From assembly GCA_963700285.1 (NCBI GenBank), contig CAVOXA010000010.1:608001-672000 (forward strand): 64,000 bases of DNA, in the 5' to 3' direction. The DNA is from an uncultured Chloroflexia bacterium (GTDB taxonomy: Bacteria > Chloroflexota > Anaerolineae > JAAYZQ01). Made by a program: the position numbers and the translations under genes. Under the pieces are notes generated by a model. That model saw only the letters and a program-made list of their open reading frames with translations. It did not search any database and was not told the origin of the DNA. This document shows, piece by piece, positions 1 to 64,000 of the stretch (positions are counted from its first letter, which is position 1; every line of letters begins with the position of its first letter).

Positions 1-1072
1 CGAGCCACGTCTTGGGATCGTCATTGAATCCGCTGGGTTCTCCCACTGCAAATGCTTTGCCCTCGCCTTTGTAGGTCGTGGCAAAGCCCTCATAATCCGG
101 GTCTATGCTGTCCCAGTTCTGTACGACACGATGGATCTCGTCCGCAGAACCACCAGCGCAGGTGACCTTTCCCTTGGTGTAGCGCACAAGCTCAGATTGC
201 TGGCTATAGCTGTTGCCTAGGCGTACCGGTGACCACCACTGGTGGAGCATCGACAGCGAGGCTGCCCAACACCATAGGTCGCAATCTTGCTGGTAGTAGG
301 GAACATCGTCGACCATGGAGACGACGGCGCTCGTAATGGCTGCCAGGCCCGTGGCGAACTCTCTGTTGCCAGCGCCTGGCGGGGGCTCCAGGCGCTCCAC
401 TGGGCTGGAAGGTAAGGGGTTGGTCTCGATGACAAAGCCGTCCGGTCCTTCCTCCTGTGGTAGCTCGTCCAACCCGAGGGCCGATTTTTGGCCGACGGGT
501 ATAAACTGGGACTGTGGGACGCCTGTACCGGTACTGGAGACGTACCAGTAGCTCTGTCCGTGGGCATAGATCAGCTTGGTATCCTCAGGGCGGATCCCTG
601 TGGCAGACGTGCCAGAACGCGCGATGGCAGTGGCTATCTGGTCAAGGCCGGGCTGGCCCGGCAATTCCGCAGCCGGCGACACATGATCCAGGCGCCAGCC
701 AAACTCGCCCGTCTGGGGGTCGATGCCGATCAGACCAACCATCTCTCCATCGTGCTCGACGGGAACGAGGATGTAGCGGGGGACAATCTCGTACCCCGTT
801 GCCTCAGAACCGGCGAGTTGGTACTGCAACAGCGGTTGGCCTGCGGTCGCTCGCTCCCATAGCGCGGCCGAGTCCCCGCGGCCCCTGCGGGCCAGTGCTC
901 GCGCTGCGCTGGGAATGTATTCCATGTTCACAAGGCGCGCCGCTTCTGACAAGGGGATGGCCGCGTCGTCTTGTGCCTGCACGTTGCTCGCTATGATGGT
1001 TAGAAGCATAAGGCAGATGAAGCACAGGAGCATGGCCTTGAGCATTCGCTGGAACATAGGTTTCTGTTGCAT
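1..1072 (-). CDS. Secreted papain-fold (C39-like) cysteine peptidase, 3' end beyond the window
   Basis: Manual translation (absent from the ORF track because there is no stop in the window): RBS GGAGGGG, ATG at 1072, signal peptide MQQKPMFQRMLKAMLLCFICLMLLTIIASNVQA, then VPYYQQDCDLWCWAASLSM, the Gln...Cys catalytic motif of C39-like peptidases. Frame is open to base 1. Confidence 0.75.
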   Translation of the reverse strand, partial: MQQKPMFQRMLKAMLLCFICLMLLTIIASNVQAQDDAAIPLSEAARLVNMEYIPSAARALARRGRGDSAALWERATAGQPLLQYQLAGSEATGYEIVPRYILVPVEHDGEMVGLIGIDPQTGEFGWRLDHVSPAAELPGQPGLDQIATAIARSGTSATGIRPEDTKLIYAHGQSYWYVSSTGTGVPQSQFIPVGQKSALGLDELPQEEGPDGFVIETNPLPSSPVERLEPPPGAGNREFATGLAAITSAVVSMVDDVPYYQQDCDLWCWAASLSMLHQWWSPVRLGNSYSQQSELVRYTKGKVTCAGGSADEIHRVVQNWDSIDPDYEGFATTYKGEGKAFAVGEPSGFNDDPKTWL

Positions 1073-1464
1073 AGCCCCTCCCTTGATACCTCAATGCGGC
1101 TGCCTGCCCGCAAAGCAAAAGCCCTCAGTCCATGGGCAGGCAGACCCGCTTTTGGTGGGTCATTTCTATTTGGGGTCTGGAAGCAATGATGGGACAGAAG
1201 ATCTCGAGTTCCTGGCAAGGTGAAGTGGGAATTGCGGGCGGAACGACCTGAAGCCGGCAGAAAAGGACTGTCGCCATGCTCCCATTGTAGATCAAGGGGC
1301 GTGGACAAAACAAGCCCTTTTGAGAGGATTTTTGGGAGGATTTTCGCTTCCCTTGGGGGGTAGGCCAGGGAAAAGCACCACATTGTCATTTTCCATCACT
1401 GGCCTCCTGTCTAATTGGTACGCTTGATGCCTGTTGCTGCAGGAACTAGGCGCACTTGAGCTGG

Positions 1465-3051
1465 TCATAGCGAAGAGCGCCGATAACGTACATGCCTCCA
1501 GACTGCCCGGGGTTCCGCGGCGCCGATGGCCAGCGAGACCGCTGCGTAGACTGCCGCCCCAGCCGCCACGGCCACACCAACTGTGAGCAGGATGGGGAAG
1601 CCTGCCAGCAGTGATGCCAGCGCCCCGGACACACCGCCCATCACCAGCGCGGCAAAAGCCATCCGCCCCAGCGAGCCGGCCATGCGCCGCCCTTCCAGCC
1701 CCTTCAATCGACGGCGGAGGATGCCCAGCAGTACGACCATCTCGACCGTCGTCGCCATCGAATTGCTCAGGGCCAACCCGCCAGTCGCCATCAAGCCCAA
1801 GGATTGAAAGATCTGGATAAACAGCAGGCTGAGAACGATGTTGAGTCCCATGGCCCCGATGCCCACGGCCACCGGTGTCCGCGTGTCGTGCAGGGCGTAG
1901 AAAACCCGGACCGTGATCTCGACCACCGAGTGGGCAGGCAGCCCCAGGGCAAAGAATCCCAGCGCCCAGGCTACCCTCTGTGTCGACAGGGCTGTAAACT
2001 CTCCGCGCTGGAAGACGAGCTGCACCAGCGGCACGCGGAGCACGATCAGGCCAACCGCCGCGGGCACAGCCAGATAGAGTACCGCTCGCAGGGTGGCTGC
2101 CAGCGTGCTTTGCATCTCGGCCCGCTGGTCCTTGGCTGCCTGGGCTGAAAAAGTGGGAAAAGCCGCCGTGGCCACTGCCTGGGCAAAGACTCCCTGCGGC
2201 AACAACATCAGCAGCCAGGCATAGTTGAGCGCGGCCAGGCTGCCGGGGGCCAGGCCGGAGGCCAGGATGGTGGTCACCAGAAAGTTGAGCTGTACCGCTG
2301 CCAGGCCCACCATCCGCGGCAGCATCAGGCGCCCTACTTCGTGTACCCCGGCATCTCGCAAACCCAAGGTCGCCGTGTAACGCATCCCGTAGCGTACCAG
2401 CCCGGGTATCTGAACCAGCAGGTGGCCCAAGGTCCCGACCGCCACGCCCACCGCCAATCCGTATACACCCATGGCCGGCGCAAGGAACACCGCCCCGGCG
2501 ATGATGCCCAGGTTGTACATGACCGGCGCCAGGGCCGGCAGCAAAAAGTGCTGCCGGGCGTTGAGAATGCCCATCACCACACCGCTCACGCCAAAGATTA
2601 CGGGTGTGAGCAGCATAAGGCGCATCAGATCGGCGGTAAGAACCTGGCGCGCCGGACCAAAGCCGGGGGCGATGATGGTCCGTACCAGCCAGGGGGCCAT
2701 GATCGCGGCCAGGGCTGACAGGAGCGTGGTCAGGATCAGCACCAGGTTGATGACCGCGCTGGCCAGCCGCCATGCGCCGGCCTCATGGTCCTGGGACCAG
2801 TAGCTGGCAAAGGTGGGGATAAAAGCCGAGGCCAGCGCCCCCCCGGCCACGACCTGGAACAGGATGTCGGGCACGCGAAAGGCGGCCAGGTACGCGTCCA
2901 GATCGCCGCCGGTGCCGAACTGGTGGCTGATGACCATCTCGCGCAGCAGGCCCAGGGCCCGGCTCGCGACGAACAGGGCCATCACCAGCCCCGCTGCCCG
3001 GGCGATCTGCGCCTTGTCAGCGGCGCCCTGCTGTTCGCGCTCTGCGGTCAC
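1465..3051 (-). CDS. murJ: Lipid II flippase MurJ (MviN)
   Basis: 528 aa polytopic membrane protein with SRALGLLRE, DAYLAAFRVPD, GGALASAFIP, LPQGVF and FYALHDTRTP motifs typical of MurJ. Confidence 0.95.
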   Translation of the reverse strand: MTAEREQQGAADKAQIARAAGLVMALFVASRALGLLREMVISHQFGTGGDLDAYLAAFRVPDILFQVVAGGALASAFIPTFASYWSQDHEAGAWRLASAVINLVLILTTLLSALAAIMAPWLVRTIIAPGFGPARQVLTADLMRLMLLTPVIFGVSGVVMGILNARQHFLLPALAPVMYNLGIIAGAVFLAPAMGVYGLAVGVAVGTLGHLLVQIPGLVRYGMRYTATLGLRDAGVHEVGRLMLPRMVGLAAVQLNFLVTTILASGLAPGSLAALNYAWLLMLLPQGVFAQAVATAAFPTFSAQAAKDQRAEMQSTLAATLRAVLYLAVPAAVGLIVLRVPLVQLVFQRGEFTALSTQRVAWALGFFALGLPAHSVVEITVRVFYALHDTRTPVAVGIGAMGLNIVLSLLFIQIFQSLGLMATGGLALSNSMATTVEMVVLLGILRRRLKGLEGRRMAGSLGRMAFAALVMGGVSGALASLLAGFPILLTVGVAVAAGAAVYAAVSLAIGAAEPRAVWRHVRYRRSSL

Positions 3052-3112
3052 GCTGCCATCCTGCGGGCAGCCGAAAGACCAGACTTGGCTGTGCCGTCGG
3101 TGCTGTACCCTT

Positions 3113-3146
3113 CGGTTCTCCGTGTCTCCTGTGCCTCTGCGGTGAA
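3113..3146. repeat. Short REP-like intergenic element
   Basis: GGTTCTCCGTGTCTCCTGTGCCTCTGCGGTGAA between selA and murJ. A similar GGAGACACGG purine motif recurs near 14320, 24850 and 30990. Confidence 0.35.
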
Positions 3147-3159
3147 CTGGATCATGGCG

Positions 3160-4542
3160 TTACCGGAGTGACGAAACAACCAATGGCCACAACATCTCTT
3201 CCTGCTCCGGCAAGACCGTGCGGGGATCCAGTACCAGGCGGCCATCCTCGATGCGGGCGATCACCGGCGGCTCCCCGGTCCGCAGATGGGCTGCGGCTGC
3301 GTCAGGCGAACCGACCATCAGCGCCACCAGCCATGTGGGCAGCGTCTCGCCAGGCACGCTCCCCCCACCAACTGTCGAGCGCCCGCGTACGATCTCCGCT
3401 CCTATCCCCACCCTCCTCAGCTCGCGTACCCAGGTCGAGGCTCGCTCCTCCAGCATATCTTCCGATTGGCTGATCATGCGCCACACTGGTACCTTTTCCG
3501 TCGCTTCACCCAGCAAGTAATGGCGCAGCGTGGCTTGCAGCCCGGCCAGCGTCGTCTTGTCCACGCGCAGCGCGCGGGTCAGCGGGAATCGCTTCAAACG
3601 GCTGATGAGGTCTGTTCTGCCCAAGATTAGACCCGCCTGGGGGCCACCCAGGAGCTTGTCGCCGCTGCATGATACCAACGATGCCCCGGAGGCCACACTT
3701 TCCTGGATGGTTGGCTCGTGGGCCAGGCCATACGGCGCCGTATCCAGCAGTGTGCCGCTGCCCAGGTCGTCAAACAGGAACAAGTCCCGTTTACCAAGCA
3801 GTGCTACTAACGCTGCCAGCGGCGGCTCGTGGACAAAGCCCATCAGCTGGAAATTGCTGCGATGGACGCGCATCAGCGCCGCGGTATTCTCGGTGATGGC
3901 TGCCTCATAGTCGCTGGCATAGGTGCGATTTGTAGTGCCTACTTCGACCAGCGTGGCGCCGCTCTGGCGCATCACGTCGGGAATGCGAAAGCCACCGCCG
4001 ATTTCCACCAACTGACCCCGGGAGATGATCACTTCCCGTCCCTGGGCAAAGGCCATCAGGATGAGCAGGACGGCAGCAGCGTTGTTGTTGACCACCAGCG
4101 CCGCCTCAGCGCCCGTCAACCGGCAGAGGGTCTCCTCGGCATGGACGTAGCGCGAGCCCCGCTGTCCTGCCTCGAGATCATACTCGAGGTTGGAGTAGCC
4201 CAAAGCCACGGCGTCCATCGCGGCGCGTGCTTCTGCGCTCAGCGGAGCGCGGCCCATGTTGGTATGGACGATCACCCCCGTGGCGTTGATGGCTGGCCGT
4301 AAGGTAGGCCGCAGCCGAGCCGCCAACCGCTCGTGTACTCCTTGGGCCAGCATCTCGTCGGACGGGCATAACTGGCCATCATGGATGTCTTGCCTCGCTT
4401 CCTCCAGCGTCTCTCGAATGGCTTCCACCGCCAGTTCGTGGCTCCAGCGGGCGGCCAGCGCCGCCACCTGCTCCGCCTGAAGCAGGCGGTCTACACTGGG
4501 CAGCTTGCGAAGTTCTTCCTGTTCGTTCGTTGAACCCTTCAT
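3160..4542 (-). CDS. selA: L-seryl-tRNA(Sec) selenium transferase
   Basis: 460 aa with LPSVDRLL, INATGVIVHTNMGRAPL, YSNLEYDL, VNNNAAAV, EIGGGFRIPDVM, EVGTTNRT and the PLP-lysine motif SGDKLLGGPQAG. Confidence 0.97.
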   Translation of the reverse strand: MKGSTNEQEELRKLPSVDRLLQAEQVAALAARWSHELAVEAIRETLEEARQDIHDGQLCPSDEMLAQGVHERLAARLRPTLRPAINATGVIVHTNMGRAPLSAEARAAMDAVALGYSNLEYDLEAGQRGSRYVHAEETLCRLTGAEAALVVNNNAAAVLLILMAFAQGREVIISRGQLVEIGGGFRIPDVMRQSGATLVEVGTTNRTYASDYEAAITENTAALMRVHRSNFQLMGFVHEPPLAALVALLGKRDLFLFDDLGSGTLLDTAPYGLAHEPTIQESVASGASLVSCSGDKLLGGPQAGLILGRTDLISRLKRFPLTRALRVDKTTLAGLQATLRHYLLGEATEKVPVWRMISQSEDMLEERASTWVRELRRVGIGAEIVRGRSTVGGGSVPGETLPTWLVALMVGSPDAAAAHLRTGEPPVIARIEDGRLVLDPRTVLPEQEEMLWPLVVSSLR

Positions 4543-4600
4543 CCAGTACCTTGTCCTTTCCGGCTACCAGCAGAAGGCGCCCTGCGCCGCTCCAATCTCC

Positions 4601-4972
4601 CTACGAGTCGCCTCCCATCCGCAGAATGAATACTTCGATGGCCAAAAAGATCAAGGCGATGATGAATGCAAAACCCAGGTTGAGGACACGGTGTGTCTGC
4701 AGCCAGGCATATGACGTCAGGCACAGCGCTCCCCAGACACTGTGCCGCAGGAAGCGCCAGGGGCTACGTGCCGCAGGATTGGTCCCAAAGCGATGGTTCA
4801 GGTAGGCCGTCACTGGGGCCAGTGTGGCGGCCAGCGACAGAAAGAGCAGGATGAAAAAGGATAGCCGGGATCCAGGCTGTTCCGGCCCGACCTGGCTCGT
4901 GAGCTGAAAAAGGCCCCACCAGCCAGCTACGGCCACAATGACCGCAAGCAACAGCACAAATCTGGTGCGCAC
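4601..4972 (-). CDS. Small four-TM hypothetical membrane protein
   Basis: 123 aa with four hydrophobic segments, RBS AAGGAAGGGG, co-oriented upstream of selA. Confidence 0.75.
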   Translation of the reverse strand: MRTRFVLLLAVIVAVAGWWGLFQLTSQVGPEQPGSRLSFFILLFLSLAATLAPVTAYLNHRFGTNPAARSPWRFLRHSVWGALCLTSYAWLQTHRVLNLGFAFIIALIFLAIEVFILRMGGDS

Positions 4973-5204
4973 CTGCCCCTTCCTTCGCGGTCTGCCATGG
5001 TGGGCGGATCACTGTTGGCTACCTGGTTCCCACCGGGCACGTCGTACCATGCCTCGCTACAGCCCCATTATACCCCAGAACGGCACAGGAGACCAAGAAG
5101 CCAGACAGACCTGCAGGAAGACACCGAGATTCGGGTTTTTGTACCCCGTGTGGCATAATCTGGAGGGTACCATCCAGTATCCGGTCATGGTGTCTGAATA
5201 ACGG

Positions 5205-5440
5205 ATGTCACTGGACGAGGTAGCGCGCATCTTGCTCGATGTGCTCGCTGGATTGGACTATGCCCACAGCGAGGGCATGATCCCCCGCGATGTCAAGCCC
5301 GCCAATATCCTGCCAAGCCGCCGTGGCCAGGCCGTGCTCACCGATTCTGGCATTGCCCAGATCGTCGGCGGCACGCGCTACACAGCCTCGGGTGCGTTGA
5401 TGGGTACCTTGAACTACATGTCACCCGAGCAGGGCCTGGC
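5205..5440 (+). pseudogene. Hanks-type Ser/Thr kinase fragment
   Basis: LDYAHSEGMIPRDVKPANIL...TDSGIA...GTLNYMSPEQ. HRD is changed to PRD and DFG to DSG, the N-lobe is missing, and similarity ends after SPEQ. Confidence 0.8.
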
Positions 5441-5759
5441 TGTGGCCTATGGAGCTGCTGGCCCTGGCCTCAGGCTTCTTGTTCGCTGCCATCTATATGC
5501 AGAGTATCTGGCTGGTCATCTCGGCCATCATTGTCGGACTCAATGCCCTGGCCTTCCAGTTCTCCGCCATCACCGGGCTGTGACACTGGTGGCCGGTGGG
5601 GCTTTTGGGACCCGCTATACTCCTGCTCTCGGGCTCTGTCCTGCTGGCATGGGGGATGGCGCGCTACCTCTTGCTGCCCAGATCTGCGCTAGAGTGATAT
5701 CAAGCCAGACATGAGACACAACTGGCCCATGACGACGACACCCACGATCATGAGTTGGC

Positions 5760-7700
5760 TCAACCGAGGCCAAATACAAAGAACCAGAGAATCACGACGC
5801 CAAAGGACACGACATAGGTCAGGGGATATACCCAGTCCAGCACGTTATCAATTCGCTCCGCCAGGTCAGCTTTGTCCTGCATCTCCAACCGCCGCAGAAA
5901 CACATTGTAGACGATCACAAAGGCGTTGACAATGAACATGATGACCATCACCGAGTCCAGAAAGGTCAGATAGCCCAATCGGGGAAAGTCTTCGGCCAGG
6001 CTCCAACTGAAGGCGATGAACAGCAACAGGTTGGCGCTGGCAACCTCGATCCGCCGGCCATAGTCCCGGAGGAAGAATGTGACCCATGACACGACAATGA
6101 TCAGCAGGATGGGGACAAAGACGCGCAGGATATAGTAGCCCAAGTGGCGCGGCGCCTCAAAACTGAAGGTGAAACGGGAGGTCGTGGGGCCGCCCCTGGT
6201 TTTTTCGCTGGTGATGCTGGTCTGAAAGTCCGTCAGGGCATACTCGTCCTCGCCGTGCTCCGGGCTGATCTCGGTAAAGCCCTCCAAGTCGGCATAGTGA
6301 TAGTACTCCTCGGGGTAGAGCGCGTCAACCCGGATCACAAACTGCTGGGTATCAAAAGGATACTGCCTAAAGTCGAAATCGACCTGAAAATCCGTCGTGA
6401 AGCGTTCAAAATAGCTGGCACGCCCGTCGGCAAAAACGACCAGGTCCCGGTTCTGGATCCAGCGGTTGCCCTGCTGGTTCTGCAGGCTGAAAGCAGGCCA
6501 TCTCCCCCCAAACTCATCCAGAAATTGGCTGAAGGTTTCCTGGGTATAGGTCTTGAGAACGCATTGGCAGGTGTCAGGACTAAAGGCAAGGGTCGGGTCG
6601 GCCCATTCCATCTGCAAGCTGGATACCGCCGTGAAAAACTCCTGCTGCGAAACCACATCGATGATCTGTTCCACGCGCATGCCGACCTGGACCTCTACGG
6701 GCGCTCGAATCACCACCCGCCCATCGGGCTCTGCCTGTCCAGCCATCACTTCAGGCACGTTGATGCCCACCAGCAGGCGATAGTCGCCACTGGTCACACG
6801 TTCGTCCCCGCAACAGCTGGTGATCTCGAGCCTGTAGTTCTGGGCTGCTTCAGGAAAGGTGTACTGCAGGCTGGCCCGAGGCTCGCTGCCGCCCAGGTTT
6901 CCGACGCGGATCGGCTTGCGGGCAAAGTTCTGCAGCTCGATGATGGGCGCCAGATCCCCCGACGTCGCTTCGACAAAAGCATACAGGGTATCCCCAGGTC
7001 GAAGGCCTTGTAGCTCCACAAAAGTGGACCTCTTTTCCGGCGTGAGGGATCCAGAGACCTCCTGGACACCGGCCCCGAGCGGTGTGGCTTCGGCGTCCAA
7101 CACCGCAATGGTGTCGCCGGTGGACATGGTTTCGCCATTGGGCGTTTCCCCGCCGGCCAGGACATCTGGAACGTCCAGCCCGATCAGCAGATGGTACTCG
7201 CCAAAGGTCTGCCCTCCAGCTACTGCCAGTGCTCCGGTGACCAGCAGCCGGTAATCGCCGTCAGTCGGTACCTCGAACTCGAGGGCCGCCGACAGCCCCC
7301 CACCGCTATCATCATCCCAGGCCAACGTGAACTCGTCGCGGACTTGGTCCAGCGCTTCCAGTGGGTCTAACCCACCGGCGACAGCCTCATCCAGGGCAGT
7401 TTCGGCTGACATTTCCAGCGCCGCGGGATCGGCATCCGTCTCTACCACACCCATGATGGGGTCCAAGTTGCCTGATATGCCATCCACTCGAACGTAGAGC
7501 GTCTGGCCCGCCTGAAGATCGGGTAGACGATACAACACAATCTCCCCGGGCTCGATCCTACCGGTCAGCTCTTGAACCGGCCCATCGCCCTGAGCCAAGG
7601 CTGGACCCATGCCGAGGGTCAAGGTCAGCCCCACAAGTAGAAAGGGCAACAGCCACTTTGGACAGCGGCCAGAGATAAAGCGGTAGTCAATCCTTTGCAT
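5760..7700 (-). CDS. Prokaryotic pentameric ligand-gated ion channel with two extra N-terminal domains (DeCLIC-like)
   Basis: Signal peptide, two repeated beta-rich N-terminal domains (GNLDP/GDLAP, YRLL), Pro-loop DFRQYPFDTQ, NQQGNRW, DGRASYFERFT, and four C-terminal TM helices with YYILRVFVP and FPRLGYLT. Confidence 0.9.
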   Translation of the reverse strand: MQRIDYRFISGRCPKWLLPFLLVGLTLTLGMGPALAQGDGPVQELTGRIEPGEIVLYRLPDLQAGQTLYVRVDGISGNLDPIMGVVETDADPAALEMSAETALDEAVAGGLDPLEALDQVRDEFTLAWDDDSGGGLSAALEFEVPTDGDYRLLVTGALAVAGGQTFGEYHLLIGLDVPDVLAGGETPNGETMSTGDTIAVLDAEATPLGAGVQEVSGSLTPEKRSTFVELQGLRPGDTLYAFVEATSGDLAPIIELQNFARKPIRVGNLGGSEPRASLQYTFPEAAQNYRLEITSCCGDERVTSGDYRLLVGINVPEVMAGQAEPDGRVVIRAPVEVQVGMRVEQIIDVVSQQEFFTAVSSLQMEWADPTLAFSPDTCQCVLKTYTQETFSQFLDEFGGRWPAFSLQNQQGNRWIQNRDLVVFADGRASYFERFTTDFQVDFDFRQYPFDTQQFVIRVDALYPEEYYHYADLEGFTEISPEHGEDEYALTDFQTSITSEKTRGGPTTSRFTFSFEAPRHLGYYILRVFVPILLIIVVSWVTFFLRDYGRRIEVASANLLLFIAFSWSLAEDFPRLGYLTFLDSVMVIMFIVNAFVIVYNVFLRRLEMQDKADLAERIDNVLDWVYPLTYVVSFGVVILWFFVFGLG

Positions 7701-7888
7701 ATGTACAGTCCAAATCTGTTCCCAGGTAATGCCGGGACTCTCAAACGAGAGCCTTTGAGTCCATCGTACTGTCTCTCAATGCGAAGCGGTGAACTCATGA
7801 TACCATGAATTAGCCCGCTGGGCAAAGGCTCGGCGTAGGGACAAGAACTGTCCTCGAGTGCTGCCTGCACGGGATCTGCAGAATGCAA

Positions 7889-7927
7889 AACGCGAGACGT
7901 GATTTCACGCCTCACGTCCTCGCGTTC
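7889..7927 (-). terminator. Putative intrinsic terminator/hairpin
   Basis: AACGCGAGACGTGA...TCACGTCCTCGCGTT inverted repeat downstream of 7997-8761, followed by TTTT on the minus strand. Confidence 0.5.
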
Positions 7928-7996
7928 TACACTGTCAATCCGCCTCCAGGTACGGTAGGATCTTCCGGTTGCCTGGAAGCGTACAGAAGAACTTAT

Positions 7997-8761
7997 CTAG
8001 GCTTCCTCCCCCGCGTCCGCCTCTTCCGCTTCTTCGACTTCGACGACCTCTTCCTCAGGTACGGAAGCGCCGACGGCATAGACCGTGCCCTCTTCGGTGG
8101 CGATCAGGGCCTCGCCCACGGTGCCGTCTTCAGTCGTGACCATGTTGCCGGCGATGAGCCCGTCCTCGGTAATGATCAGACGGCTGGACTCAACCCCATC
8201 CTCGCCCGTGGACACCCGGGCCGCGGCAAAGGCATCGGTTGTACTCAGCGCGGTGTAGGCAACCTCGCGCCCGGCGTCGAGCTGGGCGGAGACGTCGGCC
8301 GCAATCTCCTCGGTAAAGACGTCCGCGTCGGCCTCGGCCATCTGTTTCTCCAACTCGGCCACCCACTTGTGCTCGACGATGGCGATGATGGCCGAGGTGC
8401 CGGGCTTGAGCCCTTCGCCCACTTTTTTCAGCCGCTCGTCGGAAAAGCCTGAATCGCGCAGCTTGGCGGCCAGCCCGCCGATCAGAGCGCCAACTGCGCC
8501 GGTCACCAGGGCCCCCGGGCCGAGCAGGATGCCAGCGGCAGCGCCGATGGCGCCCCCAGCCACGGCGCCCTTGCCACCACCCCAGTCGCCTGTCTCCTTG
8601 ATGTGGAGCTTGTTCTTTTCGTCGCGGCGGATGACAGCGGCATTCTGGATGCCTATCAGGCCCGCCCACTTGGCTTCCTTCAACTCCTGCAGGGCCTCGT
8701 CGGCGGCCTTTTCCTCGTTGAACGCAGCAATGAGCATCTGAACTGGAACATCACTCATCAT
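7997..8761 (-). CDS. DUF1269-family glycine-zipper protein with acidic C-terminal tail
   Basis: IQNAAVIRRDEKNKLHI, GAVAGGAIGAAAGILLGP, LRDSGF, LKPGTSAI; RBS GGAGG. Confidence 0.85.
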   Translation of the reverse strand: MMSDVPVQMLIAAFNEEKAADEALQELKEAKWAGLIGIQNAAVIRRDEKNKLHIKETGDWGGGKGAVAGGAIGAAAGILLGPGALVTGAVGALIGGLAAKLRDSGFSDERLKKVGEGLKPGTSAIIAIVEHKWVAELEKQMAEADADVFTEEIAADVSAQLDAGREVAYTALSTTDAFAAARVSTGEDGVESSRLIITEDGLIAGNMVTTEDGTVGEALIATEEGTVYAVGASVPEEEVVEVEEAEEADAGEEA

Positions 8762-9179
8762 AGAACCTCCCTTTGAAATAGTGATTGTTTTCTGGTCTTA
8801 TTGTAGCACGAACGCCGCAACCGCACATCAGCCGATCGTACAGTCTTTTACCTATACAAATGTACAGTCTTTCGTTGGAACGAGCTTTTTGCCTCCTTGG
8901 ACGGCCTCATTGTGTTCAGTGTGACTGGGCTTCACCCCCCCAGAAAGTGGGCGCATTGACAACCACTACAAACCGTGATACGGTATCTCTGCTGATCCGC
9001 CGTAGGCAACGCACTGTTATGTCAATCATCCGGAACTACAATCCGGCCTCCGTGAACTTGATGGAAGCGGATTGGACTGAAAGCTGAAAGGTGGTCCGAA
9101 CATGATGACATTGAAGCCACACCCTCGTACTCGTAATGCATGGCTGCGAAACGACATGCCCTTGGTCGTCAAGGCGCCG

Positions 9180-9356
9180 CATCTCAACGGCGATTCTGTA
9201 CCGGCATCGGTGGGTACGGCCCTCGACTTGTTGGGTGGCCTGGAGAGGACGATTCGGCCAGGCGACGAGGTGATGATCAAACCCAACTTGAACTGCTCGT
9301 ATGCCCTGCCGCTTTCGACGGAACTGGGCTTTTTGGCCGCGATGGCATCATCGTGA
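9180..9356 (+). pseudogene. DUF362-family N-terminal fragment
   Basis: ALDLLGGLERTIRPGDEVMIKPNLN matches the DUF362 KPN motif; it is truncated next to an IS end. Confidence 0.6.
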
Positions 9357-9366
9357 AGGCTGAGGC

Positions 9367-9984
9367 CATTGGTCACAAGTTAAGGATCTGATGAATCTGT
9401 CAAGTCGAGCAGCTCAAGTGGAGACGGTCGATGTTTCCGTTTGCGTTTGACAACCCCGAGCAACTTTGCATTGTCGGCCAGGTAGACGACGGGGTCGTCC
9501 GTTTCGCCCCGATGGTACGCTTGGGCGAAGTAATAGATGCTCCGGTAGACCATCTCCATAGAAATCGCTGCAAACGGCTTGTTCAGATGTTCGGCGATAG
9601 CGTCCGTCAAGTCGACCAAAATAGCATACAACAACCAGGTGGCCCACAACTCAAGCTCGACACCGTTCTGCGAGCCAACCCAGAAGTATGCCAGACCCAG
9701 CAACCGCTTGACGATGTTGTACGCATCTTCGATTCGCCAGCGCTGCCAGTAAAGTGCCACCACGTAGGGCGCCGGCAAACGCTCCGTATCCAATTCATTG
9801 GTCAGGTAGCGGTACCACTTGCCCTGGTACAGAACCTGGATGAGGCGAACCAACTTCCGGTCGTCGCCCTTGCCAATCCAAACCAGGATTTCGTGGACTT
9901 GGGCAGTCCGCTGCAGATAACGTTCGACCTCATAGGCCAGGTTACTCTTGGCTCGTGTCACGAAAGTGATGCCTGCCGTCGTCA
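9367..9984 (-). mobile_element. 5'-truncated IS4-family element (transposase C-terminal half plus one end)
   Basis: GITFVTRAK, YLTNELD and LYWQRWRIEDAYNIVKR (YREK signature); probable terminal sequence AACTTGTGACCAATGG just after the stop codon. Confidence 0.85.
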
Positions 9985-11931
9985 GTAGTAGGTCCCACTC
10001 ACGTTCCAGACGCGGATCGCATACTGGTCCGGAGGTGTGACCCGGGAGGAGCCGGGCTCCCCATTATCGGTGACGTCTACCTGGAACTGGTAGTTGCCGC
10101 CGATGCTGCATAACACGCCGGTCAGCCGGTCCACGGCCTGGACAGTGTTCTTGCCGGTAATGGTGGCCTTGCAGCCGCCGGTGGTGTTCGCGCGGCAATC
10201 ATAGATGTTCAGGCCCTGCATGGCGTCGCTCTTGATGATCCAGTCATAGGCCCGCTCACCCGCTGGCGCGTTCGGCAAGATCGTGCTCAGGTCTGTGGTG
10301 ACGCGGTAGACGAAGAGGCTGTTGCCCTGGACCCGGCCTTTTTTGAGGAACTTGGCTGCAAAGCCAAAGTTGACGCGGCCGCTCGTGATCGGGTCGATCA
10401 ACCAGCCTCCGCCGGCGGCCATCCCCGTGCTCGGGTCGTTCACCAGGACGATTACTGTCTCAAATGGGGCCGCATAGTAGGGATTGACTACCAGGCTGAC
10501 CTTCACCTGGAAGGGATCTGACGCAGGGAGGTCCACGGTACAACTGCCATACCCTTTCCCATTGGCGACGTTGCCTATTTCTGCCGTGCACCCGGCCAGG
10601 GGCGTGATGAAGGTCGTGTCGTCGAAGCCAAAGACCTGGAGCAGGACTCCCTGCCCGCTGAGATGGTCGCCCAGTGAGCCGTCCTGCTGCTCCTCCAGAG
10701 TGGCAGCCAACGTCACCCTCGCCCTGGCCCCTTCTCTGGCAGTCGTGACCTGCGTATCGCCAGTGTAGGCGATTTCCGCACGCTCCTTGGTGTTCTCGAA
10801 GGGATCCGAGTCACTGCTTCCCAGGTACAGGGCATCTTTAGCAAAACTCGACACCACATCCAGCGCGCCGCCCGGCTGGCCCAGCAGGATGCTGCCCTTG
10901 GCCAGGCCGACGGCATTCGTGGTGGCGGAGGTCGACTGCGTGCCGATGGTGAAGCCGATCGTCTTGCCAGCGAGAGGTGCGCCCTGAAGACTGCCGCCGC
11001 CGTCGTCGGTCAGTATGGCCTAGACGACGGTCGAATCGGAGTACTGTGTTGAAGTGCTGCCGCTGTAGACGAGGGCTGTGGGCCGCTTCTGCACAGTGAT
11101 CTTGATCGCCTCCTCATCGCAGAGCGGGTCCGAGACGTCGCGTGTTGCACCGTTGTCGCAGACCTTCACCGTGAGGGTGCGATCCCCGATCTGGCTTGAG
11201 GTAGGCGTCCAGGCGAAGGCGCCGCCTGCCGTGATGCTGGCGCCGGTTGGGTCGCCCGCCAGGCTGAAGGTCAGCGCGTTGGCCGGGCGGTCTGGATCGG
11301 TAGCCGTGGCGCTGAACGTGAGCTTGTTGCCCCAGGTCGCCGACGGTGTCGAGGGCGGGTGGGCTGTTGACCTCGTGCACAGTCACGGCAATGGTCTCGC
11401 TGTCGCACAGCCCAGGCGCCCCGTTGTCGCAGACCTTGACGGTTAGGGGGTAGCTGCCAGGCCCCTGCTCCTCCGTCGGGGTCCAGGTGCCGGATAACAG
11501 CCCGCAGACCGTCGCATTCAGGACGCAGGTCTCGTACTCGATGGCGTTGCCGGTGTACGTGCCGCCCTGCGGCATATAGGTGCTCCGCAGTGGTTGCGGA
11601 TCGTGCCGTCGTTGGTGATCGTCCCTTGGAGAGCCAGCAGGGCATAGGTTTCAAAGACACCGGTCCCGGTGTTGTGGAGCGTGGTGCCGGCGGGGATGGT
11701 CAGGTCGGCCATGATTGGAATCGGGTTGACTGGTCGCCAGGCACTTCCCCCACCCGCCACTGTGCAGGTCTTGGAACCCTTGTTCCAGGTGCCGGGTAGC
11801 GCCGCGCACGAGGTCGCATCAAGGGTCGTGGCTTGCGCCGAGACAGGTTCAGCCAGCGGTCCGGCCGAGACGACTGGCAATAATCTTGCTGACAATAGAG
11901 CAACTACGATGCTTGGCCCCAAGTGTTTCAT
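9982..11931 (-). pseudogene. Internally deleted, frameshifted paralog of the 19215-24210 surface protein
   Basis: Start MKHLGPS...PLAEPVSAQATTLDATSCAALPGTW, pieces of the repeat region, an in-frame stop near 11020, and a C-terminal domain highly similar to 19310-20110 that is cut at GTYY by the IS4 junction. Confidence 0.85.
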
Positions 11932-12074
11932 GTTCTTTCTTCCTTCTCCCTGTCTCTGTATCTCCCCTTCTTTGCCGGCCGCATCCGTCACAAAGAACTG
12001 GAACAACTCCGCCAACCCGGCAAGGCGCCGCCCCGGGTCCTTACCCACTGATGCCGTTGCGAACTGACGCTAGA

Positions 12075-13647
12075 TCATGGGACCAGCTCGATCTCGCTGG
12101 GCTGCCAGGTTTTGTCGAAGAATGGCTCCAGCGGGCCGTAGAGGCGCAGGAGCACGAACCAGCCCCTGCCGGGGATGGTCTGGATCCAGTTGCCGCGCGC
12201 CACGCCATCGGGCTGCTCGGGAGCAAAGTATACCGTCGTGGAGCCGTCGGCGTTGGGCTCGGCGGCGGGCGACGGATAGCTCTGGCTGCCGGCGCGCGGA
12301 TAGCGCTGCGGCGTGTCGAGCATGGAGCGCGTCTGGTTGTCGTAGAGCGTCAAGGACCAGAAGTTCGCCGCAGGAATGTCCTCCGGCAGCGTCACCTTGT
12401 AGGTCTTGGCCCCGTCAAAGTACGCCTTGTTCGCATCCACCGTGGCCATAAGATATTGCGAGCCGATTCCGCTCAGGAGCATGCCCTCGGCCGGGCTGAC
12501 CATGATGACGCCGTAATGGAAATTGGTTCGAGCATCCAGCATGCGGTAGCCGGTGGGCGGGAAGGTCTTGACGCCTTCGGGCGTGCGCACGCCGTCCTGG
12601 ACCGGCCCCTCGATCACCGGAGGCGGGGTCTCGAAATCGTAGCCGCTGATGGTCAGCGTCAGCGGCATCCAGGCCGAGCCGGGGTAATAGTACCAGCCCG
12701 GATCGCGAGGACTCATGAAGAGGCTGCGCGCGGTGGCGTTGGCGACCTCGACCGCTTCGGTGAGGATCCTCTTCATCCGGGCGTCGGGCGCAAAGGGCTG
12801 GCCCTTGACGATGCCGATGGCGGCGATGGAACCCATCAACTCGGGGTCCAGCGAGCCGGCCGGCTGCTGCTGCACGACCTCGTTGAGCATCTCGTAGTAG
12901 CTAAAGTCGTTGGGCGGGATGGTGTTCATCACCTTGCCGCTGACGTCGTGGAAGACGGTCTCGGGCGGCGGCGTGATCGATCCGAGTTGCAGCCTCGCCG
13001 CGCAGGAACGTGGCGAAGGACGTGCCGACCCCGCCGGCCTCGTAGGGATAGATCTTGAGGAGCTTGCGGATCTGCTCGGCCGCCGGCTTGGGATCGTTGT
13101 TCTCCAGGAACATGCGGCCAAACCACATGACGTACGTGGTCTCGGCTTGGGCGATGAAGAACCCGCCCTCCGGCAGCGGGCCGTCGTAGCCGGGCGGCAG
13201 AATCAGGTATTTCCCGCCCAGACCGCGATCGGGACCGGGCCCGCCAAGGTCGATCACCCAGCGGAACCAGTAGTCGTTGATGGCGCCGAGGTACTTGGGT
13301 GGTGCCTCCAGCACCATGGGGCCACCGGTGAGGTCGAGGAAACCACCGGTATAGACCGTGTCCGCGTTGGTCGTCAGGATCACCGACTTGGCGTCCATCA
13401 ACTCGGAGAAGATGAGGGCCTCGTTGTCCGCCACGCCGGCCTCGAGCCAGCCCTGGTGCATGGCGTGCATGCTGACGCCCTGTACGGCGTTGACGAACGC
13501 CTCGAAGGCGTGTGTAAAGTCCAGGTTGTCATAGACCCTATCGAGCGTCTCCTGGCTCGGCATGCCGTCGGTGAACTCCAGGGTGCCGATTCGGGACTCG
13601 AACTTGTCGGGTGTCGTGATCCTCGACGGATAGATCGGATGCTTCAT
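12075..13647 (-). CDS. DUF1254/DUF1214 protein (one frameshift near 12990)
   Basis: ORFs 12901-13647 (TNADTVY, GPDRGLGGKY) and 12075-13121 (FWSLTLYD, NWIQT, LRLYGP) join through a single-base shift; RBS AAGGAGG. Confidence 0.85.
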
Positions 13648-13796
13648 CGTTTCCTCCTTGTTCGTCTTGCAGAATCTCTACGGGGCGTCCAATCTCCCCA
13701 GGGTCAGAGCGCTTGCGCTCTTGGTCGCGTTCTTTCCTCAGCTCCTCAGAACCGTTGGCGTCTTGATGTATTCAGGCTAGCAACTGCGCTCTCCGC

Positions 13797-14177
13797 CTAT
13801 CCCTCTACCTCGAATGGTTCGGACCCTGCGTCTTCTTCTCCCTGCCCTCGCCTCTCTCCGGCGGCGATCTGGCGGATCTGGTTCAGTGTCAGCGATTGGG
13901 CTGCCCGCCCTGAAAGCAGCACCGCCTGGTTGTGCTCTGTGTCCAGGCCGACCATTAGCGGGGGCGGGTCCTTGACCAGCAGCGGCAGGACGTGGCTTTC
14001 ACTGGTGCCGGTCCGGTCGAAGATGAGCACATCGGGCGTATGCTCGAGCAGCCGCTGCCCGGCCTCTGCCCACGTCCTGGCCCGCTCTACTTGCACTCCT
14101 GGAACCTCAGCCAGGCCCGCGGCCACACCCGACAGCAACAACGACTGGCCGTACAGCAAAACCGTTCGCGCGCTCAT
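13797..14177 (-). CDS. Small receiver-like protein, cassette copy 1
   Basis: MSARTVLLYGQSLLLSGVAAGL...HTPDVLIFD, near-identical to 24313-24705; ATG lies 6 nt after TGCTATACC. Confidence 0.75.
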   Translation of the reverse strand: MSARTVLLYGQSLLLSGVAAGLAEVPGVQVERARTWAEAGQRLLEHTPDVLIFDRTGTSESHVLPLLVKDPPPLMVGLDTEHNQAVLLSGRAAQSLTLNQIRQIAAGERRGQGEEDAGSEPFEVEG

Positions 14178-14305
14178 GCTTTCGGTATAGCAGTTGACGA
14201 GGCGTTTGTAACCTACCCGCGGGGATAGAAAAAGGATAGTCTCGCCAGCCGTGAGACTATCCCTGGGGATAGGGAGGGATAGGGCCGACTTTTCCTGGGG
14301 ATGGG
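14178..14305 (-). promoter_or_regulatory. Extended -10 promoter plus operator array, copy 1
   Basis: Palindromes ctacccgcggggatag (14213-14228), ctatccctggggatag (14257-14272) and cttttcctggggatgg (14289-14304), plus GGATAG half-sites. Confidence 0.7.
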
Positions 14306-14439
14306 GGCAGAGGGGGTGACAGGGAGACACGGGGACACGGAGACGAACAGACGCGGAGGAGGTCTCCCTACGCCCGAGGCGCCCTGCCACTCTCTCCCAG
14401 TGTCTCTTTGTCTGAGTGTTACCCCATCGCTGCGCCCAT

Positions 14440-14540
14440 CCGCTGTGGTGGGCGTAGGTGACCACCTGCTCGCGGTCCTTGAGGTGCAGGCGTTGCAGCA
14501 CCTCGCCCATGTGATACTAGACTGTGTGCTCGCTCAACTG
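14440..14540 (-). pseudogene. 3' remnant of a LuxR/NarL HTH
   Basis: LSEHTV*YHMGEVLQRLHLKDREQVVTYA, matching the end of the 31069-31731 regulator. Confidence 0.8.
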
Positions 14541-14591
14541 GGGCCAAAGATCCTGAGATTCAGGCCTCTGTCTGATCAATTCTGATCCGCT

Positions 14592-14631
14592 ATCAGGTGC
14601 CCGGCACCCTGCCGGGTGCCGGGCACCTGAT
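14592..14631. terminator. Perfect 18-bp hairpin after the TSP3-like repeat gene
   Basis: ATCAGGTGCCCGGCACCC-TGCC-GGGTGCCGGGCACCTGAT starting 5 nt past the stop codon. There is no T-tract, so it could instead be a REP or RNA-stability hairpin. Confidence 0.55.
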
Positions 14632-14635
14632 GCAG

Positions 14636-19117
<4,482 letters not shown>

Positions 19118-19214
19118 CCTTTCCTCCTTTGTCTGTTGCTTCTTCCAAGTTCTGGGTCTGGTTAGGTCCTGCAGGCAAGTAGCGCTGGTTTTCTGGCCCC
19201 GAAAGGTGCCCTCC

Positions 19215-22200
19215 TTACTTCTTGGCTTTCACCTGGATATTGCCGCCCTCGATATCCAAGGGGGCAAGCAGGCTCCCCTTGCCATCATAGGTATTGCCCA
19301 ACTCGTAGTAGGTCCCAGTGACGTTCCAGACCCGGATCGCATACTGGTCTGGACTTGTAACCCGGGAGGAGCCGGGCTCCCCATTATCGGTGACGTCTAC
19401 CTGGAACTGGTAGTTGCCGCCGATGCTGTATAGCACGCCGGTCAGCCGGTCCACGGCCTGCACGGTGTTTTTGCCGGTGATGGTGGCCTTGCAGCCGCTC
19501 GTGGTCTTGTTCTCGCAGTCGTAGATGTTCAGGCCCTGCATGGCGTTGCTCTTGATGATCCAGTCATAGGCCCGCTCTCCCGCCGGCGCGTCCGGCAGGA
19601 TCGTGCTCAGGTCTGTGGTGACGCGGTAGACGAACAGGCTGTTGCCCTGGACCCGGCCCTTTTTCAGGAACTTGGCTGAAAGGCCAAAGTTGACGCGGCC
19701 GCTCGTGATCGGGTCGATCAACCAGCCCCCGCCGGCGGCCATCCCCGTGCCCGGGTCGTTCACCAGGACGATCACGGTCTCAAATTGGGCCGCATAGTAG
19801 GGATTGGCTACCAGGCTGACCTTCACCTGGTAGGGATCTGACGCGGGGAGGTCCACGGTGCAACTGCCATACCCCTTCCCGTTGGCGACGTTGCCTATTC
19901 CCGCCGTGCACCCGTCCAGGGGGGTGGCGTAAGTCGTGTCGCCGAAGCCAAAGACCTGGAACAGGACCTGCTGCCCAGCGAGCTGGTCGCCCAGCGAGCC
20001 GTCCTGGCGCTCCTCCAGCGTAGCAGCCAACGTCACCGTTGCCCTGGCTCGCTCCCTTGCGGTCGTGACCTGCGTGTCGCCGGTGTAGACTATCTCCGCG
20101 CCCTCCTTGATGAGCTGGAACAGGTCTGAGTCACTGCTGCCCAGGTAGAGAGCGTCCCCGACAAAGCTGGACGCCACAGCCAGCGCGCCGACTGGCTGGT
20201 CCAGCAGGATGCTGCCCTTGGCCAGGCCGTTGGCGTCGGTGGTCGCGGAGGTGGACTGCGTGCCGAGGGTGAAGCCGATGGTCTTGCTTGCGAGCGGTGC
20301 GCCCTGCAGGCTGCCGCCGCCGTGGTCGGTCAGTGTGGCCTGGACGGCGGTCGAATCGGAGTACTGCGTTGACGTACTGCCGCTGTAGACCAGGGCCGTG
20401 GGCCGCTTCTGCACCGTGATCGTGACGGCCTCCTGATCGCAGAGCGGGTCCGCGACGCCCCGCGTCGCGCCGTTGTCGCAGACCTTCACCGTGAGGTTGT
20501 GATCCCCGATCTGGCTTGAGGTAGGCGTCCAGGAGAAGGCGCCGCCCGTCGTAATACTGGCGCCGGTTGGGGCGCCCACCAGGCTGAAGGTCAGCGCGTT
20601 GGCCGGGCGGTCGGGGTCGCTCGCCGTGGCGGTGAACGCCAGCTCGTTGCCCCAGGTCGCCGTTTGGTCGCCGAGTGGGTCGAGGGCGGGTGGGCTGTTG
20701 ACCTCGTAGACGGTTACGACAATGGCCTCGCTGTCGCACAGCGGAGACGAGCCGTTGTCGCAGACCTTCACGGTGAAGGGGTAGGTGCCGGGCCCCTGGT
20801 CCTCCGCCGGTGTCCAGGAGAAGGCGCCGCCCGCCGTGATGCTGGCGCCGGCCGGGGCGCCCACCAGGCTGAAGGTCAGCGTGTTGGCCGGCAGGTCGGG
20901 GTCGGTGGCCGCCGCTGTGAAGGTCAACGCCGTCATCTCATCCACCGACCTGGAGCTGATGTCGCCGAGCACCGGCGCCCGGTTGACCTCGCGGACGGTG
21001 ACGGTGAGCCCTTCCTCGCCGCAGAGGGCTGGCGACCCGTTGTCACAGATCCTGACCTTGAAGCTGTAGTCGCCGGGCCCCTGGGCTTCGGTCGGCGTCC
21101 AGGAGAACTCGCCGTTGTCCGTGATGGTGGCGCCTGCCGGGGCGGCCACCAGGCTGAAGGCGCTCAGGGTGTTGGCCGCACCTGTCCCGCTGTCCGGGTC
21201 GCTCGCCGCCGCGGTAAAGGTCAGCGCGGTCATTTCATCCACGGACCTGTCGCTGATGGGGACAATGACCGGCGCCCGGTTGACCTCGGCCACGGCCACG
21301 GTGATCGCCTCCTCGTCGCACAGCGCAGGCGTCCCGCTGTCACAGACCTTGACGGTGAGGGGGTAGCCGCCGGCGCCCTGGGCTTCGGTCGGCGTCCAGG
21401 AAAAGGCCCCGCCCGCCGTGATGCTGGCCCCGGACGGGGCGCCCACCAGGCTGAAGGTCAGTGTGTTGGCCGCGCCCGTCCCGGTGTCCGGATCGGTCGC
21501 CATAGCGGTGAAGGCCAGCGCGGTCATCTCGTCCACGGTCTTGTCGCCGATGGCGTCGAGCACCGGCGCGCGGTTGACTTCGGTCACGGACACGGTGATC
21601 GTCTCCTCGTCACATAGGACAGGTGTGACATGGTCGCAGACCTTGACGGCGAAGGTATAGGTTCCGGCGCCCTGGGCTTCGGCCGGCGTCCAGGAGAAGC
21701 TGCCCCTCTCCGTGATGCTGGCGCCGGACGGGGCGCCCACCAGGCTGAAACTCAGTACGTTGTCGGGGTAGTCGGGATCGGTAGCTGTGGCCGTGAAGGT
21801 CAGCGCCGTCATCTCGGCCAACGACTTGTTGCCAATGGCGCCCAGCGCCGGGGCCTGGTTGACCTCGCGCACGGTCACGGTGATTTCTTCGCTGTTACAC
21901 CCGGTAGGATTCCCGTTGTCGCACACCCTGACCCTGAAGGTGTAGTCGCCGGGCCCCTGCTGCTCCGTCGGCGTCCAGGTGAAGGCGCCGCCCGCCGTGA
22001 TGCTCGCGCCGGCCGGGGCCTCCACCAGGCTAAAGGTAAGCGTGTTGGCGGCGCTGTCCGGATCGCTGGCCGTGGCCGTGAAGGTCAGCGCGGCCAGCTC
22101 GTTCACACCCTTGCCGCCGATGGCGCCCAGCACCGGGGCATCGTTGACGCAGGCCACCGCGATGCTCACCGTCGCCACATTGCTGTACAGCGCCCCATCA

Positions 22201-24210
22201 TACGCCTTGTAGGTGAACGAGTCGGAGCCGCAGTAGTTCGCCGCCGGGGTGTAGCTGAAGGAGCCATTGGCACTCAGCGTCACGCTCCCGTGCGCCGGGT
22301 TGGCGACCTTTGCCGCGGTCAGCGGGTTGCTCTCGGCATCGGTGTCGTTGGCCAACACGCCGGCGGCCGCGGCTACGCTCATCGGGGTGTCCTCCTTGCC
22401 GCTGCAGTCGTCGTTGTTGGCCACGGGGGCGGTGTTGCAGGCGTTGGCGATGGGGTTGCCGGTGAAGGCACCCTCGCCCCCGTAGGTTGCTCCGCAGTAG
22501 GCGTTGATCACGCCGCTGTTGTTGATCGTTCCCTCGTTGGCCAGCACGGCATAGTTTTCGATGACGCCCTGCGCGGTGTTGTCAATCGTGCCAGGGTAAG
22601 TGGAAGCCAACGGCATCTCAATATCCATGACCGCGAAGTGGGCCGTCGCCTGGCCAGCGGATCCGTTCACGATGGTGCCGGCGTTGGTCAAGGTGCCTCC
22701 CAGGACCCCGAAATCGTGGTCATTGTCCACCAGCCCGTTGTTGGTGAAGGCGCCGGCGCTGAACACCCCCTCATTGTGGACGGTCCCGTTGTTCACCAGT
22801 TCAGCTATATTGCTAAACGTGGCCCCAGATGCGACGTGGAGGGTCGTACCGGCGGGGATGGTAAGGTTGAGGGGAATTCCCGGCGGCTGCCCCGTGATCG
22901 TGCAGGTGCTGGACGCCGCTTCCCAGGCGCCGGGCAGCCACCCGCAGACGGTCTCATTCAGGAAGCAGGTCTTGTACTCGATGGGGGTGCCGCTGACGGT
23001 GCCGGTGCCCGTAACCATCGCTCCGCAGTAGCTGTAGATCGTGCCGCTGTTGGCTATCGTGCCGCTGTTGTCCAGATAGTAACGATGGTGGACCGTGCCG
23101 CTGTTGTTGAGCGTCCCCTGGTTGAGCAACCAGGCATAGTTGTGAAAGGCACCGCTCGCGGTGTTGTTGAAGGTGCCTGATTCGATTAGGAAGTGGGAGT
23201 CTGTCTGGCCAACGGCGCCATTGTTGATCGTGCCGGTGTTGGTGAAGGTGCCCCCCTCTGCTTGGACGGTTCCGTAGTTGGTCAGAACCCCGCTGTTGGT
23301 AAAGGTCCCGCCGTACCACGTCGGCCAGAGGGTGCCCTCTACGAGGATCGTCCCCAGGTTGACCAGGTCGACCTGATTTTGATTGCCCACCGTGGCGCCG
23401 GAAAGGATGTGGAGCGTGGCGCCGGCGGGGACGGTCAGGTCGAAGGGAACCAGATTGGTGCCACTGGCTACCGTGCAGGTACTGGACGCCGCGTCCCAGG
23501 TGCCGGATAACATGCTGCAGACGGTCGCATTCAGGTCGCAGGTCTCGTACTCGATGGCGTTGCCGGTGAACGTGCCGCCCTGCAGCATATAGGTCGCTCC
23601 GCAGTGGTTGCGGATCGTACCATCGTTGGTGATCGTCCCTTGGAGAGCCAGCATGGCATAGTTTTCAAAGACACCGGTCCCGGTGTTGTGAAGCGTGCCG
23701 CCGGCAGCGATCCCAATGCCCACATTTTCTGCGATCACGCCAGGGGCGCCGTTGTTGATCGTGCCCGAGTTGGTGAAGGTGCCCCCGTCCACACTGGTGA
23801 GCCCATGGTTGGTCAGAACCCCGCTGCTGCTGATGCTGAAGGTGCTGCTGAGGGTGCTGCTGGAGAACACGGCGAGGAAGGCGCCCTCAACGAGGATCGT
23901 CCCCTGGTTGACCAGGTCGGCCCCATTGATCACGCCTCCCGACGATGTGATGTGCAGCGTGGTACCGGCGGGGATGGTGAGGTCGGCTATAATCGGCACT
24001 GGCGAGGTTGGCGGAAAGGTATTCCTCCCCCTGCGTCACGGTACAGGTATTGGAGCCCTCGTTCCAAGTACCGGGTAGCGCTGCGCACGAGGTCGCATCA
24101 AGGGTCGTGGCTTGCGCCGAAACGGGTTCAGCCAGCGGTACGGCCGGGATTGCCAGCAACAGTCCTGCCAGTAGCAGACCAACCAACATGCATCGCCTTT
24201 GGTGCACCAT
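19215..24210 (-). CDS. Giant surface protein: three beta-helix modules, cadherin/Ig-like repeats, conserved C-terminal domain (frameshift near 24028)
   Basis: The signal-peptide ORF (MVHQRR..., ATG at 24210) joins the 1594-aa ORF after removing one G in a G5 run. Six NxAPxL...DPD...FSWTP...VKVCD repeats plus one NTAPVANND unit. Confidence 0.85.
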
Positions 24211-24312
24211 GTTCTTCTCTCCTTCTGGTTGTGGGTAGCTGACGTGCTTCATGATTTCATCCGTCTCACGAGGGATCTTGAACGGTTACGGATTGCCTTT
24301 CCGTCTTTCTCC

Positions 24313-24705
24313 CTACTTCGAGCGGTCCAGACCCTGCCGCTTTCTCCGCGTCTCTCCTTCTCCCTGTTCCCGCATCTCCCTCTCTCCGGCGACGATCTGG
24401 CGGATCTGGCCGAGTGTGAGCGATTGGGCTGCCCGCCCCGAAAGCAGCACCGCCTGGTTGTGCTCTGTGTCCAGGCCGACCATCAGCGGGTGCGGGTCCT
24501 TGAGCAGCAGCGGTAGGATGTGGCATTCACTGGTGCCGGTCAGGTCAAAGATGAGCACATCCGGCGTATGCTCGAGCAGCCGCTGCCCGGCATCTGCCCA
24601 CGTCCTGGCCTGCTCTACCTGCACTCCTGGAACCTCGGCCAGGCCCGCGGCCACACCCGACAGCAACAACGACTGGCCGTACAACAAAACCGTTCGCGCG
24701 TTCAT
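24313..24705 (-). CDS. Small receiver-like protein, cassette copy 2
   Basis: 130 aa MNARTVLLYGQSLLLSG...PDVLIFDL...PLMVGLD; ATG lies 6 nt after TGCTATACT. Confidence 0.8.
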   Translation of the reverse strand: MNARTVLLYGQSLLLSGVAAGLAEVPGVQVEQARTWADAGQRLLEHTPDVLIFDLTGTSECHILPLLLKDPHPLMVGLDTEHNQAVLLSGRAAQSLTLGQIRQIVAGEREMREQGEGETRRKRQGLDRSK

Positions 24706-24833
24706 GCTTTCAGTATAGCAGTTGGCGAGGCGTTTGTAACCTACCTGCGGGAATAGAAAAGGGATAGTCTCGCCAGCCGGGAGACTATCCCTGGGGATAG
24801 GGTGGGATAGGGCCGACTATTCGTGGGGATAGG
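24706..24833 (-). promoter_or_regulatory. Extended -10 promoter plus operator array, copy 2
   Basis: ctacctgcgggaatag (24741-24756), ctatccctggggatag (24785-24800), ctattcgtggggatag (24817-24832). Confidence 0.7.
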
Positions 24834-24951
24834 GGGAGAGGGAGTGACGGGGAGACACGGGGACAGGGAGACGAAAAGACGCGGAGAAGGTCTCCCTACG
24901 TCCGCGCAACCCGTCTCACTCTCCCCGCGTTTCTATCTGGGCGTCATCCCA

Positions 24952-25495
24952 TCACGGCGCCAAACCGCTGCGGCGGGCGTAGGCGACCACTTGCTCGCGG
25001 TTCTTCAGGTGCAGGCGTTGCAGGACCTCGCCCATGTGGTATCTGACGGTGTGCTCGCTCAAGTTGAGCGCAGCGCCGACCTCCTTGTAGCTCAGTATAT
25101 CGGCCACGAGGACAAGGATCTCGCGCTGGCGAGGGGTGAGCACGGGGGCCGGTAGTCCGCCGCGAAGGTCGGCGGCCGCCTGCTCGTCGAGCGCGGCAGC
25201 CTGCTGGGCAAACTCGCGCAGCAGGCGGGCGGAGAGCTCGCGGGATAGCTGCGCATCTCCCCGGGAAAGCCCGGCCAGGTAGTCGAACAGGTCGTTGGGC
25301 TCCAGGTTCTTCAGGAGATAGCCGGTGGCCCCGCTCTTGATGGCTTCAAACCGGTCGGCATCTTCCGCCGAAGTGGTGGGCATGACGATCTTGCACTCGG
25401 GCATCTCGGCCTGGATCAGTCGCGTGGCGGCCAGCCCGTCGCAATTCGGCATGCGGACGTCCATCAGGATCACATCCGGGTGCAGGGCGCGGGCC
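24952..25495 (-). pseudogene. 5'-truncated NarL-family response regulator copy
   Basis: ARALHPDVILMDVRMP...LTPRQREIL, near-identical to 31069-31731 but with the N-terminus replaced by an unrelated membrane-protein fragment (25500-25690). Confidence 0.85.
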
Positions 25496-26140
25496 ACGGT
25501 GCCCAGCAGCAGGTGGGCCGGTCGCAGGGCGAAACTCATGCCGCTGACCGGACCCGGCAGGGACAGCCCATAGCCCCACGGCGAGACCAGGCACTGAAAG
25601 GGATAGACAAAGTGGCTGTCATAATGCAGGTAGCCCTCCAGCAGGCGGGACACCTGGATCCAGTCCCGCTCCAACAGGGCCGGCGTCACCGTTGATAAAT
25701 GCCGATGCAGTTTGGCACTCGTCGGACCATCGGCACCGGCTCAGCACGAGTTCGAGGGAACTCTGGTCATCGGGCCGGGGATGATCCAGGTCGAGACTCT
25801 GCCGGACTCTGGCGGTGAACGCAGCCAGGACCCAGTGGAATTCTCTGTCGACGTTTTCACCTTCGAGGACTTTCTGGTGCGGGTGGAGCCCGGCACCCCG
25901 AATGAGGATCAGCCACCTGGAAGCTGGGATTTCGTCTTTTCTCCCGGTAGCGTGTGGTCAGAGCCCGCCGACGGCGGACCAGAGAGTATCTCTCATGGGA
26001 GGAGAGGCGCAGCGAACCTGGAGCCGTTCGCCTCGCGGGGCAGGGCCAGCGCTACCGCCAGGCCTGGCTCCCGCAGTTCCCTCTGGGCGGGCCTGAAGGA
26101 ACCGAAGGCGCTACTGTCGTGCACTCACACGGTACGCACA

Positions 26141-26173
26141 GAAACCCGGCCCCCTTTCGCAGCGCCGGGTTTC
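26141..26173 (-). terminator. Putative terminator
   Basis: GAAACCCGGC...GCCGGGTTTC inverted repeat about 30 nt after the stop of 26201-30412. Confidence 0.5.
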
Positions 26174-26200
26174 CTTCCATCTGGCGGCATCACCGCGCTG

Positions 26201-29200
26201 TTACTTCTTGGCTTTCACCTGGATGTTACCGGCCCCAATGTCCACGGGGCTGAGCAGCATCCCATGGTCATCGTAGCTATTGCCCAGCTCGTAGTAGGTA
26301 CCGCTGTTGTCCCAGATGCGGATGGCATACTGGTCCGGACCCGTCCCAGACGAGCCGGGCTCCTGGTTGTCAGTGACGTCCACCTGGAACTGGTAGTTGC
26401 CGCCGATGCTGTACAGCACACCGGTCAGGCGGTCGACGGCCTGGACCGTGGTCTTGCCGGTGATCGTAGCCTTGCAGCCGCTGGTGGTGGTTTTGTCGCA
26501 GTCGTAGATGTTTAGGCCTTGCATGGCGTTGCTCTTGATGATCCAGTCATACGCCCGCTCGCCGGCCGGCGCGTCCGGCACGATCGTGCTCAGGTCGGTG
26601 GTGACGCGGTAGACGAACAGGCTGTTGCCCTGGACCTTGCCTTTCTTCAGGAACTTGGCCGTGAAGCCAAAGTTGGCACGGGAGCCGCTATTGGGGTCGA
26701 TCAGCCAGCCGCCGCCGGCAGTCATCCCTGTCCCCGGGTCGTTGACCAGGACGATCATGGTCTCAAATTGGGCCGCATGGTAGGGATTGGTTACCAGGCT
26801 GATCTTCACCTGGTAGGGATCCGACGCAGGCAGGTCCACCGTGCAACTACCATACCCTTTGCCGCTAGCGATGTTGGTTATCTCTGCAGTGCACCCGGCC
26901 AGGGGCGTGGTGTAGGTCGTGTCGCCGAAGCCAAAGGCCTGGAACAGGACCTGCTGCCCGGCGAGCTGGTCGCCCAGCCAGCCGTCCTGCTCCTCCTCCA
27001 GGGTAGCGGCCAACGTCACCGTTGCCCTGGCTCCCTCCTTTGCCGTCGTGACCTGCGTGTCGCCGGTGTAGGTGATCTCGGCGCCTTCTTTGCTTACCGT
27101 GAACGTGCCCGCGACGTAGGTGATCTCATAGTTGGGGGCGACGCCGCCGGAACAGGTGATGGGGTAGGCACCGGCCGGGCTGAGGCGCTCACGGGTTGTC
27201 TGGCACGACGGCGCGGCGGTCAGGTACGGATTCGTCGGCCCCTCGCCCTCGATCCAACCACTGTACTGGAAGGCAAACGCGGGCGGGTTGGGTTCGGTGT
27301 AGTCCAGTTCCCAGTCGTCTGGCGTCACGGTCAGCGGTGCAGGCTCGATGGTCAGGGTACCGTTGGCCTTGGTCACGTTGTAGTTGGGGGTGGAGCCCAC
27401 GGCCACCACGATCGGATAGCTGCCCACGCCCGAATACTTGCCTGCCGTCGTGGACAAGTTGAAGCCGATGGCATCGCAACCCGACGCTTCGCCGATCACC
27501 GTCGCCGTCAGCTCCGGGTTGTCCTGGCCGTAGGTCTTGGTCTTGGCGTCCGCCGTGACCGAGGCAGCTTTCGTGTCGACCGTCAGCGTGGCGTTGGTCG
27601 TGGACACGTTGTAGTTGGGGTTGGCGCCCAACTCCACCACGATGGGATAGTCACTGGCGTTCGAGCACTTGACGGCTGTCGTGGACAGCGAGTAGTTGAC
27701 GCCCACTGAGCACACTGCGCCGGCCGCCGTTGCCGTCAGCACCGGGTTGTCGTCGCCGTAGGCCTTGCTCTTGTTCGCTGCGGTGACCGAGGCCGCCTTC
27801 TTGTTGACCGTCAGCGTGGCGTCGGTCGTGGACACGTTGTAGTTGGGGTTGGCGCCCAACTCCACCACGATGGGGTAGTCACCGGCGTTCGAGCACTTGA
27901 CGGCTGTCGTGGACAGCGAGTAGTCGATGCCCACAGAGCACACTGCGCCGGTAGCTGTGGCCGTCAGCGCCGGGTTGTCGTCGCCGTAGGTCTTGCTCTT
28001 GTTCGCCGCCGTGACCGAGGCCGCTTTCTTGTTGATCGCCAGCGTGCCGTTGGTCGTGGTCACGTTGTAGTTGGGGTTAGCGCCCAGTGTCACCGCAATC
28101 GGGTAGTCGCCAACGTCTGAGCATTCGACTGAAGTCGTGGACAGCGAGTAGTCGATGCCCACAGAGCACACTGCGCCGGTAGCTGTGGCCGTCAGCGCCG
28201 GGTTGTCGTCGCCGTAGGTCTTGCTCTTGTTCGCCGCCGTGACCGAGGCCGCTTTCTTGTTGATCGCCAGCGTGCCGTTGGTCGCGGTCACGTTGTAGTT
28301 GGGACTCGAGCCCAGCGTCACCAAGATCGGGTAGTCACCGACAGCCGAGCACTTGGTCGCCTCTGTCGACAGCGAGTAGCTGATGCTTGTAGAACACACC
28401 GCGCCAGCCGCCGTCGCCGTCAGCACCGGGTTGTCGTCGCCGTAGGCCTTGCTCTTGTTCGCCGCGGTGACCGAGGCCGCCTTCTTGTTGATCGCCAGCG
28501 TGGCGTCGGTCGTGGACACATTGTAGTTTGGGTTAGCGCCCAGTGTCACCGCAATCGGGTAGTCGCCAACGTCTGAGCATTTGACTGCCGTCGTGGACAG
28601 CGAGTAGTCGATGCCCACAGAGCACACTGCGCCGGTTGCCGTGGCCGTCAGCACCGGGTTGTCGTCGCCGTAGGCCTTGCTCTTGTTCGCCGCGGTGACC
28701 GAGGCCGCCTTCTTGTTGATAGTCAGGGTGCCGTTCGTCGTGGACACGTTGTAGTTGGGATTCGAGCCCAGCGTCACCACGATGGGGTACGAGCCGGCGT
28801 TCGAGCACTGGTTCGCTGCTGTCGACAGCGAGTAGTTGATGATGTCTCCACCCGCCGCCTGGCCGACCACCGTGGCCTTCAGGGCCGGGTTGTCCTGACC
28901 GAAGGTCTTGTAGGTGTCCACCGCCGTGACGGAGGCAGCTCTCTTATTGATGGTCAGTGTGCCGCTGGCGCTGCCCTGGTAGTTGGCCTCGTTGATCGTG
29001 GCCACCACAGCGTAGCTGCCAGCGTTGACCGGCGGCGCTGCCGAGCCGTTGTAGGTCACTTCTACTTTCAGGCCGGCCGGGTCGGTGGTAACCGTGACCG
29101 CTTTGGGCTGGCCGTCATAGGTCTGCGTGAGGTTGCCGAGTGTCACCGTGGCTGGCTGCAGACAGGCATTGACGATGGGGTTGCCGGTGAAGGTACCGCC

Positions 29201-30412
29201 CCCTGTGTAGCTGGCGCCGCAGTAGGCGTTGATCACACCGCTGTTGTCGACGGTGCCTGTATTGTTCAGCACCGCAGAGTTCTCGATGACACCGCCCGCG
29301 GTGTTGTGCAGCAGGCAGCTCGAACCGATCCCGAAGTAGTTTCGGTTGGTGATGGTACCGCTGTTGGTGAAGGTGCTGCCCTCATACAACTGGATCTGAT
29401 CATTGTTGATCACAACCCCGCTGTTGATGAAGGTCCCGGAACTCGAATCTGAGTAGAGGCTACTGTCATTGATGAGGGTCCCCGCGTTGATCAGCGTGCC
29501 CCAATTATCCATGGACGTGTTACTTCCGATGTGGAGCGTGGTGCCCACGGGGATCGTGAGCGTACTGTCTCTGCGGATCATAGCCCAGTCGACCAATATC
29601 GTGCACGTGCTCGACGCCGCGTCCCAGGCGCCGTTCAAGACCGTCCCACACGTGGCTCCATTCAGCTCATCGGGGGCGCACGCCACCACCTCAATGGCGT
29701 TGCCGGTGAAGGTACCGGTGCCCACATAGCTGGCGCCGCAGTGGGCGTTGATCACACCGCTGTTGTTGACAATCCCGCCGTTGTTCAGCACGGCGTAGTT
29801 CTCGACGACGCCGTCCGCGGTGTTGTTCAGCGTGCCGTTGGTAACGAACTGGAGCTCGCTCAGGTTACTGATCGTCCCCTCGTTCTTGATCGTTCCTGTG
29901 GTGTACAGCAAGGCATAGTTCTCGATGACGCCGCCCGCGGTGTTGTGCAGCAGGCAGCTCGAACCGATCCCGAAGTAGTTTCGGTTGGTGATTGTACCGC
30001 TGTTGGTGAAGGTGCTGCCCTCATACAACTGGATCTGATCATTGTTGATCACAACCCCGCTGTTGATGAAGGTCCCGGAGCTTGAATCTGAGTAGAGGCT
30101 ACTGTCATTGATGATGGTCCCCGCGTTGATCAGCGTGCCCCAATTATCCATGGACGTGTTACTTCCGATGTGGAGCGTGGTGCCCACGGGGATCGTGAGC
30201 GTCCTGTCCCTGCCGATCATGGCCCAGTCGACCGATATCGTACACGTGCTCGACGCCGCGTCCCAGGTGCCGTTCAAGACCGTCCCACACGTACTCGCAT
30301 CCAGGAGGTACTCGTCCGCCGATACCGGCGCAGCCAACGGGCCACCCAGGAGGGCCAACGCCAGTCCCAAGAACAACAGACCAACCCATATGCAGTGTCG
30401 TTGGTGCCTCAT
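26201..30412 (-). CDS. Giant surface protein: two beta-helix modules, MBG-like repeats, conserved C-terminal domain
   Basis: 1403 aa with signal peptide, duplicated ~200-aa head, ~8 ASVTAANKSKxYGDDNP...NYNVSTTNGTLTI repeats, and a C-terminus ending IQVKAKK like 19215-24210. Confidence 0.9.
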   Translation of the reverse strand: MRHQRHCIWVGLLFLGLALALLGGPLAAPVSADEYLLDASTCGTVLNGTWDAASSTCTISVDWAMIGRDRTLTIPVGTTLHIGSNTSMDNWGTLINAGTIINDSSLYSDSSSGTFINSGVVINNDQIQLYEGSTFTNSGTITNRNYFGIGSSCLLHNTAGGVIENYALLYTTGTIKNEGTISNLSELQFVTNGTLNNTADGVVENYAVLNNGGIVNNSGVINAHCGASYVGTGTFTGNAIEVVACAPDELNGATCGTVLNGAWDAASSTCTILVDWAMIRRDSTLTIPVGTTLHIGSNTSMDNWGTLINAGTLINDSSLYSDSSSGTFINSGVVINNDQIQLYEGSTFTNSGTITNRNYFGIGSSCLLHNTAGGVIENSAVLNNTGTVDNSGVINAYCGASYTGGGTFTGNPIVNACLQPATVTLGNLTQTYDGQPKAVTVTTDPAGLKVEVTYNGSAAPPVNAGSYAVVATINEANYQGSASGTLTINKRAASVTAVDTYKTFGQDNPALKATVVGQAAGGDIINYSLSTAANQCSNAGSYPIVVTLGSNPNYNVSTTNGTLTINKKAASVTAANKSKAYGDDNPVLTATATGAVCSVGIDYSLSTTAVKCSDVGDYPIAVTLGANPNYNVSTTDATLAINKKAASVTAANKSKAYGDDNPVLTATAAGAVCSTSISYSLSTEATKCSAVGDYPILVTLGSSPNYNVTATNGTLAINKKAASVTAANKSKTYGDDNPALTATATGAVCSVGIDYSLSTTSVECSDVGDYPIAVTLGANPNYNVTTTNGTLAINKKAASVTAANKSKTYGDDNPALTATATGAVCSVGIDYSLSTTAVKCSNAGDYPIVVELGANPNYNVSTTDATLTVNKKAASVTAANKSKAYGDDNPVLTATAAGAVCSVGVNYSLSTTAVKCSNASDYPIVVELGANPNYNVSTTNATLTVDTKAASVTADAKTKTYGQDNPELTATVIGEASGCDAIGFNLSTTAGKYSGVGSYPIVVAVGSTPNYNVTKANGTLTIEPAPLTVTPDDWELDYTEPNPPAFAFQYSGWIEGEGPTNPYLTAAPSCQTTRERLSPAGAYPITCSGGVAPNYEITYVAGTFTVSKEGAEITYTGDTQVTTAKEGARATVTLAATLEEEQDGWLGDQLAGQQVLFQAFGFGDTTYTTPLAGCTAEITNIASGKGYGSCTVDLPASDPYQVKISLVTNPYHAAQFETMIVLVNDPGTGMTAGGGWLIDPNSGSRANFGFTAKFLKKGKVQGNSLFVYRVTTDLSTIVPDAPAGERAYDWIIKSNAMQGLNIYDCDKTTTSGCKATITGKTTVQAVDRLTGVLYSIGGNYQFQVDVTDNQEPGSSGTGPDQYAIRIWDNSGTYYELGNSYDDHGMLLSPVDIGAGNIQVKAKK

Positions 30413-30455
30413 CTTCTTCTCCCCTTTCCTGGCAGGAAGCGCGGCCTTCTTTTCC

Positions 30456-30842
30456 CTACTTTGCGCGGCGCAATGCCTGCCGCCTTCTGCCCATCGTTCC
30501 TTTTCCCCGTGGCTCCCTCTGTCCGGTAGCGACCTGCCGCATCTGTTTGAGTGCCAGCGACTGAGCCTCCCGCCCCGAAAGCACCACCGCCTGGTTCTGC
30601 CCGCTGTCCAGGCCGATCATTGTCGGGTGCGGGTTTTCCAGCAGCAAGGGCAGGACGTGGCTTTCGCAGCTGCCCTTCAGATCGAAGATCAGAACATCAG
30701 GCATGTGCTCGGCCAGCATCCGGCCGGCATCAGCCTAAGTCCTGGCCCGTGCCACCTGCAGACCCGGCACCTCGGCCCGTGCTGCGGCCACACCCGACAG
30801 CAATCGCGATTGCCCGTACAACAAGACCCTTCGCGCGTTCAT
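30456..30842 (-). pseudogene. Small receiver-like protein, cassette copy 3 (nonsense codon)
   Basis: MNARRVLLYGQSRLLSG...ARART*ADAG: TAG at 30735-30737 where the other two copies have Trp. Confidence 0.75.
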
Positions 30843-30970
30843 AGTTGCAGTATAGCAGCTGGCGGCGGGTTTGTAACCTCCCTGCGGGGACAGAAAAAGG
30901 ATAGTCTCGCTATCCGGGAGACTATCCCTGGGGATAGGGAGGGATAGGGTCGACTATTCCTGGGGATAGG
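30843..30970 (-). promoter_or_regulatory. Extended -10 promoter plus operator array, copy 3
   Basis: TGCTATACT 6 nt before ATG; ctccctgcggggacag (30878-30893), ctatccctggggatag (30922-30937), ctattcctggggatag (30954-30969). Confidence 0.7.
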
Positions 30971-31068
30971 GGCAGAGGGGGTGACGGGGGAGACAGGGGG
31001 ACACGGAGACGAAAAGACGCGGAGAAGGTCTCTCACTCCCCGCGTCTTCTTAGCCGGGCGTCATCCCA

Positions 31069-31731
31069 TCACCGCGTCAATCCGCTGCGGCGGGCGTAGG
31101 CGACTACTTGCTCGCGGTTTTTGAGGTGCAGGCGCTGCAGGACCTCGCCCATGTGATACTTGATCGTGTGCTCGCTCAGGTTCAGCGCCGTCCCGATTTC
31201 TTTGTAGGTCAATCCATCGGCCACGAGGACGAGGATCTCGCGCTGGCGAGGGGTGAGCTCGGGGGCCGGTGGTCCGCCGCGCAGGCCGGCGGCCGCATGC
31301 TCATCGAGCGCGGCTGCCTGCTGGGCAAACTCGCGCAGCAGGCGGGCGGAAAGCTCGCGGGACAGCGGCGCCTCTCCCCGGGCGAGCCCGGAGAGATAGT
31401 CGAACAACTCGTTGGGCTCCAGGTTCTTCAGGAGATAGCCGCTGGCCCCGCTCTTGATCGCTTCGAACAGGTCGGCGTCCTCCGCCGAAGTGGTCAGCAT
31501 CACGATCTTGCACTCGGGCATCTCGGCCTGGATCAGTCGCGTGGCGGCCAGCCCGTCGCAATTCGGCATGCGGACGTCCATCAGGATCACGTCCGGGTGC
31601 AGGGCTCTGGCCAACTGGAGGCCCTCCAGGCCATCGTGGGCGGCGCCGACCACCTGGTACCCGCCGGCACGGAGCAGGTTCTGCAAGCCCTCCAGGAAGA
31701 GGCTGTGGTCATCTACCAGCAGGATCTTTAT
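31069..31731 (-). CDS. NarL/LuxR-family DNA-binding response regulator
   Basis: KILLVDDH...DVILMDVRMP...GASGYLLK...LTPRQREIL...LSEHTIKYH. The apparent start codon is ATA, overlapping the kinase stop. Confidence 0.9.
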   Translation of the reverse strand: MKILLVDDHSLFLEGLQNLLRAGGYQVVGAAHDGLEGLQLARALHPDVILMDVRMPNCDGLAATRLIQAEMPECKIVMLTTSAEDADLFEAIKSGASGYLLKNLEPNELFDYLSGLARGEAPLSRELSARLLREFAQQAAALDEHAAAGLRGGPPAPELTPRQREILVLVADGLTYKEIGTALNLSEHTIKYHMGEVLQRLHLKNREQVVAYARRSGLTR

Positions 31732-33437
31732 GATGTCCCTCCCATGTTCCCGTCCAGCCGCACGCGCACCTCCACCAGGGTGCCCTGGCCGGGTGACGAA
31801 TGCACGGTTAGTTGCCCGCCGATGCGCTGGGCGCGCTGGCGCATGACCTGTAGCCCAAAATGCTGGCCGCCCGGGCCTGCCAAGGCCGGGTCAAAGCCGG
31901 CGCCGTTGTCCACGATCGCCATTTGCAACTGGCCGTCACCGGCCCCCATCCGCACACCGACCTGGCTGGGCGATCCGGCGTGCTTGCGCACGTTGGCCAG
32001 CGCCTCCTGGAGGATACGCAGCAACTGCACCCCGGTGGCCGGGGGCAGGGCCTCGGATCTGCAAACGGCATCCAGATCATCGGCAAGCTCCAGGCTGACG
32101 GGCAGGCCGGTCTGCTCCTCGAAATGGGCTACAGCCCGGCGCAGCACGCCGCACAGGCCCTCGGAGGGCAGGCTGACGATGAGCAGGTTGTCGATGAGCG
32201 CGCGCGTGTCCCCCTGCATCTCCAGGGCAACTCTTGCCAGGCGATCCAGGCTGTCCCGGGCCGCTTCGCCCTGTCCCGACTGGAGATAGAGACCGGCGGC
32301 CTGGGCTTGCAGGTTGAGGAAGCCCAGGTTCTGAGCAAGCCCGTCGTGCAGCTCCTGGGCCAGCAACTCGCGCTCCTGCAGGGTGGCCTGGACCCACTGC
32401 TGTTCCAGGAGCTTGGCCTGCGCCCGGCGTTGTTCGGTCACGTCGCGCATCAGGAGCAGGTGGCCGGTGGTCAGCCCGCGGTGGTCCTGGAGCCGGGAGA
32501 GGGCCAGCGCGTAGCGCCGGGCCTCAGCGCCCGGCCCCAGGCTGATCTCGACAGGACCGGCCGCTGGCTCGAGACACCGGCCGGGATCGGGGCAGGCAGG
32601 CAAGAGTTCGGACCATGCCTTGCCCCGGGCGCGCGTGGACGATATGCCCAGGATGCGTTCCGTGGCCGCGTTCAGGCTGAGGGCCTGCCAGCGCGTGTCA
32701 AACACGACCATCCCATCCTGCATCTGTTCGATGGCGGTACGGCGCGCAGCCGGCAGGGGGTCAAGGATGTGGAAGCCAAAGAGGGCGACGGCATAGGCCC
32801 CGGTGGTAAGCCCTATGCTGAGGATGACAGGATCGGGCTGGATTGAACCATGTCCGGCAGCGAGATCCACCGCGTAGAGTGCCCGGCTGACAAGCTGGCC
32901 GCCCACCATCAGGGTTACCGGCCAGCGGTGCTGGGGGGAACGGATGAACAGCCAGGCAAAGGCGGTGAGGTTGACCATGACCAGGGCTATGCCGTAGGCG
33001 TTCGTGATCCAGTTCAGCGCGCCACGCGTTGGCTGCACGGAACCGCCAACCGAGAACGCGGGCCAGTACCAGTGGGTGAGATCGTTGGTGAGCACCAGCA
33101 GCAGAACCAGGAACGGAGGAATGGAGAGCAGGATCAAGGTACGGCGGGTCAACCAGCGGCCGGGACTGACATACTCCAGGGCGAAGCACGTGGTGGCAGT
33201 GACGGTGGGCATCTTCCATACCGCCTGGAACTTGAACCAGGCAATCTTGGCTGAAGGATCGGTAGCCAATAGCTCACCGACCGCGCCAACCACCCATAGC
33301 GCCTGAAAGAGGCAGGCGGCGATGAGAGGGCGCGCGCCAGGCACGTCGCCTCGCCGCCAGCTAAACCAGGCCAGGGCGGCCAGCAAACCCAACGTGACAA
33401 GATATGGCCAGATGGTAGCCAAAGAGCTTGGGTTCAT
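31728..33437 (-). CDS. Sensor histidine kinase (N-terminal 7TM, PAS, HisKA_3, HATPase)
   Basis: Seven hydrophobic segments, ERELLAQELHDGLAQ, QEALANVRKHA, DNGAGFD, HFGLQVMRQRA. Confidence 0.93.
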   Translation of the reverse strand: MNPSSLATIWPYLVTLGLLAALAWFSWRRGDVPGARPLIAACLFQALWVVGAVGELLATDPSAKIAWFKFQAVWKMPTVTATTCFALEYVSPGRWLTRRTLILLSIPPFLVLLLVLTNDLTHWYWPAFSVGGSVQPTRGALNWITNAYGIALVMVNLTAFAWLFIRSPQHRWPVTLMVGGQLVSRALYAVDLAAGHGSIQPDPVILSIGLTTGAYAVALFGFHILDPLPAARRTAIEQMQDGMVVFDTRWQALSLNAATERILGISSTRARGKAWSELLPACPDPGRCLEPAAGPVEISLGPGAEARRYALALSRLQDHRGLTTGHLLLMRDVTEQRRAQAKLLEQQWVQATLQERELLAQELHDGLAQNLGFLNLQAQAAGLYLQSGQGEAARDSLDRLARVALEMQGDTRALIDNLLIVSLPSEGLCGVLRRAVAHFEEQTGLPVSLELADDLDAVCRSEALPPATGVQLLRILQEALANVRKHAGSPSQVGVRMGAGDGQLQMAIVDNGAGFDPALAGPGGQHFGLQVMRQRAQRIGGQLTVHSSPGQGTLVEVRVRLDGNMGGTS

Positions 33438-33461
33438 TCTCAGATCCTTCAGCCAGGATTA

Positions 33462-33490
33462 ACTATACCTCACTGCGAGACCAGTGTCAA
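33462..33490 (-). promoter_or_regulatory. Sigma-70 promoter of the kinase
   Basis: TTGACA-17-TATAGT. Confidence 0.65.
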
Positions 33491-33534
33491 ACCATTCGGC
33501 GGTGCCGCGACCAGAAACGGCTCTCGGGCACATA

Positions 33535-34160
33535 TCAGTGCATACGCGCACAGTCCTCCTCGATCAGGCTCTCGTCCAGGTTCCTGAACCGCCTCGCCGG
33601 CGGACGCGATGCCTGGCGCGCTGATAGCTCGCTCGGTGCCCCGACGCCCCGGCCACGCTGCGGCCGCAAGCCAGCGCCCGGAGGGCTCCGTTCCCCGCCG
33701 AGGTGGGCCTCCTCCTGGCACTCGACCACCAGGCCTGCCCAGAGGGAACCGAGGGGGCCGCGCGGAACTTGCAGGCGACGAAGAGGTCGCGGGCAGTCTG
33801 GAATCGCGCTTCCACCCTCTCCAGGAGCGCCCGATCCTCGGCGTCCAGGCTCTTCACTGAGAAAGGCGAAGGGGTGCCCGAGCCGGGCACCTTGCCAGCC
33901 AAGCGTTTGTAGGCGAAGCTCACCATGCGGTTCGCCAGGTTGCCCCAGGCTTCGGCGCGAGCTCAGCCGAGCGTTTGCCAGCAGCTCGTTGTTGTTCCGC
34001 TCCACGAAATCCTCCCAGGATGACCCTTCGGCGCCCTCAGAGGGGCTTTGGTGTCGCGCGTCTCGGGTGCGGTGGCGGCCAGGCAGAAGCGCAGTGGCTC
34101 GGGATCATACTTGCCCAGAAAGTAGGGCACATCCACGGCAGCCCCCTAGCTCCTGCTGAG
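33535..34160 (-). pseudogene. Decayed copy of the metG 3' region
   Basis: Segments [47 protein letters not shown] and LDESLIEED match metG at 42681-43420, with indels. Confidence 0.8.
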
Positions 34161-34271
34161 CTTGCCATCTTTGAAGTTGAGGGATTCTCAGACACAGGGT
34201 GCAAGATCCCTTCGCTCTGACAGCGCGGGCAACAAGCGCAGAGGTTTGAGTAAAGGACCTCTTTCTCAGCT

Positions 34272-34604
34272 TCATAACCCAAAGGTAGGGGCATCAGAGC
34301 CCAGAGCGAAAGCAATCGCCTGATTCACCTCTTCCATTCTTTCGGACGAGAGGGAGGCGATCAGAGAACCCAACTTATGCTTTGGAACCGTCTGGATGTT
34401 GTCCATATTTGCTGCGCAGTCAGTGAGCAGTCCATCTTCTGGAGACAGGAAAACTTCAGACGGAATGTCACGGATGGTTGTCGTGATAGGGGCAACAGTG
34501 AGGGCATTCAGAAAACCGATGGCCGAGTTTCGAGTCAGAATGAGCACCGGGCGGCGCTTGTCCGGTGCTTGGAAGGTATACCAGCGAACCTCGCCGCGTC
34601 TCAT
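34272..34604 (-). CDS. mazF: PemK/MazF-family toxin
   Basis: MRRGEVRWY...KRRPVLIL...VAPITT...DNIQTV. Confidence 0.9.
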   Translation of the reverse strand: MRRGEVRWYTFQAPDKRRPVLILTRNSAIGFLNALTVAPITTTIRDIPSEVFLSPEDGLLTDCAANMDNIQTVPKHKLGSLIASLSSERMEEVNQAIAFALGSDAPTFGL

Positions 34605-34837
34605 GACGCACCCCAGGCCTGCTCAGCTTCCCACACGTCAAACTCGCCAGGCTCGACAGGATGGCGGGCATAGCCCTCGGCGTGTTTCTTCTCCATTTCG
34701 GCGATAGCGTGCCGCTGCAAGGCGAGCTCCAAAGCCTCGCGAATGAAGGCAGAGCGGGTCGTGTTCAAGGTCTGGATCATTTGATCCACCTCGGCCAGCA
34801 GAGGTTCATCAATCGTCATCTGGATAGTCTTCATCAT
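34601..34837 (-). CDS. Ribbon-helix-helix antitoxin
   Basis: MKTIQMTIDEPLLAEVD...TTRSAFIREAL; ATGA overlap with the toxin gene. Confidence 0.85.
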   Translation of the reverse strand: MMKTIQMTIDEPLLAEVDQMIQTLNTTRSAFIREALELALQRHAIAEMEKKHAEGYARHPVEPGEFDVWEAEQAWGAS

Positions 34838-34847
34838 ACTATCCCTC

Positions 34848-34900
34848 ATCCCAATGTTGATTCTAATACATATTATACTCAACATTGAGTCGCGAGTCAA
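34848..34900 (-). promoter_or_regulatory. Toxin-antitoxin promoter with palindromic operators
   Basis: TTGACT-17-TATAAT (34900-34872); palindrome ACTCAACATTGAGT (34877-34890) and a related site at 34848-34862. Confidence 0.7.
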
Positions 34901-35008
34901 ATGAGTCTGTGGCCGGGTACAGACTGTCAAATCGCCTCTCAGCGGCAATGAGGACAAAGAGTCGGGACGCGTATCCCGGCTCCCGAATCCTGACTCGCGG
35001 CTTCCCGC

Positions 35009-35110
35009 CTAGCCCTCCAGCCGCGCGTACTCCTCTTCGATCACGCTCTCATCCAGTTTCTTGAACAGCGGCGCTGGCTGGCGCAACGCTTTCCCCGACG
35101 GCAGTGCGCT
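35009..35110 (-). repeat. Second copy of the last ~33 codons of metG
   Basis: [33 protein letters not shown] versus [33 protein letters not shown] at 42681-42782. Confidence 0.9.
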
Positions 35111-35282
35111 GTGCCCTCAGGCCCCGAGGGCAGTGTGCCCTACCCTCCAGGCTCTATCAAGCAAGGTTCTGCCAGCGATCGCCGCGCGGACATAGACCAC
35201 GCCGTGATCATCGTCATGTCGCGCTGTGGCCGGCTGCATTGGTGCCCGGATTACGTCATGTTGCCAACCCGCTGTGTAGGCG

Positions 35283-35745
35283 CTATGGTGCCACCGGACA
35301 CGTCTCCGCGTGCAAATACTTGAGGCACTCCTCCTGCGTCCACCAGCGCGTCAGCCGCGAAGAAGCCAATGAAACCAGGTCCTCAACCGGCAGGACGTAC
35401 AGGCGGATCTTCTCGCCAAAGTAGCTGCCAACAAAGGCGAGCCTCCCGTCGGGACTGAACCCGTTGAAGGTGGCGTACTCGTCTAGCCCCGAGAACCTGA
35501 ACAACAACTGTCCTGCGGTCGGGCTGCCGGGATCGACGTCCCAAAGGTAGAGCGAGCCATCGCCCTGGTTCACCGCCAGGCGGTTGCCGTCAGGGCTAAA
35601 GACGGGGCTTAGAGCCGATGAGGTGTGGCCGAGTGTGAACAACTCCTCGCCCGTCGAAAGATCCCAAACTTTGGCCGTCGTGTCCAGGCTGCCGGTCGCC
35701 AGGCGCCCACCATCCGGGCTGAAGGCGATGTCCATGACCACAGTG
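35283..35745 (-). pseudogene. C-terminal fragment of a WD40-repeat protein
   Basis: DIAFSPDGGRLATGSLDTTAKVWD, FSPDG repeats and the terminal RLTRWWTQEECLKYLH...CP; no plausible N-terminus. Confidence 0.75.
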
Positions 35746-35793
35746 GCGGATGTAGGACACAGAGAACAGCAGACTAGAAACAGGAGGTGGGAA

Positions 35794-36374
35794 GTGAGAA
35801 CACGTTTGATGGCAATCACCCTGCTGGCGCTGATGCTAGCGTTCCCTGGGACACTACTTGCCCAGGAATCAGACCCGGAAGCACTGGTCAGATCTCTCTA
35901 TGAGGCATTGAACACAGGCGACATTGACGCAGCCCTGGCCTTCTACGCCGCCGACGCGGTCGAGAGCCTTGGCGACTTTGGTACGTTCTCGGGCAAGGAA
36001 GAGCTCCGTTCTTCCTTTGAAACCGAGGCAGCACGCAACGCAACCTGGGAGTTAGAGGACTTCCAGGTCGAGGGAGACACGGTCACCTTCACGAACCGCT
36101 ATACAAACAATAACCTGCGGGCCCTTGGTGTCACGCTTGAGGGCATTGAGGTAATCACGATCCAGGACGGCAAGTTCACGACGGATACCTGGACCGCGAC
36201 GGAGGAATCACTTGCAGCACTTCAGGCAGCCATGGCCGCCTTGCCGGAAACGGGGGGGAGGTCGTTCCGTTCCACGTTGCGGTTATGGCACTGGGCGGGC
36301 TGGCAGTCGCTGGCGGACTTGGCATGCAGTTGCTGCGCCGCCGTTCGTTCGATGCATCGCAGTCGAAGGGATGA
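35794..36374 (+). CDS. Secreted SnoaL/NTF2-like protein with LPETG sorting signal (frameshift in a G7 run)
   Basis: RBS AGGAGG, GTG start, signal peptide, LVRSLYEALNTGDIDAALAFYAADA, then LPETGG. Adding one G at 36252-36258 gives EVVPFHVAVMALGGLAVAGGLGMQLLRRRS...*. Confidence 0.75.
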
Positions 36375-36438
36375 AAGGCGTGTTGGAGAGACCAGGAGTT
36401 CAAGAGACGAATGCTGAGCTCCTGGTCTCCCGCCACCG

Positions 36439-36708
36439 ATGACAGCGCCATTAGCCGCAATGCGTCCTGAAGCCGAAAGTGCACCCATCGTGAGCGAACA
36501 GAGACAGCCGTACATGGCCTACCTGCTGCGCCTGTGGCGGGTTGGTAAGGAAGGTGAGGCAGCATGGCGGGCCTCCCTGGAGGACGCCCACACCGGCGAG
36601 CGCCAGGGCTTTACAAACCTGGCAACCCTGCTGGCGTTCCTGGAAGCAGAGACCGAGAGGAGCGAGTCAGCCGCCAGCACTCCGCCTGGCCCGCGTGCAC
36701 ACGGGTGA
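36439..36708 (+). CDS. Small hypothetical protein (YLLRLW...WRASLE...TGER.GF type)
   Basis: YMAYLLRLWRVG...WRASLEDAHTGERQGFTNLATLLAFLE resembles a recurrent small protein family; the start codon is uncertain. Confidence 0.6.
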   Translation: MTAPLAAMRPEAESAPIVSEQRQPYMAYLLRLWRVGKEGEAAWRASLEDAHTGERQGFTNLATLLAFLEAETERSESAASTPPGPRAHG

Positions 36709-36729
36709 CGGGGAGCCGGCGCCTGGACC

Positions 36730-36824
36730 CCGTAAGCCACGCCCACGGCATAGTGTTCCTCTTCCAGGCCACGCATGAGAAAGGCGGCGATCCGCCGCTC
36801 ATCTTCGACCACCAGGAAACGCAT
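36730..36824 (-). pseudogene. N-terminal fragment of an OmpR-type response regulator
   Basis: MRFLVVEDERRIAAFLMRGLEEEHYAVGVAYG, after which similarity is lost. Confidence 0.7.
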
Positions 36825-36895
36825 GGCGACTCCCTGTTGTTTGTTGCCTGTACCCAGCCGCTGCTCCAAAGTAGTTGGCCCGGTCACAGGATAAG

Positions 36896-38880
<1,985 letters not shown>

Positions 38881-38884
<4 letters not shown>

Positions 38885-40260
38885 TCCGCCACTGCAATCT
38901 CAAAGCCGACGACGACGAGCTGACCGGGCTCTATCTCACCGTCTGTGGGTGTGATTTCGACAAAGCCGTCCGCCGAGAGTCCGGGTTCGACGGTGACATA
39001 TTCCAGTGCGCCGTCTCTTTGTACCTGGACGCGCGACGAGCCGTCCGCGACCAGGGACAGGGCGCTGAGCGGCGCCGCGAGGACGGCGCCGCTGGTCGAT
39101 TCGACGGGGATGGTCAAGCGCAGGGAAAAGCCATCCAGCGTCAGAGGCGTCTCGTCAACCAGGACCTCAAAGTAGATGTGAAAGCCATCCACGCCTTCTG
39201 TGCCGGGGATGCCCGCCACGCGCGCCACGACGCCACTGGCCGTGATGCCCAGGTCGGGTTCGTCGATGGCCACGGCCATGCCGGGTTTGACCAGGGGGGC
39301 TTCTTCGAGCGGCAGGGAGGCGTCGATGGCCAACTGGTTGTTCGTCGCCAGCGCCACCGGGCCGACGGCCTCGTCGCCGACGGCGATTTCGGGCTGCTCG
39401 ATACGCACGGGCAGCGCGGGGACGAAGATCAGCTCGTCGGCGGGAACCCCCAGGCCGATGCGCGCCCGCGCCGCCTCGAGGTCGGCGGCGAGACGGGCGG
39501 CGTACTCGCTCAACCTCTGGGCCTCGCGCCCGGCAGCCGCCTGTTCGTCGAGGGCCGACTGGACGATGTATTCGCCAACCGCCGGGGGTTCGCCGACGGC
39601 CTGGGCGCGCGCCGCCTCGACGGCCAGCGGCGCGGCCGCGACGGTGTCCTGGGCGGCCAGTTTTTCGTTGGTCGCCAGGGCCAGGGTCTCTTCAAGGTCG
39701 CGGATTTGGGCCAGTTGGTCGGCGGTGGGGCCAAAAGGCTCGAATCCCGCCGAGGCATACCAGTCGCCCACCGCCAGCTCCGTCTGCTCGTCAAAGGCGC
39801 CGTCCAGCGGGCCGGGGTCAAAGCCGAGGCGCGTCAGTCCACGCTCCAGTTGCAGGACGTCCTCCCCGCTCACCCCCGGTGTGAGGTCGCGGTACACCGG
39901 AACGTCGCCTTGCAGGACAAAGACCGGCCGCCCGGAGGCGGTCAACAGCAAGTCGCCCTCGTCCAGTTGAGCTTCGCGCGCCGGCAGGGTGCTGATCACG
40001 CCGGGACCTGCTTTGAGCGCTGAAGGAACCAGCGTGAGCGACTGCGGCAGGCCAAAGCGGGCCGTGCCCCGGGTGACAACGTCGGAGGTGAGGACGCGCT
40101 TCTCGATGGGCACAAGAATCGGCGAGGGGGTGGGCGGCGCGGTCCGGGCCGCGACCTCGGCCGGGGATTGGATGCGCGAGCCGGCCAGCCAACTCCCCAC
40201 GGAGGCGACGACGACCACCCCCAGGAGGATGAACGCGGTGGTGATTTGTTTTCTGCTCAT
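38881..40260 (-). CDS. Membrane-fusion/adaptor protein with peptidoglycan-binding domain
   Basis: N-terminal TM, YRDLTPGVSGEDVLQLERGLTRLGFDPGPLDGAFD (PG_binding_1), coiled coil, VTVEPGLSADGFVEI; overlaps the ABC gene. Confidence 0.85.
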
Positions 40261-40289
40261 GGTTGCCTCTTGTACTCGACGGGAGTCTC

Positions 40290-40395
40290 GGTAAGCCCGA
40301 GGCGAAAGCCGCCGGACTGAGAGGGCAAAGCCCTTCGGGCTAATACCAGCCCTTTCACGGGCTTTGCTCGCTCCACCCGGAGTCCAATTTACTGG
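40290..40395. repeat. REP-like nested palindromes
   Basis: GCAAAGCCCTTCGGGCT...AGCCCTTTCACGGGCTTTGC intergenic inverted repeats. Confidence 0.45.
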
Positions 40396-41429
40396 GGCGG
40401 ATCGGCGTACAACTCGCGCTCGATGCGGTCTTCGACAGGCTCGATGATCTTGGTCTCGCAATCAAAGGTGACGATGCCAACGGCCAGCTCTTCGGCGCGC
40501 AGCGCTTCGAGGGCGGCCCGGGCGTCGGGCGACAGGGATTCGACCGGCAGGCCGCCGGTGATTTCAGCCAGGCGCCGGCGAAAGTCCGGCTCGATGTCGT
40601 CGGGATGGGCGTAGTCAAAGCCGGCGGCTCGCACGCACTCGGTAAATTTCGTGATGGCGGCGGCCATGCGCGGATCCTGGCGGATCAAAACATCCAGAGG
40701 ATTATAGTAGCTGGCGCTCATTTGCTCGGGGGTAAAGACCTGCTCGATGGCCTGGCGCGTGCAGCCCCCGGTACGGGAAAAGTCCTCGATTTCGAGGGCC
40801 ACGGCAAAGGTGGCGTCGCTATGCTCACCAAAGAGGGTATGATTGTAGGCCACCTGGTCGGTGGGCGACAGGCTGTTAAAAATCTGCACGTTTTGTTCCC
40901 CCAGGCCAAGTTTGGCCGGGATCGTCTCGGCGGCCAATTGCGGGGCCAGGCCGGTGTAGAGCGTCGAAACGCCAAAGCCATGGCGGGCGATGAATTGTCG
41001 CTCAGTCAAGCCGGGCAGAGATTTGTCGGCGGTCATGCCCCGGCGCACGGTGTGGTAATCGGCGGCGACGTACTCGAAGCCGGCATCCTGCATACAGGCG
41101 GCAATCAGCGACTCAACCTTCTCGATGTTGGTTACGAGTTCTGCCCACGTCATGCCAAACTCCTCGCCCCCGGGCAGCCCCGCCACGGACGCGCCGCTGG
41201 TCTGCACCAAGAGCCCCTTGATTTCCTTGACCGGGCCGCAGGCCGAGAGGAACAGGCCGAAACTGAGGACGAGCCCCACGAGCACTTGTTTCTTTCGACC
41301 ACGCCGCGCAAGCTTTTGTAACCCATAAAGCAGGGACAGGGCAATCGGCAATCCCAGCGCCACCGGCAGCACACCGGCTTCTGGGTTCAGACCGGGTTCG
41401 ATGACCTCAGTATTCTGGTGCCTCTTCAT
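40389..41429 (-). CDS. Putative lipoprotein associated with the ABC system
   Basis: LSAC lipobox-like motif; paired IAACMQDAGFEY / FTECVRAAGFDY motifs. Confidence 0.75.
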   Translation of the reverse strand: MKRHQNTEVIEPGLNPEAGVLPVALGLPIALSLLYGLQKLARRGRKKQVLVGLVLSFGLFLSACGPVKEIKGLLVQTSGASVAGLPGGEEFGMTWAELVTNIEKVESLIAACMQDAGFEYVAADYHTVRRGMTADKSLPGLTERQFIARHGFGVSTLYTGLAPQLAAETIPAKLGLGEQNVQIFNSLSPTDQVAYNHTLFGEHSDATFAVALEIEDFSRTGGCTRQAIEQVFTPEQMSASYYNPLDVLIRQDPRMAAAITKFTECVRAAGFDYAHPDDIEPDFRRRLAEITGGLPVESLSPDARAALEALRAEELAVGIVTFDCETKIIEPVEDRIERELYADPPQ

Positions 41430-42031
41430 GATTTTACATCCTCCGTGAGTTGAAAGAAAATGTCCTGCAAACGGTTGCCGCTATCGGCGTCGAAATTCAG
41501 CACCGGGATTCCAGCCTGCACCAAGGCGTATGACACACGGTTTTTGAGTTGCACATCGGCGGGGGTGTTTTTGCCGATGCTGTGTTCGATTTGCAGTTCC
41601 AACACGTCGCTTTTGCCGCCGTTCTGGAAAAAGTCCTTCTCCGGCAACCCGACTTCTTTCAGCAGGGCGACGGCGTTTTCCTTCGCCTGGGCGGGCTTGC
41701 GCCTATAGTGCTGGCCGAAATAGGCCAGGAATTCCACGCCGGTCATCTGTGGCGGAAAGCCCAGGCTCTCCGGCAGGACGCCAATTTTGCGGCGGATCTG
41801 TTCCGGGTGAGCGGAGCTGTCGCCGCCCACCTGGAACTGCCCCAAGGCCGGTTCGAGTATTGTCGTCAGAATGGGGATGGCAGTCGTCTTTCCGGCGCCA
41901 ATTGGTCCCCAAAAGTCCAGGATGCGTCCAACCTGTAGCAAAAAGGACAAACCACGCAGGGCCGGTTTGCCATCGTGGTTTTTGGTCAGGTTTTCGGCGA
42001 CCAGGATTTGGGAATCATTGGTTGGCATCAC
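41426..42031 (-). pseudogene. Internally deleted ABC ATPase
   Basis: Degenerate Walker A (GPIGAGKTT); the ABC signature and Walker B are absent. Confidence 0.7.
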
Positions 42032-42159
42032 AAATCTCTTTTGTCAGCAGTTCGCCTTTGCCTTTTTTCAGAGAACGTTCTGAGCTCATCATAGACCGCC
42101 CAGATTACAGGATGATGAGAGTTTCATGAGAAATCTTTCATTTCAGGTCTGGCCAAAGC

Positions 42160-42640
42160 GCTACTCCGCCGTGAAGAACGTGCCCCCCGTGAGGGTCTGG
42201 TTGCCGCTTCCTCCAGGGCCAGGATTTCGAGTTCGTACAGCGTGCCCGGCTCAAGGAATTCGGTGGGCACGGCCGGGCTGTTGCGATCGGGGGGCAGGTG
42301 TACATCGTGATCGGGCAGGAGAACCCGTACGGGTCGTCGTGCTCGACCTTGGTGATGATGACCTCGTAGCCGCTGATCGCCACCGGCGTGCCCTCCACGG
42401 TTTCGGTCATGTCTTCCCATTGGATCACCATGCCGTCGGTGGACACCACCACATCCCCGGCCTCTTCCTCGTCGGCCATTGCCGGGTAGACGAGGGCGGC
42501 AGCGCGGGCACAGCGCAGGAGAAGGGGCCTCGCCGATCAGGCTCGCGCCGTCGTACGAAAGGGCATGCACCTCGTACAGGCCCTCCGGGAAGCCCTTGAG
42601 GTCCTCGAAAGAGAATTCCTCGATGGATGTCTCCCGGCTC
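42160..42640 (-). pseudogene. Frameshifted fragment of an unknown acidic protein
   Basis: Protein-like pieces in different frames (FPEGLYEVHALSYDG; VIQWEDMTETV...GYEVII; VPTEFLEPGTLYELEILALEE). Confidence 0.45.
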
Positions 42641-42680
42641 TCAGAATTCAGAATAGGCCATACAGCCGTTGGGTATACAC

Positions 42681-44470
42681 TCACCCTTCCAGCCGCGCAT
42701 ACTCCTCGTCGATCACGCTCTCGTCCAGCTTCTTGAACAGCGGCGCCGGCTGGCGCAGCGCCTGCCCCGGCGGCAGTTCACTCGGCGCCCAGGTGCCGAT
42801 GGCCCCGCTGTGGTCGTAGGTCAGCGCCAGGTGGCTGCGCGTCTCTTCCTGGTACTCGACCACGTGCTGCGTGCCAAAGAGCTGGCCGTCGTAGCCCAGG
42901 TACTCGTGGAGCTGCTGCGCCGTGTGGGGCAGGATGGGCGCCAGGATCGTCTTCAGGTTGTCCACGACCCGCAGGATGACGTACACCGTCGTCGCCGCGG
43001 CGGCCTGGTCCTCCTTGATCTGGAACCAGGGCGCCTTGCGGTCCAGGTAGCCGTTGGCCTCGCGGGCCAGGGCCAGCGCCTCGCCCAGGGCGGCGCGGAA
43101 CTTGCAGGCGTCGTACAGGTCGCCCACGGTCTCGAAGCCAGCCTCGACCTTGGCCAGCAGCGCGCGGTCCTCGTCGTCCAGCTCGCCCGGCTCGGCACCT
43201 GGCCGTCAAAGCGCTTGTAGGCAAAGCTCAGCATGCGGTTGGCCAGGTTGCCCCAGGTGGCCACCAGCTCGTTGTTGTTGCGCTCGACGAAATCCTCCCA
43301 GGAGAACTCGGTGTCGCGCGTCTCGGGCGCGATGGCGGTCAGGTAGAAGCGCAGCGGCGTCGGGGTCGTACTTGCTCAGGAAGTAGGGCACGTCCACGGC
43401 ACGCGCCCCGGCTCTTGGAGAACTTGCCCCCTCGAAAGTTCAGATACTCGTTGGCAGGCACATCGTAGGGCAGGTTCAACTGCGCCTCGCAGTCCTCGCA
43501 GTACAGCCGCCCCACGGCCAGCAGCTCCGCCGGCCAGATGACGGTGTGGAAGGGGATGTTGTCCTTGCCGATAAAGTTGTAGATCCGCGCCTCGGGATCG
43601 TACCACCACTCCTGCCAGGCGTCGGGCGTGCCCTGGTTCTTGGCCCACTCGACGCTGGCCGAAAAGTAGCCGATGACCGCCTCGAACCAGACGTAGAGGC
43701 ACTTGCCCTCGTAGCCCGGCAGCGGCATCGGGATGCCCCAGTCGATGTCGCGGGTGATGGGCCGCCCGTGCAGGTCCTTGACATAGTTGCGGGCAAAGTT
43801 GATGACGTTGGGCCGCCAGTGGTCCTTGTCGTCGCAGATAGTCGCCCAGCTCCTCGCTGAGCTTGGCCAGGTCGAGGAAGTAGTGCTCGGTCTCGCGCAG
43901 TCTCCAGGTCGGTGTCGCCGCTGGCCTTGCTGCGCGGGTTGATCAGCTCGGTCGGCTCCAGCAGCTTGCCGCAGTTGTCGCACTGGTCGCCGCGGGCGTC
44001 GGGATAGCCGCAGTGAGGGCACTCGCCCTCCACGTAGCGGTCGGGCAGGAAGCGCCCCTCCTGCGGGCTGTAGAGCTGCTGCTGCACCTCCTTGTACAGG
44101 TAGCCGTTCTCCAGAAGCCGCAGGAAAGATGTCCTGCGAGACCCGGTGGTGGTTCTCGGTGTCGGTGTGGGTGAACAGGTCAAAGGTCAGGCCGATCTGC
44201 TGGTAGGTCTCCAGGAAGGTCTGGTGGTAGCGCTCAAAGATCTCCCGCGGCGAGACGCCCTCCTCGTCGGCGCGGACGGTGATGGGCGTGCCGTGGGCGT
44301 CGGAGCCGGAGACCATCAGCACGTCGTTGCCCATCAGTCGGTGGTAGCGGGCAAAGATATCGGGCGGCAGGTAGGCGCCGGCCAGGTGCCCCAGGTGTTG
44401 GTACGCCGTTGGCGTAGGGCCAGGCCACGCCGATCAGGATTTTGCGGTGTTGCACACCGTTGGCCATCAT
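42681..44470 (-). CDS. metG: Methionine--tRNA ligase, interrupted by about seven single-base frameshifts
   Basis: [21 protein letters not shown], Zn knuckle CPHC...[38 protein letters not shown] and GNLANR, spread over shifting frames; RBS GAAAGGAG. Confidence 0.92.
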
Positions 44471-44483
44471 CGTTCTCCTTTCA

Positions 44484-46354
44484 ATCGAGTAGGGGGCGGC
44501 GGCTAACCGCCCCCTCTCACACCACCGGACATGCGGGTCCGCATCCGGCGGTTCGTCAAGCTTGACGCAGTTGCCGGTATCGCTGCCCAATGCCCTCCAG
44601 CCCCAACTTCTGCCAGTAGGCATTACTCATAGCTTCCTTCACCACCGGTGTTCTGGACATCCGCCACGGACTCGTTCCCACTGCGCCCAGGGCTGCTCGC
44701 TCTCGCGGTACTCCCAAAGCCACTAGCGCTCGGTAGCGGGTCCGTCCCCGTTTCCATCGTTTCCAGACCATCTGCCTCAGCCTGCGTCTTATCCAACTGT
44801 CAAGGCCGTCAAAGACGCTGGGTGTATCTGCCAGTCGAAAGTATCCGATCCAGCCTCGTACATACTGGTTCACTTCTCGGATTACTTCCTCCAGTTTCCC
44901 CGAGCGGGTTCGTCGCGTCAGCCGCCGTAGCCTCCAACGAAAGCGTTGCAGCGATTTGGTTGCGACTCGGATTCGCACTTCTCCCCGGTACTTGTAGAAA
45001 CTAAACCCCAGGAACTTGACCTTACTCGCCCGGTCCACCTTGCTCTTCTGGCGATTCACCTTCAGCTTCAGCTTCTTTTCCAGAAACTGGACCACACTGC
45101 CCATCACTCGCTCACCTGCCCGCCGCGTTTTCACATAGATGTTGCAGTCGTCGGCATACCGCACAAACTTGTGCCCTCGCTTCTCCAGTTCCTTGTCCAG
45201 GTCGTCGAGCATGATGTTCGACAGCAGCGGTGACAGTGGCCCGCCTTGCGGCGTCCCTTCTTCCGTTTCCATCACTACCCCGTTGACCATCACCCCCGAT
45301 TCCAGGTAGGCCCGGATCAGCTTCAGCACTCGTTTGTCTTTCACCACACGCGCCACTCGGGCCATCAGCATATCGTGGTTCACCCGGTCGAAGAACTTTT
45401 CCAGGTCGATATCCACCACCCAGTCGTACCCTTCTTGCACGTACCCCTGGGCCTGCTTCATGGCACCGTGCGCACTCCGCCCTGGTCGAAACCCATAGCT
45501 GTGTGGAGAAAAGTGCGGCTCAAACAGCGGTGTCAGAACTTGGGCTATGGCTTGTTGGATGAAGCGGTCCACCACCGTCGGTATCCCAAGCTGCCGCTCC
45601 CCGCCATCCGGTTTCGGTATCCCTACCCGGCGCACGGGGCTCGGCCGATACCGCCCTCCGTCCAGAGCTTCCCGTATCTCAAGCCAGTGGTTGATGAGGT
45701 ACGGTCGCAGCTCTTCCACCGTCATCCCATCTACCCACGGCGCGCCCCGGTTGCTCTCGACTCGTTGCAGAGCTCGTAGCAAATTCTGTCTTTCCCAGAC
45801 CTGCTCCCACAACCCTACGCCTGCGTTGGATTGCCCTTCGTCTCGTGCCGGAGATTGCTCGACCCTCTGGTCAGTCCCCAGCGGCTTCACCCCCTTCCCC
45901 TGTCCAGTAGTACCCCTATCCGGGGCAGTCTGTCTTCTGGGCTCATCTCGCGAACTGCTCAAAGGTCCTCCTACTTGACGTTCAGCCCTTCCCAGCCAAT
46001 GCAGCTGGTACTATGGCCTCTGCTGACTCCTGCCGCCTCAGCCTGGCCTCTCGACCAGGGTTACCATCTGCATGGCTTGACGGCAGGTCTCCCCAGGTAA
46101 GAACGTTGACTTTCCCTGCACACTTGCCCCATTTACTGCTTTGGCCTTTGATTGCATCGGGCTTCGTTGTCTCTTGCCAACTCGCCCGGCCGCACAGCCT
46201 CCTATGTGGTTCGTGTTCCTCAAGTCGCAGGTTTGCCTCCGGCTTCCTTCAGACCCCGCCTCGACGGCGACGCCCTTGCCCTTGGCTAACGGTTGGTGCA
46301 ATCAACCTCCGTAAGGGACTTTCACCCTCTAGTCAACGCCCATGCTGGGCGCAC
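44484..46354 (-). mobile_element. Group IIC intron
   Basis: 5' end GTGCGCCCAGCATGGGCG directly after a hairpin plus T6; domain V GAACCGCCGGATGCGGACCCGCATGTCCGGTGG (CGC triad); domain VI ending CCCCCTACTCGAT. Confidence 0.93.
44556..45962 (-). CDS. ltrA: Group II intron reverse transcriptase/maturase (no endonuclease domain)
   Basis: RQLGIPTVVDR, SYGFRPGRSAH, DIDLEKFFD, GTPQGGPLSPLL, RYADD, FLGF, GWIGYF; RBS AGGAGG before TTG. Confidence 0.96.
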   Translation of the reverse strand: MSSSRDEPRRQTAPDRGTTGQGKGVKPLGTDQRVEQSPARDEGQSNAGVGLWEQVWERQNLLRALQRVESNRGAPWVDGMTVEELRPYLINHWLEIREALDGGRYRPSPVRRVGIPKPDGGERQLGIPTVVDRFIQQAIAQVLTPLFEPHFSPHSYGFRPGRSAHGAMKQAQGYVQEGYDWVVDIDLEKFFDRVNHDMLMARVARVVKDKRVLKLIRAYLESGVMVNGVVMETEEGTPQGGPLSPLLSNIMLDDLDKELEKRGHKFVRYADDCNIYVKTRRAGERVMGSVVQFLEKKLKLKVNRQKSKVDRASKVKFLGFSFYKYRGEVRIRVATKSLQRFRWRLRRLTRRTRSGKLEEVIREVNQYVRGWIGYFRLADTPSVFDGLDSWIRRRLRQMVWKRWKRGRTRYRALVALGVPRERAALGAVGTSPWRMSRTPVVKEAMSNAYWQKLGLEGIGQRYRQLRQA

Positions 46355-46385
46355 AAAAAACGAGCGGGGGGGGGTCCCCTCGCTC
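46355..46385 (-). terminator. Intrinsic terminator of the metG leader (intron target site)
   Basis: GAGCGAGGGGA-CCCCCCCCCGCTC-GTTTTTT on the minus strand. Confidence 0.8.
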
Positions 46386-46437
46386 TGGGTTAGACAGTCT
46401 GAATGGGTTCCGTGCGCGGAACCGGACGGCAAGGGAT

Positions 46438-46548
46438 TCAACCTGGTCTGAACATGGTCTGTGTCTGGGGGAGGGCCCCCATGAAACCCTTCGCCGCCGA
46501 TATCGGGCGGGCAGTATGCTGTTGCCAGTACCTATTCCGGTAGAACAT
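46438..46548 (-). CDS. Candidate 36-aa leader peptide
   Basis: GAGGAG-ATT-ATG; MFYRNRYWQQHTARPISAAKGFMGALPQTQTMFRPG*. Confidence 0.3.
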   Translation of the reverse strand: MFYRNRYWQQHTARPISAAKGFMGALPQTQTMFRPG

Positions 46549-46631
46549 AATCTCCTCTACCATTCTGAGATGAGCCCCTTCAGGTTCAGCACTGCCCAGT
46601 TCCTCTCTCCGCAGACTTGCCGGACAACGCC

Positions 46632-46660
46632 ATTCTACCACAGTTCAACAAAGAGCGCAA
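46632..46660 (-). promoter_or_regulatory. Sigma-70 promoter of the metG leader
   Basis: TTGCGC-17-TAGAAT with an extended TG motif. Confidence 0.6.
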
Positions 46661-46671
46661 GTACTCACCAC

Positions 46672-47851
46672 AGCGGGCTTTCGAAGCTGAACTGAAGCCC
46701 ACTATCAACCCCAGGGTTTTCGCCCGAGTCCCCTGGTCAGCCCACCGGGGCCGCCCTTTTCCGCCAGGCGCAAGCGGGATGCCGAGACAGTCTGGTGCGA
46801 CTCATGGCAGCGCACGAGGGTTTAGTCCACGCCGTCGTGCGGAAGCAGGTCTTGGGCGACCTGCCGTTTGCCGAGGCCTTGCAGGCGGGTCGCCTTGGCT
46901 TGTAGCACGCCATCCTGGGCTTTGATCCCGAGCAGAGAACAGCCTTTTCCACCTACACCTGGACCCCCATTATGCACCACGTCTGGCGAGAGGTCAAGCT
47001 TGCCGAGCCAGCGTGTGACGTTTACGGTGTTTGCCAGGAGACATGGCAGGTATGGATCAGGCCGTAAATTCGACCTAGCACATTCGGCGACACACAGACG
47101 CCGAGTCTCACGCCCACGGCAATGTCGGAGAGCGGGTGGGTGGCGGCCGGCCTGCAGGTACGCATCACCTTCGACGAGGGGTCGGGCGCCGCCGTCCACA
47201 ACACCTTGGGCGTAGGCACCGTGCTGGCCTTGGGCATCGGAGAACCTAACAACTGATCTGGGAGAGGATCTTCGGCTCTGAAGATGACACCGAATCCAGG
47301 GGATTGATCGAATCAGACCTAGACGGATTCGGGCAGAGACCTGGCCGAACCGGAAGGCAAGATGGCAACTGGGTGGATACGGTCAGCCGAGAGCCGCAAA
47401 AGCACCTTGGAGCGGTTGGGGTTCAAGCGAATGCTGGTGCACGGGCTACCTCCTGGCCACGTGACCAGCCTGCAGGGTGGCTTTGGCTAACCACAACACC
47501 CTGGTCCGGCTCATCCGCGAGGCGACCGCTTTCAGGTAGCCTCGACGGCTTGAGCCGTTCTACCGCTCCCCTCTCAGTCTTGTTTCTGCGTGGGGGATTG
47601 CCCCCTGCCACCAGCCTCCACTTCTGCTTCTTATCCGGCATGTATGAGGCTTGGGACACGGGTCTCCCGATCTTGGCTGCTTGGGCACCCCCGTTCTTGC
47701 CCGATCCACTGTGCAACTGCGGCCCCCACATTCGCCCGCACACTCCTGCCACCCAGACCCCTGTGCCGCTTACCCCAATATCTGGGCCAGCAGCCGGGAG
47801 CTACCCCGCATATTGTGCCCGTGGCCCCTCAACCCGCTGCGAAAGCCCCCT
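46672..47851. mobile_element. Decayed element bounded by imperfect terminal inverted repeats
   Basis: AGCGGGCTTTCGAAGC (46672-46687) versus GCTGCGAAAGCCCCCT (47836-47851); the interior holds only gene fragments. Confidence 0.45.
46759..47010 (+). pseudogene. Sigma-70 region 2 fragment
   Basis: Manual translation FRQAQAGCRDSLVRLMAAHEGLVHAVVRKQ...ALQAGRLGL*HAILGFDPEQRTAFSTY; TAG at 46903-46905. Confidence 0.7.
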
Positions 47852-47862
47852 AGAAACAGAGT

Positions 47863-47891
47863 TTGTCAAGACTCCTGTCTTGGGGTATACT
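47863..47891 (+). promoter_or_regulatory. Sigma-70 promoter with a palindrome in the spacer
   Basis: TTGTCA-17-TATACT; CAAGAC-TCCT-GTCTTG overlaps the -35 and spacer. Confidence 0.65.
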
Positions 47892-47981
47892 GTTCCGGCG
47901 CTTGCAGTCCGCTCCGCGCGGGGTTTTGCGCGCACCGCATGGATGCTCAAGCGTTCGTACTTGACAGTGAGGAGTTACTGG

Positions 47982-48668
47982 TTGAAGACTGCCATCATCA
48001 TCCCGGCCCGAAACGAAGAGATACCTCTACCAAACGTCATTGCTGAAATTCCATCGGACGTGGCCGATTTGGTGGTTGTCGTGGACAACGGCTCCACCGA
48101 TCGCACGGCCGAGGTCGCGCAGCAGGCTGGAGCCATCGTGGTCTGCGAACCACAGGCGGGCTACGGTTATGCCTGTGCGGCTGGCGTGCGGGCCTCTGGC
48201 GAACGTGGTGCTGAGGTATTTGTCTTTCTCGATGCGGACGGTAGCTTTGATCCCGCCCAGATCTCCGACCTGCTGGCTCCTATCAAGACCGCGCAGGCCG
48301 GCCTGGTGCTGGGCTCGCGACCGGCGGGCGGGATGGAGCCCGGGGCCATGCCACCGCACGCTCGCTTTGGCAACTGGCTTGTAGCGCAGCTGATGCGGCT
48401 GCTCTACGGTCTGCGTGTCACCGACCTGGGACCGTTCCGCGCCATCAGGGCTGGCTTGCTTGCCCAATTGGATATGCAAGAGATGACCTACGGCTGGCCC
48501 ACCGAAATGATGGTCAAAGCTGCCCGGCAGGGCGTACGCGTCGTCGAGGTGCCGGTACGCTACAGGGTGCGGCGTGGCGGGCGCTCCAAGGTCAGCGGGA
48601 CGGTCCGTGGTACGATTCTGGCCACCTATTTCATCCTGTCAGTGACACTGCGGTACGCTTTTCGCTAG
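47982..48668 (+). CDS. Glycosyltransferase family 2 (DPM1-like)
   Basis: IIIPARNEE, VVDNGSTDRT, GYGYAC, FLDADGS, TDLGPFRAI, SKVSGT; TTG start after GAGGAG. Confidence 0.92.
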   Translation: MKTAIIIPARNEEIPLPNVIAEIPSDVADLVVVVDNGSTDRTAEVAQQAGAIVVCEPQAGYGYACAAGVRASGERGAEVFVFLDADGSFDPAQISDLLAPIKTAQAGLVLGSRPAGGMEPGAMPPHARFGNWLVAQLMRLLYGLRVTDLGPFRAIRAGLLAQLDMQEMTYGWPTEMMVKAARQGVRVVEVPVRYRVRRGGRSKVSGTVRGTILATYFILSVTLRYAFR

Positions 48669-48688
48669 AGGGGAAATCTTGAGGTTTG

Positions 48689-49675
48689 ATGTCGCTGCCT
48701 TTGCCCAACGAACTGTACATCGAGGTAACCAATCGCTGCAACTCATTGTGCGAGACCTGCGTTCGCACCTTTATGACACGGGAACCGCTCCGCGATTTGA
48801 CATGGGACGAGTTTCGCACCCTGGTGGACCAGGTACCTGCCCTGGAGCGAACGGTGCTCCACGGCATAGGTGAGCCGTTGCTCAACCGTTACCTTGTGGA
48901 CATGGTCGCCTACCTGAAAAACCGTACAAATCCGCCTCAGGTGCTCTTTAATTCCAACTCCATCCGCCTCACTCCAGAGCTTCAGGCATCACTAATAGAC
49001 GTCGGGTTGGACGAATACCGGATCTCCACGGACGCCGCCCACAGGGCGCTATACGCCCATATTCGCGGGGTAGACGGGTTTGACCAGATGACGGAGAACG
49101 TCCAGAGCTTTGCCCAGCGGATCCGGAAGATGGGACATGGACCGCGGCTGTCCCTGTGGTTCACCGCTATCTATGAGAACGTCGGCGATCTGCCCGACCT
49201 GGTACGTCTAGCTCATCGCCTCGGGGTGAGCGAAGTCTATGTCCAGAGAATGGTTTATTACGATGAGGGCATGGCGCGCCCGCAGCAATCCGTTTTCCGG
49301 ACACTAGAGGCCACGGAGAAGGAGCTTCTCGAGGAGGCCGAGGCGTTGGCCGAAGAACTGAACATCAGTTTCCGCGCTTCGGGAGCCACCTCCCCCCGGC
49401 AAAGCCTGCTGTCGTCCGACGGCGACAAGAGGCCGTGGTCCCAATGTCGCCGTCCCACGTCGCTGATGTACATCTCGGCGAATGGCAACGTCCTACCCTG
49501 TTGCCTGTCGCCCTACACGACCCGCGACTATCCGGGGCTGATCCTGGGCAATGCCTTCGAGGCATCTTTGGCCGAAATCTGGAATAGTGCAGCCTATCAG
49601 CGATTCCGAACCGCGCTACAAAGCGATACACCGTGGGAGTCATGCGACCGGTGTGGCGTGTTTTGGAGTCTGTAG
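48689..49675 (+). CDS. Radical SAM protein with SPASM/twitch domain
   Basis: CNSLCETC, LHGIGEPLL, and C-terminal CRRP...GNVLPCC...CDRC. Confidence 0.92.
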   Translation: MSLPLPNELYIEVTNRCNSLCETCVRTFMTREPLRDLTWDEFRTLVDQVPALERTVLHGIGEPLLNRYLVDMVAYLKNRTNPPQVLFNSNSIRLTPELQASLIDVGLDEYRISTDAAHRALYAHIRGVDGFDQMTENVQSFAQRIRKMGHGPRLSLWFTAIYENVGDLPDLVRLAHRLGVSEVYVQRMVYYDEGMARPQQSVFRTLEATEKELLEEAEALAEELNISFRASGATSPRQSLLSSDGDKRPWSQCRRPTSLMYISANGNVLPCCLSPYTTRDYPGLILGNAFEASLAEIWNSAAYQRFRTALQSDTPWESCDRCGVFWSL

Positions 49676-49777
49676 AGAGGTCTAGCCTTTGTGCGATCTG
49701 CGATGAATAGGTTTGGCCCCACCTGGGAGTCAACCCATACCCACCGGTCAATCTACCGGAAGAAAGGGAGGAAAGCG

Positions 49778-52432
49778 ATGAATGCCAAGGCACTGCATCT
49801 GTTCGGGATAGTCATAAGCCTGTTGGCTGCCGCATTACTGATCGCCTCTTGCGGTTCCGCACCCGAGCCCGCAACTCCGTCAACTGCTGCCGAGCCTACT
49901 CAATCACCGGCCGAGCCCACAGAACTACAGAAACCTACAGAGGCACCAGAACCTACCGCCGCCCAAGCAACCCAGACGCAGGAGGGAGAGGTTCTGTTCC
50001 CGCCAGAAACGCCATCGGCCGTGCGTGGCAAGGCGGTTTTCACGGCCGATTGCGCCGCGTGCCATGGCGCTGCGGGCGATGGTTCCGGGCTAGCGGGCGC
50101 GGCCAACTTCACCGACCTGGAATTCATGCGCAACGCAAAGCCCGCCGAGTTCTTTGCGGCCATCCGCGACGGCGTCGAAGGTACTGCCATGCCCGCCTGG
50201 GGTGCGACGCTGAGCAAAATGGATATCTGGGACGTGCTCTACTACGAACGGACCTTCGCCACCTCGCCGGAGAACGTGGCCCAGGGGAAGGCATTGTTCA
50301 CCGCCAACTGCACAACCTGTCACGGCGCTGCGGGCGACGGCTCAGCATTGAAGGGTGCCGCTGACTTTACCGATCAGGAGTTCATGAGCAACGAGGATCC
50401 AGCCGAGTTCTTTGAGGCCGTCACCAACGGCGTCGAAGGTTCGGCCATGCCTGCCTGGGGCGCGAGCTTTGACGAGGACCAAATCTGGTCCCTGATCGAC
50501 TACCTCTCGACCTTTGCCTACGAATACCCAGAGGGAGCAGCAGCGGCACCAGAGCCAACACCAGAACTAACCGGAGTCGAGCCCACAGCAGCGCCCGAGA
50601 CGGGTGACGCCACGCCATCGGGGATGCCTTCGGCGGTGCGGGGCAAAGCGGTCTTTACAGCCAACTGCATCGCCTGCCACGGCGAAGCGGGTGATGGCTC
50701 GGCCCTGGACGGTGCGGCCGATTTTACTGACTTGGAGTTCATACGCGGCAAGAAGCCAGCCGAGTTCTTTAAATCCATCCGCGATGGTGTTGAGGGCTCG
50801 GCCATGCCAGCCTGGGGAGAGACCCTGAGCGAGGCGGAGATTTGGGATGTGCTCTACTACGAGAGGACCTTTGCCACGTCGCCGGAGGAGGTCGCGCAGG
50901 GTCAAGAACTATTTGCCGCCAATTGCGTGACGTGCCACGGCCAGGCAGGCGACGGCTCTGGGTTGGCGGGCGCAGCCAACTTTACCGACCGTGAGTTCAT
51001 GGACAACAAGGATCCTGCCCAGTTTTTTGAGGCCATCACGGCTGGCATCAATGGTTCAGCCATGCCTTCCTGGGGCGACATCCTGGATGAAGATCAGATC
51101 TGGGCTCTAGTCAACTACCTCTGGACCTTTGCCTACGAGTACCCGGGAGCTGTTGAGGCAGAACCCGCACCAGAGATCGAATTGCCGCAGGAACCTGATC
51201 CGGCCGTGGGAGCGCAGGTGTGGCAACAGAAGCCCTGCATCGGCTGCCACGGCGCGGAAGCGGAGGGCGACATCGGTCCCAAGCTGGCCGGGACGCCGCT
51301 GCAGTTCGACGAGGCATTGTTCCGTGTGCGCGTCGGCAAGGCCCCAATGCCCGCCTTCAGCGAGGCGCAGGTCAGCGACCTGGAATTGCAGCACATCTTT
51401 GCCTGGCTGGAATCCCTGACCCCGCCTACACCCACCCCTGAGCCCACTGATACACCACCACCAGCCTCAAGCGGCCCGACGGCGACGCCCAAACCAGCGC
51501 TGCCGCCATCCGGACACTTGATGGCCTTCTGGGAACACGTCAACTGGGTCAAAGTCCACTCTGACTTTGCCAAGGATGGTACTCCTGACCTCGGCAGTTT
51601 GCAGGACCGGGTACGCCAGGCTAAGGAACGGGCCAACAGCGCCTTGCAAGAAGCCGATCTGGCCATCGCTGACATCCCGAATCGGCAGGCCCAAAACACC
51701 ATCAGGGAAGTCAAAGGATTCATAAACGAGATCCTTGGTCATGCTGACGCTGCCCTAGCAACGCAGGACTTGAACACCGCACGCAGCGAGGCTGGCAAGA
51801 TGGTCGAGATCTCCCGGCTGGACGCCTGGCCCCGGGCCTCGCAAGCGGTCCAGCAAGCTGGGTTTACCGGTTCCGTGCTGGTACGGGTCAAGAACCAAAA
51901 CGGCAGCCCCATCGCCGGTGCCCTTGTCACTGCTCTGACAGCGCTGACGCCGTCTGGCGGCCAGACCGACGCCAATGGCCAGGTACTCATTCCCGATCTG
52001 GCTGCAGTACGGGTGATGCAGGTCAAGGCCTACAAGGATGGCCTAGTATACCACGAGGTGAATGTCACCGTCCCGCAGGGCGGCCGGGCGGTCGCTGACA
52101 TCACGCTGCCCGGCCCACCCGCCGCAGGCCAGACGCCGGTTGTCTCCAATCCTAGCATTAACCCCGCGTCGGGGCCAGGCGATGCCCAGGTCACTTTTCG
52201 TATGACGGGCACTGATCCGCAGGGCCACGCCAACATTGCTGAAGACCAGGTCTTTGCCCTGAATCCTGAGCTGGGTGAGGCTTACATCCTGCGCTCAGCG
52301 GGCGGCGACAACTGGGATGCGACCGTTGATCTACCCAACCTCGAACCCGGGATCCATACCTGGTACTTTTTCATCGTGGACCACCAATGCAACACCAGCA
52401 ACGTCGTGCCACTGACCTACACAGTACAGTGA
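49778..52432 (+). CDS. Pentaheme cytochrome c lipoprotein with C-terminal helical and Ig-like domains
   Basis: Lipobox LIASC; CAACH, CTTCH, CIACH, CVTCH and CIGCH, each followed by an MP(A/S)(W/F) axial-Met motif; Pro/Thr-rich linkers. Confidence 0.9.
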   Translation: MNAKALHLFGIVISLLAAALLIASCGSAPEPATPSTAAEPTQSPAEPTELQKPTEAPEPTAAQATQTQEGEVLFPPETPSAVRGKAVFTADCAACHGAAGDGSGLAGAANFTDLEFMRNAKPAEFFAAIRDGVEGTAMPAWGATLSKMDIWDVLYYERTFATSPENVAQGKALFTANCTTCHGAAGDGSALKGAADFTDQEFMSNEDPAEFFEAVTNGVEGSAMPAWGASFDEDQIWSLIDYLSTFAYEYPEGAAAAPEPTPELTGVEPTAAPETGDATPSGMPSAVRGKAVFTANCIACHGEAGDGSALDGAADFTDLEFIRGKKPAEFFKSIRDGVEGSAMPAWGETLSEAEIWDVLYYERTFATSPEEVAQGQELFAANCVTCHGQAGDGSGLAGAANFTDREFMDNKDPAQFFEAITAGINGSAMPSWGDILDEDQIWALVNYLWTFAYEYPGAVEAEPAPEIELPQEPDPAVGAQVWQQKPCIGCHGAEAEGDIGPKLAGTPLQFDEALFRVRVGKAPMPAFSEAQVSDLELQHIFAWLESLTPPTPTPEPTDTPPPASSGPTATPKPALPPSGHLMAFWEHVNWVKVHSDFAKDGTPDLGSLQDRVRQAKERANSALQEADLAIADIPNRQAQNTIREVKGFINEILGHADAALATQDLNTARSEAGKMVEISRLDAWPRASQAVQQAGFTGSVLVRVKNQNGSPIAGALVTALTALTPSGGQTDANGQVLIPDLAAVRVMQVKAYKDGLVYHEVNVTVPQGGRAVADITLPGPPAAGQTPVVSNPSINPASGPGDAQVTFRMTGTDPQGHANIAEDQVFALNPELGEAYILRSAGGDNWDATVDLPNLEPGIHTWYFFIVDHQCNTSNVVPLTYTVQ

Positions 52433-53154
52433 GACGCTGGGCGGCGCCCCTGGCACTCTTGGGGCTCGTGCCGCTACTAACCTTGGCGCTGAGGCCGGGG
52501 GCAATGCCTCCGGCCCCGGCCTCTTTGCCCTTGGTCGATCCCGAACTGGGCGTGCCCGTAGGCGAGCCACTCATTTCAACTGCCACAGACGCGAAACTGG
52601 CCATGGACGGCGTCGTCGAGGCAGCTTGGGAACAGACACCAATGCTGTCCGTGCCCTTGCACTATGGATTGCACAGCGACGAACAGGTGGGCGTGCTGGC
52701 ATTGCGGTCGCTGCACGACACCGAGAACGTTTACTTTCTGGCCCGATGGCCCGCCGCTACACACGGCGGCGAGCCTGACGTCTGGCACAACCTCATTACG
52801 GTCCACTGGCGCTTGGTGGACCCAGGCCACGTCTCGGGTGAATCCACGGGGAGCGATGGATTGGCCTGCACGGTGGGCTGCCATACCGCCACTGCCAACG
52901 GGCAGGGCCAGATCGTCGGCATCCGCCCCGAAACGATTCCGCCGGGATTGAGCGAAAACCTGCCTGCTGGCGGCGGCTGGTCGGATGGTGAGTGGCTTGT
53001 GGAATGGAGCCGGCCCAAGGTCAGCGAGAGCCCCTACGACCAGAACCTTAGCGATCCTGAACAATCCTATCGCTTCTTTGTCAAGCTGTTTCTGGGATTG
53101 GAGGGTCAAGCCGACCCCGTGTCCAACGTTCACAGCCTGAGGCTTGGCCAGTGA
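52429..53154 (+). CDS. Secreted DOMON-like (ethylbenzene dehydrogenase gamma-related) protein
   Basis: GTGA overlap, signal peptide, LRSLHDTENVYFLARW, CTVGCH, GGWSDGEWLVEWSRP. Confidence 0.7.
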   Translation: MRRWAAPLALLGLVPLLTLALRPGAMPPAPASLPLVDPELGVPVGEPLISTATDAKLAMDGVVEAAWEQTPMLSVPLHYGLHSDEQVGVLALRSLHDTENVYFLARWPAATHGGEPDVWHNLITVHWRLVDPGHVSGESTGSDGLACTVGCHTATANGQGQIVGIRPETIPPGLSENLPAGGGWSDGEWLVEWSRPKVSESPYDQNLSDPEQSYRFFVKLFLGLEGQADPVSNVHSLRLGQ

Positions 53155-55214
53155 AATACCGTGGGCCAACATTAGCGACAAGGATCGCGCGTGATTTTGC
53201 CCCACTGTTGGCGGTGGGCCTGCTGGTAGCAGTTTATGTAGCCACCTTGGGCACCATGTCGCTGCGCCGGCACCAGAACCTCCGGACCAACGCCCTGGAT
53301 CTGGGCTATACGGATCAGGCCGTATGGAATACACTCCACGGCCGGCCTTTCCGCTTCTCCACCTACCTGGACGCCGCTTACTACCTCGATATCCCCATCC
53401 AGGTGTTCCGAGATCCCGGCATGCTCCTGGGTTACCACGTTGAACCGATCCTGGCCGCCATCAGCCTCCTCTACCTGGTCCACGATGGGCCGGAGACATT
53501 GCTGTGTTTGCAGACGGTGATCATCGCCCTGGGGGCAATTCCAGTTTATTTCCTTGCACGTTCCCGCTTCGAAAGACAGAACACGGTGACCAGGGAAGGG
53601 CACGCAACGCGCAACACGCCATACGTCGCACGTTGGATCCCCATCGGCTTTGTCCTCCTCTATCTGCTCTCCCCTCCGCTGCAAGCCACAAACTTGTCGG
53701 ATTTTCACGCCGTGGCGCTGAGTCCGGCCTTTCTACTGGCAGCTTTCTATTTTCTCGAGACCGACCGGCCCTGGGGCTTTGCCATTTTTGCCGTCCTGGC
53801 CACCATGACCAAAGAGGAGGTAGGCATCATCGTCGCTATGATGGGCCTGTGGGCGGCCTTGGTGCGGCGACGATGGGCGTTGGGTCTGGGGATCGCCGCC
53901 TTTGGCGCGGGCTGGTCGCTGCTCGCCTTCCAGGTGATCTTGCCCCATTTCAACGGCCTCGGCAGCTCGGCCTTCCTGGTACGCTATGGCCAGTTTGGCG
54001 ACAGTCCCGCCGGCATCCTTCGCAATATCGTGCAGCAGCCGCACCTTCTCACGGATTGGCTGCGTCGCTCCGACGTTGTGCGGTACCTGCGTGATCTGTG
54101 GCTCAGCAGCGGGGGACTGGCCATCCTATATCCGTTCAGTCTGGTGATGGCCCTGCCCTCCCTGGCGCTTAACCTCTTTTCCCGTTATGCCTGGATGCGC
54201 TCGGGCGGTGGGCATTACTCGGCGGCCATCGTCCCGTTCCTGGTGATCTCGGCGATCTATGGGGTGGCCTGGCTGGCAGGGAAGACTGACAGATGGGCAG
54301 ACGGGCGAACCGGAAAATGGCAGGTACACCAGTTCATTACCATTCTGCTTGTATGTGGGGGACTGGTCGTAGCGTTGAGAAATCAGTATTACAGTGGCAT
54401 CTTGCCGTTGTCGAGGCGATTCGCTCTAGAGCCAGTAAGCGAGCATGCTCGCCGTGCCGGGCCGTTCATTGAACAAGTCAACGCTCTGCCACCCGATACA
54501 CCCATCTCGGCAAGCTCGGGTCTTTACCCCCACGTAGCTCACCGGGAAAAAGCCTATCTATTTCCCACCATCAGCGATGCAGAGTTCATCCTGCTGGATG
54601 TGACCGGCCCATCCAGTCCCGTGGGCGCCGGAGATCAGTACCAGATCGTACGCGAGCTGCTGGATTATGCCGAGTTCGGCGTAGCCGAGAGCGACTATGG
54701 ATTCCTGCTCCTGGAGCGTGGTCTCGACGAATACCGGTTTTCACCTACCTTTTACGCTGCCTTCCTCGCTGGCAGTAGATCACCGCAGAACCCGGTTGGT
54801 GCGGATTTTGGTGGGCTGTTGCGGTTGGAGGGCTTTGATTGGGACGTGCGCCCCGTGGTCCGCCCCGAGCAAGTCGTAGAGATTGCGACCTATTGGCAGG
54901 CACTGTCCCCCCTGGACAACGACTATCGCCTGGTCTTCTTTTTCTGGGACAAGGATGGCCGCCTGGTACGAATTCAGCCGGAGGAACAGGTGGTACACTG
55001 GTATCCCACCTGGCTGTGGGAGCCTGACCAGGTGACTAAGGTGACACTGCCCCCGCTGCCTGTGGGCGATCTGGCCCGTATGGGGGTAGCGGTACTGGGT
55101 CCAGGCATCGAAAACTCGGACATCGAGGGCCGCATTGTGCCCATAACCCGGGCAGGGGAGCAAGACCTGGTACTCTGGGAACAAGACACAATTCTGGAGC
55201 TAACGAGACCTTAA
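53151..55214 (+). CDS. DUF2079 membrane protein (GT-C-like)
   Basis: DLGYTDQAVWN, HVEPIL, DFHAVAL, KEEVG, HYSAAIVP; multiple TM helices plus a C-terminal soluble domain. Confidence 0.85.
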   Translation: MKYRGPTLATRIARDFAPLLAVGLLVAVYVATLGTMSLRRHQNLRTNALDLGYTDQAVWNTLHGRPFRFSTYLDAAYYLDIPIQVFRDPGMLLGYHVEPILAAISLLYLVHDGPETLLCLQTVIIALGAIPVYFLARSRFERQNTVTREGHATRNTPYVARWIPIGFVLLYLLSPPLQATNLSDFHAVALSPAFLLAAFYFLETDRPWGFAIFAVLATMTKEEVGIIVAMMGLWAALVRRRWALGLGIAAFGAGWSLLAFQVILPHFNGLGSSAFLVRYGQFGDSPAGILRNIVQQPHLLTDWLRRSDVVRYLRDLWLSSGGLAILYPFSLVMALPSLALNLFSRYAWMRSGGGHYSAAIVPFLVISAIYGVAWLAGKTDRWADGRTGKWQVHQFITILLVCGGLVVALRNQYYSGILPLSRRFALEPVSEHARRAGPFIEQVNALPPDTPISASSGLYPHVAHREKAYLFPTISDAEFILLDVTGPSSPVGAGDQYQIVRELLDYAEFGVAESDYGFLLLERGLDEYRFSPTFYAAFLAGSRSPQNPVGADFGGLLRLEGFDWDVRPVVRPEQVVEIATYWQALSPLDNDYRLVFFFWDKDGRLVRIQPEEQVVHWYPTWLWEPDQVTKVTLPPLPVGDLARMGVAVLGPGIENSDIEGRIVPITRAGEQDLVLWEQDTILELTRP

Positions 55215-55876
55215 TGGACAACGTACTCATCATGGTCGCCAAGGAGCCGGTTCCTGGCCTAACCAAGACGCGCCTTTGCCCTCCTTTTACTCCAGTAGGC
55301 GCAGCCGGGTTATACTGCTGTTTGTTGCTGGACACGCTGGCACTGATGTCGCGGGTGGAGGTGGCTGATCATACCATAGCGTACACACCCGACAAGGCCC
55401 AACCCTATTTCGAGAAACTTGCACCCAACGGCTTCAGGCTGGTACCACAGCAGGGTGCCGACCTGGGGGAGCGATTGGCCAATGCTCTGCGCTACCATTT
55501 TGAGCTGGGTTTCCAGCGCGTCGTCATCATGAACAGCGATGGCCCCACGCTGCCCCTGGCCTGCCTGGAAGAGGCATTCTCGGAGCTCGATCGCGCCGAC
55601 ATTACCTTGGGGCCGAGCCATGACGGTGGCTATTATCTCATCGGCATGAAGCGTCTTTATCCGGAGCTATTCCAAGGGATCGCATGGAGCACAGAGCGCG
55701 TGATTCCTCAGACGCTGGCAGCATGTCACCGGCTCGGGCTAACGGTGCACCAACTGCCCGAGTGGTATGATGTCGACACAGAGGCCGATCTGAAACGATT
55801 GCGCCATGATCTGGCCTGCGATCCGGCGTTGGCACCCAGCACCGGGGCCTTTCTGAGCCACAAACAGCCGGACTGA
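55214..55876 (+). CDS. DUF2064/TIGR04282-family nucleotide-diphospho-sugar transferase fold protein
   Basis: AKEPVPGLTKTRL, QQGADLGERL, SDGPTLP, GPSHDGGYYLIG, WYDVDTEADL. Confidence 0.9.
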   Translation: MDNVLIMVAKEPVPGLTKTRLCPPFTPVGAAGLYCCLLLDTLALMSRVEVADHTIAYTPDKAQPYFEKLAPNGFRLVPQQGADLGERLANALRYHFELGFQRVVIMNSDGPTLPLACLEEAFSELDRADITLGPSHDGGYYLIGMKRLYPELFQGIAWSTERVIPQTLAACHRLGLTVHQLPEWYDVDTEADLKRLRHDLACDPALAPSTGAFLSHKQPD

Positions 55877-56425
55877 CTATTTGCCCAGGCGGCGAGCAGC
55901 CAGCAGCAACCCGATGACGCTCATACTGTCCATGATCTCACCCTCCAGGGCCATACGCAACGACTTGTCGAAGGGAAAAATCCGGCGCTCCAGAAATTCG
56001 GTCTCGTCGGGCAGTGCTTGGGCAGGTGCCAGATCCTCGCCAATGTAGAGGTGGGCCGTCTCGTCGCAAATGCACTTGGAGGTATAGTAGCTGCTGATGG
56101 GGATCAGCCGCCCGGCATGATAGCCAGCCTCCTCGGCCAACTCCCGCTGGGCTGCTTGGTCCAGCGTCTCTCCCTGGTGCACGCCGCCGGTTGGGATCTC
56201 CCAGCGGTGGTTCTCGCCCTGGACATAGCGGTACTGGCGCACTAGCAGCACGTGGCTGTCATCGACAAAGGGTACCACTCCCACGCAATTGCCAAAGGTA
56301 ACCACACCGTAGACAGTCGTCCGGCCATCGGGCATCTCGGCTACATCCTCGCGCAGGCGCATCCAGGCATTCTCATAGACGAGCAGGCTGGATTGTGTTT
56401 TCCATGGTTTCGGCTTCATGGGCAT
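55877..56425 (-). CDS. NUDIX hydrolase (ADP-ribose pyrophosphatase-like)
   Basis: VRQYRY, EIPTGG...AAQRELAEEAG Nudix box. Confidence 0.92.
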   Translation of the reverse strand: MPMKPKPWKTQSSLLVYENAWMRLREDVAEMPDGRTTVYGVVTFGNCVGVVPFVDDSHVLLVRQYRYVQGENHRWEIPTGGVHQGETLDQAAQRELAEEAGYHAGRLIPISSYYTSKCICDETAHLYIGEDLAPAQALPDETEFLERRIFPFDKSLRMALEGEIMDSMSVIGLLLAARRLGK

Positions 56426-56426
56426 C

Positions 56427-57431
56427 TCACGGCACAATAATCGTCGTACAGACGTTGCCCCCCCGGGGAAGGTCTTTCTCAGGCGCCACGTTGAAGGCCA
56501 GATCTATCCTGTCACCACGCACCAACGGACAGTAGATGTCGGGCTGGTTGAGGTCGCCCAGTAAAGCGCGGCGGCTGGCGCATCCCCCGCCACAGCTCGC
56601 CACGTGGGGGCACTCTCTACAAGCATCGGGCACCAGTCGGGCTCGCTGGAACTGTTCGCTCTCCAAGATGCGCTCGGCGGTCAACCCAGACAGATCCTCC
56701 AGGGTCAGGTCAGGCTGGGGCCAGTAGACGCAGGGGGTGATGTAGCGCTGGGGAGTGATACGGATGCTGTGCCGGCCACAGGGCGATCCCGTGAGGCTGT
56801 CGAGTCCCAGCATGGCATTGACGATCGGCTCACTTGTGCTAAGCAACTGTCCAGAGTCCAACAACCGCCGGAACGCCTCCCAAAACTGGCCGTAGCTGAG
56901 CATGTACTCGTTCTGTCCCACCGGCTGGTAGACGTTGACTCTGAAATTCGTCCCCAGATCGCGGGCCACGGCGACCAGCCTGTCCATCTCTTGATAGTTA
57001 GTGTTCATCAGCGTCGCCAGAATCGTCACCTCGATGCCGTAAGCGTGGCAGCGATCAATGGCATCAACAACACAGGTCCAATTGCCCTCGCCCCTAAAGG
57101 CATCCTGAGCTTGTGGTGTGGCGAAATCTACCGACAGCTCCACGTCGTGAAACTGGCGCAACAGCGATGGCGGCATTTCGTTCAGGCTGTAACCGTTGCT
57201 GGCCATGCTCACCTTGATGCCCCGCTCGCTCAGGTACTCGACGATCTGGGGAAACTGGGGGTGCAGCAGGCTCTCGCCGGTTCCCATGTTGAAGGATGCC
57301 GCCTCTAGCGTATCGCTGATGGCGCGGATCTCGTCCAAGCTGAGCTGGTAAATGCGGTCCTGAGGACGGTAACAGTGGGCACAACTCAAGTTGCAGTCGT
57401 TGGTTATGCCAATACCGATCGACACTTGCAC
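56427..57431 (-). CDS. Radical SAM/SPASM protein
   Basis: GTG start after AGGAAGGAG; CNLSCAHC; SPASM CG...TPC...CRECPHVASCGGGC...YC. Confidence 0.9.
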   Translation of the reverse strand: MQVSIGIGITNDCNLSCAHCYRPQDRIYQLSLDEIRAISDTLEAASFNMGTGESLLHPQFPQIVEYLSERGIKVSMASNGYSLNEMPPSLLRQFHDVELSVDFATPQAQDAFRGEGNWTCVVDAIDRCHAYGIEVTILATLMNTNYQEMDRLVAVARDLGTNFRVNVYQPVGQNEYMLSYGQFWEAFRRLLDSGQLLSTSEPIVNAMLGLDSLTGSPCGRHSIRITPQRYITPCVYWPQPDLTLEDLSGLTAERILESEQFQRARLVPDACRECPHVASCGGGCASRRALLGDLNQPDIYCPLVRGDRIDLAFNVAPEKDLPRGGNVCTTIIVP

Positions 57432-57516
57432 AATAGGCTCCTTCCTAAACTGAATCTCGTTCAGTCCAAACCTCGGACATTTTTCCAGTTGCTTTGGCTG
57501 TTTGCGCCCCAGCCAC

Positions 57517-58359
57517 TCAGTCAAATTCAGTACATGAATCAACCCGCGAAAACCTCTTGGGTCTGTGGGCAACCATTTGAATGTACCGGGCCAATTCGTT
57601 GTATGGAGGGCGAGCGGCCACGGCTTTTTCCAAATGGAGCAAGGCGTCAAAGAAATCTGGGTCATCCAGGCGCTCGCGAGGTACATAGTCAGCAAAGACG
57701 CGAACCCCGTAGAGCCCCGTCACGTTCAGTCCCATCTCGCAAAGCCAGGCGCCTACTTTTTCAGCGGTATAGGCCACGCCAGGAATGTCGAACAGGGTGG
57801 CACAAAAGCAACCCTTCTCAAGGGTTGCCAGGGCCGCGTATGGATCCAAGCTCGACCAAACCTGGCGCAGTACCTCGGCGTGCTGATTGACAAAGGACAC
57901 CGACAGCACCCCGCCATCGCGCAACAGCCCGACCAGCGCCCCGAGGCTGGCGCGAGGATCGGGGAGAAACTCTATCAGAGTATGACAGGTGATGACATCG
58001 AAGAATTGGGGAGCGAATGATTCCGCCGTCTGGTCTGCAGACAGGTGGCAGTATGTGATCCGCGCCCGGACATCGCCAGGCAGCTCCTGAGCTGCCTGGC
58101 GTGCCCGGTCAAGCATGGCCGGCGCATAGTCCGACAACCAGACAGAGTATCCATGCAACGCCAGACGCAGAGCCAGTTCACCTGAGCCACCGCCCACATC
58201 TAATGCACGGGGCCGAAGGCCCGGGTCCATAGCATCGAGCAGGCTTGGAGCCAGGTTATGCCAGGTCACCTCCCTGCGGATGCGGCCCAGTGGTCTTTGG
58301 TTGTACTCTGCCCATGCCTCAGCGCCCACGTCGAAGCGCGTTCTTGAATCAACGTTCAT
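57517..58359 (-). CDS. Class I SAM-dependent methyltransferase (SmtA/CmoM-like)
   Basis: ALDVGGGSG, FDVITCHTLIE, YGVRVFADY. Confidence 0.88.
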   Translation of the reverse strand: MNVDSRTRFDVGAEAWAEYNQRPLGRIRREVTWHNLAPSLLDAMDPGLRPRALDVGGGSGELALRLALHGYSVWLSDYAPAMLDRARQAAQELPGDVRARITYCHLSADQTAESFAPQFFDVITCHTLIEFLPDPRASLGALVGLLRDGGVLSVSFVNQHAEVLRQVWSSLDPYAALATLEKGCFCATLFDIPGVAYTAEKVGAWLCEMGLNVTGLYGVRVFADYVPRERLDDPDFFDALLHLEKAVAARPPYNELARYIQMVAHRPKRFSRVDSCTEFD

Positions 58360-58369
58360 CGCCGCGCCG

Positions 58370-58398
58370 ATTATATCATAGCCAAAAGCTATTGTCCA
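58370..58398 (-). promoter_or_regulatory. Sigma-70 promoter
   Basis: TGGACA-17-TATAAT, 10 nt upstream of the methyltransferase ATG. Confidence 0.65.
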
Positions 58399-58477
58399 GG
58401 TTCTGATTCCAGCTTTTGGGTTTCGGCTTGTTACAGCTCCCTGGCTCTGGTCGCCTATTTCTTTATGGACTTTGCTG

Positions 58478-59563
58478 CTATGCCGTGGCTTTGCTCACCA
58501 ACACACACAGCTCGGCTGTTTCTGAGACACACCGCGCCTCGGTCACGTCCTGCTCGGTGAACCTGGCCATCAAGATCTCCCGGTCGCCCGTGCGTGAGTA
58601 GTCGTAGATGATAAAGATCGTACCATCTGGCGCCTGGACCCCGTCCGGGTACGAAATGCCGACTCGCCCATCCAGTAACAATCCCCCATACCACATCTGC
58701 CCCTCATCCTCTGAGAGAAAGGCCATCAGGTCTTGGCGCTCTGTACGTTGGTCTATCGGGCCGTGCTTCACCAACAGTAGTCTGCCCGAAGCAAGGCGTC
58801 GAATGAAGAAACGAGCCGTCGGATGCTGGATAGGAGAGGGCTTCAATGGGCTCCATGTCCGGCCGCGGTCGGTGGAAGTACTCTCACCGAGGCCATAGGT
58901 TGTCCGGACAAGCATCCACAGTGTGCCATCCATCCGCTCGACGATCATATGTTCGTCAAAACTGCGTACCTCAACCGGGACATTGCACCCACCACGTACC
59001 CGCCAGGTCTGACCTCGGTCGGTCGAGACAACCACTTTGGCGCTATCGTCCGTTTCTCGCCACGTGGATGCCGGCAGGACCCATTCACCCGAGGAGAGGA
59101 CAATGGGTTTGCCCATCATGACCCCATCCGCGAGGCGTCGGGGTTCAGACCATTGCGACTCCTCGTCATCCGGCTTGTCGGTGGTCAAAGCCCATACCCC
59201 GGCAATGGTTCCCTCGTGACCAATCGCCTGGGCCCAGAATGCCCAAAGGCGTCCATCCGGATCCACCCACGCCTGAGGATCAAAAGCCCGTACCGGCCCA
59301 TCGCCGTCGGGGTCGATGATCAGCTTCTCTCCTGACCAGGTATGGCCATCGTCCCCGCTGGTTGCCAACGTTGCATAGTTAAAGTGGTCTTCCCTGGTTC
59401 CCTGACCTCCATACCAAATGGCCCACAAGCGCCCCCTCTGGCTGCGCGCCAGGCTCGGTATGCCCTGGAATCGCCGGGTAGCGCTACCATATTCCGGACC
59501 GGGCTTTGAGATCACCCAGGGTGGGTTGAGGTACAACGGCTGCGATGCTGCATGACCGGGCAT
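58478..59563 (-). CDS. Sialidase-like BNR/Asp-box beta-propeller
   Basis: FQGIP and Asp-boxes SGDDGHTW, STDRGQTW, STDRGRTW, SEDEGQMW; SYPD motif. Confidence 0.88.
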   Translation of the reverse strand: MPGHAASQPLYLNPPWVISKPGPEYGSATRRFQGIPSLARSQRGRLWAIWYGGQGTREDHFNYATLATSGDDGHTWSGEKLIIDPDGDGPVRAFDPQAWVDPDGRLWAFWAQAIGHEGTIAGVWALTTDKPDDEESQWSEPRRLADGVMMGKPIVLSSGEWVLPASTWRETDDSAKVVVSTDRGQTWRVRGGCNVPVEVRSFDEHMIVERMDGTLWMLVRTTYGLGESTSTDRGRTWSPLKPSPIQHPTARFFIRRLASGRLLLVKHGPIDQRTERQDLMAFLSEDEGQMWYGGLLLDGRVGISYPDGVQAPDGTIFIIYDYSRTGDREILMARFTEQDVTEARCVSETAELCVLVSKATA

Positions 59564-59937
59564 GAATCATTCCCCCCTTGGGCAGTAAGCCACTGCTCAG
59601 CTTGAGACTCGTGGTCGAAAAAGTGAATATCATCACCCTGATTGCATTCATGGATCAGTTCCCGGAATCTCTGGCTTTTGATCCCAGCCAAATCCGCAAC
59701 AATGGCTACCCTCACCTGATAGACCGATAGTTTATGAAACAAGGCGCCCGCAAGCCCGGAGCTAAGGTCAAAGAACTCGGGATGCAAGTGCTCTTCATCA
59801 AGCAGGATTCGGCTCGATTCAATGCCATAGCACTCGGCCAGCAGATCCAGCACATCTGCCTCGCTCGTGAGTATTCCGCTTTGGGGCACACATCTAACAT
59901 ACTCACCTGTCGGAGTCTGAACTACCTCTCCAATCAT
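59512..59937 (-). CDS. DUF4180 protein
   Basis: FFDLSSGLAGALFHKL, FRELIHECNQG, EAEQWL-like end. The C-terminal overlap with the next gene may be an artefact. Confidence 0.85.
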   Translation of the reverse strand: MIGEVVQTPTGEYVRCVPQSGILTSEADVLDLLAECYGIESSRILLDEEHLHPEFFDLSSGLAGALFHKLSVYQVRVAIVADLAGIKSQRFRELIHECNQGDDIHFFDHESQAEQWLTAQGGNDSCPVMQHRSRCTSTHPG

Positions 59938-60045
59938 GTCTGTCCTCTCTCGCCGTACAGCTAACGCTGTGGCCTTGTTCTCGGTTCAGGAGATGATTCG
60001 CCAGAGATTTGCTGGATCCGAGCTGGTCCGCTGGATCGCAGTTCC

Positions 60046-60897
60046 TCAGATCTCGACAAGAATATATTCATCATAATCACATTTGGGCCTGTATCCGATT
60101 TTCTGGTAGACGCGGGTCGCCGCTGCGTTGGACTGGTCCGCGAACAGCGCACAGTACTCCCAGCCTGCTCCGAGAAGCGTCCGGCTCAACGTGCTGACAC
60201 AGGCAGTCGCGTATCCCTGCCCTCGCAATTCCGGTGGGGTATAGACCAAGCTTATGCTGACGCCGTTTCTGGTGGGCCGAGTCTTCATGGCAATAGAAAC
60301 GGGTCTCTGCACCTCGAACAGGTAGATATCCCCATCCCCTATACGTGCTCTTGCCGCTCGCCGTGATTCTTCACGCTCTGCCTGGCCAAAGATCTCGCTG
60401 TGGAAGCCATACCACCACCGGACCACCAAGTCAGCATCTTGCTGCGTGGCCAGCCTCAGTTTTCCGGGTTCTGTCACCAGGTCGGGCGCCTCTCGCAGTT
60501 CATATACGATCTGCCGCCGCTCAAGGTCAAAACCGTTCCCGGTGACCTCCGCCCACCGCGCGGCAACTCCTCGCGCAACCTCGCTTGGCCCCATAACGCC
60601 AGCAGGCCGCCACCCTTCCCTGACCAGATCATCAACCAGAATCCTAGCAATGGCATCGAGATCACCTTGCTGAGCACAAACGACCAGCTTGTGGGGTGGA
60701 GTCATCACGACTGCCAACATAAGCCCATTTTCATCTTCTACCGTCTTCAGGCAAGGGCCTGCCTGGAACCATTCTGGATGTCGTACGAGTTGTCCACAGA
60801 TGCCCAGCATTAAGCTGTTGGCCGCTTCATTGGACTCGAGTTCCGTTTGCGTGTTCTTGAGGAAAAGCCTTGGGTCGGTGTAGGTCCAGACCTTCAT
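60046..60897 (-). CDS. GNAT-family acetyltransferase
   Basis: VYTPPELRGQGYAT, LFADQSN...VYQKIGY. Confidence 0.9.
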   Translation of the reverse strand: MKVWTYTDPRLFLKNTQTELESNEAANSLMLGICGQLVRHPEWFQAGPCLKTVEDENGLMLAVVMTPPHKLVVCAQQGDLDAIARILVDDLVREGWRPAGVMGPSEVARGVAARWAEVTGNGFDLERRQIVYELREAPDLVTEPGKLRLATQQDADLVVRWWYGFHSEIFGQAEREESRRAARARIGDGDIYLFEVQRPVSIAMKTRPTRNGVSISLVYTPPELRGQGYATACVSTLSRTLLGAGWEYCALFADQSNAAATRVYQKIGYRPKCDYDEYILVEI

Positions 60898-60924
60898 GCT
60901 CCGTCTGTCACTGCTTTCTGGTAC

Positions 60925-61641
60925 TCACCCTGACAGTCTGCCCAGGCGGTCTGCGATCTCGCGCAGGTGTTCCCACTCGTGCTCGAGCATGCGGCGCAAC
61001 ATCCGCCGGGCTGTCCAGGTGACCTGGCCGCGCTGAGTCATCTGCGTACGCTCCGCTTCAGTCATTGTCTGCAATCGCACCAATGTGATGCTCCATGCCT
61101 GTTCCAGGGCCGGTACGAGCCTCTCTGAATCCTCCCGTAGGGTTCGGAGGAAAGGGGGCAACTCGATGATCTTGCCCAAAGCCGCGCGCAGATAGGCATA
61201 TTGGGAGTCGGCAACGTGTGTCACGATGCGGTGGATGGACCAGCCGCCGGCGGCTGGTTCGGCCACCAGTTGTTTGTTCGGTAGGTTTCGAACCAGGTCC
61301 AGCAGGTCCGCCCGCAGCCAGCCCAGGCGCTGGACAAAGATTGCCTGCTCCGCAGTACTCAGAGGATCAAAATCGGGTCCAAAGCCAGGCGCTGGGTTTC
61401 CGTTGCCCAACCATGGGCCTTCCATGACGTGTTCAACCACGACTGTGGTGAGATCGTCCTCTGGCTGGATGTCCTGATCCTGTTCTTGCAGGAAGCGCAG
61501 GTAGGCGCGGATCGCCGCTGGCGTCACCTCCAGGGCAGCATCCGTCGTTGGTCCCTGAGCGATACAGCCCAGCAGATCCAGCACATGGACCATCGTCTTC
61601 TGCCGGCGTGGGCCAGATTCGAGGTAGAGACTATATCCCAT
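60925..61641 (-). CDS. HicB-like N-terminus plus DinB-family protein
   Basis: DLLGCIAQG, WSIHRIVTHVAD, WTARRMLRRMLEHEWEH. Confidence 0.75.
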   Translation of the reverse strand: MGYSLYLESGPRRQKTMVHVLDLLGCIAQGPTTDAALEVTPAAIRAYLRFLQEQDQDIQPEDDLTTVVVEHVMEGPWLGNGNPAPGFGPDFDPLSTAEQAIFVQRLGWLRADLLDLVRNLPNKQLVAEPAAGGWSIHRIVTHVADSQYAYLRAALGKIIELPPFLRTLREDSERLVPALEQAWSITLVRLQTMTEAERTQMTQRGQVTWTARRMLRRMLEHEWEHLREIADRLGRLSG

Positions 61642-63082
61642 TCGGTCCTCCAGAATCCGCTACCATCCTTCGTATCTCGCGCACCAGGCCTTTGATCTCA
61701 CCCAGACCTGTCGCCGGGTTTGTCAGCGTAAGACGCAGGTAACGCCGGTCGTTCAGCAAAGCTGACGATATGTAATAGTCGCCCAGGGCAAGTAGCCTGT
61801 CCCGCAGCGCCAGATGTCCAGCATCGACCCCCTTCAGGCCGAAGCAAAGGATGTTGGATTGCGGCTCCACCGGGCACTCGAAATCGGGCAAGCTCTGGAG
61901 ATAGCTATAGACTTTGGCCGTGAGATCAAACTGCCGCTCGATATACTCGGCCATCCCCGCTTCCCCCATAGCAGCCAAGACCATGAAGAACTTGAGCCCT
62001 AATACGGGCTTGGTACACTCGATCGTCCGGTGCAGAAAGTCAAAGCCAGGCTGCTCCTTGGGGTAAAAGAGGTAGCTGCCCTCCTGGGTGAAGGCGCCAT
62101 CGAGCATCCGGGCATCGCGTACCAGTAGGGCCGTGCAGAAGGCGGTGACGCGCATTAGCTTGTGCATGTTCATCGTAAGCGAATCTGCCAGCTCGATCCC
62201 CTGCATCAAATGCCGGTACTTTCTGGTCAGGATGGCCGGCCCTCCGTGGGCGCCGTCGACGTGGAACCACAGGTCTTGTTCCCGGCAAAATGCACCAATC
62301 TCCTGCAAGGGATCGTAGAGACCTACTGCCGTATTGCCCGCGTTCGCGATCAGTGCCACGGCCTGTTTTCCCTCAGCCTCGACCCGCGCGTATGCGGCCG
62401 GCAGTTGGTCTGGGATGATAACGCCGCGCTCGTCGATCTCCAGCGGGTAGACAGCCCGGTGCCCCATGCCCATGATGCCGGCCGCCCGGGCAATAGAGTA
62501 GTGCGCCTCAGCCGAGGCCAGTAGGACCAAATTGCCCGGGTTGCCCTCCTGCCAGACTTTGGGCGTGAGCCGTGTACGGGCAACGATCAAGGCCGTCAGG
62601 TTGGCCAAGGATCCGCCATGGGTCAGGATGCCTCCGCCACAGATCTCATCCGCCGCCTGCTGAGGGGGCGGAGGGGCAGGCGTCCAGCCCACCTTCTCCA
62701 ACAGCCAGTTGACGAGGAAATACTCGATAGACACCGAAGCCGGGCCGAATTCATAGATCGACCCATCACTGCTCACGAAATTGTCCACCAAGCCTGCCAG
62801 CGCTGCCATGTAGTGGGGAACAGCCTGCTGATGCGCAATGTTGGCCGGATGGTAAAAGCGCGTGATGGCTGACAGGTACTCATCCACAAACCTCGCCAGT
62901 TTTTCTCCCGACAAACCACCCTCGCTGACAAGCAAAGATAGCTCCATATCGGCTACCAGCTCGCTCATTGGCGGTTGGCGAATAACAGGGCCTTCGCCCG
63001 ACACAGATCTTTCATAGAAATCACTCAAGGCCTGGACAATGATCGCAACATCAGCCTCAAAAGTCTGCCCGGCTTCTGCCAT
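61631..63082 (-). CDS. Group II PLP-dependent decarboxylase
   Basis: THGGSLANLTAL, AHYSIARAA, WFHVDGAHGG, ADSLTMNMHK. Confidence 0.9.
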   Translation of the reverse strand: MAEAGQTFEADVAIIVQALSDFYERSVSGEGPVIRQPPMSELVADMELSLLVSEGGLSGEKLARFVDEYLSAITRFYHPANIAHQQAVPHYMAALAGLVDNFVSSDGSIYEFGPASVSIEYFLVNWLLEKVGWTPAPPPPQQAADEICGGGILTHGGSLANLTALIVARTRLTPKVWQEGNPGNLVLLASAEAHYSIARAAGIMGMGHRAVYPLEIDERGVIIPDQLPAAYARVEAEGKQAVALIANAGNTAVGLYDPLQEIGAFCREQDLWFHVDGAHGGPAILTRKYRHLMQGIELADSLTMNMHKLMRVTAFCTALLVRDARMLDGAFTQEGSYLFYPKEQPGFDFLHRTIECTKPVLGLKFFMVLAAMGEAGMAEYIERQFDLTAKVYSYLQSLPDFECPVEPQSNILCFGLKGVDAGHLALRDRLLALGDYYISSALLNDRRYLRLTLTNPATGLGEIKGLVREIRRMVADSGGPNGI

Positions 63083-63153
63083 TGTGTTCCTCTCTTAATC
63101 AGCATTCCTTCATTCACTCCCAATACTCCTGGCCGATGACCCGCAGGCCGGTA

Positions 63154-64000
63154 CTAATCAGCCAATCCGGCGTACTTGCACACAATCTCCAGTGCCCTTA
63201 CAAGGGACTTTGCTCCAAGCCTTACATATTCCTCAATGAGCTGGCCATTCTCGTCCAGCGTTCCAAGCCCAGGGCTGAGGAAAATCTTGCCGCTGTAGAT
63301 CGTCGCTGGCTCAACACCCATTTCTACCTGTGCGGAAACAATCGGATTGGTGTTGGCCCACAGATCTTCCAGGGTAAAGATAGGAATGCCAAAATCTCTG
63401 CCATCCCAGGTCCGTTCATAGTTCACTTCGGTGCCGCCGAGCTGGTAGGTCTTGGTAAATATCAACTGTTGTCGGAAGCGGCTGGGCTCCAGTGATTGAA
63501 ACTCTTCCACAATGATGTTGTGGTATTGATCGATGGGGTCCGTAACCAGCTCTGGCTGGTCTCGCAGGATCCGCAGATAGGCAAGTAGTCCAACCAGGGC
63601 GTCCCGCCCCGGGTCACTGTAGGTAAATACCGCTTTCCCGTGGGAGGAGACTTCACCATACCGTTGCCCGCCAAGGCCCATCCCCTTGCGAACAGGGTTG
63701 ATGGCTTCATCCTTGCCAATAATGAGCCCAGTTGCAGGCGCTCGCCCGGGCTTGTCCATGCTGTAGGTGATGATATCGCAGTCGATATGGCGGGGATCCA
63801 TCCCAATGAAGGGAATAGAGCCGCCGGTATCAACGATGTAGGGGACGTCAAAGTCCCTGGCAACTTTTCCCAGCATCTGCAACAAAACCGGCGTGCTGTT
63901 GCCATCCAACTCACCGTGCCCGTAACTTGGCGTATCGTAGCCGATGGCCGTTACGCCTGTCAGATAGGCACTATGGCGGTTGGCTACCTTTTGGATGTTC
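63154..64000 (-). CDS. PLP-dependent fold-type I protein, 5' end beyond the window
   Basis: Frame is open to the window edge; VPYIVDTGG and DIITYSMDKPG...GLIIGK PLP-lysine-like motif. Confidence 0.7.
   Translation of the reverse strand, partial: NIQKVANRHSAYLTGVTAIGYDTPSYGHGELDGNSTPVLLQMLGKVARDFDVPYIVDTGGSIPFIGMDPRHIDCDIITYSMDKPGRAPATGLIIGKDEAINPVRKGMGLGGQRYGEVSSHGKAVFTYSDPGRDALVGLLAYLRILRDQPELVTDPIDQYHNIIVEEFQSLEPSRFRQQLIFTKTYQLGGTEVNYERTWDGRDFGIPIFTLEDLWANTNPIVSAQVEMGVEPATIYSGKIFLSPGLGTLDENGQLIEEYVRLGAKSLVRALEIVCKYAGLAD

Follow-up and report, generated by a model that had tools for sequence, protein, structure and literature searches.

A tandem triplication of a NarL-type two-component cassette preceding giant exported proteins in an uncultured Chloroflexia bacterium

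We have analyzed a window of 64,000 nucleotides of DNA from an uncultured Chloroflexia bacterium (genome G000). All features described here lie on the reverse (-) strand. A match to a sigma-70-type promoter (33462..33490; TTGACA-17-TATAGT, 11/12 of the consensus) precedes a gene for a sensor kinase of 569 amino acids (31728..33437), to which a domain search gave the architecture HisKA_7TM-PAS-HisKA_3-HATPase. The conserved His of the kinase is invariant in 38 homologues. The next gene (31069..31731) has an ATA start that overlaps the kinase stop, and encodes a full-length NarL-type regulator (regulator 1) with a receiver (REC) domain and a GerE helix-turn-helix (HTH), its helix reading SEHTIKYHM. 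The receiver has the acidic pair, Asp, Thr and Lys, with D7, D8, D52 and K102 invariant in 46 alignment rows. The overlapping genes and conserved gene order indicate that the kinase likely phosphorylates regulator 1.

Behind regulator 1 lies the first operator and promoter (30849..30969), with 7-2-7 inverted-repeat sites at 30969-30954, 30937-30922 and 30893-30878, a hairpin and T-run at 30927-30899, a -35 element at 30877 and an extended -10 at 30854-30849. It is followed by a small pseudo-receiver gene (30456..30842) and by cargo 1 (26201..30412), a signal-peptide protein of 1403 amino acids with MBG repeats. The second copy begins with a remnant, regulator 2 (24952..25496), in which the 5′ part, encoding the first ~43 residues, has been swapped for unrelated sequence to which the remnant is fused; it also carries L83P and a K to R change in the helix. 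Its operator and promoter (24712..24832) have sites at 24832-24817, 24800-24785 and 24756-24741, a hairpin at 24790-24762, a -35 at 24740 and a -10 at 24717-24712. An intact small gene of 130 amino acids, predicted to be leaderless (24313..24705), precedes an Ig/cadherin-repeat protein (cargo 2a, 19215..24226) and a signal-peptide protein of 1493 amino acids with 33-residue Cys/Asp-rich TSP3-like repeats (cargo 2b, 14636..19117). In the third copy only the last ~35 HTH codons of a regulator remain (14400..14537, the lower coordinate being approximate). The operator and promoter (14184..14304) have sites at 14304-14289, 14272-14257 and 14228-14213, a hairpin at 14262-14234, a -35 at 14212 and a -10, TATACC, that has lost its last T. 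An intact small gene of 126 amino acids (13797..14177) is followed by a frameshift-split DUF1254/DUF1214 gene (cargo 3a, 12075..13647) and a collapsed, frameshifted paralogue of the Ig gene (cargo 3b, 9985..11947), whose 3′ end is cut at 9985 by a transposase remnant.

The initial annotation had described a unit of regulator or remnant, promoter and small gene occurring three times, with the kinase in the first copy only, the regulator increasingly truncated and the cargo different in each. Alignment of the window with itself by BLAST bears this out, pairing 24301-25496 with 30445-31613 (83% identity), 13831-14537 with 24353-25062 (88%) and 13851-14536 with 30516-31178 (78%). The kinase is the sole one at the locus, and the domain search found tandem MBG_2/MBG_3, Big_9/cadherin/He_PIG, TSP_3 and DUF1254+DUF1214 domains in the respective cargoes. 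A search of the whole genome detected promoter and small gene at these three places only. At the threshold used, a second NarL pair elsewhere in the genome (C5) has no small gene, nor does a fourth weak hit (C15).

What was duplicated? The MBG, Ig and collapsed genes are paralogues, with a common signal peptide and N-terminus (the MBG and Ig proteins are 42% identical in their N-regions) and a C-terminus of ~300 amino acids at 26291-27082, 19305-20109 and 9985-10779. Since these genes share both ends, the repeated unit is 6-10 kb. Judging from these repeats, the whole unit of regulator, promoter, small gene and giant gene has been duplicated here, and afterwards trimmed and remodelled. The suggestion that a portable promoter module had been duplicated is thus not supported locally. 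Satellite promoter modules do recur in other genomes. In one of these (G793) a block of 493 bp with 94% identity carries a regulator remnant and is followed by MBG cargo and then Ig cargo; G077, G789 and G160 have similar layouts. Here, a cassette of wide distribution has been expanded locally by tandem triplication. The triplication itself is ordinary duplication, and it is the cassette that is the notable part.

Could the three copies have been created by assembly, through joining of strains or duplication of reads? The assembly is prone to indels and has 6.5% contamination; in no sequencing run were more than 15% of the query words present, and no junction-spanning read was found. Against this, the copies are 77-94% identical in pairwise comparison, a difference of 6-23%, their junctions are distinct, copy-2-specific pieces occur in another run with 0-1 differences, and G793 shows the same layout. 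We consider an artefact very improbable.

The condition of the locus raises a different question, whether the cassette functions in relatives and is here a decaying relic, its start codon lost, its duplicates pseudogenes and its regulation gone. Regulator 1 starts with ATA (31731-31729) where the seven close relatives compared have ATG, and codon 36 of the first small gene is TAG in the assembly where related contigs read TGG; these changes may have silenced the system in this genome. The signal peptide of the Ig gene lies in another frame (near 24030), the DUF1254/DUF1214 gene and the third paralogue are frameshifted, a transposase has inserted and two regulators are truncated. However, frameshifts affect 41 of 155 G000 orthologues of genes of the same-genus genome G001, and 4 of 17 on this contig. 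The point lesions may therefore be errors of an indel-prone assembly; against this background we do not take them as proof of decay. The corresponding count of stops (30/155) was left unused because some query open reading frames may be on the wrong strand. Three reading frames of 4.2-4.8 kb and the kinase remain open. Copy 2 and the genes for the Ig and MBG proteins are matched, with 0-1 differences, by small contigs from an RNA library; this evidence is weak, and the library may contain DNA. The promoter block is conserved as originally noted: the operator elements are identical at 71 of 76 positions, compared with 28 of 47 adjoining four-fold synonymous sites. A relic is therefore improbable, if less so than an artefact.

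The operator is built from the heptamer CTATCCC. A perfect 7-2-7 inverted repeat is present in 3/3 copies, and there are three to five phased sites per cassette promoter. If transcription starts at the ATG, as we assume, the sites are centred at -43.5, -87.5 and -119.5. The proximal site abuts the -35 and has 2-4 mismatches in its right half. The half-sites are spaced by 2 in 21 of 34 loci, with any other spacing in at most two loci. The full module was found at three places in G000, all at this locus. A genome-wide regulon was considered and rejected: 23 hits were obtained with a loose palindrome but just three with the full module. Several strong small-gene hits in other genomes have no recognizable operator, and an Rfam search with the cassette gave no match.

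Two of the half-sites, arranged head to head, build the hairpin with its T-run (-16.6 to -18.8 kcal/mol). The inner stem is paired in 111/136 cells, compared with 72.8 ± 4.7 on shuffling; 0/5000 shuffles reached 111, in a control that ignores the relatedness of the loci. With a GC-rich hairpin, a U-run and compensatory changes in the inner stem, the element has the sequence characteristics of an intrinsic terminator, and a simple terminator scan flagged the hairpin of copy 1 only. The palindrome might then be a terminator and nothing else, standing before a constitutive promoter, with its match to the regulator due to shared ancestry; the independent pairs supporting covariation between operator and regulator are indeed few. 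Yet the half-site variant of each locus recurs outside the hairpin, with 11-bp phasing and 7-2-7 geometry, and three loci (L073, L095, L132) keep intact half-sites despite weak inner stems. The -35 of the cassette is poor (GTTACA). Moreover, the operator bases track two residues of the recognition helix that are three apart, the spacing of the base-contacting Lys179 and Lys182 of DosR (PMC4082495). On this evidence we regard the terminator-only explanation as highly unlikely.

The covariation between the two helix residues and two operator bases follows one rule in 41/41 loci, and in 16/16 held-out loci, one of whose regulators (L165) is identical to a training regulator (L089). Independent pairs on starred branches obey it in 4/4 and 2/2 cases (6/6 together), with cross-controls near zero; the rule was found post hoc, and neither the four nor the two pairs reach p<0.05 alone. 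By this rule the helix of regulator 1 fits all three local operators. Since the operator matches its helix, and does so only at these three places, regulator 1 likely drives all three promoters. The earlier proposal of one two-component system over three promoters is thus supported as likely, by operator uniqueness, helix match and element conservation.

The small-gene profile matches 93 of 401 genomes of the class, and the cassette order is 7TM-PAS-HisKA_3 kinase, NarL regulator, operator and promoter, stand-alone pseudo-receiver and exported cargo. Gene order was counted around 69 strong small-gene hits, the denominators being loci with room for the neighbor in question. A regulator adjoins the small gene in 48/61 (13/61 have none adjacent), a HisKA_3 kinase is present in 38/51 and a 7TM sensor in 28/50. 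The first downstream open reading frame has a hydrophobic N-terminus in 48/62 loci, against a baseline of 44/346 reading frames of G001, and at least 1000 amino acids in 23/45, against 5/346. G001 itself (90% complete) gave no cassette match with the queries used; G373 has eight strong copies. Scans of loci with single proteins returned 4 and 5 loci. The cassette is thus found across many Anaerolineae-related genomes, and cargo is exchanged in other genomes as well. A gene 86% identical to cargo 3a is the second cargo of locus L067 in G252. The term adhesin regulon is too narrow, as proteins with an FGE-sulfatase domain, cupredoxins, solute-binding proteins and Wzz proteins are among the cargo elsewhere. 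Signal peptides were judged by eye and hydropathy. No wall or surface anchor family in the cargo was matched in Pfam or NCBIfam, and the shared C-terminus has a post-COAP-1-like match below cut-off. Any role of the cargo proteins in adhesion is putative.

The small protein found no family in Pfam or NCBIfam and nothing in Foldseek at E≤0.001 with its model, and an Atlas search gave unnamed Chloroflexota clusters only, at ≥0.9. There are ~780 unannotated pseudo-receiver clusters at E≤1e-10. The model nevertheless has a receiver fold (Z 11.4, rmsd 2.8, 95 residues aligned), with helix 4 absent, and the protein is homologous to the REC of the cassette regulator (93.9%). Position D54, which aligns with the regulator's phosphoacceptor Asp, is D in 41/45 sequences and E in 4/45. 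The acidic pair is replaced by Y/F-G (G in 45/45), the Thr position is Asp in 36/45, and the Lys is absent, so that a CheY-like Thr/Ser and Lys are both lacking. With these residues the protein is probably not phosphorylatable. It occurs in stand-alone form; longer fused forms were not found at E≤1e-12, which is weak evidence. The alignments contain no conserved cysteines, and thus no 4-Cys motif. None of the best 150 homologues has an HTH motif and 15 have C-terminal hydrophobic segments, which suggests action at the membrane.

How might such a protein act? By analogy with FixT it may be a brake on the kinase, a reading that we put forward tentatively. A predicted complex of it with the kinase core dimer scored 0.00, which speaks neither way. 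Alternatively, the small protein could target the regulator, as an inactive heterodimer or HTH cap, or aid translation or export of the cargo, all else being unchanged. This would suit its derivation from the regulator's own REC, of which it keeps helix 1, the overlap of its stop codon with the cargo start in 13/62 loci, and a homologue (P0220) that runs directly into a cargo-like protein. The membrane-anchored homologues fit a membrane partner better, and since the small protein is kept before unrelated cargo types, a cargo-specific chaperone is disfavored. We consider this alternative a little less likely than the brake on the kinase, to which we would give somewhat less than even odds.

The best explanation of the locus, to which we would give a probability of about 0.7, is that one sensor kinase and one full-length regulator serve the three promoters of a tandem cassette triplication. 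The membrane kinase would phosphorylate the single full-length regulator, which would bind the phased 7-2-7 sites and activate all three promoters. Each transcript would carry the small pseudo-receiver first and exported cargo after it, and the hairpin with its T-run would end the upstream transcript, so that read-through does not reach the cargo. As the regulator stop is directly followed by operator, promoter and small gene, a duplicate that has lost its kinase and regulator may remain under the control of copy 1, and the cargo behind it would be open to remodelling or replacement. In the weakest step, the small protein, once induced, would restrain its own kinase, much as FixT restrains FixL. 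More speculatively, and with odds somewhat below even, the cassette may be a plug-and-play device of the Anaerolineae, comprising a 7TM kinase, a regulator with a two-residue/two-base code, a leaderless pseudo-receiver brake and an operator array with a second role as upstream terminator; promoter and brake together could be copied as a satellite. If so, the code would insulate paralogues within one cell, as among the eight copies of G373, and giant surface proteins could be recruited to the regulon, or swapped within it, in one step.

Bacteria of the Anaerolineae are common in sediments and digesters, where they are associated with filaments and flocs, and to our knowledge little is known of their gene regulation. 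For the largest exported proteins of the group, the cassette defines kinase, regulator, operator and target. It also supplies naturally occurring pairs of regulator and operator, where two bases can be predicted from two residues; orthogonal NarL-type pairs could serve as synthetic switches. The local triplication illustrates regulon growth by satellites. A literature search, with subscription journals and supplements outside its scope, found no description of this cassette.

Its parts do resemble known systems. The cargo, with signal peptides and tandem repeats, is like repetitive MBG, Ig/cadherin and TSP3 surface proteins, but differs in matching no known wall-anchor family and in its shared C-terminus. 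DosR of DosS/DosR controls a global regulon, whereas the operator here is found at three adjacent promoters only in G000. The covarying helix residues, which we take to correspond to DosR Lys179 and Lys182, share their three-residue spacing. Those lysines contact bases (PMC4082495). FixT of the FixL-FixJ-FixT systems of Caulobacter and Sinorhizobium is a stand-alone receiver induced by its own two-component system; its phosphorylation is not detectable and it inhibits the kinase (PMC7078487). The small protein, too, stands alone and is predicted from the operator to be under its own two-component system. Kinase class and phylum differ, the four-cysteine Fe-S motif of Caulobacter FixT is absent, and the small gene stands first in the cargo operon and moves together with its promoter. 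NarX/NarL is similar in its HisKA_3 kinase and REC-GerE regulator. The operator is like that of NarL class II promoters, with 7-2-7 repeats and a proximal site just upstream of the -35; NarL sites are centred at -43.5 at yeaR (PMC10853779) and at -44.5 and -77.5 at ogt (PMC10853779, PMC7419079). The cassette differs in its 7TM-PAS sensor, its heptamer CTATCCC and its three to five phased sites, whose half-sites also build a terminator-like hairpin. The target operon is the regulator's immediate downstream neighbor and starts with a pseudo-receiver, and paralogues of the cassette switch helix and operator in pairs.

Comparison of the window with itself bears out the thrice-repeated block proposed in the initial annotation: 24301-25496 (copy 2) matches 30445-31613 (copy 1) at 83%, and 13831-14537 (copy 3) matches 24353-25062 at 88%. 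Across the assembly (7.05 Mb in 22 contigs), the promoter with its small gene was found in these three places only. The kinase reads HisKA_7TM-PAS-HisKA_3-HATPase and regulator 1 is REC-GerE, and a domain search agrees with the earlier reading of the cargo. The progressive truncation of the regulator is also seen, since regulator 2, in which L83P is present, has lost ~43 residues from its N-terminus and is joined to unrelated DNA, while regulator 3 is a short tail only. In the TSP3-like gene of copy 2, ~26 tandem 99-bp repeats (14954-17563, minus strand) encode a Cys/Asp-rich 33-residue unit, likely a calcium-binding stalk.

What was duplicated is larger than the portable promoter module first suggested. 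The promoter and small gene are indeed repeated, but the MBG, Ig and collapsed genes have in common a signal-peptide region and a C-terminus of 300 residues (83-87% nucleotide identity), and the N-regions of the MBG and Ig proteins are 42% identical. As the giant genes match at both ends, the unit was regulator, promoter, small gene and giant gene; its regulator end was later trimmed, the repeats were remodelled, and a TSP3-like and a DUF1254 gene joined it. Small genes 2 and 3 agree at 93.5%, and each agrees with the small gene of copy 1 at 77%, while the figure for regulators 1 and 2 is 90%; copy 3 thus derives from copy 2, and copy 1 or copy 2 may be a mosaic.

Several lesions interrupt the locus. 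Codon 36 of small gene 1 is TAG and the start codon of regulator 1 is ATA, where related contigs have TGG and ATG (ATG in 7/7 close regulators compared); frameshifts affect both the Ig and the DUF1254 gene, and at the Ig-gene break one related contig has two extra letters. These changes are indistinguishable from assembly error, because 41 of 155 orthologues common to this genome and a same-genus genome (155 of 219 query ORFs passing filters) are frameshifted here, 4 of 17 on this contig. If the stop is real, the intact small genes 2 and 3 could compensate. As structural changes, the truncations and the transposase insertion are genuine provided that the contig is correctly joined; a DDE transposase remnant (9300-9990, minus) cuts the third cargo paralogue and has a 98.7% copy on another contig.

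Just upstream of the kinase lies an RHH antitoxin with a PemK/MazF toxin (34272-34957, minus), next to WD40 and methionyl-tRNA-synthetase-like fragments, of which 33545-34166 and 35013-35131 resemble 42685-43428; this suggests an integration scar. A group II intron (44484-46271, minus; RT/maturase ORF 44556-45962, Rfam domain matches) directly precedes pieces of methionyl-tRNA synthetase (43339-44334 and 42681-43127), and may interrupt metG. Elsewhere in the window, a 646-aa protein (5760-7700, minus) carries, over residues 333-453, the ligand-binding domain of neurotransmitter-gated ion channels, and is likely a pentameric channel of prokaryotic type with an extended N-terminus; a 913-aa multi-cytochrome c protein with internal repeats (49691-52432, plus) adjoins an EB_dh-like gene.

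The suggested Chloroflexota search found the association widely. Close homologues of the small protein number 102, and 779 clusters match it at E<=1e-10; its named relatives are Anaerolineales and Chloroflexota, on which the class assignment for the window rests. Its profile matches 93 of 401 class genomes (E<=1e-5, 11 candidates scored per genome, with a weak tail that may include other receivers) and 8 of 401 phylum genomes (E<=1e-12), 6 of these outside the class. Neighbourhoods were read around the best matches, part of the total. Among 69 strong matches, in which kin do not count as independent, the gene immediately upstream is a NarL regulator in 48 of the 61 with room; a HisKA_3 kinase is present in 38/51 and a 7TM sensor in 28/50. 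The ORF that follows encodes a hydrophobic N-terminus in 48/62 (44/346 in control DNA of the same-genus genome) and reaches at least 1000 aa in 23/45 (control 5/346). Cargo elsewhere is varied (laminin G/TSP3, NHL/Big_13, PKD/PMP, collagen, FGE-sulfatase, cupredoxin, solute-binding, Wzz), and 16 of 40 gave no Pfam match at 1e-8. Among 37 weaker matches the regulator adjoins in 29, and 7TM sensors (3/33) and giant cargo (2/29) are rare. Read by eye, distant pseudo-receivers at six loci (L123, L124, L125, L127, L136, L150) follow other NarL subtypes, which have palindromes of their own, and are succeeded by cargo of lipoprotein, Tat or redox appearance. A full cassette occurs in a 1.85-Mb genome of another class (G471, L139:4572-12720), with a 2090-aa cargo whose C-terminal region shows 30% with that of the window cargo; this suggests transfer or old age.

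Satellite copies are not peculiar to this genome. In G793 a complete unit (kinase, regulator, promoter, small gene, 2789-aa MBG/RCC1 cargo) has a satellite 9 kb further on: 89 bp of what was a regulator, then promoter and small gene again (493 bp, 94% identical), then an Ig cargo of 1570 aa. G077, G789 and G160 contain related modules, either detached or duplicated; for several orphan small genes no recognisable operator was found. The two-component system is of an ordinary kind, and our search of open-access articles found no description of the package.

Every copy carries predicted CTATCCC-NN-GGGATAG sites centred at -119.5, -87.5 and -43.5 and, in addition, half-sites at -97.5 and -54.5 (the ATG being taken as +1), followed by GTTACA-17-TGnTATAC(T/C) with the ATG six bases past the -10. 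A -10-like hexamer stands 6 bases before the ATG in 7 of the 9 close relatives compared and 7 bases in one (by eye), from which a leaderless small-gene transcript is likely. The two-base half-site spacing recurs in 21 of 34 loci, any other spacing in at most 2. Copies 1 and 2 agree at 71/76 element bases, 43/54 other promoter bases and 28/47 four-fold sites in the small gene; copies 2 and 3, which are young, lack this contrast (69/76, 51/54 and 55/62). The right half of the -87.5 site faces the -54.5 half-site across 13 bases, a predicted hairpin of -16.6 to -18.8 kcal/mol followed by a T-run. Across 34 loci its four inner stem pairs vary in sequence and are paired in 111 of 136 cells, as against 72.8 ± 4.7 in 5000 shuffles that did not keep relatedness among loci. 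The element likely serves twice, ending the upstream transcript as RNA and binding the regulator as DNA.

The operator covaries with the regulator. A full regulator is present at 77 loci; in 46 of these the recognition helix is of the (K/R)(Y/F)H(M/I) class, and a half-site was mechanically called in 41. An Arg three residues ahead of the K/R is matched by G at base 5 (24/24) and any other residue there by A (17/17); where the K/R position itself is Arg, base 8 is G (8/8), and where it is Lys, base 8 is C or T (33/33). This rule was framed post hoc and then tried on 42 new loci, from new genomes of four of the five family searches: the regulator was present in 28 of 44 matches, 17 in the helix class and 16 called, and all 16 obeyed both parts; one of them duplicates a row of the training set. 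In a 57-row tree that leaves out the helix, the two traits change 6 and 3 times; on starred branches every independent pair runs in the same direction (4/4 and 2/2, neither significant alone), with cross-controls near 0. Other helices (KSHM, KNHL, KYHV) accompany other palindromes, by eye. From the His and Lys of regulator 1 the rule predicts A5 and C8, bases that all three promoters have; regulator 2, with Arg at the second position, is mismatched to its own promoter under the rule. The covarying positions presumably correspond to the base-contacting residues of DosR. These are Lys179, Lys182 and Asn183 (PMC4082495).

The small protein is modelled (pLDDT 78) as a receiver fold minus helix 4, and its family aligns with the cassette regulator's own REC (93.9%). 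The acceptor Asp is kept; loss of the acidic pair, Thr and Lys makes its phosphorylation unlikely. Hydrophobic C-terminal segments occur in 15 of the best 150 homologues; P0124, P0138, P0157, P0189, P0202, P0219 and others are fused to a conserved two-helix membrane hairpin, and P0220 continues into a cargo-like protein.

Two known systems offer comparison. NarL binds 7-2-7 sites at -43.5 in yeaR and at -44.5 and -77.5 in ogt (PMC10853779, PMC7419079); the cassette shares the 7-2-7 form, with its proximal site at -43.5 if +1 is the ATG. The small protein might instead act on the regulator or on cargo expression, but we favour, at roughly two chances in five, a brake resembling FixT. That protein, as described in PMC7078487, consists of a single receiver, is induced by FixLJ and inhibits FixL although it is not itself phosphorylated; the small protein is likewise a single receiver, and one unlikely to be phosphorylated.
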